A DNA stretch of 64,000 nucleotides from Podarcis erhardii (Eukaryota): the NCBI GenBank assembly GCA_964252035.1, contig OZ176209.1; one strand, written 5' to 3'. The notes beneath the pieces are model-generated. The model ran no database searches and had not been told where the DNA came from. It saw only the letters and a list, made by a program, of their open reading frames with translations. This document shows, in pieces, positions 1-64,000 of the stretch (positions within the stretch are counted from its first letter, which is position 1; every line of letters begins with the position of its first letter). Position numbers and translations under genes: made by a program.

Positions 1-2329
1 TTGATGGCAAAATCCAAGTCACAATATTCCCAGACGCCATCTTCCTGTTTTTTCTCAAGAGAATGTTGGCCGTTTTGGATGTCTTGATCTCGTGTGGTTT
101 TGCACCACAATCCTGCCCCCTGAAAAAGAGCTTTTTTTCAGGCATGGTGCTCCAAATTGTGTATTTTGGGGACACTGCACAAGATCACAGCCTCAGGAAA
201 TAATTGTGGTGTGCAATTGCGTGAGATCATGGCATCCAAAATGGCCAACATTCTCTCGCAACAAAAGAAAAACCACAGGATGTCTTGATTTTTTCTAGGA
301 CACTTTTGGGGTCTGGTGATGTACAACAAATTAAACCAAACCAAAGCAATTATTACAAAAATATACAATGCAACCATCAATACAAATTGGAAATCAATAC
401 AATATAATAAATATATACTGGTAGCAATACTGTAATTGAATACTGATGATGGATATTCCTATCCACTCAACCACTCTGATGAGTTTTCTTTCTTTTTTTT
501 ACAGTCAAGTGATATATAAATTTTATTAAATAAATAAGTAAGTAGCAAACCTCCCCTTCATATAATGCTGCTTTAAATGTATGGTGTTGAATGTGGCCCT
601 AGTCTCCCTGCCTTCTACCTCCCAGCCCCATTGACACCAGCCACCACTGACACTCAGTTCAAACTTGACCTACATGTGGATCTCGCTATTGGTTCCATTC
701 CTTGTTCCTCTAAAATATGACCTGGCATCATGTTTTAATTGGACCCTGGATTTCTCTTTCAGCAAGAAAAAGGAATCATCTTTCAGCTGGTGTTCTTGAC
801 TAAACTGAAAGGTACATGACCTTTTAGCACACACACAAAAAGCAATGAAAAGCATGGAGGATACTAGCCCAGTTTCTGCTGTCAGGCTTAGTAAAGCATC
901 CTCCTTTACTATTGGCTAGGAACAGAGGAAGGCAACCAGAGGAGTGATCTCACCTCCCTCTGCCCCCCAGGGTCTGAAAGCTCATTGCTTCCATAGCAGG
1001 CACAGCCTCCTGCCATGCCAGCTTGGTGTGGACTTCAGTCAAAGGGCAGGGAGCCCAGTCCAGCCTGCTAAGAGCTGGAACCGTTAAAGGGATTTCGGAG
1101 CAAATTAAAGTTAATTGTGATTTTCCAGTCAGTTAAATATTGGCTTGATCCTGGAATGGATGGAGGTGTTGAAAGTGGCTAGCAATTAACGCCAAGGAGC
1201 AGAGTCTGCATCTGTCCAAACCTGGACACAAAAGGCATTAGAATTGCTTTAATTCCTTCCCTTTTCAATCAAAATGTTAGTCATGGGTTGTATCTACAGT
1301 AGTGTTGAGTAGTGCATCCCATCAGTGCAAAAATTTCTGCTTGCTCAGTGGGACTTGACCCGCCTCCCCGTTCATGCCTCCAACCCTCCAGTCTAGATTT
1401 GGGGAGGACATGGGGTGGGAAGGAGAGGAGGGGGGGAGTCCTGTTGCAGAAATCCTTGTGTTGATGGGATGTGTTAGTTGGATACTGCCCCATATGTCAC
1501 AAGGGGCCACCAGTTTGAACATTGCTGAATAGGTTGGTGCTACTGTGATAAGCATCTTTTGACTGCTTTAATGCTGGGCCAGCATCAAATATTAACACCA
1601 TTTGATATTACATGACAACTACTGAATGCTATCTAATATTAACTATGGTTGCATGTCAGCTGTAAAAAATAACTTGCAAGGTATCCTTGCATGGCAGCAG
1701 TTGAGCACTGTTGAGTACGGAATACCATGTTGTATCAAGTATCAAACATTATTCTGGTATCAAATAGTGAAGCGAATATTGTATGTAAAATATAGATTTC
1801 CAATCCTGAGTAAGTATTTGGCAAACGATAAGAGTATTCCCAAAATATCTTCAACATGTGCAAAGTTTGCAGAGCAAAATATTGTGGAGAATAGTTGGGA
1901 GCATATTCATTTGGGCTCTGAAGACTAATGAATTGATAGGCTTGCTTTGTGCAGAGGGTTAAGTTAGACAGTGTTTTTGTTCCACGGCTGACTCTGTGAT
2001 GTTACTAAACTCATTTTTTTAAATGCAATTTGTCTGTGATCAAATACAATCAAAGTTGCATTTGTCTCATCCTGATCAAAGGTTTGAACCTTCTTGTTCT
2101 GGTATGAAGTATTCAAAACCATATTTGTTGTAGTCTGAGCTTTCTTTCTAAAAACCATGCTATACCTGCTCACTGGGCCATTGGGTCAATGTGTCCACAA
2201 GCTCAACATTTTGCTGGCAGAATCCCGGAGAGGTGTATTGCTATTGGTTGGCCCAAACCCAAGGGATTATCTTCAAACACCTCTGAGGGTCAAACTACTT
2301 CAATTGTGTGGTTACAAACATATCTTTTC

Positions 2330-2330
<1 letters not shown>

Positions 2331-2369
<39 letters not shown>

Positions 2370-2415
2370 TCAGTTTGGTTTTCTGAATATAACAAATGAA
2401 CAACAAAAACATGCA

Positions 2416-2458
<43 letters not shown>

Positions 2459-2460
2459 AT
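2331..2460. repeat. (AAT)n and (AAAT)n microsatellites
   Basis: Directly visible at 2331-2369 and 2416-2460. Confidence 0.95.
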
Positions 2461-2551
2461 GCCCTTCCCTACTTGGCTCTTTGTCATCACCATAGCTTCC
2501 TATTTTGAAAGCCTGAGCATCTAACACCTCCATGTGTTTGTGAACCTGTAG

Positions 2552-2686
2552 GTGCCTTCTTCATCCCCTACCTCATCTTCCTTTTCACCTGCGGGATCCC
2601 AGTATTCTTCCTGGAGACGGCACTTGGGCAGTACACCAGCCAGGGAGGTGTCACGTCCTGGCGGAGACTGTGCCCTCTCTTTGAAG
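2552..2686 (+). CDS. SLC6A13: SLC6A13 coding exon 2 (TM2; [45 protein letters not shown])
   Basis: ctgtag acceptor, gtgagt donor, 135 nt, SLC6 TM2 motif. Confidence 0.95.
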
Positions 2687-5600
2687 GTGAGTTGGGTATG
2701 ATGGGGCCAGCTTGTTTGCTAGAAACTCTGTACCACCTTTTGCACTAAAGGAGCTATCTTACATAGGGCATCAATGGGATTTTCTGGGCCCAGTACACTT
2801 GCATGTGGATTGGACCCTCTGCCTGGCTTTCAAAAAGGGGCGCATAATTGCATAACATTTCCATACACTTTGTATCACGTGAAGATCTTTTTGCTCTGTG
2901 GCAGGTGGGGTGGAGGGCCCTAGCATAAATCAGAGGCCACGCTCAAGTAAATAAGATGTCTGATGGACAGACAGAACGTGAACAGGTAAATCCTTTGCCT
3001 CCCTGCGCACCCACAAGATTCAGCTGGGGGTGTCAGCATTCACATGCAGATGTCAACGTTTGCCCAATTTTGGATGTTGGCTGTAGCATTAGCATCAGAT
3101 CATCGTGCATCAGCACTATTTTGGGTTTTAAACGACTGTGTCTCTTGCAACAGCAGCACCACTGCTTCTTGAAGCTTGAGAGTGATACCTGTCAGTGGAA
3201 AATGCAAACGCCCTCAGTTGTGACAAAGATCACTGTTGTGGAGGCAACAGAGTGTGGCTGAAGTGACCACAGGAATCTCAATTTTTATAGAAGAGGAAAA
3301 TTAACATGATGAAAAGGGAAAACAGAAGCTCAGGTTGCACATTAGCTGAAAGAAAATGTTAAATGCAGATGTTTACTGATTAAAAGAAAGGATCTACCAG
3401 GTTGGGGGAAATTGTATTAATGCAGTGCCAATCAGCATGGGGTGGGTGCTAATCAAAGATCGTCCTTCTTTTTTTGTTTTGCTCTGTAAAATGCATGCTT
3501 ATGTCTACTTTTGATGTTTTTATGTTTGTTTTAAATCAAAGATTCCCTCACTCTCTTCCGGCTGGGGTAAGGTCTGTTGGGAATCTGAGATGAGATCCCC
3601 ACACAGCGGAAGTTGCCTCCATATCCAGTCACCACACAGAGGCAGCTTAGAGCCCCAAATAGTCTACTGCTGCAGAAGATAAAGCTTCAGTAATACAGTT
3701 CTGGATGCTGAGAAATATATATACAGGATGTAGCATATACAGCTACAGACACATACAAGTACAAAGCATATCTGTTGCTCCAGCAATTCAAGACGTAATG
3801 CCGACTCCCTTCACAAAACTGACCCGGACACACAACACACCCTGGCACAGATGAGCTGGCATGCATCAATCCTTACATAGGCGACCCTGGGCCATTGCCA
3901 TAGCAACGGGCTTGGCTGGCCTTGCACCGCTGGCCTTTTCTAATATATAGAGTGATTTGTGCTCATGTAGGAAATTAACACCTTCCTCATGCCCAGTTCC
4001 TCCAACAAGGGCTGCCGTGCCAAAATCAAGACATAAGGCACACTTCGTAACTAGTGTAAAGTAACAGAGAAAAGGGGAAGCCTCTACTTGTTTTCCTGTA
4101 GGATTGTAAGATTCTGGAATATATGACACCTAGGAAATGTACAGTGCATAAACAGGTGCAGGGAAAATTAAAAAAGTAAGTGGAAATTAAACCAAGGGGA
4201 AGACATGGTGAATGAAAGGAACACCCAGAATGGTGAATGGAGCACCTGAGAAAATGGGAAAAAAAAGTTGATGTATCCTGCAATGAGAATGCATGCCCTA
4301 TGGGGATTTTATGAAAATTATGGATTAGGGCAGGCGTCTCCAATCAGCCTCAGCCAGCATGGCAAATAGCCTGTTCTGAATCCCCTATCCTTCAGATTCA
4401 GTGGATGACACCCCCTCTTCCAAGTTCTAGTATAATGGAGCACTTCACTTTCTGATCAGATGTTTGCATGATTTTAAGGTTACTCAAAATCTGGATCAAA
4501 TGGAAAGTTGAGGCTAAAAGGTTCCTGGGTAATTAGGGACTCTTGATTTATTTCTGCTTCATTCCAGGACAAATTACTGTGTTAATCACAGCCTGGCAGT
4601 TAGCTCAGGTAGGTAGAAGTGGATGGAGTTCATTGTTCACTGTAACATCGTAAGCAAAGGGCTGCTGGAATTTCTTGCCCATGTCAACAAAGGCAGTTGT
4701 TTCAATGCAATCAACAACTGATAGCCAGCTGACTTTAGCAAAGGGAACTTCAAGTCCTGGGGGCCAAGTATAGTCCTCCAGAGGATTTAATTTGTCCCTC
4801 AGGCCTCTCCTCAGGCCACACACCACCCCAAGGGGCCAGATACTCCTTTGCCTGGCTGGAATGAACCCTTGAACCCTTTGTTTGCATGGAAGGAGAATGG
4901 AGAGGGGTGTTATATGAAGCATAAGTGAGTGTGCTTGTGTTTGTGTATAGAAACCACTGACTTTTACAACTTGCTTGCCCACCACTGGGATGCAACCCAG
5001 GGCAGATCTACTATGAAATTTAAGAATCTTAAGTTTCAGAGCCTTTAACTCCAGAGGGGCCCCAGAAATGTATATAACATTTCCCTATTTCTCACCCCCT
5101 CCCAAGAACTTGAAAACTACAAGGCATGGGAAATATTTATTTACTGCAGTGACTTTGACATGGGAGATAATCCAGTATAGCAATTTTAATCAAGATCTGA
5201 GATGTCGTAGTTATTATTATTACTATTATTAAAATAATTGTGGGGATCTGTCGTGGTACAACCCCACTGAAGAAGATAACCAGTGGTTAACGAGACCTCC
5301 TTGCTGGTTGCAAAGGGGGCCCCATAACAGTTCAAGCTTCGGGGCACCCCCAAATGTAGGTGCAACCCTGAAAAAACTAAACCACCCTATCTTTATTACT
5401 CCAATTAATTTTCTTAAAATCCCCTTCCCTGTTTCTTTTGTTCACTCTGCAGGAATTGGTTATGCTTCCCAGGTGATTGTTGTACTACTTAATTTCTATT
5501 ACATTATTGTTCTGGCCTGGGCCTTGTTTTACCTCTTCAGCTCATTCACCATAGACCTTCCATGGGGCAGCTGTGATCATGAGTGGAACACAGGTAATCT

Positions 5601-8600
5601 GGAGTCCCTCCCTTGCTGTTCTGCAAGATGCTTTGTATTACTTTGTACTGATTCCACCCCCACCCCCCTGCTAGCAATAACCATCTACAGTACTTCATTT
5701 CCCATCGTGGCTTCAACCCTTTGGAACTCCCTGTCCAGGGAGATCCACATGGCCACGTTCTTACTCTTCTGCCCCTCCTTCCCTGTGGGAGGCCAACCCA
5801 GCATATGCCCTCCTTGTGCATTAAACACAAACAAACTTCTACCCACTTTTGACAAGGCAGTGCAGGCTGCCTTGTCTTGCCCTCTGTCCATTACATATGG
5901 ACATGGATATTATTGCAGATGACGGGCTGAAATTTAGCCCTAGCCCCACACAGGATTGGTATCATGGGGGGGGGGGGGAGAGGGGAATCCACCTCTGAAC
6001 TAGCTGTAGTCTTGAGCTGTTAAGTCCTGAACTTCATGGGCTCTGAAAGAAGAAGAAGAAGAGTTTGGATTTGATATCCCGCTTGATCACTACCCAAAGG
6101 AGTCTCAAAGCGGCTGACATTCTCCTTTCCCTTCCTCCCCTACAACAAACACTCTGTGAGGTGAGTGGAGCTGAGAGACTTCAAAGAAGTGTGACTGGCC
6201 CAAGGTCACCCAGCAGCTGCAGGTGGAGGAGCGGGGACACGAACCCGGTTCCCCAGATTATGAGACTACCGCTCTTAACCACTACACCACAATGGTGTAG
6301 TGGCCAGTCAATTAAGAGTAGCCAATCTTGTCTAGGAAAGAACATGCCTCATCCTTTTCATAAATATATAGGCTTGGATGCCCAGTCACACTCATGAAGA
6401 GCTATCTCAATCAGGTTTGGCGCCAAACTTTGAGGTCAGTGGGTTCGGCATGATGCTGGTGTTGAGCACCTCACCATGTGCTCACCATCCTCATCGCTTC
6501 CCAGAAGTGCTTCAGTGGTAGATGGGCCCCACTTTGCTGGACACCACTCCCAGGCCTGCTCTCTGTAGGATCCTAGCCTCATGTGACACAGACACTTTCT
6601 TTCCTGAGCATCCTATTGCGTTCTGCAGTTTTATTCCTGGTCTCTCCCCCCCCCCCGCCTTTTTTAGGAAAGTGGATTAGTTGCATTTTGTGGGGATGTC
6701 TTCCAATTGTATGTTTTCAGTTTCTGTCACTTGGGCCTGTCTTACAGAGAACTGTGTGGAATTCCAGAAGACAAACACTTCGCTAAATGTGTCGGCCGAA
6801 AATGCCACCTCTCCTGTTATAGAGTTTTGGGAGTAAGTGAAGATTCCCTCCATTTTCAGGTTCGGTTTCCGCAGCTATGACCAACCACCAGCCGCAGGAG
6901 TGTTCTTCTGTTGGACGTGCGAAGTCTAACGATCTCGATAGCTCACATTGCTAACTGGGAAAGGCATGAACTGTGGGAATGGAATCTTGGTCTCTGAGCA
7001 CCTTAACTCTTAATTTGCGATTTAAATCAGTTAAGTTCTGCACAAAGCGGAATGTAAAACTGGCCTTGGGTTTCTCGTCTATTCCTCATCTTTTGCATAT
7101 TTTTAAAATGAACTATGAAAATTTCAATGCATACCTTGCCTGTAGGATGCATGCTCTTAACGTAAGGTCCACCCATCCGGTATCTTGTGGCAGCTGCTGT
7201 CTGCACCTTTGTACCAACCCAACAATGAACCCCCTCCTTCTGATTCCAGGCACAAAAGCAATAATGGTTGTTCGCTGCTTTCTCATAGATCGAGTGTACA
7301 AATACATAAATATAGATTTGTATATAAATCAGAAGAAGCAGTGAAGGAGGTGGCAGGAGAGGGCTGGCACTGGAAATGACTCAGGAGCACATAATGTATG
7401 CTCCAGCACAGTGAGCACATGGCACCTGCCTGGTTTCAGAAGCAGTGCAGGAGTGGCACTTTTTCGTGATCTAATCCTGTTTTTCCTCCACACATGCATT
7501 TACACCTCTGCACTCCTTTACCAGAGAGGACAATTAGGTCATTTCCATAGAAACCGCCCTTGCGTCTTCCTTTCTGAAATCAACTCTCTGCGTCAAATAC
7601 TTGGAGGTTATTCAAACCCACAACACCAAAACCCACAAAGGAGCACTGTAAGAACGTGGCTTCTTTGGCGAGAAAATTTGTTTCAACGCATCATGACATC
7701 GGATGTTTGTCAGGTTCGTGGCCCTGCCCACCTGTCAAAATTGACCTGTGGGGTGGCAGGAGATAATGTTCTGGGCCACCGGGCCAGAACCGCCCCCCCA
7801 CTCCTGCCCTTCATCAACAAACAAAGAGCTATCACATATATATGCCCTTGTTTTGAAGCATATTACAATGAATTCCTTAATGGATGCACAAAGAGGGAAC
7901 TGCTCCATTTACTTGCTTGCTGTCACCTGCAGCTGTGCAAAGTCAGAATTGACCAGGGCTCCAAACCAGTCGGAAAGGACAGTGTGTGGGGGCAGAGCAT
8001 GTACTGGGCATGCAGGTGTGCTCTAGGTTCACCCCCTCCTCAGAAACTCTGATGATCAGTATGGGGACTTGCTTGAATAGGTTAAATAAGTTTGCAGGCT
8101 ACCAAAACATCAGGTTGGGGTTCCATAATCCAGTGGGAAATATTTTGACTTGGGCGACAAAATAACTTGACTGGCCTTGAGTATTGCTTTTCATTTTGAC
8201 CTGGCAGGTGTGGAGGGTGAGGTGATTTGCCTCAGCCTGCAACATGGCTTGAAGTGGCCCAGCTCCTTCTGAGGTTCCCATGGCAACCCTCCACGACATT
8301 GCAAGGGGGCACCATGTGCAAAACAGTGTATTTGGGGGGAAGTGGTCAGGGGGGAAGTGGTCAGGCTGCAACATGTTACAAAGTGGACCCAGAAGAAATC
8401 AAGCCAGGCTCTGTTTCTTCCGCAGGAGGAGAGTACTCAACATTTCTGACGGCATAGAGCACTTGGGAGGTGTGCGGTGGGAACTGGCTCTCTGTCTCCT
8501 GCTGGCCTGGATCATCTGCTACTTCTGCATCTGGAAAGGAGTCAAGTCCACAGGCAAGGTGGGCATGTTTTATTTCTCTCTCTCGCTTCCTCCATCACAA

Positions 8601-11600
8601 TACAAACTACTTGTAGCCCTCTGCAGCTGTGGGCTTAACAACATGTTACAGTACATTAGTTGTGTGGCTATTAGCCACATCAAGGAATTTAAATACACCA
8701 CCCAGGAGAGGGTGGCAGCAATTATACATGTGCAGGATGCCAAGTTATGGAAAGATTGCCACTTGTACAGTGGTACCTCGGGTTACAGACGCTTCAGGTT
8801 ACAGACTCTGCTAACCCAGAAATAGTACCTCGGGTTAAGAACTTTGTTTCAGGATGAGAACAGAAATCGTGCGGCAGCAGCGGGAGGCCCCATTAGCTAA
8901 AGTTGTGCTTCAGTTTAAGAACAGTTTCAGGTTAAGAACGGACCTCCAGAATGAATTAAGTTCTTAACCCGAGGTACCACTGTACCTATTTTTCCTGTGT
9001 GAGTGACAGGCAGAAATTCAACTTGGGCAGCTTTTCCTAGAATGCAAACATAAGAACAGAAGACAAGCCTGCTGGATCAAGCCAATGGCCTATATAGTCC
9101 AGCCTCCTCTTCTCGTAGTGGCCAACTAGATCCTGCAAGCAGAACCTGAGCACAACAGCACTCTTCTCGGCTGTGACTCCCAGCAACTGGTATTCAGAGG
9201 CATACTGTGTCAGGCAGTGGAGGTGGAACACAGCCATTGAAGCTGGTAGCCACTGGTAGCCTTATCCTCCATGAATTTGTCCGGTCCCCTTTGGAAGATA
9301 TAAAGATAGTGGGAGGCAGGAGGCAACGCCTGAACTGATTTGGCTGCTGAACAAAGCCAGCAATTAAAAGGCATGGAGCTTATCTCAGCAAAAAGTGGTG
9401 CTAACTGGGTCCTTGGAAGGGGGGGGGGCTCTTTAGGATGTTTCCCATCCCCTAGGGAAGTCTGCTATCATGCAACATTCACATGCAAGGGGAAGCTATG
9501 CCAGCCCTTTCATTAGACAGAGGTCATTGGGGTGGGAGCCCATGCACAACCCTGCTACTCATGCATTTAGTATCATACTTATTTTGCCCCAAGAAAGTGC
9601 TTTATGCTTTACAGGAGAAAACACGCAGGCACCTCACAATGACCTCAGTGTTTTGCAGCCTTAGGAAAAGCCTAGTTTCTGTTGGTTTCCTGTGTCTCCA
9701 TGTATGCAGTAACGGTTGGTTGTGCGCAGTACTGGACTCATGGCAGGCCATCACAGGTGCTCAAAATAGGAGGATGTTGCCAAAAACCAACATGGAAAAG
9801 GCTGCCCCCTCCCTGGTGTGTACTATGCGTTAAGGTGATTACGAGTTGGCCTCTCAACCGTTCCATCTCGTCTGCCTCCATCTCGGTTTTCACAATATGT
9901 CGCTGTCATTTGGCTGTGCTCATTAGTGTGTTTTTAATACACTCCCCTGAGCCATTCCCAGCCAGCTTTCTGTTTTCACTTCCATCTGTTCTTAAACTTC
10001 AAAATCATCGTCATGAGGAGACCGTCTTTTCCTGATAAGGTGCAAACCACAGCGTGGTTATTAGGCCAGATGGAATCAACACATGCGTGGCAAAGGTTTC
10101 CGTATTATTTTCCTCCACTGCAAAATGAAATGAGAGTCTGCCTTGAGCCTTGACACTGTAATGAGAGACAGAGCCTTATCAGCAGGTTTCCGTCAAGCTC
10201 CCCGCTGCCACAACACCCCCAATAATGAAATGGAGATTTGTTTGTTTGTTTATTTGTTTGTTAAATGTATATCCCGCCCTCCCTCCCAGGGTGACAAACA
10301 ACAGCTGACGAAACACTAAAGACATCTTAAAAACAATTCCAATGCAGACACAGACTGTGAATGTTCTCTGCTTGAAAGTCTTGTTGGCAGATGAGAGTCT
10401 TCATGAGGCACCTTCAGGAGAGGGTATTCCAAAGGGTAGGGGGGTTAAAACACTAAAGGCCTGATTCTCATATTGTGTGGAAACAGTGCTTTTTTTCTGG
10501 CGCTATTGAATGGTACGCAGTACCGGCACCTCCCCCCCCCCCCAAATCTTGAAATAAGGTAAATAGAGGGTGGGGAGAGCAAGCAGGCAACCGTGACTAG
10601 AAGGGGGATTGCGAAAAGCAGGAGGCTGAGGTGGCGAGGAAAAGGAGGCCCTTGTTCAGAGCTGTAGTTGCTGCTCTCAGTTGACAGGTTGCACCATTTC
10701 CCCTCAGCTGCCCCACAATGGCGCTCTCTCTCCCTAGACGGGCCGCTATGCCGCTGCCTTGCTGCGCGGCAAGTGGACGGGCTAGTGTGAGCCCCTCTTC
10801 CCTTCTGTGTTTTCTCGCTCTTTTCAGAAGGAGAAGGGGGAAGGTGGGATGCTGGGTGGGTGTGAAGAGCAGATGGGGCAAGGTGGGGAGGTGTGGGTTG
10901 AAGAATGGGGAGGGGACATGCAAAATGGGGCTTTAATTAATTGGGAGGGAACAGGAGACAGTGTGTGTGTTAGAGAAAATGGGGCTGGGGAAGAGGACCA
11001 TGGTGAGCACCTTTGTTTTCTAGAAAGAAAGCACTGTGTGGAACAGATCTCAAATGGAGTGGGAAGACAGTTCCAGAAAGGCGTTGGAGGGCTGCCATGT
11101 GTGTGCTCTACCTTGTTGCTCTTTGGGCATGGTAGAAGATGCTGCTCCGTCTCCAGACAGAGTCAGCTGCCAGGCTTCCGTACAAGGAACCAGGGAGGAG
11201 ATGCTATCTTGTGTTTTGTCTCAGGCAGCAAAATGTATTGGGCTGGCCCTGCTTGGAATGTAGAAAAATAAGACCAAACATGCTGATGGATGACTGATGT
11301 AGTGGGGAAAAAAACCCATGTCTTGTGAAGCATATGCTATGTGAAAGCAAAGCTGGCATGCGACACAGAAACTCCGAAGAGAAGATCTAAGAATGGAAAC
11401 TGTGAAAATGTGAAGTCTTCGGCACACATTCCCTGAATGGAGAGGGGCTGTTTACATTTTGCCCAGAGAACTTTGTATGGGGAGGCATGCAGATATTTAA
11501 TAAGTAAAATAAGCAACTGTTAGTAACGAAAAAGTAACTCACTACTAACAAGAACAGATATGGGTAATCTATGGCCCTCCTAGATGTTGTCAGATTATAA

Positions 11601-14600
11601 CTCCCTTCAAGTCAGGCCAGATTAGCCCAATGGTCAGGGATGATGGAAGTTGTAGTCCCACAACTTTTAATGGGCCACCAGTCCCACAGCCTTCTATATG
11701 CGATGCCACAACATGCTCTGGACTGAGTTTCCCTATTCAGGAAAACCGAAACAGCAATAATAAATTTACTATTCAATGCTTAAATTGTCTACAATTCCAT
11801 TTTGTTCCACATTCCCTCCCACTGCTAACGTTTGTTGTTCAATTTCTCCTTAACGTTTCAGCTGTCTTGTTTCATTCTTGGGAGGTATCTCTGCGTTCAT
11901 ATTTTATGTCAATATAATAGAGTGCAAATGGATCTCTTTGTCTGGAATAACCTGGAAGTAATCTAGGAATATGTCTTAAACTTCGGCTCATTAAGATAAA
12001 CACTAAATTTGCATTGAGCTCCAAATGACCAAAAACAACCCTGACTTGGCTTCTTTCCCAACACATGCTGGGCTCCTGTTGTGTGAGGAAATGAACATGA
12101 TGAAAGTGTTCTCTTACAGCTTTGGAAGGCCCAAGAGGTCAAGGAAGGATTAAGGTAGGACAGGAAAAACACCCTTTCTAAAGGCATGTACACAGGTGCT
12201 TATTCTGTGATCCCTGTAGCCCACTTTCTATGAGAAACATTGGTCTGTGTTATGACTACCTCTCTGTAGCTGATTCACAACCAGTGGCTATGGTTTTGAG
12301 GCCAGTGCTACTCAAAAGTGGTGGTCCATGAACCAGCGCTGGTTCACAAGCCATCTGCTGCCTGTCTGCATTGGACTCCACCCCAGGTTGAGTGGGATGC
12401 TTGAGGGACCAAATACAGTACCGGTCCTCAGCAAATTGGGGCAGGGTAAATTGCTGGTCCACTGCATTAAATAGTTTGAGAAGCCCAGACATAAGAACTT
12501 GGTTTTGATAGGAATATTCTGGAAGCGGAATTTGTGAGAGGACCTCAGCAGCTACGGGGGAGTTGTGGTTAAGGAGATGTTGGTAATGTACTTTCCAGCA
12601 CAGTGCAATAGCTTCTTTATCTTTTAGAACTGTGGTACCATCTGCTGAGCATAGGGGGCATATGCCATGATTTATTGGCCCATAGATGGTCTTTGTGGCT
12701 TTAAAGAAACTCTGTGCATCATGAGTGTCGAAGACAGGTGAACTAATATCAGTGTACTGGATGAAGCAAAGATCACCAGTGTTGAAGCAATGATTCTTCA
12801 ACATCAGCTTCGTTGGACTGGTCATCTTGTGTGGATGTCTGATTATCGTCTTCTGAACTTAAAAATGGAAAGTGTAATGCTGGTGGTCAACAAAAGAGGT
12901 TTAAAGACTCTCTCAAGGCAAATCTAAAAAAATGTAGTATAAACACCGAAAACTGGGAAACACTGGCCTGCTAGCGCTCCAACTGGAGAACAGCCTTGAC
13001 CAAAGGTGTCATGGACTTTGAAGATACTCAAACTCAAAACACAAGGGAGAAACTTGCTAAGAGGAAGGCACGCTTGGCAAATCCACATCGTGATCAGCTC
13101 CCGCCTTGGAACCAATGTCCCTACTGTGGAAGGACGTGTGGATCCAGAATTGGCCTCCACAGTCACTTATGGACTCACTGTTAAAACCATGTTTATGGAA
13201 GACAATCTCACTCGGCTACAAGTGATCACCAAAGAAAAGAAGATTCTGGGAGCAAAAGTGCTGGCCTTTTCCATGAATGCTTCCTGTGTTTTTAGTTTGG
13301 ATTTATAAGAGCCAAACTAGATGTGATGCAGCAGCTGCATGATTCATGGAGGATAAGTCTGTCAATGTCTGTTAGTGATGACAAGTGGGACTGGACCTGC
13401 AACATTAATGTTGCACTATAGACTGCTCCTGCTGTTTAGGGTTCAAGCCAATAAGTTATTCCATCTTCTAGGGGATGCCTTTATTTCCCGCAGCTGATGG
13501 CTTTCTGGTTCTCTCCCCTACAACAAGCATTCCATGCATACACGTGCTCTGTCCTCACTGGGTGGTCTCCGCAGTTTCTTCAGACCTCCTGACACCTCCC
13601 TCTCATCCGTGGAGGGTGCCATTTTGGCTACATAACGACCAGCACTCAGAGGATTGAGTTCAGTATTAGTGTACATAACAGCTATATGCAGCTTGCAGGA
13701 TTCAGAGACACCTCTGAAATTACCAGTTGCTGAGGAAAGACAGGAGCAGGCTATTGCCCTTAGCTTTGCAAGCCCAGTCTGTTTGCATCCCCCTTGTTGC
13801 TTTTAAGTCTTTTAAAAGAGTTGGGAGTTCTGATAATGTAGCTCCCACATAAGGATAAGTGTATCTGTCAGTTTTGGTTTCTCTCATTTTAAATTTTCCA
13901 GTCTTCAGTTCTCCATATTTCCACATCACTTTGCATTTTTGTTACAGTGTTTTGTTCAGCACTGTATTCATCCTAATATAGACATGGTTTTTATGCAGTT
14001 TTGCCTAATAACACACATTTTTGCAAAAGGTTTTCCCTTGATATAATGCTGCTATTTCATGAATATGCACAACTTACCCTAATATTTGCATTTTTGTACA
14101 CATAACTTGGCTGGTGAACTGCAAATAGAGGCTGAAGGCCCAGCAAGACGGGAATTTACCTTTGCCCTTAACACGGGGCCAAGCGCCGCTATTGGTCAGC
14201 TGGTCCCACGCCCAGGGTACACACACTAATTCCTGTCACCATTGGCCAATTGGGTGGCAGGAGGATGATCTGGCCTGCAATAAGCCGGTTCACAGAGGAG
14301 GTCTGGGGGCCGCCCACAAAACTGCCTGCCTGAGAAGGGGCGAATGGACTTCTCCCACATCCCATGCCACTTTTTTTTTTTTTTTTTAAATGCTCTAAGT
14401 GGCTGTCTTAGGCCAGAGACAGATATTAGTATTTTGGAGAGGTGCCATCATTGTCTGCGATGTGACTGCTGGCTTTTTCCATTCCACCAGAGCAGGAGCT
14501 TCATGCACTGAACAGATGCATAAACTTGTCAGTGCTACAGGAAACACAAAAGTTGATATTTTGTCCCCTTCAATGGCATGGATGGAATAATTTGGCACTG

Positions 14601-17442
14601 ATGATGCATGGACCAGATCCAAACAAAACCCTATCTGTTATAAAACAACGTGAGTCAAAGCACAATGTCTTTGATCACAGTTGGCTTTTTCATAGTCAAG
14701 TCAGTGTGAACAGTGCTCTAAAAATGCCAGGGCGGCGGGGGGGGGGGAGGGAGGTCACAACTAAGCCGAACATCTGCTATTGTTTCATTGAACCAACAAT
14801 GGTTGGATTTGGGCCAGTCATTTACACCGGAGCAAATATTTTGCTCTTTTCAGGCACACAGTCCCATCACAAATTCTTGTAGGAGTTGGGAAAAGGCTTT
14901 GTCATTGCAGTTGTGTGCCTGTGTGGTACTCATATGGGATTTGAGAGGTGCAGAGTGTGGGAATTGAGGGAATCCTCCACCCAATGCATGAGTTCACAAA
15001 CGCAGACCCTGCAAGTATCCCTATTTTCCAGGGATGCACCTGATTTAGAGAAGCCACCCTGGTTTCTGATTTGATCCCAGAATGTCCCACTTTCCCTTAG
15101 GACGTCCCTATTTTCATTGGGGAAATGTTGGAGGGTATGGAGTTATCTGACCCTCGAGCCATCTGAAGACAATCCTGTATAGGGAAGTTTTTAAAAATGT
15201 TTTATTATGTTTATATATACCTTAGAAGCTGCCCAGAGTGGCTGGGGCAACCCAGTAAGATGTGTGGGATATAAATAGTAAAATTATTATTATGGAATGG
15301 GACGTCCCTATTTCCATCAGAGAAATGTTAGAGGGTATGCGTAACATGGAGGAAGAAGGTGTTTGTCCATGGTTTGGGGGGAACCAGTTCCATAGGAGCA
15401 GTGAGCAAGTCCCTTTTGCCATGAGGAAAATTCATAATGAATAATTGGACTGGGAATGAATGGTTCTGAGCATATGTATGCGACATCTATAACAGTTTTA
15501 TTCATGTTACAGATAGGTAGCCGTGTTGGTCTGCCATGGTCAAAACAAAATAAAAAAATTCCTTCCAGTAGCACCTTAAAGACCAACTGAGTTAGTTCTA
15601 GGTATGAGCTTTCGTGTGCATGCACACTTCTTCAGATACATGTGTATCTGAAGAAGTGTGCATGCACACGAAAGCTCATACCTAGAACTAACTCAGTTGG
15701 TCTTTAAGGTGCTACTGGAAGGAATTTTTTTATTTAGTTTTATTCATGCTTTTGATCCCCCTGGCTCCCCCTCAAAGAATCTAGTGAACTGTAGTTTGAT
15801 GAGAGCGCTGACTCTCTCTGTTGGGTAGCCCAAGAGTGCAAGTATAAACACACACACACACACCAGAATTTGGGGAAGAAAAAATGACTAGGACACTAGT
15901 GTGGGTATACCTTCCATGTAGGCAACTAGGTTTCAAAGGATGGGTGTGTTTCAGCTCACATATTGTTTTGGAAAGTGACTTCACCTTTAAAATGCAAAAC
16001 TGAAACAAATTTCTTTCCCCAACCCTAAATCTCAGTGAATTTGACTTCCACGTGCCTTCATTATTATGTTTTAATAAGGAGACCAGGAGGAGAATACTTG
16101 TGTGAAAGCAATTTTTGTTGTTGTATTCTACTGGGTGAGAGCATTAATGTGTCCTGCCTTGGGCTTTGGGGAGAAAGGTTCAGCTTAGGAGGGATTTATG
16201 CTGTTTCTAGGTTACAAACTGCAAATCCAAATAAATATAAAAGCTGGTTGTTTTGCTGTTGATGTTGTATGTGCATTTTTTTAAAGGAGGAATGCAGATG
16301 CAGAGGAAGACCATGGCTAGGATTCTTCCTTACTTATTTTGCGTATTTATTACATTTCCTCCAAGGGGCTTACAGAAGTGTAAATAAAAAGTCCCCCCCT
16401 CCCATTTTTTTATCCTCACAACCACCCTGTGAGGTAGGTTCAGCTGAGAGGGTGTGACTGGGCCAAAATCCCCTCATGGCTAAGAAGGAACTTGAACCTG
16501 GATCTCCCCAGTCCAGCTCTCTGACCACTGCATCACACTAGATCTCTCTCTCTTCAAACCCAGTTTTTATGTTCTAAGAAAGACATTAGCGTATTTTTCG
16601 CCCCATAGGACGCACTTTTCCCCCTCCAAAAATGAAGGGGAAATATGTTTGCGTCCTATGGGGCGAATGCAGGCTTTCGCTGAAGCCTGGAGAGCGAGAG
16701 GCATCGGTGCGCACCGACCCCTCTCGCTCTCCAGGCTTCAGGAATCTATCTGCAAGCCTTGCAAGCCCGGCGGGAGTTCCCACGGGCTCACAAGGCTTGC
16801 GGGCAGCAGCCTGCAGCCCCGGCGAGTGTCCGCAAGCCTTGCGCGCCCGGCGGGAGGTCCCGCCGAGCGCGCGAGGCTTGGGGCAGCAGCCTGCCGCCCG
16901 AAGCACGCGGAGCCCTCTGGAGGGTGCCCCGTGCTTCAGGCAGGTGTGTGCAAGGCTTGGGGCGGCAGCCGCGGCTGGGGGGGAGTGTCTGTGCTTCGGG
17001 TGAGTGTCTGCAAGCCTTGCACGCCCGGCGGGACGTCCCGCCGAGCGCGCGAGGCTTGGGGCGGCAGCCTGCAGCCCGAAGCACGCAGAGCCCTCCGGAG
17101 GGTGCCCCGTGCTTCAGGCAGGTGTGTGCAAGGCTTGGGGCGGCAGCCGCGGCTGGGGGGGAAAATAATTTTTTTTATTCATTTCCCCCCCAAAAAACGA
17201 GGTGCGTCCTATGGGCCGGTGCGCCCTATAGGACGAAAAATACGGTAATTTGTGTTCTGTGATCAGTCACCACTGGAAGTTGTTAGATTCTTATGTCTAC
17301 TACTTGAGTGACAAACCTACAAGTAGGTTAAATGACTGTGTGCTATTTATTTATTTATTTAGGACTGTGTGCTTTTTAAATTGTGCGTCTGTTTGCCAGC
17401 CTGGGTTCCTTGGAGGAAGGGCGAGTTATTTCAATCAATCAG

Positions 17443-17476
<34 letters not shown>

Positions 17477-20400
17477 CTTGATCACTACAGCCTGTCGCTT
17501 CTTCAGCACCCAACCATTCCTCCTGCCATCCTCCCTTTGAGTACTCCTCAGTGTCCTACCTCCAATCCCTGGGCTCTGAGCCTTCCTCCTCTGGGGCTTC
17601 TCTTGGGGGTTCCCCATCTGGTACCACTCCTGTTATCTAGGGACTCAGCTAGACTGGTAAAGAAAAAGCGATTGATACGTGTTGTATATGCGATATAACA
17701 TTGTGCCACCAGATGGTGCTGTGGAGTCCTGTTTTTCTCTACTTGTTTCCCCTGATTAAATTTACAACGCGTTTAACTGGAACGCTTCTTTGATGTGTCT
17801 AGATCCAGCCATGGATTCAGCTATACAGCTGCAAATAAAACGTTTTAAGTGTGTTTTAAGTGCAATATACAATGTGATGCTAGATGGCGATGATGAGCCC
17901 TATGGAAAATTCAATGTATTTTTAAAAAACACTTTTTTTGGAGGGGGGGAAAAGCATTTTCAGAATGGTTTTTATATGTGTGTGTAGATTCCACCTTAGC
18001 CAGTCCCTGACGTGCTGTAAGATCTGGACTCCCTCTGTCTAAATTCAAGTGCAAATATGTGAATAAACCATATTTCTTAAAGGTACTGCATCTTCAAATC
18101 TCCAATGCAGCACAGACCCTGCTTGAGGGCCAAAACCCCTGGAATTCCATGTGTGGCTTGGCAGAGATTGGGGTGGCCTGTAACAATATTCAATAACTGC
18201 CTCCCTCTCCCTTGATTCAATGTGATGGCAGGTCTATCTAGGGGAGCCTGCTGTGGCAGGTACTTCAACTCAGGTGACCCACAAACTCTGTTCCAGCCCT
18301 GTTGTTTCAATTCAGAAATAAGTAAGAGGAAAATTTCCACTTGGATTGTCTCCAGAACCATATAAAGCAAGGGAGGGGGGACAGACTATGCTTTTGTTTG
18401 AGAGTCCTCATTGATATATTCAGTTTTCACCTGAACTGCTGTTTTGTTTTAGCTTGGATCTTAGCGATCTTGAGATGGAAAAAATATCGAACAAAAAGAT
18501 TCGCCCAGAAACCTCCAGTTCCTTCATTCAGCAATTAAGTTGGTCTTCTCAATTAAGTTAGTGGCAGTTAAAATTGTCAGGGTTGAGTATTGGAGATTGG
18601 ATTTGGTGCCCTTTGTTTTTATAAGCACTTAAACACTTGCTATAGTAGGAATGGAGAAACGGGCTAAATTCCAACTGCACTTATTTATTAATTGCTTGGA
18701 TACATATTGCAGTCAAGCGCTGCTAAAGTCATATATTCTATTTAATAATGTGTTCTATATCTGTGTATATTCTCATGATCTTCATAGGGAATATTAATGT
18801 ACCAGGAAATGACATGTGAGCTGCTACATGGAGATGTGGGGCAGCTGGAATAAGGAAAAATCCTCTAATATCTGGGTCATCCACGATGTATTTGAGCCCT
18901 CCCAAGTCACCTTACCTTTCTGCATTCTCGATTTATATTCTTAGCTGTCACTTCTATGTATTCTAGTACACCTGAACAGCAGCAAAATTTGTAGAGTGAC
19001 CTATTTGTTGTTATTTACTGCCTTTATATCCTACGTTTTCCTTCAAGGCTCTCAAGGAGAGCTTTGCCCCTCTCCAGATTATCCTCACAGCAACCCTGTG
19101 ATTAAGGTTGGAGACTGTGAGAGACAATGACTGGCCCTGGGTCACCCAGTGAGCTTTGTGTCTGAGGAGGGATTTGAACCCTGCTCTCCCAGGTTCTAGT
19201 CCAGCATTCTAACCACTGCACCACATTTGCAGCTTTGACTGGAGGCCTGGATAAACAGAAGAGTCCAGCTGCAATGGCAAAGTCTCCATTTCAGTGAGCT
19301 TTCAGAGGGAACACGTTCCTTCCTTGCTTCCACCATCCCATCCCTTATACAGTGGTACCTTGGGTTAAGAACTTAATTCGTTCTGGAGGTCCGTTCTTAA
19401 CCCGAAACAGTTCTTAACCTGAAGCACCACTTTAGCTAACGGGGCCTCCCGCTGCCGCCGCGCCACCACCACATGATTTCTGTTCTCATCCTGAAGCAAA
19501 GTTCTTAACCCGAGGTACTATTTCTGGGTTAGCGGAGTCTGTAACCTGAAGTGTCTGTAACATGAAGCGTCTGTAACCCGAGGTACCACTGTAATGTTTG
19601 AAGGCTAAGCAGGCTTTGCTGTAGGTCTACTCGAAGCTCCGGCCACCTGCCTGCCTAACCCAGCTGTTCTTCGCAGCAAATTGCTGATGCTGTGCCTGCG
19701 TTTTGCCCTCTTGCCAGGTGGTGTACTTCACTGCTACGTTCCCATACCTCATGCTGGTAGTTCTGCTGATCAGGGGTGTCTCCCTTCCTGGGGCATCTAA
19801 AGGGATCCTCTTCTACCTTTACCCAGACCTCACTCGGCTCAGTGATCCACAGGTAAGCTGAGAGAAGCAATGAGAGGCTTCCTTATCATCGTGTATCCCT
19901 TTTGCAAATCTCTCTTATCCCCCACCCACCCACAACCTGCTTCCTTTATGTTTCTTTTTTCTTTGTCTCCTTTTAAGGATGCCTCCAGACAGGTGTGTGT
20001 TGTGGGATTGATGCTGCTCATGTATGCAGGTTGTTTGCAGCACCTGCTGCATCACTGACATCAAAATGACACCCTTTAACCCCCCCCTTTAACCCGGATT
20101 TATCCTTTCTGTGGAAAATCTCATCAGATTTTTTTTTTTTAAATATAACCTTGCTGCCAATGAACCTTTTAGGAACATACCGATCTGCCTTATACGGAAC
20201 CAGACAAAAAGCAGAGGAGGGGGTGACCCCGATACAGGTAACAAAAAAGGCAAAGTTGCGGGAACCTGATTAAGAACGATGTTGCTATAAATACGTGGAA
20301 CAATACAAGCCAAGGCCGTTAAGTGCTAAGGCCGCTGTGTGAACGAAAACACTGCAATTTCCCAAACAATACAGAATATGTGGAAAATGAAACAATTCTG

Positions 20401-23400
20401 CAAAGAAAACGGGGGGGGGGATCTCTAGGGCTGAACCTCCGTATTATTTTTTATTTCTTCAACAAATGGAGGATATCCATGGATGACAGCAATTAACCCA
20501 TTTTTGCCTCAGTTTTTCTTTCTGGATTTTTCTCCTGCCCAGGGGAATCTCCTTGTTGCAATTCTGTTATATGCTCCTGGGCAACAAAGGTGGTTGTGAC
20601 TCCAAACACTATGATGAATCTTCCTTCATCAAGCAGGGCTGAAAATCCAGCTTTTATGTATACAAGCGCCCACCTCTACCATGGGACTCTCCCCACACTG
20701 CACCTCCTCCTCAGCCACCAAACCTCCTCTTCCCAGGCCATGACACAACCCTCAGTATGGTGCCCATAGATGCCTTTGGTGGCAGTCACTTTTTGTTTCT
20801 TAAAGGCAACATTGTGCCACCTTTATGCTTTTTATGGGCCTTAGTGAGTGATAGCTTTTTTCGATGCTCAGGTGCTTAGAGTTTGCTGAGGGGCAACAAC
20901 AAGCGGTAAACGGATCTGGTGCATCTGTTCAGAAGCAGCTGTTGTAGCCTCCTTGGCCCCGCAACTGCTCCCCCCTCCTCGCCTCTCCTTTTCCCCTCAG
21001 TCACCAAAGCTCGTTCCACTTTGCCTGGCTGAAAAGTTCCTTGCCCAACTGCCCTCTTTTAATCTCTTCAAGACAAGTTCCTCCATGTCAAATCCTGGTT
21101 CCAGCTGAGCTGCTGTGCCAGCCTTTTTGTGTGGAGGAGGTGTCTACAAAGGAGATTAAGGGGGTGCCTGCCTGGGGGGGGGGAGGTCAGCAAAATCCTT
21201 TGTAACCCCTTTAAACCCCTCCCAGGCCAGCCTAGAAGCTTTATTTTGACAGCATCAGTAGAGAGGTGCTATTCCTGGAGGATAAGGCAATCAATGGCTA
21301 CAAGCAATGATGGCTGTATTCTGCTTTCACGGCTGAAGGTACACTCCTCAAAATTATTCTTTGAATTTCAAAGGAGAGATGGTTACCCAGTCATTCTTTT
21401 CAGGTTTCAATATTTTTCCAAAAATTCTCTGAAAACCTGGCCGCTGTATTAAATTCCGACAGTTGAAAATTTTGCAATATTTGATAGTTCACGCAAAGGG
21501 ATATTGAGTATTTGGCAGTACTGAAAGCCAGTGTCGTGTAGTGGTTAAGAGCGGTAGTCTCGCAATCTGGTGAACCGGGTTCACTTCCCCGCTCCTCCAC
21601 ATGCAGCTGCTGGGTGACCTTGGGCCAGTCACACTTCTCTGAAGTCTCTCAGCCCCACTCACCTCACAGAGTGTTTGTTGTGGGGGCAGAAGGGAAAGGA
21701 GAATGTTAGCCACTTTGAGACTCCTGAAGGGGAGTGAAAGGCGGGATATCAAATCCAAACTCCTCCTCCTCCTCGTCTTCTTCTTCTTCTGATGGCAGAT
21801 GGTGTAACACAGTTGTTTTCAAGTCTGTTACCTTCAGTGAGCACAGCGGTGGAGGATTTTGTCACCCCCTCTGGGATGACACCTGGTGTGGACCGCCCCC
21901 ACCGCCCCCCTTCCTACGCCCCTGAGTGAGCACTTTCCAAGTCAACATGTGCCAAATGCATGTCTACTGCAACATTCCTGCACACCAAGGAGGATTTTAG
22001 GTTATGTTCCAGGCTGCGTGTTGCCTGCATTTGCATGTTGATATTTCAGCTTAATCGGCTGAGATGTGGATGGGCATCATGCACCCACATGCATCCCTTT
22101 GCTGTCACCATGATCTTTCCTTTGCACCAACCAGGTTGTTTCCTGTAACATGCAGATGGAGAAACTAGGGCAAATGGCTTCTAAGCAAAGCAGAATATGA
22201 AGCCATGCTTTAAAGTGGGCTTGCAGATATTGGTTTATTTGGCAGCCATTTGCTATAATTCTGGGTTCAAATGTGATGAAAAGCTGTAGTTAATTATGGC
22301 TTCCTGGCTTATATAATACCTTCCAACTTTTCCCGATGCAAAACCGGAACGCACGTCTTTGGGATATGCTTCCGGGTGAGTCACGTGAACTGCACCTTGC
22401 TCCTGCCCTGGAAAATGTGCTATTTTGGAAGGGGTGGGGTGAGATTGTGGTCCCAGGAAAAGTGCCATGCTTTTTCATGAAACCACTGTAAACACTTGGG
22501 AGTCACCACACAAACAGTTTTGTAATCAGAGCGAAAGTGGCTTTGTGGAAACCGCATCAAATCCCAGTATTTCAGAAGAAGCCAGAGGATTGAGAGTAAT
22601 TGTGGATAACATCATGTGTACATGGATTCGAAGGCTGGCGTGAAAATAGACTAAAGCCAGACGAAAGGGTAATGTGTGACAGAGGGACCTCACTTGACAC
22701 AACAGATCAGCTTCCCTTTTTCTTCCCTACTTAATTTTACTGTTAGGGAAGGGGGACAGAAAAGGACTTTCTTTTGGGGAGGTAAATTGCCTCTTGATAC
22801 TGTAGGCTGAGGTATTTTCTCTAGTGGAGTTATTGACAAACAAGTCCCATCCACTGTCTTTCAAGTGGCAAAGCTTCCTTGAGGTGATGCTCATTCCACT
22901 TTGCAATGTTTTTTCTGTTGCTTACAGGTATGGATGGATGCAGGTACTCAGATCTTCTTCTCTTATGCCATTTGTCTGGGATGCCTGACAGCTCTGGGCA
23001 GCTACAACAAGTATCATAACAACTGCTTCAGGTAACTGAATGTGAGTCCACCATGCAAAGTCCTGCCCTTTTCACTTGTTGTTGTTTTCTTTCTGAACCT
23101 TCAGTATACTTTCTGCAAAGCAGCAGAACTTTACTGGATTAAAATAATCCCTGCTCTGATCCTGTGTGTTGTGTTTCTCAAACTGCCTGTCTTTTCCAAA
23201 TGAGTTTTTAAATTTGTTCGTTTTCCAGAAACTAAAAGGTGAGTCATCTGTTACAAGAAACACAAGGCTTCTACCAAAAATGGATCTTCCATATCAAGTT
23301 GTCCCCTTCCAGCCCTCTGTAAAATGTAGCAAAATTTAACCCACTTTTTCACATTGGTTGGTTCCACAATACTAACATAATCTGGAATTGCCATCCTTCA

Positions 23401-26400
23401 CTCACTCACTCACTCACTCACTCACTCACTCACTTTTTACAGAAAATCCAGACAATGTCATTGCCAGCATTTAATTTCCCCCCTTCTCATCCTGTGTTTT
23501 CCCCCCAGACCTAATTTGTGACAAATCTTTAATTTACATTTTAAATGTAAAAGAAAATTGTCACTGGCAAAAAGTGAATTGAGGTTATTAGGAGTTACTG
23601 TGCCTTTAGTTACAAGCTTACTCCTTGCATCTTCTCCCTCCTCTGTTCCTTCCTATTTCTTGTGGCAGCAACTACACAGTTAAAACATCTAATAATAATT
23701 GTGAAGGAATAAATGAGACAGAAACTGCAAAGAGTAAGCTACTAATTAAAAGCACAGTAACCCTGAAAAACTTCAACACACTTTGCCAGCTATAGCTGTC
23801 TTTTAAATTTAAAATGTAAATTACTATTTTTTAAACTGTATTCCACTCATCCTGTTCCCTCCATGGTGTAGAGATGGGGCCTTAATTACAAAAAAAGAAA
23901 ACAAGAAAAAAAAAGATAGAAAACCAGTAAATAAATCTGCTTTCCCTTCCACCAGGTAGAACAGCAAATGAGAAACTAAGCTCCAATTAATAGGCTATTC
24001 ATCAGTAACTGATTGATTAATAATTCATGCAATTAATTTAGTGATTTCCCTAAGATGGACACATCTTCATTTGATTAATTCAGTCTTGTTGGCTATTGGT
24101 GGTGCTTATCATTTGATTGGCTGCCCGTCTTTATAAATGTTTCATTCTTACTAGATGTATGGTTTGTTTTGTTGCTCTGACATTCACCTGTTCTTCCTAG
24201 GGACTGCATTGCTCTGTGTTTTTTGAACAGTGGGACAAGTTTTGTGGCTGGTGTTGCAATCTTTTCCATCTTGGGCTTTATGGCACAGGAGCAGGGAGTG
24301 CCTATTTCTGAGGTAGCTGAGTCAGGTGAGTGGTTTATGCAGAAAAGTAGCATTATGATCATCAGCATCCTAGAATGCTGTATGTGACTGCACTTTTGGG
24401 GGGCGGGGGCAACGTGCCTTGATTCTATAAAGGGAGAGCCAAATTAGACTGGGAGGCCTTTTCTCTTCCCCCTTCCCCCTTCTCTTGTAGCAGTGCCCAC
24501 AGCCAGTGCGGTGTAGTGGTTAAGAGCGGTAGTCTCGTAATCTGGGGAACTGGGTTCACATCTCCACTCCTCCACATGCAGCTGCTGAGTGTCCTTGGGC
24601 TAGTCACACTTCTTTGAAGTCTCTCAGCCCCACTCGCCTCACAGAGTGTTTGTTGTGGGGGAGGAAGGGAAAGGAGAATGTTAGCCGCTTTGAGACTCCT
24701 TAAAGGGAGTGAAAGGCGGGATATCAAATCCAAACTCCTCCTCCTCCTCCTCCTCCTCCTCCTCCTCTTCTTCTTCTTCTTCTTCTTCTTCTTCTTCTTC
24801 TTCCTGCTGAAGATGGTACCCAACACTTTAGCAGCCTTGTTTCTTTATTAATACTGTGCATGGCAGTGCAACAAAGATCCGGGAAAGAGGCTGGACTGCC
24901 ATATAAATATAATTTGGCGAATGTGGCTTACATTTTGTCATTGTTCTCACTGCCTGTCGGGTGTTCATAACACCTCTTCGCAAAACTCTCTGATTCCAGC
25001 ACACCTCACTTAGCCCCTTTCTCTCGGCAGGGCCTGGCTTGGCGTTCATTGCATACCCGCGAGCTGTCGTCATGCTGCCTTTCTCACCATTATGGGCCTG
25101 CTTCTTCTTCATCATGGTGGTTCTGCTGGGACTGGACAGCCAGGTAATAATGCCTTGAGAGGGTAGGTTCAGCCAAGAACTTAACCTCTCGCCTGGGAGG
25201 CAGAAGACACCTTGCTTCTTTTGCTGTGGGTGATAAACCACAACTTCACACTGAGGAAAAGGGCCTCGGACAGACCTAACAGGGCATGAAATATATTTTT
25301 CCCTACCTGATTAGACTTATCTTGGTGTGCTTACCCAACTCATCATCTGCCGGGGAAGGTGCAGGAGGCTGGAATCTTGTTGTCTGAAGGAGAACTTGTA
25401 ATGTTACCTTCAATTAATTCATTGCTTGGGTGAGCAGCCAACGTTGAAGGTAAAAATGCTGTTCATGTTGGTTGGGCTCAGGACTGGAATCAAGCTTTGG
25501 GGACCCGGTCTGCTCACGTCTTAAGGTGTGGCAAGCATTAGAAGCCCTCAAATTCTTCTCCAGCTCAGAACTGCTAGGGCCGTGTTATGTTCAATACTTT
25601 GTGGAGAACTTGTTGAGTTGAATGATGAGGGAGGGTCTAAATTGGGTGATCTTCGGTGATAGGAAATTGTTGATGGGTGCCTAAATTATCTCCCTAGTTT
25701 GTCTGTGTGGAGAGCCTGGTGACAGCCCTAGTTGACATGTATCCTGGAATCTTCCGGAAAAAGAACCGCAGAGAAATGCTAATCCTTATTGTGTCCATCC
25801 TCTCATTCCTCGTGGGACTGGTCATGATCACAGAGGTATCGGAACTTACATTTCCTTTGCTAATATAACTTCTGCATAAAAAGGGAGGGAAAGAGGGTTT
25901 GCTGTTGTTGCAAATACAACATACTCTTTTTAACCCCATGGGTGCCAGTGGCACTAAAATGGACAAATTGCTCTACTTCCCCCTCAAGACACCCCTCTCG
26001 TAAGGAAATGAAAGTCACCTCAGAGGATCCTGTGGTCTCCCACTCCATACTGGGAGGAGTGCCCTGTTAAGGCAAGGAGCTGCCAGGGAGACTCAAACAG
26101 GATTTGAGCAGGGGTGGGAAACCTTTGACGCTTGAGATGTTGCTGGACTACGGTTCCCATCATCCTTCACCACTGGCAATGCTTGCTGAGGCTGAGAGGA
26201 GTTTAAGCATCTGGAGAGCCAAAGGTTCACCACCCCTGAATGAAGAGGCAACAAATTGGGGCTCTGCCTTTAACTGATCACCAGCACTTTATCAGTTGGT
26301 TTGAGTAATCAATCAACACTGCAGCCTGGGTTTTCATAGACAGCCAACTATCTAATCATGAAATGTAGCATAGGAGCCAATTCCTAGGGGCCAAAGGGTG

Positions 26401-29400
26401 TTTGCCCCCACCAATAAAATATTTGAAGGGGCTGCCCCCCAGCTGATGGGCATTGCCATTCAAATGGTTGCATGCACCATGTCATGTGATCAATTATGCT
26501 TGGTGGGTCTTACCTGCCCCCATATTTTATTTAAGTTGGCACCCCTGAAAGGTAGCCACATTAAGAAAGTCTCCTACTATCTGCTAGAAAATGTATCATC
26601 ACAGTTGAGTTCCTTGTTATGACAGAGATTCCCCTCCTAATGCTGGTTAATTTTGAAGATTTAAGAAAAACATACAATAATCAGCACCTTTCATGAAATA
26701 TATAAAAAACTGCAATTTTGCTGCCTTGGTTATGCATAAATTGTTCTCTGTTGATTTATGCACATTGCCTGGAAACATCAACAATTAATAACCACAAATT
26801 TAATAGCAAACAATCCAGAACAGAAAGCATAATGGAAGGACTAAAAAATTATTTGCTGAGATACGGGTCTAATAATACAGGTCTTCTGGAAAACAAGACT
26901 TGCATCTTCCTGGTCAAGCATACTTTTTCTTAGACTTCTGATATTAATGTCTAGAAGTTATGTGAAAGTGTATGAACCGCAGGTCCACTGTTGTGTTGTG
27001 AATTATCAGGAATTGCCTTCCTGGTCATGCCCTATGGCAGGAGTGGGAAACCTCAGGCCTGGGGGCTAAATATAACCCTCCAAGCCTCTCTAGCTGACCT
27101 TCAGGACCAGGCCATGCAAACCTCCCTGGCTTCACCTCTCACTGTTCCTGCCTTGCGCTCCCTTTGAGAGGTTTTGCCTGGCTGGGTGTTGTCCTCTGAC
27201 AATGCCTCTTGCTTGCCTGAATGGAGGAGAGAGAGGGGTGTCTGAGAAACTATCTCACTGCACAAGACTAACGTTTACATTAATTGCTCTGCCCACTTTT
27301 GCCCTGCTTGCCACTGGGATGTGGCCCTTGGAAGTTGGCCCCAAAGAGAATGTGGCCCTTAGACCGAAATAAGTTTTCGGTCCTACCCTATGGGCTTCTG
27401 AAGGCTGATAAGGTGCCTTTTGGATGGAGATGAACAGCTGCCACACAGTGCATGGACATCTGTGCAGCGGAGCTCCCTCTTTTCCAGCTTTCTACAGAGG
27501 CATGAAATGACACAAGAGTTTTTGTAACTCGTCCTCCTGGATACCTTAGATTCCTAGTTTCTCGCCATGTGGAGGCTTAAATATAGGCCTGCTGCATACT
27601 TCTGCATTCCCAGACTATAACTTATCGTCTCTTTTCTGTCTCGTGGTAACAAGAGGCTGAAAGGAGAACATTGCTAAGATTGCATTCCAGAGACATTGGC
27701 TTTCCATCATGATGCGGCGTATTTAAGGAATAGTCCCTGGGGTTGGACTTTTACAATAAATTACTTATTATCCATCTTGGACCCCACTCCCGACAACATG
27801 CACACCAGTTGCTGCGTAGAGTACTTAACATTAAATAGTGCAATATATATAAACAGCCACTAGGGCCTATGTTATGCTACTACTTATTATTATTATATGA
27901 CCTTTGCAGAGAGGGGAATTCAGAGTTGATACTGGAGCAACAGTGGTTTCCCCTAAATTCAGATATTTTTTGGCAGCAGCGAAGAAGGAAAAAGCAACAA
28001 CAGGAATCTGGAGGGAGCAGATGGAGTCCACTGCCAATATAAGATACACTGACAGGATCTCCAAATACCAAATAATGGCCCAGTGGATGATAAATAAGCC
28101 AAGATGTGGACCACTGTAGAATCATAGGATTGTAGTGTTGGAAGGGACCCTGAGGATCATCTGGTCCAGCTCCCTGCAATCCAGGAATCCTGCCCACAGC
28201 TGTCCCTGGATGGGCTTGAACCACCAACCTTCTGGTTAACAGAAGGTTGCACTGACCCATTGCACCACAGGCTCTGTTTGCAATCACTTTGATTTTCCCT
28301 TTGCATGATTAAGCCAGGATGCAGTTAACCCTAGTTTCCCATTGTGTCTGAACTGGAAACTATGGTCAATGGCTTCCAAACAAGCCAGAATCTGGTAGCC
28401 AATTTTAAATCATGGCTTCATGTTCGGATTTTGTTTGGATGCCATTACCCATTGTTTCTTGGTTTTGATGTAATTTTTGTCTATCCACATGTGTAAAGGG
28501 AGACTGTATTGAAATGCCAAGTTGAGATAAGATAGTCTCCCAAACTGATATTTGGAGAGGAGGTTTCTAGATAAAAGAAAGTTATACTATACAGTGGTAC
28601 CTTGGTTCTTGAACTTAATCCGTTCTGGGAGTCCGTTCGACCCCCGAAACTGTTCAAAAACTGAGGTGCAGCTTCTGATTGGCTGCAGGAGCTCCCTGCA
28701 CTCAGGTGGAAGCTGCGTCGGACGTTTGGATTCCGAAAAACGTTCGCAAACCAGAACACTTATTTCTTGGTTTGCGATGTTCGGGAGCTGATTTGTTCGG
28801 GAGCCAAGCTCTTCGAGTACCAAGGTACCACTGTATTGAAGATCAGATCAGTAGAAAGCTATACTAGATCAATATTAGAATATTAGATCAATATTAGAAG
28901 AATTCATGCTGTCACTGGTTGCTTGGGAAGAGAGGCTCTGTGCACTAACTACAACCCTTGGCTTTCTCTCCTCTGTCTCCTTCTTTCTGCATCCTTAATT
29001 CCCCTTCTTAGGGTGGGATGTATGTCTTCCAACTGTTTGACTACTATGCTGCTAGTGGGATGTGCCTGCTCTTTGTCGCCATTTTTGAAACCCTGTGCAT
29101 TGGATGGGTATATGGTAAGTGCAAATGCGATGGAAAAACATGCCACTGTTTAAAGAGCACATCTCTATTGTTTCTGAAGCAGGCATTAAAACCACCAGAT
29201 GAGGGGCTTCCCAAGATGTCATTTTTAACACACATTAATGATTTGTGCTCACAATACTAATGGGGTGGTTGGAAGTGATGCCTCTTTCAATATCGTTTCT
29301 ACCCGCAAAGGTTTTGAGGTGGTCGCATCACTTTATTTGCAATCAGTACACATCTCATAACTTCCTGCTGAAATCTCATAACTTTTTATATCACAAGTGC

Positions 29401-29799
29401 CCTGGTTTACAGTGGTACCTTGGGTTAAGTACTTAATTCGTTCTGGAGGTCCGTTCTTAACCTGAAACTGTTCTCAACCTGAAGCACCACTTTAGCTAAT
29501 GGGGCCTCCTGCTGCCACTGCACCGCCAGAGCACGATTTCTGGGTTAGCGGAGTCTGTAACCTGAAGCATATGTAACCTGAAGCATATGTAACCCGAGGT
29601 ACCACTGTATTTTCGTCCTGCTTCTGGTGCACTGTAGCCCCTCCAGATAGCAACAATGTGGGAGGATCGGTCAAACATTGCAGAACAATGCTAAAACACT
29701 AGTGCACTATTATTTTTAATGTTTGATGTCTTACTATGTTTTTATATTTTGCTGGAAGCTGCCCAGAGTGGCTGGAGAAACCTAGACAGATGGGCGTGG

Positions 29800-29839
<40 letters not shown>

Positions 29840-32800
29840 GTAATAATGTCAAGAGCATGTTGCAGAATATACCTGCAATAATACTGAAGAGGCCTTAGAA
29901 AAACTCCTAGTGAATGAGGCACCTTGATGTCACTTCTCTGGCCTACCCTATATTGCCTTACTGGCCAGAGAAGTTGCCAATCATTGCTTTGATACCTTAA
30001 ACAGGTGCTGCTAGCCTTTCCTTCTCCCCACCATATGTTTCTAGAAGACTGCTTTCCCACTCCTCTTTTTGCTTTTCACAGGCGCTGACCGTTTCTATGA
30101 TAACATCGAAGACATGATTGGCTACCGGCCATGGGCTGTCATCAAATACTGTTGGCTATTCATCACTCCAGCTGTCTGCGTGGTGAGTTAGACATCCCAG
30201 TCATTTGATCAGGAGGCACAACAGGAAAGAGTGCACTTGGGCAAAGGGGCAGTGGGCAGTGATTTTCCAAAATTGGGGTACCGATAGTCTTTATTCTTGC
30301 TGTACTGTACTGCAGGTGGGATGCGGGTGGTGCTGTGGGTAAAACCACAGTGCCTAGGACTTGCCAATCATATGGTTGGCGGTTCGAATCCCCGCGGTGG
30401 GGTGAGCTCCTGTCTTTCGGTCCCAGCTCCTGCCCACCTAGCAGTTCGAAAGCACCCTTAAAGTGCAAGTAGATAAATAGGTACCGCTTTATAGCGGGAA
30501 GGTAAGCGGCGTTCCGTGTGCTGCGCTGGTGCAGGCCCGCCAGAGCAGCGATGTCACACTGGCCACGTGACCCAGAAGTGTCTGCGGACAGCGCCGGCTC
30601 CCGGCCTCTAGAGTGAGATGAGCGCACAACCCTAGAGTCTGACAAGACTGGCCCGTATGGGCAGGGGTACCTTTACCTTTACTGTACTGCAGTGTGTGGT
30701 TCCTCAAGGAACTGGGGGATAATGATAGGATTCTGCATAAGTGGAAACAGACAGAATCCAGAAGAAGTTCAGGATGCCTAAACCCAAAACTGGATGCAGG
30801 TTGGTTCATGTCCTGTAGTTCAACATCCTGACAGTTATGGGATTGGCCCTTTCCCACGTCTACTGTTACATGTTTGTGCTGGAGTTATAATACTTTAATT
30901 CTGATGGAGGTGGGTAATAAATGGGGCAGAAGTTGATAGACAGGTTCTGTTACCCAAAATGCAATGTGTGGTCAAATATTGCATTGTGGGTAATTGGCCA
31001 TGGCAGGTGACTGTAGCGGATCGGACTCAAAAGTGCTGCCACTCACCAGAAGAAAATGGGCCCTTCTGAGCTCCAGGGGCCTGACTACACCAACCCCTGA
31101 CAATGGGCCTGGGAAGATATTTGATTGTGGATCACCAAGGCCAGCCTATACTATTGGGCAGAGTTCCAGCTAATTTTTGGGTGCCAGGCAGCTAATTTTT
31201 GGGTGTCAAGAAACGGCAGCAAATGCTTCGTTATTTAATGGATGGTGATAATGATACATCTGCTGCTATGGGAGAGGTGTCTGTGAGATTATTATTTTTT
31301 GCCTCAGATGCCAAAATAGCTTGGCCAGCCATGAGTATTATGAGTGGGGAAGTGGGGAGTGGCATTTGCTGCTTTGCCTCAGGCAGCAAAACATATTGGG
31401 CTGTCCCTGCACATCTCACCTAGCTCGGCCCTGATGGTATCTATATGCTGTGGATAGCCAACAAGATATGGTTGGGCTCTGAGACTCTTCTTCCCCAGCC
31501 AGCTGTAGTTCAACAACATCTGGAAACTAACCACATTGCCTACCTCTCCTACTGTGTGTGTATGCATTGTGTGTGTGTGTGTTGGGTCATCAGGAGAAGT
31601 ACTTCCTTGGCCAGAACTCAGAAATCTTGGTCAGGGAGGTTCTCATTGTGTCAAGGCCATTTTGCTCTGGCCATAAAGTGAGCAACATGAATTAGGTATG
31701 GATGGTGTGCTTAACCCTTCCTCCTCTCCTCTCCCCAGGCTACATTTCTCTTTTCTCTCATTAAATACACCCCACTGACATACAACAAGAAATATGTGTA
31801 CCCATGGTGGGGAGACACGGTGGGCTGGCTGCTGGGACTCTCATCCATGATCTGCATCCCGCTCTGGATTGTCTATAAACTTTCCACCATCAAGGGCTCC
31901 CTGAGAGAGGTGAGGTTGTTGTTGTTGTGTTTAAGAATTGGACTTTGAGAGGCTGCTTGGGCGAGGGAGGCTTGCTGGTTACTCAGCCTATTGACGCGAT
32001 GCACTTTGGAGGCCGGCTTGTTGTGCTGCAAAAGTAATTAACGGGGACATTGCACTAATTTTTGCCAAGGATCATTCAGTTACTGGCAAGAGGAGTTCAC
32101 GGCTTTATCGAGCTCCGCTTGGCTCGAGGGCTAGGCAGATGAAAACTGCCTTCCTGTGAGCTTGTTATTGACTGCACAGCATTTTTAAAATGTCACCATT
32201 TGAGAGCTTCGCTTTGCAGTGCTCTCTGGCTCCCTTCCTTCCCCTCCTCCTCTGCTTATTGACTTCCAGAGAAAACACTTCATGTATTTCCTGTGTGATA
32301 TTTTAAATTTGTTTTCCACTATTCAGAGCTATTGAAGAAGTTGCAGTATCATGAATGCCGTGGGGGGGGGGATTGCCACCCCCCTCCCCCGTAGTTGGAG
32401 CTGTGCCTTCTTAAAGCCATTTCAAGTTTCTTTCTCTACCCCCCAAATAATTCATAGCAAGTTTCAAAAGCCTTATTCAGTATTAAATTACACAATACAA
32501 CAGTATTCTCAGCCCATGCTGCTTTGTTCTATTTCTTCTTTTCTACATGTTATGATTCTTAGTCATGGTGATTGATTGATTGATTAATTAATAAATGTTG
32601 ATTATATGTTGATATTTCTTGACTTTATTTCAGTACCATTCCTAATAATTTGGAATGGTGTTCTCAGTTATGGGACCTGATATAGACAAACTAACAGCGT
32701 ATGTGCAGGAAAGGAGATCGGGCCAAAAATCCAAAGGGTTCCTCCCCACTGTTTGGCATGACTTTATCACCTATGCAACACTGAATGAGCATGGGCACAG

Positions 32801-33089
32801 AACCCTGCCACCACACAGAGTCCTTTGGAACAGTACTTTCATTTGATAAAAATGCCAAGTTTCACTTGTTTCACTTTTTAATTGCTTTGCTTTTAATTTC
32901 TGCAGGGCAGGGGGAGGCTGGAGGAGGAAGAGGGCTTTTTTGTTTCTTCTGAATTATAAAATAATAACAATAAAAAGCTGGAGAAGAATTTGTAGTTGGT
33001 GACAACTTTATAAGCTTATCAGGGGGTTAATGAACTCAGGAAACCCTGATCTCGATTGACCAGTAGCCTGACTTAGGATAGAGCAGCTT

Positions 33090-33128
<39 letters not shown>

Positions 33129-33319
33129 AGAGTGACACTTTGATTGCTTAGAGGAATAATCTTCCTTCCCCTTTCTCTTCTTCCTACTTTGTTTTTCAGA
33201 GATTCCATCAACTTGTCTGTCCAGATGAAGACTTGCCCCAAGGCATGTGCCCAAGACAATCTTTTCCAGCCTCCAAAACTAGGCTCTTGATGCTGACTGA
33301 GCTGGATTCTCACTGTTAG
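2552..33319 (+). CDS. SLC6A13: SLC6A13 / GAT2 sodium- and chloride-dependent GABA transporter 2, spliced CDS, 5'-partial (coding exons 2-14; ATG exon lies upstream of the window)
   Basis: 13 GT-AG exons of 135,141,85,133,135,104,125,113,138,103,101,171,120 nt (1604 nt = 2 + 534 codons incl. stop) join in one frame. The translation follows GAT2 as I recall it ([42 protein letters not shown]-terminus LTELDSHC*). Confidence 0.95.
5453..5593 (+). CDS. SLC6A13: SLC6A13 coding exon 3 (TM3; [47 protein letters not shown])
   Basis: polypyrimidine tract + ctgcag, gtaatc donor, 141 nt. Confidence 0.96.
6049..6292 (-). mobile_element. tRNA-derived SINE (Squam3-like family), full length with (GAA)n tail
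   Basis: Near-identical to copies at 21527, 24502, 46435 and 55508; A-box-like TGGTGTAGTGG and B-box-like GGTTCG on the minus strand. Confidence 0.8.
6748..6832 (+). CDS. SLC6A13: SLC6A13 coding exon 4 (extracellular loop 2; [29 protein letters not shown])
   Basis: ttacag acceptor, gtaagt donor, 85 nt, second EL2 cysteine and N-glycosylation sequons. Confidence 0.95.
8426..8558 (+). CDS. SLC6A13: SLC6A13 coding exon 5 (TM4; [44 protein letters not shown])
   Basis: ccgcag acceptor, gtgggc donor, 133 nt. Confidence 0.96.
8768..8982. mobile_element. Tc1/mariner superfamily (Tigger/pogo-like) MITE
   Basis: TIR CAGTGGTACCTCGGGTTA, TA target site on both sides; copies at 19350, 29410, 48304, 51891. 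Confidence 0.88.
9045..9295. mobile_element. degenerate LINE 3'-end fragment (CR1/L2-like, cataagaac..gcctgctggatca.gcca)
   Basis: Resembles common squamate LINE tail sequence; a similar piece lies near 54380-54440. Confidence 0.45.
10484..11036. mobile_element. non-autonomous hAT element with GC-rich interior, inserted into an L2-like fragment
   Basis: TIRs CAGTGCTTTTTTTCT / AGAAAGAAAGCACTG; 8-bp TSD TGTGGAAA / TGTGGAAC (7/8). Confidence 0.72.
12303..12488. mobile_element. old hAT-Charlie (MER5-like) MITE
   Basis: Ends cagtgctactcaaaagtggtggtcc ... gtttgagaagcccag. Confidence 0.45.
12527..13242 (+). mobile_element. 5'-truncated RTE-clade LINE with inverted 5' segment (12527-12729 minus; 12730-13242 plus)
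   Basis: Plus part encodes HQLRWTGH...KRFKD...[22 protein letters not shown] (RTE C-terminus with C2H2 finger) and a GAAG-type tail. Minus part encodes [18 protein letters not shown]...HYQHLLN (pre-RT linker). TSD ATTCTGGAAGC / ATTCTGGGAGC. Confidence 0.85.
15602..15639 (-). ncRNA. minimal type I hammerhead ribozyme motif (minus strand, mirror copy)
   Basis: Exact reverse complement of 15644-15681. Confidence 0.75.
15644..15681 (+). ncRNA. minimal type I hammerhead ribozyme motif (plus strand)
   Basis: GUAU-CUGAAGA-A-GUGUG(CAUG)CACAC-GAAA-GC-UC^AUAC: stem I GUAU/AUAC, stem II hairpin, palindromic AGCU stem III; predicted cut after 15677. Confidence 0.75.
16589..17245. mobile_element. Tc2/pogo-like MITE, CpG-rich, with internal 178-bp tandem duplication and hairpins
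   Basis: TIRs (G)CGTATTTTTCGCCCCATAGGACGCAC / GTGCGCCCTATAGGACGAAAAATACGG, TA on both sides. Confidence 0.82.
17703..17721 (+). promoter_or_regulatory. candidate CTCF binding site (GCCACCAGATGGTGCT)
   Basis: Close to the CTCF core CCACCAG(G/A)(G/T)GGCGC; motif only. Confidence 0.4.
19010..19230 (-). mobile_element. old tRNA-derived SINE (MIR/Squam-like), degenerate
   Basis: atcctcacagcaaccctgtg..gatttgaaccc..ctaaccactgcacca; a similar degenerate copy lies at 16340-16540. Confidence 0.55.
19350..19591. mobile_element. Tigger/pogo-like MITE
   Basis: Same TIRs and TA TSD as 8768, opposite orientation. Confidence 0.88.
19718..19852 (+). CDS. SLC6A13: SLC6A13 coding exon 6 (TM5; [45 protein letters not shown])
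   Basis: tgccag acceptor, gtaagc donor, 135 nt; follows an 11.2-kb intron. Confidence 0.96.
21527..21790 (+). mobile_element. tRNA-derived SINE (Squam3-like)
   Basis: gccagtgtcgtgtagtggttaagagc head, (CTC/CTT)n tail. Confidence 0.8.
21844..21924. mobile_element. 81-bp hAT MITE
   Basis: Perfect 8-bp TSD AGTGAGCA; ends CAGCGGTGGAGGA / TCCTACGCCCCTG. Confidence 0.72.
22928..23031 (+). CDS. SLC6A13: SLC6A13 coding exon 7 (TM6; [35 protein letters not shown])
   Basis: ttacag acceptor, gtaact donor, 104 nt. Confidence 0.96.
23398..23434. repeat. (ACTC)n microsatellite
   Basis: Directly visible. Confidence 0.95.
24201..24325 (+). CDS. SLC6A13: SLC6A13 coding exon 8 (TM7; [41 protein letters not shown])
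   Basis: tcctag acceptor, gtgagt donor, 125 nt. Confidence 0.96.
24502..24803 (+). mobile_element. tRNA-derived SINE (Squam3-like) with long (CCT)n(CTT)n tail
   Basis: Homologous to the 21527 copy. Confidence 0.82.
25031..25143 (+). CDS. SLC6A13: SLC6A13 coding exon 9 (TM8; [38 protein letters not shown])
   Basis: cggcag acceptor, gtaata donor, 113 nt, GPGL..LGLDSQ motif. Confidence 0.96.
25698..25835 (+). CDS. SLC6A13: SLC6A13 coding exon 10 (TM9; [46 protein letters not shown])
   Basis: ccctag acceptor, gtatcg donor, 138 nt. Confidence 0.95.
26109..26238. mobile_element. short hAT-Charlie-like MITE
   Basis: Ends CAGGGGTGGGAAACC / GGTTCACCACCCCTG; related pieces near 11580-11695, 39990-40100 and 61030-61160; TSD not seen. 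Confidence 0.55.
26369..26547. mobile_element. hAT MITE
   Basis: TSD AAATGTAG / AAAGGTAG (7/8); ends CATAGGAGCCAA / TTGGCACCCCTG. Confidence 0.6.
27038..27385. mobile_element. hAT-Charlie-like MITE, degraded right end
   Basis: 8-bp direct repeat CCCTATGG on both sides; left end CAGGAGTGGGAAACC; relatives at 53940-54065 and 59589-59790. Confidence 0.5.
28592..28833. mobile_element. Tigger/pogo-like MITE, second subfamily
   Basis: TIR CAGTGGTACCTTGGT, TA TSD; relatives at 34027-34185 (truncated) and 58614-58826. Confidence 0.82.
29012..29114 (+). CDS. SLC6A13: SLC6A13 coding exon 11 (TM10; [34 protein letters not shown])
   Basis: tcttag acceptor, gtaagt donor, 103 nt. Confidence 0.96.
29410..29607. 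mobile_element. Tigger/pogo-like MITE with internal deletion
   Basis: TIRs and TA TSD as 19350. Confidence 0.85.
30082..30182 (+). CDS. SLC6A13: SLC6A13 coding exon 12 (TM11; [34 protein letters not shown])
   Basis: tcacag acceptor, gtgagt donor, 101 nt. Confidence 0.96.
30316..30679 (+). mobile_element. Sauria SINE
   Basis: gggatgcgggtggtgctgtggg head, (CCTTTA)n tail, 13-bp TSD TACTGTACTGCAG. Confidence 0.88.
31739..31909 (+). CDS. SLC6A13: SLC6A13 coding exon 13 (TM12; [57 protein letters not shown])
   Basis: ccccag acceptor, gtgagg donor, 171 nt. Confidence 0.96.
33093..33126. repeat. (TG)n microsatellite about 70 nt upstream of the last SLC6A13 exon
   Basis: Directly visible. Confidence 0.95.
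33200..33319 (+). CDS. SLC6A13: SLC6A13 last coding exon ([39 protein letters not shown])
   Basis: tttcag acceptor, phase 0, TAG at 33317-33319; the tail resembles the GAT2 ending ..CPAEDLPQ..LLRLTELESHC. Confidence 0.93.
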   Translation, partial: RFHQLVCPDEDLPQGMCPRQSFPASKTRLLMLTELDSHC

Positions 33320-33702
33320 AGGGAAGCAAGCCCCTTCTGCATTGGACAATCCTGGACTTTGCCTGTGGCCAAGGAGAGAGGGACCCTGGAGCTGATTTCC
33401 CCTTCCCCCCTTCCGAAGGATCCGTGGTGGCTGCTAGGGAAAGAGAGTTCTCCCAAGACGTTGTGGTGGAAGCTGATTCAGCTTCGTCTTTTCTCTGGGG
33501 GCACAACCACAGGAGATGGTTCAAACCAAAATGTTCCTCTTGTGAGATCTTCCAGGAGTGGGACTGGAAGGACAGAAGCCTGGGATGGAAATACTTAACA
33601 CCGTCACAGAAGCATTTTATCTTGCATGGGTTTTAGGGAGCTTCCCATTCCATCTATAAAATCATTGTTCTTTCCACATATTTGTGATGTGCATTATTGT
33701 CT

Positions 33703-33708
33703 ATTAAA
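33703..33708 (+). terminator. candidate polyadenylation signal (ATTAAA) for SLC6A13
   Basis: ATTAAA about 390 nt after the stop codon; motif only, no transcript evidence. Confidence 0.3.
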
Positions 33709-34439
33709 GTGGATGGTGATCTGCTGCTCAAGGCTTTGCACCTGTTCCATTTCCAACTTGTAGAAACATATGGCTTGGGACAGAAGTACAGTATTCCAGT
33801 ATTGGCCTTTTACCTTGTTGCAGTAGGATTTTGTCCCCCTTCCCTTTTTTCTTTAAGGCCCAAACTGTGTACAGCATCAACAGTAGCTCCTTTCCTCATG
33901 GGCTGAAAGTAGCTCTTTTGGGAGGTGGAAGCAGTCATCATAACCACGGCAGGGAGGTGTGATTTTAAAAAATCCAATGGTCCCATTTCTTCTGACCCCC
34001 AACAGCTGCTGCAATTATTACTATTACAGTCGTACCTTAGTTTTCGAACAGAATGCGTTCCGGAAGTCCATTTGACTTTGGAAACCAAGGCGTGGCTTCT
34101 GATTGGCTGCAGGTGTGTCCTGCAGCCAATCAGAAGCTGCGCAGGACGTTCAGCTTCTGAGGCAAAGTTCGCAAACTAGAACACCTGACTCTCCAAATGA
34201 TCTTACCACATCCATAAGCAAAGATGTTTTCTGCATAATGTCTTTCCTTCCATAACATTTGGTAATCCCTGTTCCTTCACTTGCTTACCTATTGGGACTT
34301 TTGTTACTCATTTTAAAGAACACTATTAGCTTCTATCACCACCACTCCTAGATGCAAAATTGCACACAAACATGTGCATATTAGGGTAAATTCCCACTAA
34401 AATGCTCATGAATTTTAGGGAGGATTTATATCTATTGTA

Positions 34440-35037
34440 GGAATGTGGGTGGTGCTGTGGGTTAAACCACAGAGCCTAGGACTTGCTTCATAAATATGGT
34501 AGTATTAGCAATTGTAGCAATTATTAGCCAGCAACGCAAAACATTTCGTAGAAATAGACTGCAGCTGGCATCATTTAGGGCCCTGCCCTCCTAGGCCAAG
34601 TGGAAATGAATGAGACAGAATATGGGGGACCAACCCTTTCAAGACTCAAGGGTTTGCATTTTAGTACCAACCTATATAACTCATGGGACGCGGGTGGCGC
34701 TGTGGATTAAACCACAGAGCCTGGGACTTGCCGATCAGAAGGTTGGCGGTTCAAATCCCCGCGACGGGGTGAGCTCCCATTGCTCGGTCCCTGCTCCTGC
34801 CAACCTAGCAGTTCGAAAGCACGTCAAAGTGCAAGTAGATAAATAGGGACCGCTCCGCCGGGAAGGTAAACGGCGTTTCCATGCGCTGCTCTGGTTCACC
34901 AGAAGCAGCTTAGTCATGCTGGCCACATGACCCGGAAGCTGTACGCCGGCTCCCTCAGCCAGTAAAGCGAGATGAGCGCCGCAACCCCAGAGTCAGCCAC
35001 GACTGGACCTAATGTTCAGGGGTCCCTTTACCTTTAC
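34440..35037 (+). mobile_element. chimeric Sauria SINE: short head + about 200 bp foreign DNA + full SINE (34685-35037)
   Basis: 15-bp direct repeat TTTATATCTATTGTA at 34425-34439 and 35038-35052 brackets the whole unit. Confidence 0.75.
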
Positions 35038-36239
35038 TTTATATCTATTGTAAACGTGGAGAACCAAACATGAGACTGGAAAAAATAGAAGGCGAAATCA
35101 ACATATACGCCCATCCCTAATCGCAATGAGCACAAGCAAGGGCATGGAACATCTTCTTTGTTAATGGCAGTGAGGGTGTCTTCCTACATGCAGGATTCCT
35201 TTTTGAGCTGTTGCTGTGCCTTCTGAGCAGAATAGTGGCTGTCTAGTGGCCCATGGAAGGGGAAAGATTAATTATATAGCAATGCTGTTCAAATATTCAA
35301 AGCAAATGTTTTTGCTGAAAATGATGGCCAGCTTTTTTTTTTTAAACAGAAATCTTGCAAGTATTTGTTGCCACAATTTTTTGTGTGTGAAAGAAATCAT
35401 TTTTCTTTTGTAGTCCAGGCATGAAGACATTTGTTATTCAGCAGTTCATTATTCACTGACTTCATTATTTGTCCATTATTCAGTATAGGTTGGCAAGCTG
35501 CAGACTGATGAAACTGCATCACATGATGAAGAAGGAGGTGCTGAGGTGCTGTAGTGTGGAATACTAACAATTATTTGGGCAGCAGTCCAGCATATTGATG
35601 GAACATTGTAAAAAGTCCTAGATTCTTTGAGGGAGATGGATTGAGGATTAAATCTGTAGATTAAAATTTAAACCTCCTATACACATGTGTGGGAGAAATG
35701 GAAAAGTAAGCAGGCTGCGAAGCCTCTGTAGCTGAGCAAAAACACTTATATGTTTTACAGTTTGCTGAAGTTTAAGAATTACGAAGTTATACTGTTTTAC
35801 CCCCTTTTATTTGTGATCTGCTGACCTTCCTCTCTTCACCCCCGTTGCAGAGAATGAACCAGACATTTTCAGTAAGATAAGCAAAAGGTTTTACTTACAT
35901 TTCAATGAAGGCAGCAAATGCATCAAAGTAGTGTGCAGAAAAATACTTCTAAGTTACCATAATATAAAAGTTGGTAGTCTCAAAATAGTGTGTGTGTGTG
36001 CGTGCGCATGCGTGCATACTTGAAGCCCCAGACACATGTCTGCCTCAGACACATGTCAGAGGCAGAAGGAAGTGTAAGGGATTATCACATTTGTTACAGA
36101 ATTGCGCTGAGAAGGCAAAGGAAGTGGCCTCACACAGAGGGTCCTAGCAAAACATGCACTTGTGATTTGGCTACAAACCCCACAGATTCCATGTATGATT
36201 TCATACATTTTATCTCACTGGTTTTCCAGCTCTAGCAAA

Positions 36240-36290
36240 TTATTCTATTCTATTCTATTCTATTCTATTCTATTCTATTCTATTCTATTC
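36240..36290. repeat. (ATTCT)n pentanucleotide repeat
   Basis: Directly visible. Confidence 0.95.
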
Positions 36291-36493
36291 CTGCATAATA
36301 CACCACTTGATTGTAAAAGTATATATCACAAAGTGGTTTAGAAAAGATAAAACAGAAGCAAGAAACATACAAAAGTTAAAACGCTAAAATTAAGATTACA
36401 ATTACCTCAACTTTCTAAGCATCTGCAGAAAGGAAGACTGCACAGTGCAGGCCACTGGTGAAATGACTTGTAGAATGAAAGAACACTTGCAGG

Positions 36494-36979
36494 CAGGGCC
36501 GTCTTAAGCATATCCGGCGCCGTGGTGCAAAGATCCCTCCAGCGTCCGTCCCCCCCGTTTCCAAGAATTGACCTTTTTTAAGGGGGGGACGACACCCCAA
36601 AGTTGTTGACCTTTTAAAGGAAAGGTTCCCCTGAGTTGTTGACCTTTTTTTAGGGAGCTGACACCACGCTTAACATAAACGAAGAACCAGTAAACAGTTA
36701 GGCTGCAGCTTAACTATATCAGAAAAGCACCCAGCCAATTTGGTTGCCAATAAATACTCCTGCTGAAATTTCTGAGATCATGGTCTTTCCAACTAGTGGC
36801 TCTGTTAATTGTCTTACTTTAAATGTTGTGATTATCCTCTGCCCTTTTAAAATGTGGTTTTGGGAGTGGGAGGTTATTAGGGTTGTTGTTTTTATTTTGA
36901 TTATGTATTTTGTGGTTTTATATTTTGATTTTATTCAGTGAAGCGCCCCGAGACTTGGGGTATAGGGCAGTATATTATT

Positions 36980-37021
<42 letters not shown>

Positions 37022-38341
37022 CCCACTTCCTACCATCCACATGCCCCTTTTTGTCCCTTTACACTGTCATGTTTTGCACCAGCTTTCTTCCAACTAGCAT
37101 AAATAGATGAAACTGGAAGTGGGTGGAGGGGGAGAGAGGTAGCAGTGAGAGAAGAGAGACAGACATCCCCTCCCATATCCTATGCCTTCCTGCAGCACTA
37201 CTCAGAAGTAAATCTGACACTGTATACAATGGGGCTTCCTCTCAGGTGCATTTACGTAGGATTATCATTGCTGCAGAAATGATACCTTTATATTGCTTTT
37301 AATTATCACCTGCCCCAGGAAGGTGACCTTTGCAAAATGAAATCGCAAGGCTGCGTTGCAAGATCAGAAATACCGAATATAAAAGTGGTTGGCAAAGGGT
37401 GAAGGGTGGAGACAGATGGCTGGTGACGCACAAACTACAATGCTTCATCCAGCCCACATCATAGAAACAGCTCCCCCACCCCTTCCCCTTTTAATTTCGT
37501 GGGGAGGGGAGAGCAGGGGACCCTTATCAGCCGCACTCAATAGAAATCATACCCCACCACATAAAGGTAAAGGTAAAGGGACCCCTGACCATTAGGTCCA
37601 GTCGCGGACGACTCTGGGGTTGCGCGCTCATCTCGCTTTATTGGCTGAGGGAGCCAGCGTACAGTTTCCGGGTCATGTGTCAAGCATGACTAAGCCACTT
37701 CTGGCGAACCAGAGCAGCGCACAGAAACGCCGTTTACCTTCCCGCTGGAGCGGTACCTGTTTATCTACTTGCACTTTGACGGGCTTTCAAACTGCTAGGT
37801 TGGCAGGAGCAGGGACCGAGAAACAGGAGCTCACCCCATCATGGGGATTTGAACTGCCGACGTTCTAATCTGCAAGTCCTAGGCTCTGTGGTTTAACCCA
37901 CAGCACCACCCGTGTCCCTCTCCCCACCACATACCCAACTATTAAAACTCCCTCTTGCCAAGCAGCAGGGGCAGGCACAGCGACGAAGGAGGTCTCTCGG
38001 CACTGCCCATAGGGAAGGCGTGGGAGCTGCCCAGAAGGCAGAAAAAGGGGACATGGGCTGGGAGGGATGCAGTCCTTGGCTCACCCCCACCCGCAGCCAC
38101 CTTCGTCTCCTCCTCCTTTCAGGGCAGGGCGGGGACTCAGAGCCTCGCTGGAAGCTGGAGAAAGCCCCTTGACAGCTCTATGCTAATCCCAGGCACCCAG
38201 GGAGGAGCCAGGAGGCCACCTCAGTGCCTCGCTTGGCCTCGAACTCACGCAGAGCCGCAGTGAAAGAGCCTGCTCGGCGCCCCTGGGAGCCCAGCACTGT
38301 GGCGCCACGCGCCACTAGAGACAATGGTTAAGATGTCCCTG
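36494..38341. mobile_element. 1.85-kb non-autonomous hAT element with non-transposase cargo and a nested Sauria SINE
   Basis: TIR CAGGGCCGTCTTAA / TTAAGATGTCCCTG (12/14); TSD CTTGCAGG / CTTTCAGG (7/8). Confidence 0.65.
37564..37921 (-). mobile_element. Sauria SINE nested in the hAT element
   Basis: (TAAAGG)n tail at left, 12-bp TSD CCCCACCACATA. Confidence 0.88.
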
Positions 38342-38794
38342 CTTTCAGGCAAGCTTCAAACATCTCAAAAATGTGTAACGAAAGACTCTGCATTCCCCCC
38401 GCCCTGTGAAAATTTCACCGAAATTATGTTAACTTTTGAATGCAGTTGGTTTAAAATTAATTGATTGAAAAATAGTCAGGAAAATAGCGGGAGAAGGTTT
38501 TGGCACTTACAATTCAGTATTACTTCAGCTCAGCACTTGAACACAGTAAAGGTGAGCTACACCTGGGATCTTATAGGTACGGAAGGCTCGCATGAACTTG
38601 CCTAGGTCTAGAGCAGTGGTTTACAGAGGCCTTTGCTTTTGGCCATTTGATTATTATTATTTAAACAATGAGGGGCAAAGAACTAGAATATATTGTAAAT
38701 CAGAGGACTTCTGCAAAAAACAACAACCCCAAAAAACAACAAACCATATCCCCACACCCCTATAGTACCAGTGGGGAGTTTTATTTACCAGGAA

Positions 38795-38985
38795 TGTCCA
38801 TCGCTCAGTGGTAGAGCATCTGTTTTGCATGCAGGTTCAACCTCTTGCCACCTCAGGTAGGTATGGCTAGGAATGCCCCCTACCTGAAACCCTGGAGCTC
38901 CACTGCCTGTCCGTGTAGACAGTTCTGAACAACACCATACCAAGGCTCTGACTTGGTATATAAGGCAGCTTGCTATGTTCCTACC
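38795..38985 (+). mobile_element. tRNA-derived SINE (Squam2-like), degenerate
   Basis: gctcagtggtagagcatctgttttgcatgcag head, cctgaaaccctggag body, ggcagcttgctatgttccta end. Confidence 0.6.
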
Positions 38986-41111
38986 AGGCCAAAATAAATA
39001 AATGACCATTTGAGTACATATAGCTCCCATGATGTCTTACTGATTAGCTTTGTGGGTGATATCCCTCAGCAATTTCTCACAGCAGCAGCAACTGGGATTG
39101 CATTTTAAATAAAATTATAAACTTCATTCTAGCAGCCACAAGGTGTCCCCAGTACTTTAGCTCCTTTTGGTGATCTGGGTGCCCTGCACAGCAATCGGAT
39201 TGGAATTTGGGAAAAGCAATTTAAATGAACTTTAAACAGTTGGATTCAAGGGTGATGCTGAGTCTTTTGCAGCAACAGGATTCCTGTACACTGCGGAGAG
39301 TCCAAAATACGCCCATGGCATGTACTGTATTTCCTGATTCCAAAGCATCATCCTAAGGGTTCTTTTAAAAAAATGACTCTATGATTGCTGAGTACCCTTG
39401 GGGAGCTCATTCACGAGAAAGGCTTTGGGAGTAAACCCTGAGGAAAAATCTATACCCACTGCCTTGCAGGACATATTCAGGAGAAGAAAAGGCCGAGTAA
39501 ATCCTACCCAAATCTGGAGTGGAGTCCCTAACATGGTTGAATGGTGCCCTGTTCGCCTTCTTCAAGCAATTCCTGCAGCCAGGCTGGTGCCAAGCATATT
39601 GCTCTGCTTTCCTTTTGGACCACATTAGTGAGGCTGAAAGAGGGTCTTCTTCTCTGGGTAGCCCAGGACCTCCATACACACTGCCCAGGCTTGTGCCTCA
39701 GAGAGGTGATTTCACTGCTGCTAATGCAGCAAAATCAATCAGCGCTGTGATTCTCCATTGGTTTGACTTATTCCCTGGAGGCGCACTCCATTGTCTCTCG
39801 AGACAGACAGTTGTTGCCAACAACAACAACAACCCTTGGGGAAGCCAGCTTTCCTGGGTACCCAGTCACTATAGCTCCCATGGCGTCTGATTGGGTAGGA
39901 TTAATCAGATGGGATGAATCCAGTAAATGAATGGATGGTACATATAGGAATATAACTTACAACTGGCAAGTGGTGTTTAATACTTTATTATAGGAGTGGG
40001 GAGCCTTTGCACCCCCCAGGTATTGCTAAACTACAGCTTCCATCATCCCTAGCAAGCACGGCCAATAGCAAGGGGTGATGGGAATTGTAGTTTAGCAACA
40101 CTTGGTGCTTTTTTAGCTGTTCTGTAATGTGTTTTTGAGTATGGTTTTGCCCAAGGTAAGGTGCAACACCCACCTCACCTTCAAGGAATGGTGTGTTTGC
40201 ACATGTAGGACCTGCACCATGTAGGACAGTGCACCTCAATGTCAGGATGTTCTCCTGTTCAGGCTTCCTTCCAACTTGCAAAAAGTGTGAGGAGCTCAAG
40301 CAGAACATTCTCTGCTCCCTCCCATTTTCTATTTTACTTCTCCAACAAACACCAGCTCTCCCTGTGTGTGTTGAGGTTCCTTTGGTTTTTGGCCCCAATA
40401 GTGTTGTTGTTGTTGTTTTAAAAAAGTTTTGTTTCTACATCTGCAAACACCTGCTCCCCTGTGTAACTGAATGCCTCCCTCTTTCTCAGAGGTCTCATTC
40501 TAGCCCTATTTTTTTGTCAGCACTCATCATCTTGGTTTGCTAGTAGAGGGAGTGATTAATGATCTAGCAGGAGTCTTCTCATCTGTCAGGCAGTGCTGCT
40601 GTTTTGGTTCCCTGCCTAAGACAATCTTGGTGACACAGAAGAGCTGCCACAGTGTGCATGATGCCAGGAGGAGCTGCCTCAGCACAAGGATTTTCAATGC
40701 TGCATCTCCCCTGTGTTTTGGGGAGACTTCTCCCATGCCTCCTGAGATGCACCGCAGCACACAAGGGGTTCCTTGGCAGGAAGGCAATTCAGAAATACTC
40801 CAAGTAAATAAATGATGGAGCCTTCTGCATTATCTATAAGGACTGCAGACTTCCTGCTGTTCAGAGGGCTTTACCCTAAATGTTCGATTGCCTGGCAGAA
40901 TTCTAAACCTCCAAAAAGAGAGAGAGAAGAAATATTTTCATTTTGCAGTTGGATATGGAGGGTGATTTTAGGTGTCCAAATGGAATACCTGCTGGTCTGG
41001 TTCATGACTTGGGCATAGGGGTGTTATGTTACAAATGGCTCAAAGTTTAGAAAAGGATGGGATGCTCCATGTTACAGAACTGGCTTGGACAGCTGTTTAT
41101 TGTCCAGGACA

Positions 41112-41771
41112 GCTGTTTATCAGCTCCATCTGGTACGCAGGCTGAGACCCTACCTACCCACAGACTGCCTCGCCAGAGTGGTGCATGCTCTGGTTATCTC
41201 CCGCTTGGACTACTGCAATGTGCTCTATGTGGGGCTACCTTTGAAGGTGACCCAGAAACTACAATTAATCCAGAATGCAGCAGCTAGACTGGTGACTGGG
41301 AGTGGCTGCCGAGACCATCTAACACCAGTCTTGAAAGACCTACATTGGCTCCCAGTACGTTTCTGAGCACAATTCAAAGTGTTGGTGCTGACCTTTAAAG
41401 CCCTAAACAGCTTCAGCCCAGTATACCTGAAAGAGCTTCTCCACCTCCATCATTCTGCCCGGACACTGAGGTCCAGCGCCTAGGGCCTTCTGGCGGTTCC
41501 CTCGCTGCGAGAAGCCAAGTTACAGGGAACCAGGCAGAGGGCTTCTCGGTAGTGGCACCCGCCCTGTGGAACGCCCTCCCATCAGATGTCAAAGAGAAAA
41601 ATAACTACCAAACTTTTAGAAGACATCTAAAGGCAGCCCTATTTAGGGAAGCTTTTAATGTTTAATAGGTTATTGTATTTTAGTGTTTTGTTGGAAGCCG
41701 CCCAGAGTGGCTGGGGGGACCCAGCCAGATGGGCGGGGTATAAATAATAAATTATTATTATTATTATTATT
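41112..41771 (+). mobile_element. L2-clade LINE 3' fragment
   Basis: Decayed ORF2 ..VVHALVISRLDYCNVLYVGLPLK..QNAAARLVTG..LHWLPVRF, 3' UTR and (TTA)n tail; matching tails at 15220-15295 and 29750-29843. Confidence 0.85.
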
Positions 41772-43610
41772 GGTGAAACCAGAGCTACAGAAGCTGCAGA
41801 TGAAAAGTCCCTCATTTAAGAAGCCTCTGTGCACACTTTGGAAACTGATTGTGGACATTGCAGAGCTGATGCCAGCCACTTGCCTGGTCCTTTCTGTGGT
41901 GTAAGCTGTGCCAGGCATAGAGAGGTAACCAGCAGCACCATTGGTGGTGCCATTTCTGTGCACATATTGTACTGCAGGGGCTTTCAAAGGCCATCACCGC
42001 TGTGCCTTTGGAAAATCTCGGAGCAGTTGAGCCCTAAAATCACTGGTGGTATCTCTTCCCCAGATTTCAGGCGACAGCATGGAAAGCTTAAAGCAGCCAA
42101 CATCTGCTTGCTTGTTTCCCCAGCCTTTGAGTAACAAATCCCTTCTCTGACTTTCAGCTTACATAGCGTAATCTTGACAAGTGGATCCTTTGGCAGTTTC
42201 CTCTTCATGGAGATGCAGCTTTCCCCACCTATATTTCTTCTATTGAGGGGGGAAAAATGTAGTTTCCATATGAACTAAAATAAATTGGAAAGAGAGCTCC
42301 ACAAAAGCCTAGGCTTAGGGCGCCATTCACGTTTAAAGCGTTACGATATGATTTTAAACAGTCATGGCTTACCCCATGGAATTCTGGGAGCTGTTAAGGG
42401 TGCTGGGAGTTTCCTGTGAAAAGGGATTTACTGTTAAGTGACTCTGATAATTGTAGCTCCAGGAGGGGAATAGAGATCTAACAATTGTTAACACCCTTAA
42501 CTACAGCTCCCAGAATACTTTGGGGGAATGTCATGACTGTTTGAAGTGTTATGACAGTGTTTTAAATGTCTGGGGGTGTGGGTGACCTAGGTCTAGAGTC
42601 AGGCCACAGAAAGATACTTGGCTTTCCTGATCCTTAAATATAATGGACTGCAGGTCTTGTTCATTCAACCTTCCCCAAGCAGGCATTAGCTGTGTCACAG
42701 ATGAACACTTAGAATCTCTGTAACAGGACATGTATCCAGATGCCTTCACACAATACATTTTTAGCTGTTTACAGATTTCATGCTGAAAGAGTAATGTGTG
42801 AAATGTCTAAAAAGCAACAAATGCGCTTTACAAATGCACATATCATACAGGTGGGCACATCAGGGGACTGTGATTGGCTAATGACCCACAAGCCCACATT
42901 TACTTGGTATGGTGACTCATTGATTTATTATCACATGAATTTTGGACCTTAGGTCTTCAGCAGATGCCTGCTTCATGCATTTTAACTTCAAACGTTTGCC
43001 AATTTTATAACCATGACTTGAGGCACCTAAGCAAAAAATTACTTAACTCCTATGAGCACCTTATGGCAAACGCTCACTGGATCTTCTGTCAGCTGCCAGA
43101 GAGCAGTTCCCAAGTGTTAAAATGTAAGACTTGATCCTTCCCAAAGTTCAGCTGCAGATGTCAACACAACATTATAATATGCCAACAAAACAAAAGTTGT
43201 AAGTGATATTCATCATACCAGTTAAGGATTGCAACCAATAATTATTTTGGATTTACTTATGGAGCCTGCAACCCACTTGCACAGGTGAGCCACAGATTGG
43301 GAAGTGCTGAGGTAGAGACCTGGATTCCAAGTGCTTAGCAACTGAGGCAGCACATCAAATTCAAACCATGTGTCTATTATCTGGAGGACATTGGGACAGA
43401 ATGCAATCAAATAAGAACTCAAATACTGCATCTAGATTGAGGTTGGTTTTTTGTCCGGCATCTTTCCAAAACCCACAACTTGCTGGCCAAGATCATGATG
43501 ATTGACAAGAGCAAACCTAAGCCAAAGAAGCAAGGAAGTGGAAAAGGGTATACCAAGCACAGAAGTACCATAGGTGGAAGTCCAACCACAGGCAATGCAG
43601 GAATCTCAGC

Positions 43611-43715
43611 TATAGCATCCATGACAGATGGCCATCCAACCTCTGCTTAAAAACCTTGAAGGAAGGAGAGTCCCCAACTTCCCGAGGGAGACTGTTCCAC
43701 AGTTGAACAGCTCTT
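43611..43715 (-). mobile_element. CR1 LINE 3' fragment
   Basis: gacagatggccatccaacctctgcttaaaaacc..ctgttccac; similar pieces at 28120-28200 and 51845-52195 (split by a MITE). Confidence 0.65.
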
Positions 43716-44524
43716 GTGTGGGATAACAATTGCTTGGTGCATAACTTCCCCAGAAACAAATCAGAATGAATGATCACTGAACAGCCAGCATTATATAACA
43801 TCCCCATAAGCTTTTGCAAATAAATCAAGATGAATTCTCAGTTAATAGGTGGCCTGGAGCTGACCTCTGTGTGGACTTCTGCTTTCTCTGTCTCCAGCAC
43901 AAGGCTTGTGTGACAGGAAGGGAGTTCCCTGGAACATCTCCCAATGGATCTTTCAGAAAGACATCCGCAGTGTTAACAGACCAGGTGGGAGGGCCGTGAG
44001 TCAGCCCAAGCAGTTCTATTAAAATCTCTGCACCTGTTTCAGGAAGAAAAGGGCCAAGCAGAATAGGAGACAGAGGAGGCTCTGCCAGCTGGCAAGAGAT
44101 GAATAGAGGAAGAAGAGGGCTTGTCGGAAGAAGAAAACTGCTGAGATGTGGCTTTTCCCCATTGTTAGGTTTAGTATTTGGTAAGACAGGAAGGAGACTG
44201 CAGCACAACACAGGTTATGGAAGAATAACTGAATCCCGACTCAAACATTGGGATTAATCCAGCAGTGGGTGGTGTTGTCAGTCAGGGATGGCAGGGAGGA
44301 AGACAGCCAGTTTACTGGTAGGTGGTGAGACAAAAGCAGGCAGGTGGGAACTGGCTGAGGGCAGACTTGAGGCTGGTGGGGCACTGGTCCATTCACCCTC
44401 ATGAACCAGCCCCAAGCAGATTAGTCTTCTGCCATGTCTGGTGTGCAGTTAGCAAGCCAAATGGAGATATTTTGCATAGGGGCAGTAAAGAATGCTGGGA
44501 ATGCATGTAGTTTCTGATACTATA

Positions 44525-44883
44525 AAAGGTAAAGGTAAAGGGACCCCTGACCATTAGGTCCAGTCGTGACCAACTCTGGGGTTGTGGCACTCATTTCGCT
44601 TTATTGGCCGAGGGAGCCGGCGTACAGATTCCGGGTCATGTGGCCAGCATGACTAAGCTGCTTCTGGCGAACCAGAGCAGCGCACGGAAACACCATTTAC
44701 CTTCCCGCTGGAGCGGTACCTATTTATCTACTTGTACTTTGACATGCTTTTGAACTGCTAGGTTGGCAGGAGAAGGACCGAGCAACGGGAGCTCACCCTG
44801 TCGCGGGGATTCAAACCCCCGACCTTCTGATCAGCAAGCCCTAACCTCTGTGGTTTAACCCACAGTGCCACCTGCGTCCCTTT
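44525..44883 (-). mobile_element. Sauria SINE
   Basis: TSD TGATACTATA, homologous to 37564. Confidence 0.88.
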
Positions 44884-46434
44884 TGATACTATAGTGGTTT
44901 TTAAATAAAGCAAAAATTGGGGTGTATGGGGTGTTGGGGGACACAGTGTGCTCCTTGTGGGGTAGTTTGACCACTTTTGGTCCCCACCCCGTACTCAGCC
45001 TGTGGCTCCTAGAAGCTGCCATCACGCAACAGCAGTCACATCATGGGAATGGCTTCAACTGGCTGGCTAAACCAGGTGAAGGTAGCCAATGGGTCTCAAA
45101 CTCTTGGTGAGTTAGGAACTTCCCTTGCATTTGAAGACAGGCTCTAAGAGATTGAGTGGGTGAGATCAATAGTGGGTCCAACAGTCAAGGAAGCAGTTTC
45201 TGCACATGCTGTAGAGGAAAGTGAGGGGCAGATGTGGCCTGTCAGCTTGGGAAGGTAGCTCACCTAGGAGAAGGAAAACTCTGATCCTTCAAGATGGTGG
45301 CATACATTTAAAAGCAACATTATAAAATGCAATGTAGTAAAAGCAAATTAGTTTAAAACAATAATTAAAATACACCCAAACCCCTTTAAAACCAGCAATT
45401 AAAAACAGCCTGCCCTGACAGCGGTCCAGTGATCAGCATTGTATATACCTTAATTTTTGGAATAAGGTCTTAGCCTGTTGGTGGAAGGATAACAAAGAGG
45501 GAGCCAAGTGAGCCATTATTGGGAGAGAATTTCATAATGTGGGAGCAACCATGGAAAAGGCTCTCTCTTATGATGATGATGGAACAGAGGGAAGGTGTTC
45601 ACTCAAAGATCTTACCACCTCGTCAGGTTCATAGAACCACATAGGGCTTTATAAGTCACGGCCAGCACTTTGAATCGTGCCCAGAAATTAGTAGTTAGTG
45701 AAATTGTTTTAACCAAGGGTCAGGGTTGGGGCTTTGTCTTCTGTAACTAAAGGTGACTGGGGCCTCTCCTTTCAGAGGATACTTTATAAACTTCCTAATT
45801 TGGCTAGAACAATATAGGTGGCAGCACTAACTGACTTCTAAACTTTTCGAATACAGATCGACAAACTTCTGTCCGTTGAACCCTATTATTGCACTTTGGA
45901 ACTTTTTTTGTCAGCAAAGTTTTTAAATAGATTGTGTAGCGATGTGGCAAGGATAGCAAATTCCCAAATGAACTTCGTATAGTATTCCCTACAAATACAA
46001 AGGTTTTCTAATCCTTGTCATAGGATCTCCTCATTCATGCAAATCTTCAGTTTTTGACTCTCTGCTGCTATTCCTTCAGCAGCAGAAGATTGCCTCTTTA
46101 AAGAGTCTTGTTTAAACAATTAGCTTCTTTAAAACGTTGGCATTTTACTCTAGACCCCTACCATAAGCAATGATGCCTATTCAACATTGCTTTTTTTTAA
46201 AAAGCAAACCATCTGGCTGCCTAATTATATTTCAATGAAAATGTTATTGTATGGGGTAATATGGTTTGGTGGAATTTTTATATAGATATAAAAAGAGTAT
46301 CAGGTACCTAGTATGGTTTTAAAAGGGTTTAGGATATGGCACATGGGTCTACTGCTCATTGAGAAAGTACCCCTAGTTTCAAAAGTGGTTTGCCATTTGG
46401 TATTCAAGGTCTGCTGCCTTAGAACCTAAAGCCC

Positions 46435-46682
46435 AGAAGAAGAAGAAGAGGAGTTCGGATTTGATATCCTGCTTTATCACTACCCAAAGGAGTCTCAAAG
46501 CGGCTAACATTCTCCTTTCCCTTCCTCCCCCACAACAAACACTCTGTGAGGTGAGTGGGGCTGAGAGACTTCAGAGAAGTGTGACTGGCCCAAGGTCACC
46601 CAGCAGCTGCATGTGGAGGAGCGGAGATGCGAACCCGGTTCCCCAGATTATGAGTCTACCGCTCTTAACCACCACACTGGCT
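46435..46682 (-). mobile_element. tRNA-derived SINE (Squam3-like)
   Basis: Homologous to the 6049 copy. Confidence 0.82.
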
Positions 46683-47390
46683 CTCATTTCTTCTCTGATG
46701 TATCATATGAAAATACAGCTGAGGGAAGAGTGGAATATAAGATATCATAGTCTAGATCAGGAATGTATAGTAGTCAAAGGAGAAATTGTATTTGTTAGGT
46801 AAACTAATTGAAAACAAGTCGGACCCAGAGCCTGTTTGCCATGTTGTTCTCAGCATCCTGGCCACTGGGAATAAAGGCTGTGGCATTCAACATTCAGCTG
46901 CTGTGTTCCCTCACCCCACTTTTCTGGTCATGCAAACTGACTCAGTCTCCTCCTTATTTATGTCTTTTAATAACATCTATGGGCATTTCAAGGCAGTGGT
47001 TCAGGGAAGGTGCTCTAATGTTAGAAGGGTCAAGTGGGTGCAACCGGGCGTGGTTCGAAATGTACAATAGCAAATAATGTGGATATTGTATGAAGGGTTT
47101 ATCAATTCGGAAAGGTGTGGGAGGGCCCTTATTGCCAGATGTTTTAAAAAGAGCATAGCTTCTGTTTGCTTAACTTAACTGTGCGATTCTGGAATGTTGC
47201 TGATTAGCAATATGCACTGGGAACTAGAGAGTAATCGCTTTTTAAAGAACCTGGCCCTGATTTGGATGTGGTATAGTGGCTAGGAACAGGGAAAATCTGG
47301 GTTCAGTTCTCTGATCAACCATCAATTCTCTGGGTTACCTTAGGCAACCCATGACTCCTGGCCAAGATACTGTAACAGGATTGTTTTGGA

Positions 47391-47580
47391 CAGTGGCGTA
47401 GCGTGGGGGGTGCAGGGGGGGCGGCCGCACCGGGCGCAACATCTGGGGGTTAGGGTTAGGGGGCGCAAATCCACGGGTTAGGGGGCGCAAATCCACGGGT
47501 TAGGGGGCGCAAATCCACGGGTTAGGGGGCGCAAATTACTTGCCTTGCCCCGGGTGCTGACAACCCACGCTACGCCACTG
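47391..47580. mobile_element. 190-bp non-autonomous hAT element with internal 22-bp GGGTTAGGGGGCGCAAATCCAC tandem array
   Basis: Perfect TIR CAGTGGCGTAGCGTGGG / CCCACGCTACGCCACTG, perfect 8-bp TSD GTTTTGGA. Confidence 0.9.
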
Positions 47581-48303
47581 GTTTTGGAGGATGAACCCAT
47601 GAATAATGCCCCGATTTCCTTGGAGGAAGCAAGGCATACAATTAAGAAACTTGCAGCACAGAGGTCCACTACAATTGTCTGTCCCCTTGCCAGCCCTTAC
47701 ATTAAATGCTAGTTTTATGGCCCTGGCTGCATGCCCTAGTCTCTGCAGCCAGTTCTGCAACATTAGTTTCCCAGCTTTTAGCAATCTTTATTCTGGCTGC
47801 ATAAAGCCAATTAGATATTTATGTGACATTCCTTCATTCTCCCCTTCCCATACATTTAGCAAGCTCTTGCTTTGTAAATTTCATTCCTTGAAAATTAACT
47901 CCCAGTGCTTATATACCTCCTCGCAATGCCAGCACATGTGAGGATACAAGCCTCTTTGATTGCATCCCCTACCGCTGAATCCATTTACGAATTTTCATAA
48001 ATAAGTATCCTGTATGAAGTTTCCCAAATTGTTGCCAGGATGGACTTGATGGGCTTTTCCCTCCGCAATCTAACCAAAGCTAATAACTTTTAAATCTTGT
48101 TTATTCAACAAACAAACAAACAAACATTTATTTTATTTATTTCCCAACTCAACTTAGGTGGAGGCGTGATTTGCTTGTCAGCCTCTGCCTCTCAGTTTAA
48201 GCTGCCTTCCGGGGTTGTTGTGAGGGTAAAACACGGCCATCCTGAGCATTTTTGAGGCAGGAGAGTGGAAAATAGAAATGAAATGGATAAATCCAATGCT
48301 ATA

Positions 48304-48544
48304 CAGTGGTACCTTGGGTTACATACGCTTCCGGTTACCTACGCTTCAGGTTACACACTCAGCTAACCCAGAAATAGTGCTTCATGTTAAGAACTTTGCT
48401 TCAGGATGAGAACAGAAATTGTGCTCCGGCGGCGCAGCGGCAGCAGGAGGCCTCATTAGCTAAAGTGGTCTTCAGGTTAAGAATGGTTTCAGGTTAAGAA
48501 CGGACCTCCGGAATGAATTAAGTACTTAACCTGAGGTACCACTG
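48304..48544. mobile_element. Tigger/pogo-like MITE
   Basis: TIRs and TA TSD. Confidence 0.86.
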
Positions 48545-49222
48545 TAGTTGCAGAACATGGGCCCACTTTGCGGCTCACTTTCGTGGTCATTCAAACAGCA
48601 ATAAAGTGGTAGCATTAAGGAAGAATTGCACAGCAAATTAAAGCCGCATGAACCCACTGCTAATGCATTATTATGGTGACAAGAACACCCCCCACAAGGT
48701 CATGCCCACACCATACATTTATTTTTGCAAAACACTTAGAGGTGTGTGTGTGTGTGTGTGTTACAATCAAGTGGTACAGAAATCTTGCTTAAAGAAATAT
48801 ATTCACAGCACCTGGCTTCCCCCAGAGAATCCCAGGGACTGTAGATTACACCCTACAGAGCTACAATTTCCAGCACCCTTAAAAAAAAAGCCTATGGTTC
48901 CCAGGATTATAATTTATTTTTTTTGAGGGGGAGAGCTATGTGCTTTATACATGCTAGAAATGTATGGTTCCAGTTGTTAGCTCCCTCCTTCCCTCCCTCT
49001 TTGACAGCCAATTGAGATGCTTTTTACTTGGGCACAAGTCCCACAGAGTTAACTTCCTAGCAAGCACATTTATGACGGCACAAGTCGCATGTGTGAAAAA
49101 CGCCCCCTCAGTGTTGTGAAATGATCACGGTCTCCACATTTTTGGCCTGCCTGCTGGCCTCCCTCCCGCCTTCTCCTCTCACTGCTTCATAAAGAGAAGT
49201 ATTATAAGGCAATCTGAGAGAG

Positions 49223-49227
<5 letters not shown>

Positions 49228-49271
<44 letters not shown>
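49228..49271. repeat. (GA)n microsatellite
   Basis: Directly visible. Confidence 0.95.
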
Positions 49272-49274
<3 letters not shown>

Positions 49275-49450
49275 CCCTTTCTCCCCCCTCTTCAGAAATG
49301 CATATACACACCCTGACCCTCCACCCACAAGAGAACTCTGGTGATAATTCGCTTGGAATATCTCATGTAAGGGGAGGGAAAAGAGGAGGAGAGAAAGAGG
49401 AGAGAGAAGGGTTTGTTTGCTCAGCCAACTCTCTCTCCCTCTCTCTTTAG

Positions 49451-49558
49451 TGGCTCCGGATTTGCTTTTTCCTTAATATTTTGTTGATGTTGTGGCATTC
49501 TCCAGCTGGTTTGTGGTGACTTAACAGGAACAAGACGGAGGCGTTTGTGGGACCTCGG
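49451..49558 (+). other. candidate non-coding 5' exon of the SLC6A12-like gene
   Basis: Strong donor CGG|GTGAGT at 49559; pyrimidine tract + TAG at 49449-49450; the ATG exon has an acceptor 4 nt before the ATG, so an upstream exon must exist. Confidence 0.3.
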
Positions 49559-51016
49559 GTGAGTGGCTTTTCTTTTTGCCTGTCACTGATTTTGGTGCCC
49601 TGCTTCAGTCGGAGAAGCCTTGAGAACCAGCACAATGCAACATAGGAAATTGTACTGGAGACAGCAATGCTTTGGCCCAGGGAGAGTAGACTAATAGTGC
49701 AGTCCTAAGCCCCTCTGTGTTCAGTGGGGCTTTGGCCCCATCGGCAATATATGTTCAAAACAGCACCATGCCACTTTAAACAGTCATGACTCCCCTGCAA
49801 AGAATCCTGGGAGATCTAGTTTGTAAAGGGTGGTGAGTGTTGTTAGGAGACCCCTATTCCCCAACACGCATAGTTACAATTTACAGAGTGATTTAACAGT
49901 CAACGCCTGTTCCCAGGGGATTCTGGGAAGTGCAGCTCCACGTGTGCCTAGGATTGCAAGCTGATAAAATCCTGTGCAAGCAGGATTTTTTCCTGTTTTT
50001 ACACTCCTGTCCACTGGGGAGCCCTAAAGAAAACGGTGTTGAGAGTAGGGATGGATGAGAAATCTGATTCAGTTCCCATTTGAAGATGAACCCACCAAAA
50101 TTTCACTTTCTGAAACAATATGCAAACTGAGACCCAGCCATCTTCTGAAAATCACACTTCTCTAAATTTTCAGTGCAGTTCTGCAGCCAAGTAATGCTGC
50201 ATATACTAGGGTAAAAATGCACATGTCAGTGGAAAACACCCGCAAAAATGTGTTATATTAAGGAAAATTGCTTTGCAAAATTGTGTATATTGGGACAAAT
50301 CCTCATTTAAAATGCTGGTGAATATTCACAAGGGCCATTTAAAAAAATCACACACTTATGTGGAAATGTGGAGAACTGAATTTAAGGTTGGAAAAAAGGG
50401 AAAATGGGGAGAAACTGAAATGAACAGGCTCCCTCATACCTAGCGATGGAAATGGAGAGGAACAGGGCAATGAAGAAGTTGTATGTGGGTGTGGAAGGAC
50501 AGGCCATGACAGGGTCAAGCAACATGAATCACAGGCTGGAAATGAATTGTGAAACACTGCAGACTGAAGGCCCAGTGGTGTGTGTGTACATGTATGGAAA
50601 ACAGCAGACCAGACTCCAAGAATTTGTTTTCATTTCACTGAGGTTGAGAAATCACATTGCTTCCCTGAAAACAAGCACCTTGGGGAAAACATGGTTTGGT
50701 GCTTGGTGTGTGTGAGAGCCAGGCTAATACCTCTGTGAAACAAATCTAGGCTCCTTGATATATTCTTTTTATTGTGCATCCATAATGATTTGGTCTCATG
50801 ATGTTATTGGAGCGGTCATACGCAATACCATTGGCACTTGCCAACGTTTTGGGGCAGGGATACTGCTCCATTCACACCTCTTGCCCCCATGATAGAGGGG
50901 ACCCAGGGCCGTGTGACATCAGTGCAATGTTTGTGCATGCCTCACGGTGTGCAAGCATGACATCAGCATACAGGTTTGTGCCCATGTTTTTGCCCTCAAA
51001 TGAGCACACATCAACC

Positions 51017-51220
51017 CAGTGCTGGCCCGCCCATGAGGCAAGGTGAGGCAACTGCCTTGGGCGGCAGGATCCATGGGGCAGCAGATCCTGATGTAGATCT
51101 TTATTTCCCACCCCCTCCTGTTCCTGATGTAGCTTTTCATGCACCCATTTTTCCCTGGTGGAGAGGAGGATGCCATTCTGTGGTTTGCCTCAGGCTCCCA
51201 AATGTCTTGAGCAAGCCGTG
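51017..51220. mobile_element. older hAT MITE
   Basis: TSD CATCAACC / CATCATCC (7/8); degraded TIR; the same ttgcctcagg..aaaatgtc right end recurs near 11210-11250 and 31370-31410. Confidence 0.55.
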
Positions 51221-51890
51221 CATCATCCCGTGTGGGGTTTATTGCTGCATATATCAATTTGTCTGTATGTGAGCCTGCAGCAGATAATTTAAAAGAGTTC
51301 CTAAAGGAAGTCCCTTATCTATTGACCTTAATATTGCTGCTGTGAGCACAGTTGCGCCACTCCTTCAACTAGCAATTGCTGACACAAGGTGTCAAACCTT
51401 GGACTTTACCTCTGGGGCTGTTCCTCAGTCTGGCTTGGCAGGCCTGTTCTGAACACTGGCAAAGAGAGTTGCTTCCATAGAGATGTAGGCAGAGATTAAC
51501 TTGGCCAAAAGTCACCTGGGATGAACTGCAAATGTCTCGATTGCTTAGCAAATTGACTCTCTCACCTGCATAGGTGTGCAGCAGGACAGCCCACCCACCA
51601 CAGGGAATTGTGGGCAGTCCAGAGTGCACTGTTGATGATCCCTCATCTCAACCAATGCCATCGTCTGAGACAGGGCTGTGCCAAACCAAACATTTAGGAA
51701 TCCCAACCAGCCACCCCTTTTAATGGAGCAATTGGTGGCAGTGCTGGTGGTGGGGAACCCTGGTGTTATAGCCATATCTCTGTTTAGAAGTAATCATCAC
51801 TGAGTTAGATGGGACCTACTCCCATGTAAGTGTGGATAGGACCCCAGGTGTGATCTAGTGCAATCCTCTGCAATGCAGGAATCTCAAATA

Positions 51891-52132
51891 CAGTGGTACC
51901 TCGGGTTAAGTACTTAATTCGTTCCGGAGGTCCGTTCTTAACCTGAAACTGTTCTTAACCTGAAGCACCACTTTAGCTAATGGGGCCTCCTGCTGCTGCT
52001 GTGCCGCCGGAGCACGATTTCTGTTCTCATCCTGAAGCAAAGTTCTTAATCTGAAGCACCATTTCTGGGTTAGCGGAGTCTGGAACCTGAAGCATCTGGA
52101 ACCTGAAGCGTATGTAACCCGAGGTACCACTG
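51891..52132. mobile_element. Tigger/pogo-like MITE nested in a CR1 fragment
   Basis: TIRs, TA TSD; CR1 3' sequence continues on both sides. Confidence 0.86.
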
Positions 52133-52833
52133 TAAAGCATTTAAGACAGATGGCCATCCAACCTCTGCTTTAAAATTTCCAAGGAAGGGGAATCCTATGT
52201 GGTCATCTCCATTGTGTTGGTATATCTTTTATGGGACTTTGTTGATTTTATTGCTTCATGTATGAACAGGAATTGAAGGCATGAGTCTGCTACAGTGCAA
52301 TCCTCTGCATATTTACTCAGAAGTAAATCCTACCAAGTTTGCTTACTCCCAGGTAAGTGTGCACGGGATTGAAGTTTTAATTAAGGATCCCAAAGTGCAA
52401 TCTGCAAACTCAAAATGGAAGGTCCCCTGCCTTCCATTTCGGAAATGGTCATTCTTTCTAGACTAGCTCTTATAGTATCCATACATAGTATCCTTGGGGG
52501 GAAAAGGTGTTTTGCAAAATTTCTGGAAATGGGAATGCAGAGTCCTCCCCTTAGGAGTCTAGTCTAAAGGCAGCAATATATACTGCATACAAACTATTAT
52601 AATGTAAACCTGATACCCTTGTCTTATACGGACAAACTTTGTGAATGGACTGCTGTCTCTCTTTAAAAAAAATTTATACAGCCGAGGGAGACCCAATTTG
52701 GATTGGAAAGGTGGTGCTATAGCTGCTGGAGGTGAGGAAATGCAACACATTTTTTTAAAAAGGATGAAAGAGGGTGCAGATTTGAATAAATTTTACATAT
52801 GCTAATTTATACCTATAAATGCGGATTTAGGAA

Positions 52834-52876
52834 CACACACACACACACACACACACACATAACACACACACACACA
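52834..52876. repeat. (CA)n microsatellite
   Basis: Directly visible. Confidence 0.95.
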
Positions 52877-52972
52877 ATTATAAAATAAACAGAAACAAAT
52901 GCATCACACCATACTGGGAAAGACTGCGACTAGAGGCACTTGCAGTCTTGCAATTTTCAGGTGGGATGCATA

Positions 52973-53323
52973 AAAGGTAAAGGGACCCCTGACCATTAGG
53001 TCCAGTCATGGCTGACTCTGGGGTTGTGGTGCTCATCTCGCTTTACTGGCTGAGGGAGCTGGCGTACAGCTTCCAGGTCATGGCCAGCATGACTAAGCCG
53101 CTTCTGGCGAACCAAAGCAGCGCACGGAAACGCCGTTTAGCTTCCCGCCAGAGCGGTACCTATTTATCTACTTGCACTTTGACGTGCTTTCGAACTGCTA
53201 GGTTGGCAGGAGCAGGGACTGAGCAATGGGAGCTCACCCCGTCATGGGGATTCGAACCACTGACCTTCTGATTGGCAAGCCCTAGGCTCTGTGGTTTAGA
53301 CCACAGTGCCACCCACGTCCCTT
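52973..53323 (-). mobile_element. Sauria SINE
   Basis: 12-bp TSD GTGGGATGCATA. Confidence 0.88.
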
Positions 53324-53439
53324 GTGGGATGCATACAAACCAGCAAACTCAGGTTGCATGATTATAGTTGAATGGGAGGTCCTGAGTTACCAGCCAACTT
53401 TCCTGAAATTGCAAACTTTTTGCAGTAAATAAAATGAAG

Positions 53440-53830
53440 GGGGAATGGAAAACGAGCAAGGTCCCAACCAAAGAAGAATGGTAACTTAAACTGATGGAAT
53501 ATGCGCAGCTTGCAGATTTAGCATGTAGAATAAGAGAACATGAAGAATGTATATTTAAAGAAGTCTGGAAAATGTTTACTGAATATATGGGTGAAAACTG
53601 TGTTCATTTAAAAATGCTGGTAGCACTGAGATAAATTCAACAGTGTATATAAGTTTTGGTGGATGTAACAATAGATTACTGAATGGTTTGGTTCATATAA
53701 AATATGCAGGGATGTATGATATGCAAAATGAACTATGGAAAGAGAAGAATGGAAGTCATTGATTTAAGGTTGTTTAAATGGTTATTTTGAAATGTATATT
53801 AGAAAATTTAATGATTATATATATATATAG
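53440..53830 (+). mobile_element. L1-clade LINE 3' fragment
   Basis: Decayed ORF2 end WK..KVPTKEEW.LKLMEYAQLA followed by an AT-rich 3' UTR. Confidence 0.6.
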
Positions 53831-55507
53831 GAACTGCACATGCACACATGCGCCTGCAGGCGCATGGATCCCTACCTTTCCATCTAGGCATGCAAGAGGC
53901 AAGATCCTATTCCTGCACCAGCAAAAGGTGAACCAAAGCACAGACCAGAGGTGGGGAAAGGTGTAGTCTGGGGAGTGGGTATGGGCTGGAGAGAGTCCTG
54001 AGGGCCAGTTAGAGAAGCCTTGAGGGCCACATTTGACCTCCAGTTGGCTTGAGGTTCCCCATGTTGTAGATTGTGCAGGGATTTCCATCAGTTTGTCCAT
54101 TCCAATTCCGATTCTTGTCTACAGAGCTCAGCAAGCCCAGGTCCATCCCTGTAGAGGCGCCAGTAAGGAATGGCGCTGATGAATCCTACAAACAGAGAGA
54201 CACAATTCAGGCTTTAATCATACTGGACATATGACTTGGGAGTGCTTTGCAAGCGTCATGCCACATTATACGAAGTGCTTAAAATAGTCTTCTTAGCAAT
54301 TTCATAGTGGTCTGTGAATTTTGCAATGATAAATCGATCTACAGAACTCCCCTTTCTGCTCTTGCCTTAAAAAAAAAATAAGATATAGGAAGCTGACTTA
54401 TAACACATTCTGGCCAATAGGCTCATCTAGCCCAGGGCTGTTTATCCTGACTGGCTGCTGTTCTCCAGGATTTCTCTGGCAGAAGTGATTAAACCTTGGA
54501 TTTTGTACATACTAAGTATGTACTTTTGGGGAAAGTTGCAGGAACTTTGAATTCTGATTTCTGCAGTGGTATGGATTTTCTGAAAAATTCTGAATGGGGA
54601 AATTTTCCAGTAGTTTTTGCTGATGTAAACAACCCTGTGCAAATCTACATAACGTAGTTTGCACCAAAAATGTTCCTGATGCCCCAGAGAAGGATCCAGT
54701 TTAGCACGTTTGCTTTACTTGCATTTATATGCAGTAAACAAAGTCAAAAACTTTTGAAACTGCCAAGCTGGCTTAATATTATATTTGCACTTGGCACCCA
54801 TTCATTTCTACTAACAAACTTATTAAATGGACAAAAAAGAATTCTGCAGAAAAGATTCAGCTCCGCATCGATGTAAGACCGTCAAGGTTTGTGCTTCATC
54901 AGAACAAGTGTCTGATCGAGTGTTCTCATAATGCAAGTAAATAGTTATAAAAACAGGTTGGCTATGGAGATAGGCTTTGTTTTCATCCCTAATAAGCAAA
55001 TAAATTGAAGTTAGATCTTCTGCTGTCTGCCCATAATGACATTGCTAATAAGCGTTGTCCGAAGCACTGCTCTGCTTGATGATTTGCATTTGGCAGACGC
55101 AAATTGGAATGCGGTGAAGACTGTGACAGTTCAGAACAGGTTCCATTACAAAGCATTGGCTTGCGTTCACTTGACAAGCCATGGAGCTCTGACGAGATGG
55201 AGGAGGCATCTGCGCTGAACAGGCATTTTCCTTAGCTGATCAGCCAGATGGCATATTTGCAACAGATCTGGATACAGCAGATGACTCTCTTAGCAATCTG
55301 AGGATCTTGGAGAAGCAGGGTGGTGTGTGTGTGTTTGCAAACAGCGAAGCTGATCCTCAGCGCAGCAGGTGGCAGGCCATCAGTGAAAAAGGACAAGGTG
55401 AAAATAGGGTTCATTGGGTCAGGGTCATTATACAGCAAGCATATCAGGTTTGCTGACACATGCGAGGCACAGACATGGGAAGGCAATATGGGATAGGACA
55501 AAGAGGA

Positions 55508-55756
55508 GAAGAGAAGAAGAGTTTGGATTTGATATCCTGCTTTATCACTACCCGAAGGAGTCTCAAAGCGGCTACCATTCTCCTTGCCCTTCCTCCCCCA
55601 CAACAAACACTCTGTGAGGTGAGTGGGGCTGAGAGACTTCAGAGAAGTGTGACTGGCCCAAGGTCACCCAGCTGCTGCATGTGGAGGAGCGGAGACGCGA
55701 ACCCGGTTCACCAGATTACGAGTCTACCGCTCTTAACCACTACACCACACTGGCTC
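55508..55756 (-). mobile_element. tRNA-derived SINE (Squam3-like)
   Basis: Homologous to the 6049 and 46435 copies. Confidence 0.82.
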
Positions 55757-56640
55757 TCACCACCTTTGAGAGGAGGGTGCAGGGCCTGGGATGGAGGAGA
55801 GGAAACAGGAGTGAGGGAAAAAGGGGAGAAACACAAATAGTTTTGTGCGCTGCCACCATCCAGCTTCCTGTGGCGGCCCCTCCCTACAACTGCTGCCACA
55901 GGGATTTCTGAGGGAGCATCTTGCCCTGAGGAGAGAAGCAGAAACAACTTCAGGAGTCAGGCTCCCTGCTGCCTTATATAAAGTTTAAAAAGAAAAGATG
56001 CTCATTGTAAGGAACTTACGCAAAGTGTCTTGTGAGTTCTGCCTAAAAAGTGGTGTATAAATATCTTGAATGAATGAAAAATGGTGCCTTGTAGGAAGGG
56101 TTATTGTGTGCCTTGTGGTGGTGGTGGGGTTGTCAAGAGAAACTGAAGTTTTTAAATCTTGTCTCACTGCAATTTATCTTATGGTTAGGTATTTGGGATT
56201 TTTTAAAATATAAGTTCAGAATTTGAATCACTGAAATTCAAAAATTCTGAGTTCAAATAGCACATGTAAACGACACTATTTGAGTTTAGTCTTTGGATTG
56301 AATTAAATATTGGGGTGTTATAATTGTGCAGGCAGTAGGATGCGCACTGGTTTTTTTATTTGCGATGATGAATTTTCTTCAGGTTTTTCATCATATACAA
56401 AAATGGCTTCACAGATATAAATTAGCTTGCTTTTCACTATTATTGCTTTTACTGATAGATGAAAGTTCTCAAGGTTACTACCAGGGCAAGCCTATATTTG
56501 CCTAAGCTGTTGCAAATTAGACTGAAGTGATGCAAAGCTTCTGAGGAATGGTTCAGCTAGATAAGGATTATAGAATCCGTTACTTCTGGTTAAACAGTTA
56601 CATTCAAGGTTTTAAATTTTAGTTTCATTTTCTTTTCTTT

Positions 56641-56710
56641 TCCTCCTTCCTTCCTTCCTTCCTTCCTTCCTTCCTTCCTTCCTTTCTTCCTTTCTTTCTT
56701 TCTTTCTTTC
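56641..56710. repeat. (TTCC)n/(TTTC)n repeat
   Basis: Directly visible. Confidence 0.93.
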
Positions 56711-56969
56711 TCATGCTCTGGCCATTGCCGATTCACATAGATGTGAAGAAGTGGTTTTAGACCAGTGAGGGCTGTGGATTGAATCCAATGTAAGCCATAA
56801 TTGGAGTAGACCCATTGGAATAATGGACACGACTTAGGTTTATTCATTTCAATGGGTGTACTATGAATAGAGTAAATACAACCCTGTATCATTTTCCCCA
56901 CAAAGGTCCGCCTCAAGTAGCAATTTCTGTAGTTTATATTTCTCATTTTTCCAACCTTAAATTCAGTTT

Positions 56970-56989
56970 GCTGCTGCTGCTGCTGCTGC

Positions 56990-57023
<34 letters not shown>
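56970..57023. repeat. compound (GCT)n(AAT)n microsatellite
   Basis: Directly visible. Confidence 0.95.
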
Positions 57024-57024
<1 letters not shown>

Positions 57025-57599
57025 TAAAATGTGTGTACTGCCCTATACCTGCAGGCCTCAGGTTGTTGTTATTTTTTAAAAAGATCCTCATGAAAATTCA
57101 TCAGCATTTTAGTGCAAATTTCACTGAATAAATACATTTTTGCATGTGGTTTTGTCTAATGTACACATTCTTTGCTGATAATTTCCCCTAAAATAATGCC
57201 CTTTTGGATGTTATTTTCATGAATATATTTATTTTTATGCACACCATCTCTAATATATGCATTTTTTTAAAAACAACAACAACAACCCATTGTTTGGAAA
57301 ATTGCACCTCAAAATTTGGAGAAGTGTGAATTTTGAAGGATGGCTGTGTTTTAGTTCTCATGTTATTTTGGAAAGTGCAGATTCAATAGATTCACCCTTG
57401 GATGCAAACTGGATCCAATTTCACCCCCCTTATTTTCACTGTCTCACTCCTTGGTTCATGGTCACCTTGAACATAAGAAACTGTTTGGACAAAGCAAAGC
57501 AAAGCAAAGCAAAGCAAAACAGCTTGATAGGTATCCTATGAGAATTCCCCATGTCATGTGATCTGCCTTCCCCTCTGTCATCCCTTGCCCTTCAGAGCC

Positions 57600-57807
57600 A
57601 TGGAAAGCAAAGGACCTTGGGATGGGGAATCCAGTGGGATTATGGTTGTGCCAGCGGTAGAAGAAAAGTCAGAAGAGAGGAAGGATGAGCTTGAGGACAG
57701 AGGACAGTGGACCAACAAAGTGGAGTTTCTACTGTCTGTGGCTGGAGAGATCATTGGTCTGGGCAATGTATGGAGATTCCCTTATCTCTGCTACAAGAAC
57801 GGAGGTG
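57600..57807 (+). CDS. SLC6A12: SLC6A12-like coding exon 1 (MESKGPWDG...[37 protein letters not shown]; TM1)
   Basis: Acceptor cttcag ends at 57595, Kozak gccATGG at 57600, donor gtaagt; SLC6 signature [13 protein letters not shown]. Confidence 0.92.
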
Positions 57808-60800
57808 GTAAGTGCACAGCATCCATAATTTTTCTAGTGCCCTTTATTTCATTGTAGCCATTGGTCATCAGGAAACAATAAAAAAATAATCGTAGCAGCA
57901 CATTTTAAGCTTGCAATACAGCAAGCCATATGCAATATGCAGACTAAACATAAAACTCACTATAAAATTTATGACGTGCAATGAAGAAACTAATTAAAAA
58001 TATATCAGATTAAAAAAAAATCATTAGATAAGATGGTCCCCTTAGCAGCTGCTAATCATATTTTGTGCAGCAGATTTATTGCAAAGAGGACTATTTTATG
58101 AGCTAGATATTTGTCACAAAGTAGATAACAGATTTCCACAGCCTTGCACAAGATAGGTTTTTTTTGAAACTGTGCAATCATTTTTTTGTGTCAAAGAACT
58201 GTGAGCTCGGTTCACCCCCTCCCCAGTGGTGGCACCAGAATTTTTTTGGGGGGAGGAGGACACACATAAGGGGCATAGTATATCTCTAGGTGGATGAGCT
58301 GTTTCCCACATGATCACTTCCGGATTTGTGGTGTTCGGGAGCCAAAACGCTTGAGAACTGAAAAAATTAGTAGCATATGTTATTGACAGGAGTCCAGCAA
58401 AGGGGAGGGGCCAGTGGGAGAGGTAAGCACCTTGTTTGGGTGGGTGCTTGCCTCCCTTGCCCCCTGTTGAGAGAGGGGGAAAGTAGCTGGGGGTGTTTTA
58501 GAACAGAGAAGAGGTAGTCAGCATAAGGATTCCACTTCTTCACTGCTTCTCTGCTCTCGTTTGTCACTGCCCTCCATTTTGTAAAAACAAAAAATAGTGA
58601 TGGAACTCTAGTGCAGTCATACCTTGGAAGTTGAACAGAATCCATTCCAGAAGTCCTTTTGACTTCCAAAATATTCAGAAACCAAAGAGCGGCTTCTGAT
58701 TGGCTGCAGGAAGCCCTGTCGGATTCCCAAAAATGTTCACAAACTGGAACACTCACTTCCGGATTTGTGGTGTTCGGGAGCCAAAACGTTTGAGAACTAA
58801 GCTGTTCGAAAACCAAGGTACGACTCTAAATGTGCATTTGTGGAGGCAGCTATTTTGCAAGATCATTAATCCAGCCCTGTGAAAATATCACTTTCCCCTC
58901 TTTTTAACAAAGGTGTTAATAATGAATTTGCTTCAGCTTCTCTCTCTGCTCTCTTTCCCCACAGGTGCCTTCTTCATCCCATACCTCATATTCCTCTTTG
59001 CTTGTGGGATCCCAGTATTCTTGCTGGAGACAGCCCTTGGGCAGTATACCAGTCAGGGTGGGATCACTGCCTGGAGACGGATCTGCCCTATCTTTGAAGG
59101 CAAGTTGGTAATACAAGGGAAGTCCTGGTAGCTTTCCGCCAAACACGCACTGTACTTTTTGATCTAATTCCCTCTGAGCTCCCCTGCTACAGGGCATGGC
59201 TCAGAGCCAGCTGCCGTTGTACCTGTTCAGAACTGCAGTCTAAGTCAAAAGCGCGAGTCATTCTGAAGTGTAGATATTGGAGGCAGAGCTGGTTCTCAGT
59301 ACAGAGTCAAAAGGTGGTGGCAAAGAAGCAGCCAAAAGCAAAACAAGTTTAAAACTGCAGAGCCCCTGCCAAGGCAGGTGTGAAAGGGCAGATATTCAGA
59401 GGAGGAAGAAGCGGTGGCGACAACAAGGAACCACAAGTCCGCAAGTCTTTCTGTGTTTAAGATAAAAACGTGAGCTCCCTGTCTGCAGCAGCAGTGAGGA
59501 GTTGAAGAGTGAGGTGATTTCCTGCAAGGCATTGTTTATGCTAGGAGTGGTAGGTTACGCTGCAGAGGTACTAACTGATCATGTACAACAGGGATGGGGA
59601 ACCTCATGCAAAGGGCCAAATGTGGCCCTCCAGGTCTCTCTGCCTGGCCCTAGGAACTCTCCACAGGCCACACTCCTCATGGCCATTGCTTCACCCCCAA
59701 GTGGTTTTGCCTGCCTGGAATGTGTCCTTGAATTCTGGTAATGTTTATTGCTTGCCTGGATGGAGGATAGAGGTGTGTGTGTGAGAGAGAGAGAGAGAAA
59801 GAGAGAGAACTGTCTCTGAAAATTTACACATCACTTGGGAAGACAGGCGAACTAATACTGGCGTACTGGAAGAAGCAACAATCACCAGTGTTGAAGCAAT
59901 GGTTCTTCAACATCAACTTCGTTGGACTGGTCATGTTGTGCGGTTGCCTGATTATCGTCTTCTAAAGCAACTACTCTATTCCAGACTTAAAAATGGAAAG
60001 CGTAATGCTGGTGGTCAACAAAAGAGGTTTAAAGACTGTCTCAAGGCAGTTTTTAAAAATGTAGTATAAACACCAACAATTGGGAAACACTGGCCTGCGA
60101 GCGCTCCAATTGGAGAACAGCCTTTACCAAAGGTGTAATGGGCTTTGAAGACACTCAAACTCAGGACGCAAGGGAGAAACGTGCTAAGAGGAAGGCACAC
60201 TTGGCAAATCCACATCGTGATCAACTCCCGCCTGGGAACTAATGTCCCCACTGTGGAAGGATGTGTGGATCCAGAATTGGCCTCCACAGTCACTTACGGA
60301 CTCAATGTCAAAACCATGTTTATGGAAATACAATCTTACTTGGCTACGAGCAGGGGCGTAGCGTGGGGGGTGCAGGGGGGGCCGGCCACACCAGGCACAA
60401 CATCTGGGGGGGGCGTGCTCACCGCCTCCGGAGTCGCTGAAGAGCCTCGGGCGCAGGCTGTAGCAGAGCCCCATGTCTCGCGGAACCGACGAGCTGTGCG
60501 CGCGTCTGGGCTGAAGGCGTCCAGCAGGCAGCGGCTCTCAGCACTCACCGCGGTCCCTGCGTGTCAGGGCCGCAGAAGGCGCGCCAGGCAGCCCCTCCTC
60601 ACAGCCCCGCTGCTGCTGCTGCTGCTGCAGCTGCTGGGCCATGTTGCATTTTCCTCGCCTCTCTGCCCTCCTCCTCCGGGCAAGCGGCGTCGTTTGGGCG
60701 GCAGCGCCAGCGGCAACTCGCCTCAGATCACCTGACACGGACCCGCCGCCGCCGCCGTGGCTACCTTACCGTAAATACCCCAGCCCAGGCAGCAGCAAGA

Positions 60801-61445
60801 AGGAGCTGGCAGCGGTGGCAGGTTAGGGGTTAGGGGGCGCAAATTACTTGCCTTGCCCTGGGTTAGGGGGCGCAAATTACTTGCCTTGCCCCGGGTGCTG
60901 ACAACCCACGCTACGCCGCTGGCTACGAGTGATCGCCAAAGAGGAAGACTCTACAAATATGAAATTTGCATCCATTGCCCTGTCCACTGTGAAGCAATGG
61001 TTCTGCCCTCCACAGGCATGTGGATCTCACCTGCCTTCAGACCAGAGTTGGGGAACTAGTGACCTTCTGGACATTGCTGGACTCCAGTTCCCATCAGCCC
61101 CTGTGAGCACGGCCTGGGATGATGGCAGTCACATCTGGAGACCCACAGCTTCCCCACCTCTGCTTCTGGCCAGTCTCTGAACTATGTTTGGTCCTATCAG
61201 TAACTGAAAACCTATGTCTTTTTCAATCACAGCTTGACAGGAAATTGTGGCCCTTTTTGTCTGTTTTTAACCATCACCTTTATCTCTCTCTCTCTGCCAC
61301 TCAGGAATTGGCTATGCTTCCCAAGTCATCGAATCGTTCCTGAATGTCTACTACATCATCATATTGGCTTGGGCCCTGTTCTACCTATTTAACTCCTTCA
61401 CTGCTGTTCTACCCTGGGCCAGCTGCAGTAATACCTGGAACACAG
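57600..61445 (+). CDS. SLC6A12: SLC6A12 / BGT1-like betaine-GABA transporter, spliced CDS, 3'-partial (coding exons 1-3)
   Basis: Exons of 208, 135 and 141 coding nt in frame. TM3 reads [22 protein letters not shown], closest to BGT1 ([16 protein letters not shown] as recalled). It sits downstream of SLC6A13 in the same orientation, as in the mammalian SLC6A13-SLC6A12 pair. A lineage-specific paralog cannot be excluded. Confidence 0.8.
58614..58826. mobile_element. Tigger/pogo-like MITE, second subfamily, diverged
   Basis: Ends cagtcataccttgg / ccaaggtacgactc; interior homologous to 28592. Confidence 0.65.
58965..59099 (+). CDS. SLC6A12: SLC6A12-like coding exon 2 ([45 protein letters not shown]), GC donor
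   Basis: ccacag acceptor; 135 nt like the paralogous exon 2552-2686; donor AAG|GCAAGT. Confidence 0.92.
60351..60921. mobile_element. Pack-TIR-like non-autonomous hAT element with about 410 bp of captured CpG-rich cargo
   Basis: TIR CAGGGGCGTAGCGTGGG / CCCACGCTACGCCGCTG, perfect TSD GCTACGAG (60343-60350, 60922-60929); both ends match the cargo-less element at 47391. Confidence 0.9.
60418..60474 (-). pseudogene. GNAL: captured fragment resembling the start of the GNAL long (XL G-alpha-olf) first exon: [19 protein letters not shown]
   Basis: ATG in gagacATGG context; the peptide matches my recollection of the human XL-Golf N-terminus [16 protein letters not shown] (first 9 residues identical); recalled, not database-checked. 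Confidence 0.7.
61305..61445 (+). CDS. SLC6A12: SLC6A12-like coding exon 3 ([47 protein letters not shown])
   Basis: actcag acceptor, gtatga donor, 141 nt. Confidence 0.93.
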
Positions 61446-62720
61446 GTATGACTCTGGCAAGCTGCCACCTCCTGCCTGGCTTTCTGAAGAAATGGAACTG
61501 TAGTTCTTCTTACTTTGCTATATAAGTTCAGGCGCAAGATACGTTGGCAGACGAAATTAAAAATGGAAATCCTTTTTCTCACCCCCTTGCTGGTGAAAAT
61601 ATAATAAGTAATTGGCAATTTAAAGTAGCAAAAAATATTGGCATTTGAATATTGTCACTTCTGATGTGACATTTGTGTCCATTTATTCTTTTGCGTAGAC
61701 TGACTGCTTAGTCCTATGTAGGACATTATTGGCAGATGATAACATAAACTGGGTTGTATCCAATGCTACTCAGAATAGACTTATGGAAATTAATGTACAT
61801 GGCTAACTTAGGCCCATTAATTTCAATGGGTCTGTTCTGAGTTAGGACCTAGATGGGCAGGTGAATGAACCCCAGATGTTGTGGTTGATACTACTGGAAG
61901 AATTCAAAGGCTATCCCAAATCTGTTGGCTGAGGTTTCTCCATCATTCTCTGCCTAAGGTTAGGGATGGCTCTGGACCAAGGCAACCTAGCGCTTGTGAT
62001 ACGTCTTTGTCTTGTCTTTCAGAAGATTTGATATGGTCTATTTTCTCTCTGAGCCCAATCACGATGATAGAGATGTGGGGTGTACCTTTATTTTATTTAT
62101 TTTATTTTAAAAAGACCTCATGATGTCTTGGAATGAAAAACCCTTGTGTGAGGGTTGTGGCTGTTTTAATCTCATGAGTGCAACTCCCAGAGAGTGGTAT
62201 TTGTTTTTGTTTTGCTTTTGGGGGCATAGGGGAAAAAAGAGAGAGGAAATACTCACTGCACATTCTTCTCTTTGCTTTCCTCCTTAGATATGTTGTAGTC
62301 AATTCTGTTCTGAGTAAAAAAAAAAGTCTAGTTCTTTTCCCTTAAAGCCTTTGTGTGTGTGCCTGGCTGGTTCCTGGCTTTGTGGACAGCCTTTCTGTGA
62401 GCTGAACATGACCTTCTGAACTCATGACTGAAAGGATAAGAATGTTGTACCACTGACCTCCTCACATGGCAATAAACACTGCAACCCCCCCCCCCGCCTG
62501 CCTCTCTCTTTCAAGTCGCTGAAGAGACCAGAGTCTCATGCAGTGGGGCTGTGAACTCCACCTTTGTACACTCAGCCTTTGCTTTATTTCATTTTATTCA
62601 GAATCCACAGGGCCCTGGAGAAGCAAGGCAGAGGTTCCACCTGGCCTCTGAATGCCTCTTGCCTTCTGTTACAGTCTTTTGCCTCTTTCTCTGCAGGCTG
62701 GAACAAGTGTATCCACATTA

Positions 62721-63068
62721 AAGGTACCCCTGCCCGTACGGGCCAGTCGTGTCCGACTCTAGGGTTGTGCGCCCATCTCACTTAAGAGGCCGGGGGCCAG
62801 CGCTGTCCGGAGACACTTCCGGGTCACGTGGCCAGCATGACGAAGATGCTCTGGTGAGCCAGCACCAGCGCAGCACACAGAAACGCCGTTTACCTTCCCG
62901 CTTTAAAGCGGTACCTATTTATCTACTTGCACTTAGGGGTGCTTTCGAACTGCTAGGTGGGCAGGAGCTGGGACCGAAAGACGGGAGCTCACCCCGCCGT
63001 GGGGATTCGAACCACCGACCATGCAATCGGCAAGTCCTAGGTAAAACCACAGTGCCACCCGCGTCCCC
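62721..63068 (-). mobile_element. Sauria SINE (same subfamily as 30316)
   Basis: TSD GTATCCACATTA / GTATCCATATTA. Confidence 0.87.
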
Positions 63069-63724
63069 GTATCCATATTACAAACCACCATTTTCCTTTT
63101 ACTCATACCAGGCATTTAATCTTTAATGACATCTTTATTTATTTATTTTTTTTAAATAATTTTTATTAAGGTTTTCCAAATTAAAACAAATTAAATCCAA
63201 TTTATAAACTTTTTCCAATAACTAGGACTTCCCCTCCCCACCCCCTCATGTATTCCAAATCTTCCAAATAAACAATTAGGTTCAACAAATTCTTATCCCC
63301 AAATTTAATGACATCTTTAGGCTCTGATCCCTGTTCCCAGTCTGGAGGTGGCCTTCCCTTCACAATTTCCAAGTAAGGGCACCCATGCCACAAGTTAACA
63401 GTATATCTAGCGCACATCTGAATAGCATGACACCCCCCAAATAATAACAGGAACTGTGGTTTGTTAATGGTGCTGGGGAATGGCATCTCTGTGAAGGGGA
63501 AACCATAGTTCCCAGAATTCTTTGAGGGAGGGTAGTCATGTGCTTTAAACTTGATTTAAATGTGTGGTCTGGATCTGCCCATAGTTTGCTAATTTTAGAC
63601 TCTTTATGGTCCTCCCGGGGGGTGGGGAGCAGGTGACGATTATCTCTTTATAAATGGCCATGGGTAAAACGTCACTTACTCTAGAATGGAGTAAGCCAGC
63701 CCTGCTGCATTTGGGGTCCTTCAT

Positions 63725-64000
63725 GCTCACGGCACTGTGGTCTAAATTACTGAGCCTCTTGGGCTTGCCAATCAGAAGGTTGGAGGTTTGAATCCCCACG
63801 ATGGAGTGAGCTCCCGTTGCTCTGTCCCAGCTCCTGCCAACCTAGCAGTTCTAAAGCACACCAGTGCAAGTAGATAAATAGGTACAGCTGTGGCAGGAAG
63901 GTAAATGGCATTTCCGTGCGCTCTGGTTTCTGTTAAGGTGTTCCATTGCACCAGAAGTGGTTTAGTCAAGCTAGCCCCATAACCCAGAAAGCTGCCTGTG
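63725..64000 (+). mobile_element. Sauria SINE, runs off the window end
   Basis: gcactgtggtctaaa..tcagaaggttggaggtttgaatcccc..gcaagtagataaataggtac. Confidence 0.8.

What the first reader, a model, noticed from the sequence alone, without database searches (positions are those of the whole stretch)
60343..60929. Pack-TIR-like hAT transposon carrying a fragment of the GNAL XL first exon into an SLC6A12 intron
Seen: a 571-bp element with 17-bp TIRs and a perfect 8-bp TSD (GCTACGAG) splits the tail of an RTE LINE. Its first 60 bp or so and last 100 bp or so match the cargo-less 190-bp element at 47391-47580. It also has about 410 bp (60411-60820) of CpG-dense sequence that the sibling lacks. On the minus strand, 60474-60418 reads [19 protein letters not shown] from a good Kozak ATG, preceded by a GC-rich leader. 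Knowledge (recalled): the XL isoform of G-alpha-olf (GNAL) begins [16 protein letters not shown]; 8-bp TSDs mark hAT transposition; capture of GC-rich gene 5' ends is known for plant Pack-MULEs and is rare in vertebrate TIR elements. Inference: a lizard hAT family captured the CpG-island 5' end of GNAL and transposed with it. Intact CpGs suggest the insertion is recent.
Basis: partly seen in the sequence, partly recalled or inferred. Interest (0 to 1): 0.9.

Follow-up and report, generated by a model that had tools for sequence, protein, structure and literature searches.

The report
Cargo-carrying hAT mini-transposon in lizard intron
A small cut-and-paste (hAT-type) transposon carrying about 410 bp of CpG-island-like DNA that starts a G-protein-like reading frame sits in an intron of a betaine/GABA transporter gene. 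It is a real example of transposon gene-fragment capture, a process already described in animals, but the claimed GNAL source could not be checked here.

Summary
At 60351-60921 there is a 571-bp element with 17-bp terminal inverted repeats (16/17 matching) and a perfect 8-bp target-site duplication, GCTACGAG. A second copy of the LINE it interrupts (12730-13240) has one GCTACAAG and continues colinearly, so it serves as a paralogous empty site. The 190-bp element at 47391-47580 has the same ends and its own 8-bp duplication, but lacks about 409 bp. That extra DNA sits at one point, inside a G-run next to TTAGGG repeats. It is 69% GC with CpG o/e 0.80, against 0.29 for the window. Its minus strand reads [20 protein letters not shown] from a GACATGG start. 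The host intron belongs to an SLC6 gene whose exons match the betaine transporter (SLC6A12) best. The cargo is antisense to that gene.

The GNAL-XL origin could not be tested, because no tool reaches lizard DNA or full-length GNAL. It rests on recalled identity of 9-11 residues. Unchecked first-reader notes list at least 7 more copies with GNAL-like cargo elsewhere in this genome, and further hAT elements with other CpG-rich cargo. This suggests an amplified Pack-hAT subfamily rather than a single event. Pack-TIRs in animals, mostly hAT, are already published (PMC8277862). I rate this a new member of a known kind, of moderate interest.

The parts
60343..60350 (.). Left copy of the 8-bp target-site duplication GCTACGAG
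   Evidence: a single homologous GCTACAAG in the paralogous LINE copy
60351..60367 (+). 5' terminal inverted repeat CAGGGGCGTAGCGTGGG
60351..60413 (+). 5' backbone shared with the empty sibling, ending in a G-run (8 G here, 5 G in the sibling)
   Evidence: (91.7% to 47391-47449)
60414..60820 (-). Cargo: about 409 bp of CpG-island-like sequence absent from the sibling. Boundaries are ambiguous by 3 G on the left and 2 G on the right. The sense strand is taken as minus.
   Evidence: No other copy in the window. No Pfam or Rfam match.
60415..60474 (-). Start codon in a GACATGG context plus 20 cargo-encoded codons, [20 protein letters not shown]. The frame then runs on into the hAT end and the LINE (96-aa ORF, 60184-60474).
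   Evidence: Resemblance to the GNAL XL N-terminus is recalled only.
60821..60921 (+). 3' backbone: TTAGGG-like repeats and two 33-bp subterminal repeats (60827-60896), then the 3' TIR (60905-60921)
60922..60929 (.). Right copy of the TSD GCTACGAG. The LINE ORF's stop codon TGA follows at 60930-60932.
47383..47588 (+). Empty sibling: a 190-bp MITE (47391-47580) with perfect 17-bp TIRs, four 22-bp subterminal repeats and the TSD GTTTTGGA on both sides
59839..60342 (+). 3' part of the interrupted LINE. About 23 more bp of it follow the element at 60930-60952.
12730..13240 (+). Paralogous LINE copy that acts as an empty site (single GCTACAAG at 13215-13222)
58964..59101 (+). Upstream host exon (SNF profile positions 37-82)
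61295..61450 (+). Downstream host exon (SNF profile positions 79-130). The best PDB match is the betaine transporter, residues 115-164.

Best explanation
This is a non-autonomous hAT-superfamily element built on a MITE backbone of about 160-190 bp. A fragment of about 409 bp from a host CpG-island promoter and first exon has been spliced into the backbone at one point, inside a G-run next to TTAGGG repeats. The fragment is most likely the 5' end of the extra-long (XL) first exon of GNAL, caught with 20 codons of coding sequence. Acquisition most plausibly happened once, by template switching or aberrant gap repair at the G-rich tract (inferred). The loaded element then kept moving by cut-and-paste, using a hAT transposase supplied in trans (inferred; no transposase is in the window). 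One such transposition put this copy into the last codons of a LINE ORF inside the intron between the TM2 and TM3 exons of an SLC6A12-like gene, duplicating GCTACGAG (shown). The cargo lies antisense to the host gene. It no longer encodes anything meaningful: the frame runs into the TIR and the LINE. It does bring a CpG-island-like, possibly promoter-active, block into the intron (inferred, untested).
For: Transposition is shown by the TIRs plus a perfect 8-bp TSD and by the colinear paralogous empty site. Family membership and cargo status are shown by the empty sibling, which has the same ends and its own 8-bp TSD. The extra DNA is a clean single-point insertion in the backbone with 2-3 nt of G microhomology at each side. 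The cargo looks host-like rather than transposase-like. It meets CpG-island criteria. It has no Pfam hit in any ORF on either strand, including hAT transposase domains, and no Rfam family. It has an ATG in a good Kozak context followed by MGLCYSLRP..., which from recalled knowledge equals the first 9 residues of human GNAL isoform 1 (XL), with LF also conserved at positions 11-12. Context comes from SNF exons on the + strand on both sides, which match the betaine transporter best. The upstream tandem gene matches GAT3 better, as expected for an SLC6A13-SLC6A12 pair. Precedent: Pack-TIRs, mostly hAT, occur in animals, including a multicopy frog hAT that carries a 5' UTR (PMC8277862). Lizard hAT families are known to incorporate extraneous DNA (PMC3014272). 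Unchecked scan notes report at least 7 further elements with GNAL-like cargo of 191-608 letters in other introns of this genome. One is described as ending after a poly-C tract, which would be the same junction.
Against: The parental locus was never seen. No search could reach this genome, other squamates or a full-length GNAL XL protein, so both host origin and GNAL identity are unverified. Only 20 codons are involved, and the 346 bp upstream of the ATG have no identifiable origin. With only two copies in hand, the direction (insertion into a backbone vs deletion from a longer element) cannot be polarised. The multicopy claim comes from unchecked AI notes. No autonomous partner and no expression or methylation data are available.
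Confidence: 0.6

Rival explanations
1. The cargo is host-derived CpG-island DNA but not GNAL, or not only GNAL. It could be the 5' end of another gene, or a mosaic of several first-exon/intron-1 junctions stitched together by serial template switches, as another first reader proposed for 60543-60820.
For: On the sense (minus) strand there are three donor-like sites at 7/9 or better to the consensus (60769 ACG|GTAAGG, 60731, 60548 GCG|GTGAGT), against one on the other strand. A second ATG in good context (60641-60639, aacATGG) opens [31 protein letters not shown] and ends at the 60548 GTGAGT. Pack-MULEs and Pack-TIRs are often chimeric (PMC8277862).
Against: Three against one donor-like sites in 426 bp of 69%-GC DNA is weak evidence. 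No piece could be matched to any gene. The MGLCYSLRP match to GNAL XL, if the recall is right, is too specific to be chance for that piece.
Confidence: 0.2
2. The 409 bp is the family's own internal sequence, a remnant of a longer or autonomous hAT. The 190-bp 'sibling' would then be a deletion derivative produced by abortive gap repair. Nothing was captured, and the N-terminal resemblance is irrelevant or misremembered.
For: Non-autonomous hAT families commonly arise by internal deletion (PMC3014272). The deletion would be bounded by G microhomology. Multicopy status also fits an ordinary family consensus.
Against: No ORF in the cargo shows any transposase or other Pfam signal. Unchecked scan notes describe the same short backbone loaded with different CpG-rich inserts, which would make the backbone ancestral. 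A 9-residue N-terminal identity with a conserved vertebrate protein would then go unexplained.
Confidence: 0.15
3. Chance or assembly artefact: the TIR/TSD pattern is coincidental, or the GC-rich block is a misassembly.
For: None found.
Against: The 25-nt terminal motif is found twice where none is expected. Both copies have perfect 8-bp TSDs. The paralogous empty site is colinear across the junction. The window contains no N.
Confidence: 0.02

Closest known systems
Pack-TIRs of animals, especially the multicopy Pack-hAT-N8_XT of Xenopus tropicalis (Tan et al. 2021, PMC8277862)
   Same: A non-autonomous hAT with TIRs and 8-bp TSDs carries a few hundred bp of a host gene's 5' end (291 bp of the CAPSL 5' UTR in the frog). 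Copies have distinct TSDs, which shows transposition after capture.
   Different: That survey found 0 Pack-TIRs in the lizard anoCar2 and only 4 multicopy families among 370. If the scan notes hold, at least 7 copies in about 44 Mb scanned points to a far higher copy number. The parent locus here is not yet shown.
Pack-MULEs of rice and other plants
   Same: Capture of GC-rich 5' ends of genes between TIRs, followed by amplification. Coding frames are truncated.
   Different: A different superfamily (Mutator, 9-10 bp TSD, long TIRs) in plants. Here the element is hAT-type with 17-bp TIRs in a vertebrate.
Anolis hobo/hAT non-autonomous families that incorporate extraneous DNA (Novick et al. 2010, PMC3014272)
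   Same: Lizard hAT elements whose central region is foreign 'filler' DNA and which still amplify.
   Different: The filler reported there is mostly other transposon fragments in 1.3-3.4 kb elements with TAGGCTTG... TIRs. The TIR CAGNGGCGTAGCGTGGG is not in their tables, and gene 5' ends were not reported.
Maize Ds1-type and MITE derivatives of hAT elements
   Same: Very short elements that share only the TIRs and subterminal repeats and are mobilised in trans.
   Different: They carry no cargo. The 190-bp sibling is of this kind, but the loaded copy is not.

Membership tests
hAT superfamily (non-autonomous member) | 8-bp target-site duplication | tested here: met
   GCTACGAG on both sides and GTTTTGGA on both sides at the sibling. 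The empty-site paralogue has one copy.
hAT superfamily (non-autonomous member) | Short TIRs (about 10-25 bp) that start YARNG | tested here: met
   17-bp TIRs starting CAGGG / CAGCG / CAGTG. The YARNG rule is from established knowledge, and the Anolis hAT TIR tables agree.
hAT superfamily (non-autonomous member) | Target preference nTnnnnAn | tested here: inconclusive
   GCTACGAG fits at position 7 only and GTTTTGGA at position 2 only. Two sites are too few.
hAT superfamily (non-autonomous member) | A matching autonomous element with a hAT transposase (BED finger, DDE, hATC dimerisation domain) | not testable with these tools
   None among the window ORFs scanned.
Pack-TIR (transduplicating TIR element, in the sense of PMC8277862) | Internal segment flanked by the family's TIRs and a TSD, and absent from ordinary family members | tested here: met
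Pack-TIR (transduplicating TIR element, in the sense of PMC8277862) | The internal segment matches a non-TE parental locus elsewhere in the same genome | not testable with these tools
   No parental copy in the 64-kb window. No access to the genome. Metagenome DNA scans were blank.
Pack-TIR (transduplicating TIR element, in the sense of PMC8277862) | For a multicopy family: several copies with the same chimeric junctions but different TSDs | not tested
   Only unchecked scan notes. Their sequences could not be retrieved.
GNAL XL (extra-long G-alpha-olf) exon 1 fragment | N-terminal peptide identical or near-identical to the species' own GNAL XL, and DNA identity to that exon and its upstream region | not testable with these tools
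   phmmer against 1.8 billion representatives gave only a spurious repeat-protein hit. A 12-residue match cannot reach significance there. The word search is limited to proteins of 53-168 aa. PDB and full-text searches were blank. The resemblance (MGLCYSLRP + LF) is recalled.
CpG island (Gardiner-Garden and Frommer criteria) | At least 200 bp, GC at least 50%, CpG o/e at least 0.6 | tested here: met
   410 bp, GC 0.69, o/e 0.80. It is one of 10 such blocks in the window.

The most novel reading that the evidence does not exclude
This G-rich, TTAGGG-bearing hAT MITE backbone may act as a recurrent trap for CpG islands in a lizard genome. The same backbone of about 165-190 bp would have been loaded, at the same G-run junction, with the 5' ends of different genes (GNAL XL, CENPW and others). 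Loaded versions would then have amplified to tens or hundreds of copies. That would make it a vertebrate counterpart of Pack-MULEs, scattering promoter-like CpG islands (often antisense) through introns.
Probability: 0.35. Interest if true: 0.75.

Novelty: new member of a known kind. Interest (0 to 1): 0.5.

Why it matters
Gene-fragment capture by DNA transposons is a major source of new exons, promoters and regulatory RNAs in plants. In animals it is thought to be mostly single-copy and independent of transposition. The 100-genome survey found only four multicopy families and none in the lizard. A lizard hAT family that picked up a gene's CpG-island 5' end and then spread it would add a clear vertebrate case of capture followed by amplification. 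It would also offer a natural experiment on how a genome treats dozens of dispersed copies of one promoter (methylation, antisense transcription, small RNAs against the parent gene). For this locus alone, the practical consequence is a CpG-island-like block antisense in an SLC6A12-like intron, which genome annotators could mistake for a promoter or an orphan exon.

Tried and rejected
- **Antisense ORF search.** I searched the 196-aa + strand ORF over the cargo (residues 90-196) against the 5.8-billion-protein set. There were 673 word candidates and none was significant.
- **phmmer on the sense peptide.** The 47-aa peptide against 1.84 billion representatives gave one hit at E about 1e-3. It is a 1167-aa repeat protein with LRPRLASFIGGGDHSP three times, which is coincidental.
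- **Word search on the 96-aa ORF.** Residues 1-40 returned no candidate. The tool only sees proteins of 53-168 aa, so a GNAL of about 450 aa is out of reach.
- **PDB phmmer on the peptide.** Only noise.
- **ESM Atlas feature search.** On residues 1-21 all scores were 0.44 or lower, which is meaningless.
- **Full-text searches.[14 protein letters not shown], XLGolf and the TIR sequence returned nothing relevant.
- **Metagenome DNA scans.** A wobble-degenerate MGLCYSLRP coding pattern and the hAT end motif both gave 0 hits.
- **Scan notes by sequence.** Blank.
- **Rfam.** Two sub-threshold chance hits.
- **Pfam.** Nothing on any cargo ORF, and nothing on ten long window ORFs scanned for a transposase.
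- **G-quadruplex idea.** The strict motif (four G3+ runs, loops 1-7) is absent from both copies. I only say the junction is G-rich and telomere-repeat-like.
- **Not attempted.** I considered padding the peptide or building an artificial alignment to get round the protein search's length window. I did not do it, because it would have needed typed filler or a meaningless profile.
Full report
**1. What is in the sequence**

- GCTACGAG occurs at 60343-60350 and again at 60922-60929.
- Between these lies a 571-bp element. It begins CAGGGGCGTAGCGTGGG, and its end is the reverse complement of CAGCGGCGTAGCGTGGG. This gives a 17-bp TIR with one mismatch at position 4.
- The element at 47391-47580 has perfect TIRs (CAGTGGCGTAGCGTGGG) and its own 8-bp duplication, GTTTTGGA.
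- A 25-nt motif from the 5' end occurs exactly at these two places in the window, where shuffles expect none. A looser TIR search finds only the four expected ends plus one 3-mismatch hit.
- The two elements share the first 60 bp at 91.7% and the last 63 bp at 98.4%.
- Both carry the subterminal repeat GGGTTAGGGGGCGCAAAT. The sibling has four copies at 22-bp spacing. The loaded copy has two copies at 33-bp spacing.

**2. Proof that it inserted**

The left flank, 59839-60347, is 87% identical to 12730-13219.
- That second copy of the repeat reads ...actcGGCTACAAGtgatcaccaaagaaaagaag.... It has a single copy of the target octamer, followed by the same sequence that follows the second TSD at 60930.
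- I joined the left flank, one TSD copy and the right flank, and aligned the result to the paralogue. The alignment is colinear across the junction until both LINE copies end, about 23 bp later.
- This is a paralogous empty site, so the 8-bp duplication was created by the insertion.
- The interrupted repeat is the 3' end of a LINE. Its ORF (...[15 protein letters not shown]...LLGYE) stops at the TGA directly after the TSD, which leaves a 3' UTR of about 20 bp. A very short 3' UTR fits the RTE clade from general knowledge, but I did not test the clade.

**3. The cargo**

Compared with the sibling, the extra DNA is one uninterrupted block.
- The sibling reads CTGGGGG|TTAGGGTTAGGGGGCGC.
- The loaded copy reads CTGGGGGGGG-cargo-GGTTAGGGGTTAGGGGGCGC.
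- The block therefore sits inside a G-run next to telomere-like TTAGGG repeats. Its boundaries are ambiguous by 3 G on the left and 2 G on the right, running from about 60411/60414 to 60820, or about 409 bp.
- It has GC 0.69 and 39 CpG, o/e 0.80. The whole window has o/e 0.29, and the LINE flanks have 0.50 and 0.12. It is one of ten CpG-island-like blocks in the window.
- Nothing else in the window resembles it apart from a CTG repeat.
- On the minus strand an ATG at 60474, in the context GACATGG, opens [20 protein letters not shown]. After 20 codons the frame leaves the cargo and runs through the hAT end and into the LINE, giving a 96-aa ORF.
- No ORF on either strand of the cargo matches any Pfam family, including hAT transposase domains. 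No Rfam family reaches threshold.

**4. Host context**

- Pfam finds SNF-family exons on the + strand at 57.7 kb (profile 1-43), 58964-59101 (profile 37-82) and 61295-61450 (profile 79-130). The element lies in the intron between the last two.
- Against solved structures, the N-terminal exon (57600-57809) and the exon downstream of the element (61295-61450) score best with the betaine transporter BGT1/SLC6A12: 86.2 and 73.2 bits, against 79.5 and 71.0 for GAT3.
- The equivalent exon of the upstream tandem gene scores best with GAT3, at 68.3 bits against 60.5 for BGT1.
- No GAT2 structure is in the PDB list. Still, an SLC6A13-like gene followed by an SLC6A12-like gene matches the known vertebrate arrangement (my knowledge). 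'SLC6A12 intron' is therefore reasonable.
- The cargo's sense strand is antisense to the host gene.

**5. Is the cargo from GNAL?**

I could not test this.
- The tools hold no vertebrate genomic DNA.
- The word-indexed protein search only sees proteins of 0.55-1.75 times the query length, so a GNAL XL of about 450 aa is invisible to a 96-aa query (no candidate).
- The exhaustive phmmer search cannot make a match of about 12 residues significant among 1.8 billion proteins. Its only hit was a repeat protein with a coincidental LRPRL..GGG.H.P motif.
- The antisense ORF, the PDB, the ESM Atlas, full-text searches and two metagenome DNA scans were all blank.
- What remains is recalled knowledge. 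Human GNAL isoform 1 (XL) begins [14 protein letters not shown], which would be 9/9 identical plus LF. If the recall is right, chance is excluded for that piece.
- The 346 bp upstream of the ATG has no identifiable origin.
There are three donor-like sites on the sense strand against one on the other strand. A second ATG-initiated frame ([17 protein letters not shown]...) ends at GCG|GTGAGT.

**6. Age**

The TSD is perfect and the TIR has one mismatch. In the 60-bp 5' backbone, however, the loaded copy has CpA at three sites where the sibling has CpG, plus a 1-bp indel. Some methylation-type decay has therefore happened in its lineage, either in the master copy or after insertion. 'Intact CpGs, hence recent' is only partly right. 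The high CpG content could equally reflect a germline-unmethylated state.

**7. Other copies**

- Scan notes from other windows of the same genome list seven more elements described as hAT plus a GNAL-XL-like start. They are 191-608 letters long and lie in introns of STX18, DST, CDKAL1, FLVCR2 and others.
- One note describes an orphan N-terminus 'that ends after a poly-C tract', which is what the G8 junction looks like on the sense strand.
- Seventeen notes describe hAT elements with other CpG-rich cargo, including a CENPW 5' end and 'one ~165-bp backbone, empty or loaded with different CpG-rich inserts'.
- These are unchecked AI notes and I could not retrieve their sequences.
- If they hold, the loaded element is a multicopy subfamily: seven copies in about 44 Mb scanned. 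The backbone may also be loaded recurrently.

**8. Mechanism**

- Shown: cut-and-paste-type insertion with an 8-bp staggered target, and a single-point chimeric junction in the backbone.
- Inferred: the cargo was acquired once by template switching or aberrant gap repair at the G-rich/TTAGGG tract. This corresponds to the gap-filling and FoSTeST models of PMC8277862.
- Inferred: the chimera was then mobilised in trans by a hAT transposase that recognises the TIR and the GGGTTAGGGGGCGCAAAT subterminal repeats.
- A strict G-quadruplex motif is not present, so I do not claim one.
- Any promoter or antisense activity of the cargo is untested.

**9. Comparison with what is known**

- Tan et al. 2021 (PMC8277862) found 370 Pack-TIRs in 100 animal genomes. 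Of these, 208 were hAT and only four were multicopy (three in frog, one in alligator). One was a frog hAT carrying 291 bp of a 5' UTR. The lizard anoCar2 scored 0, with few TIR elements analysed.
- Novick et al. 2010 (PMC3014272) showed that Anolis hAT/hobo non-autonomous families incorporate extraneous DNA, mostly other transposons. Their TIR tables do not contain this TIR.
- The present element is thus a new member of a known kind.
- What would raise its interest is confirmation of high copy number and of recurrent loading with gene 5' ends.

**10. Verdict**

The Pack-hAT reading is well supported structurally. The GNAL origin is plausible but untested, and novelty is moderate. I give 0.6 to the main explanation, 0.2 to host cargo from another source or a mosaic, 0.15 to family-internal sequence and 0.02 to artefact. 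Interest is 0.5.

Noticed in passing
window 5233-25155 (+) and 57600-61450 (+): Two SLC6 (SNF-family) transporter genes lie in tandem on the + strand. Exons of the first are at about 5.4, 8.5, 19.7, 22.9 and 25.0 kb and match GAT3 best. The second starts at about 57.6 kb ([10 protein letters not shown]...) and matches the betaine transporter best. This is consistent with an SLC6A13-SLC6A12 pair.
   Followed up: partly
window 16585-17249: A CpG-dense block of about 660 bp (GC 0.64, CpG o/e 0.83) is bounded by 31-nt inverted repeats (87% complementary). It is filled with nested palindromes of 31-51 nt (arms at 16680-16741, 16830-16880/17011-17061 and 16896-16941/17074-17119). No clear TSD is visible at the ends I read. 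It may be a different cargo-type or foldback element.
   Followed up: partly
window 47448-47536 and 60821-60896: The hAT backbone contains telomere-like TTAGGG units and a subterminal repeat, GGGTTAGGGGGCGCAAAT. The repeat's copy number and period differ between the two copies: four copies at 22 bp against two copies at 33 bp. These may be transposase-binding repeats.
   Followed up: partly
window 60145-60350 and 60930-60932; paralogue 12996-13222: The interrupted LINE's ORF ends in a Cys/His motif ([18 protein letters not shown](R/W)TH). Its stop codon lies directly after the hAT target site, which leaves a 3' UTR of only about 20 bp.
   Followed up: no
window 49227-49272: A dinucleotide microsatellite, seen as staggered self-hits in the BLAST of the flank.
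   Followed up: no
window 62661-63080, 30321-30700, 34621-35040: Further CpG-island-like blocks (o/e 0.69-0.79) show no TIRs detectable by the inverted-repeat scan. Their nature is unknown.
   Followed up: partly
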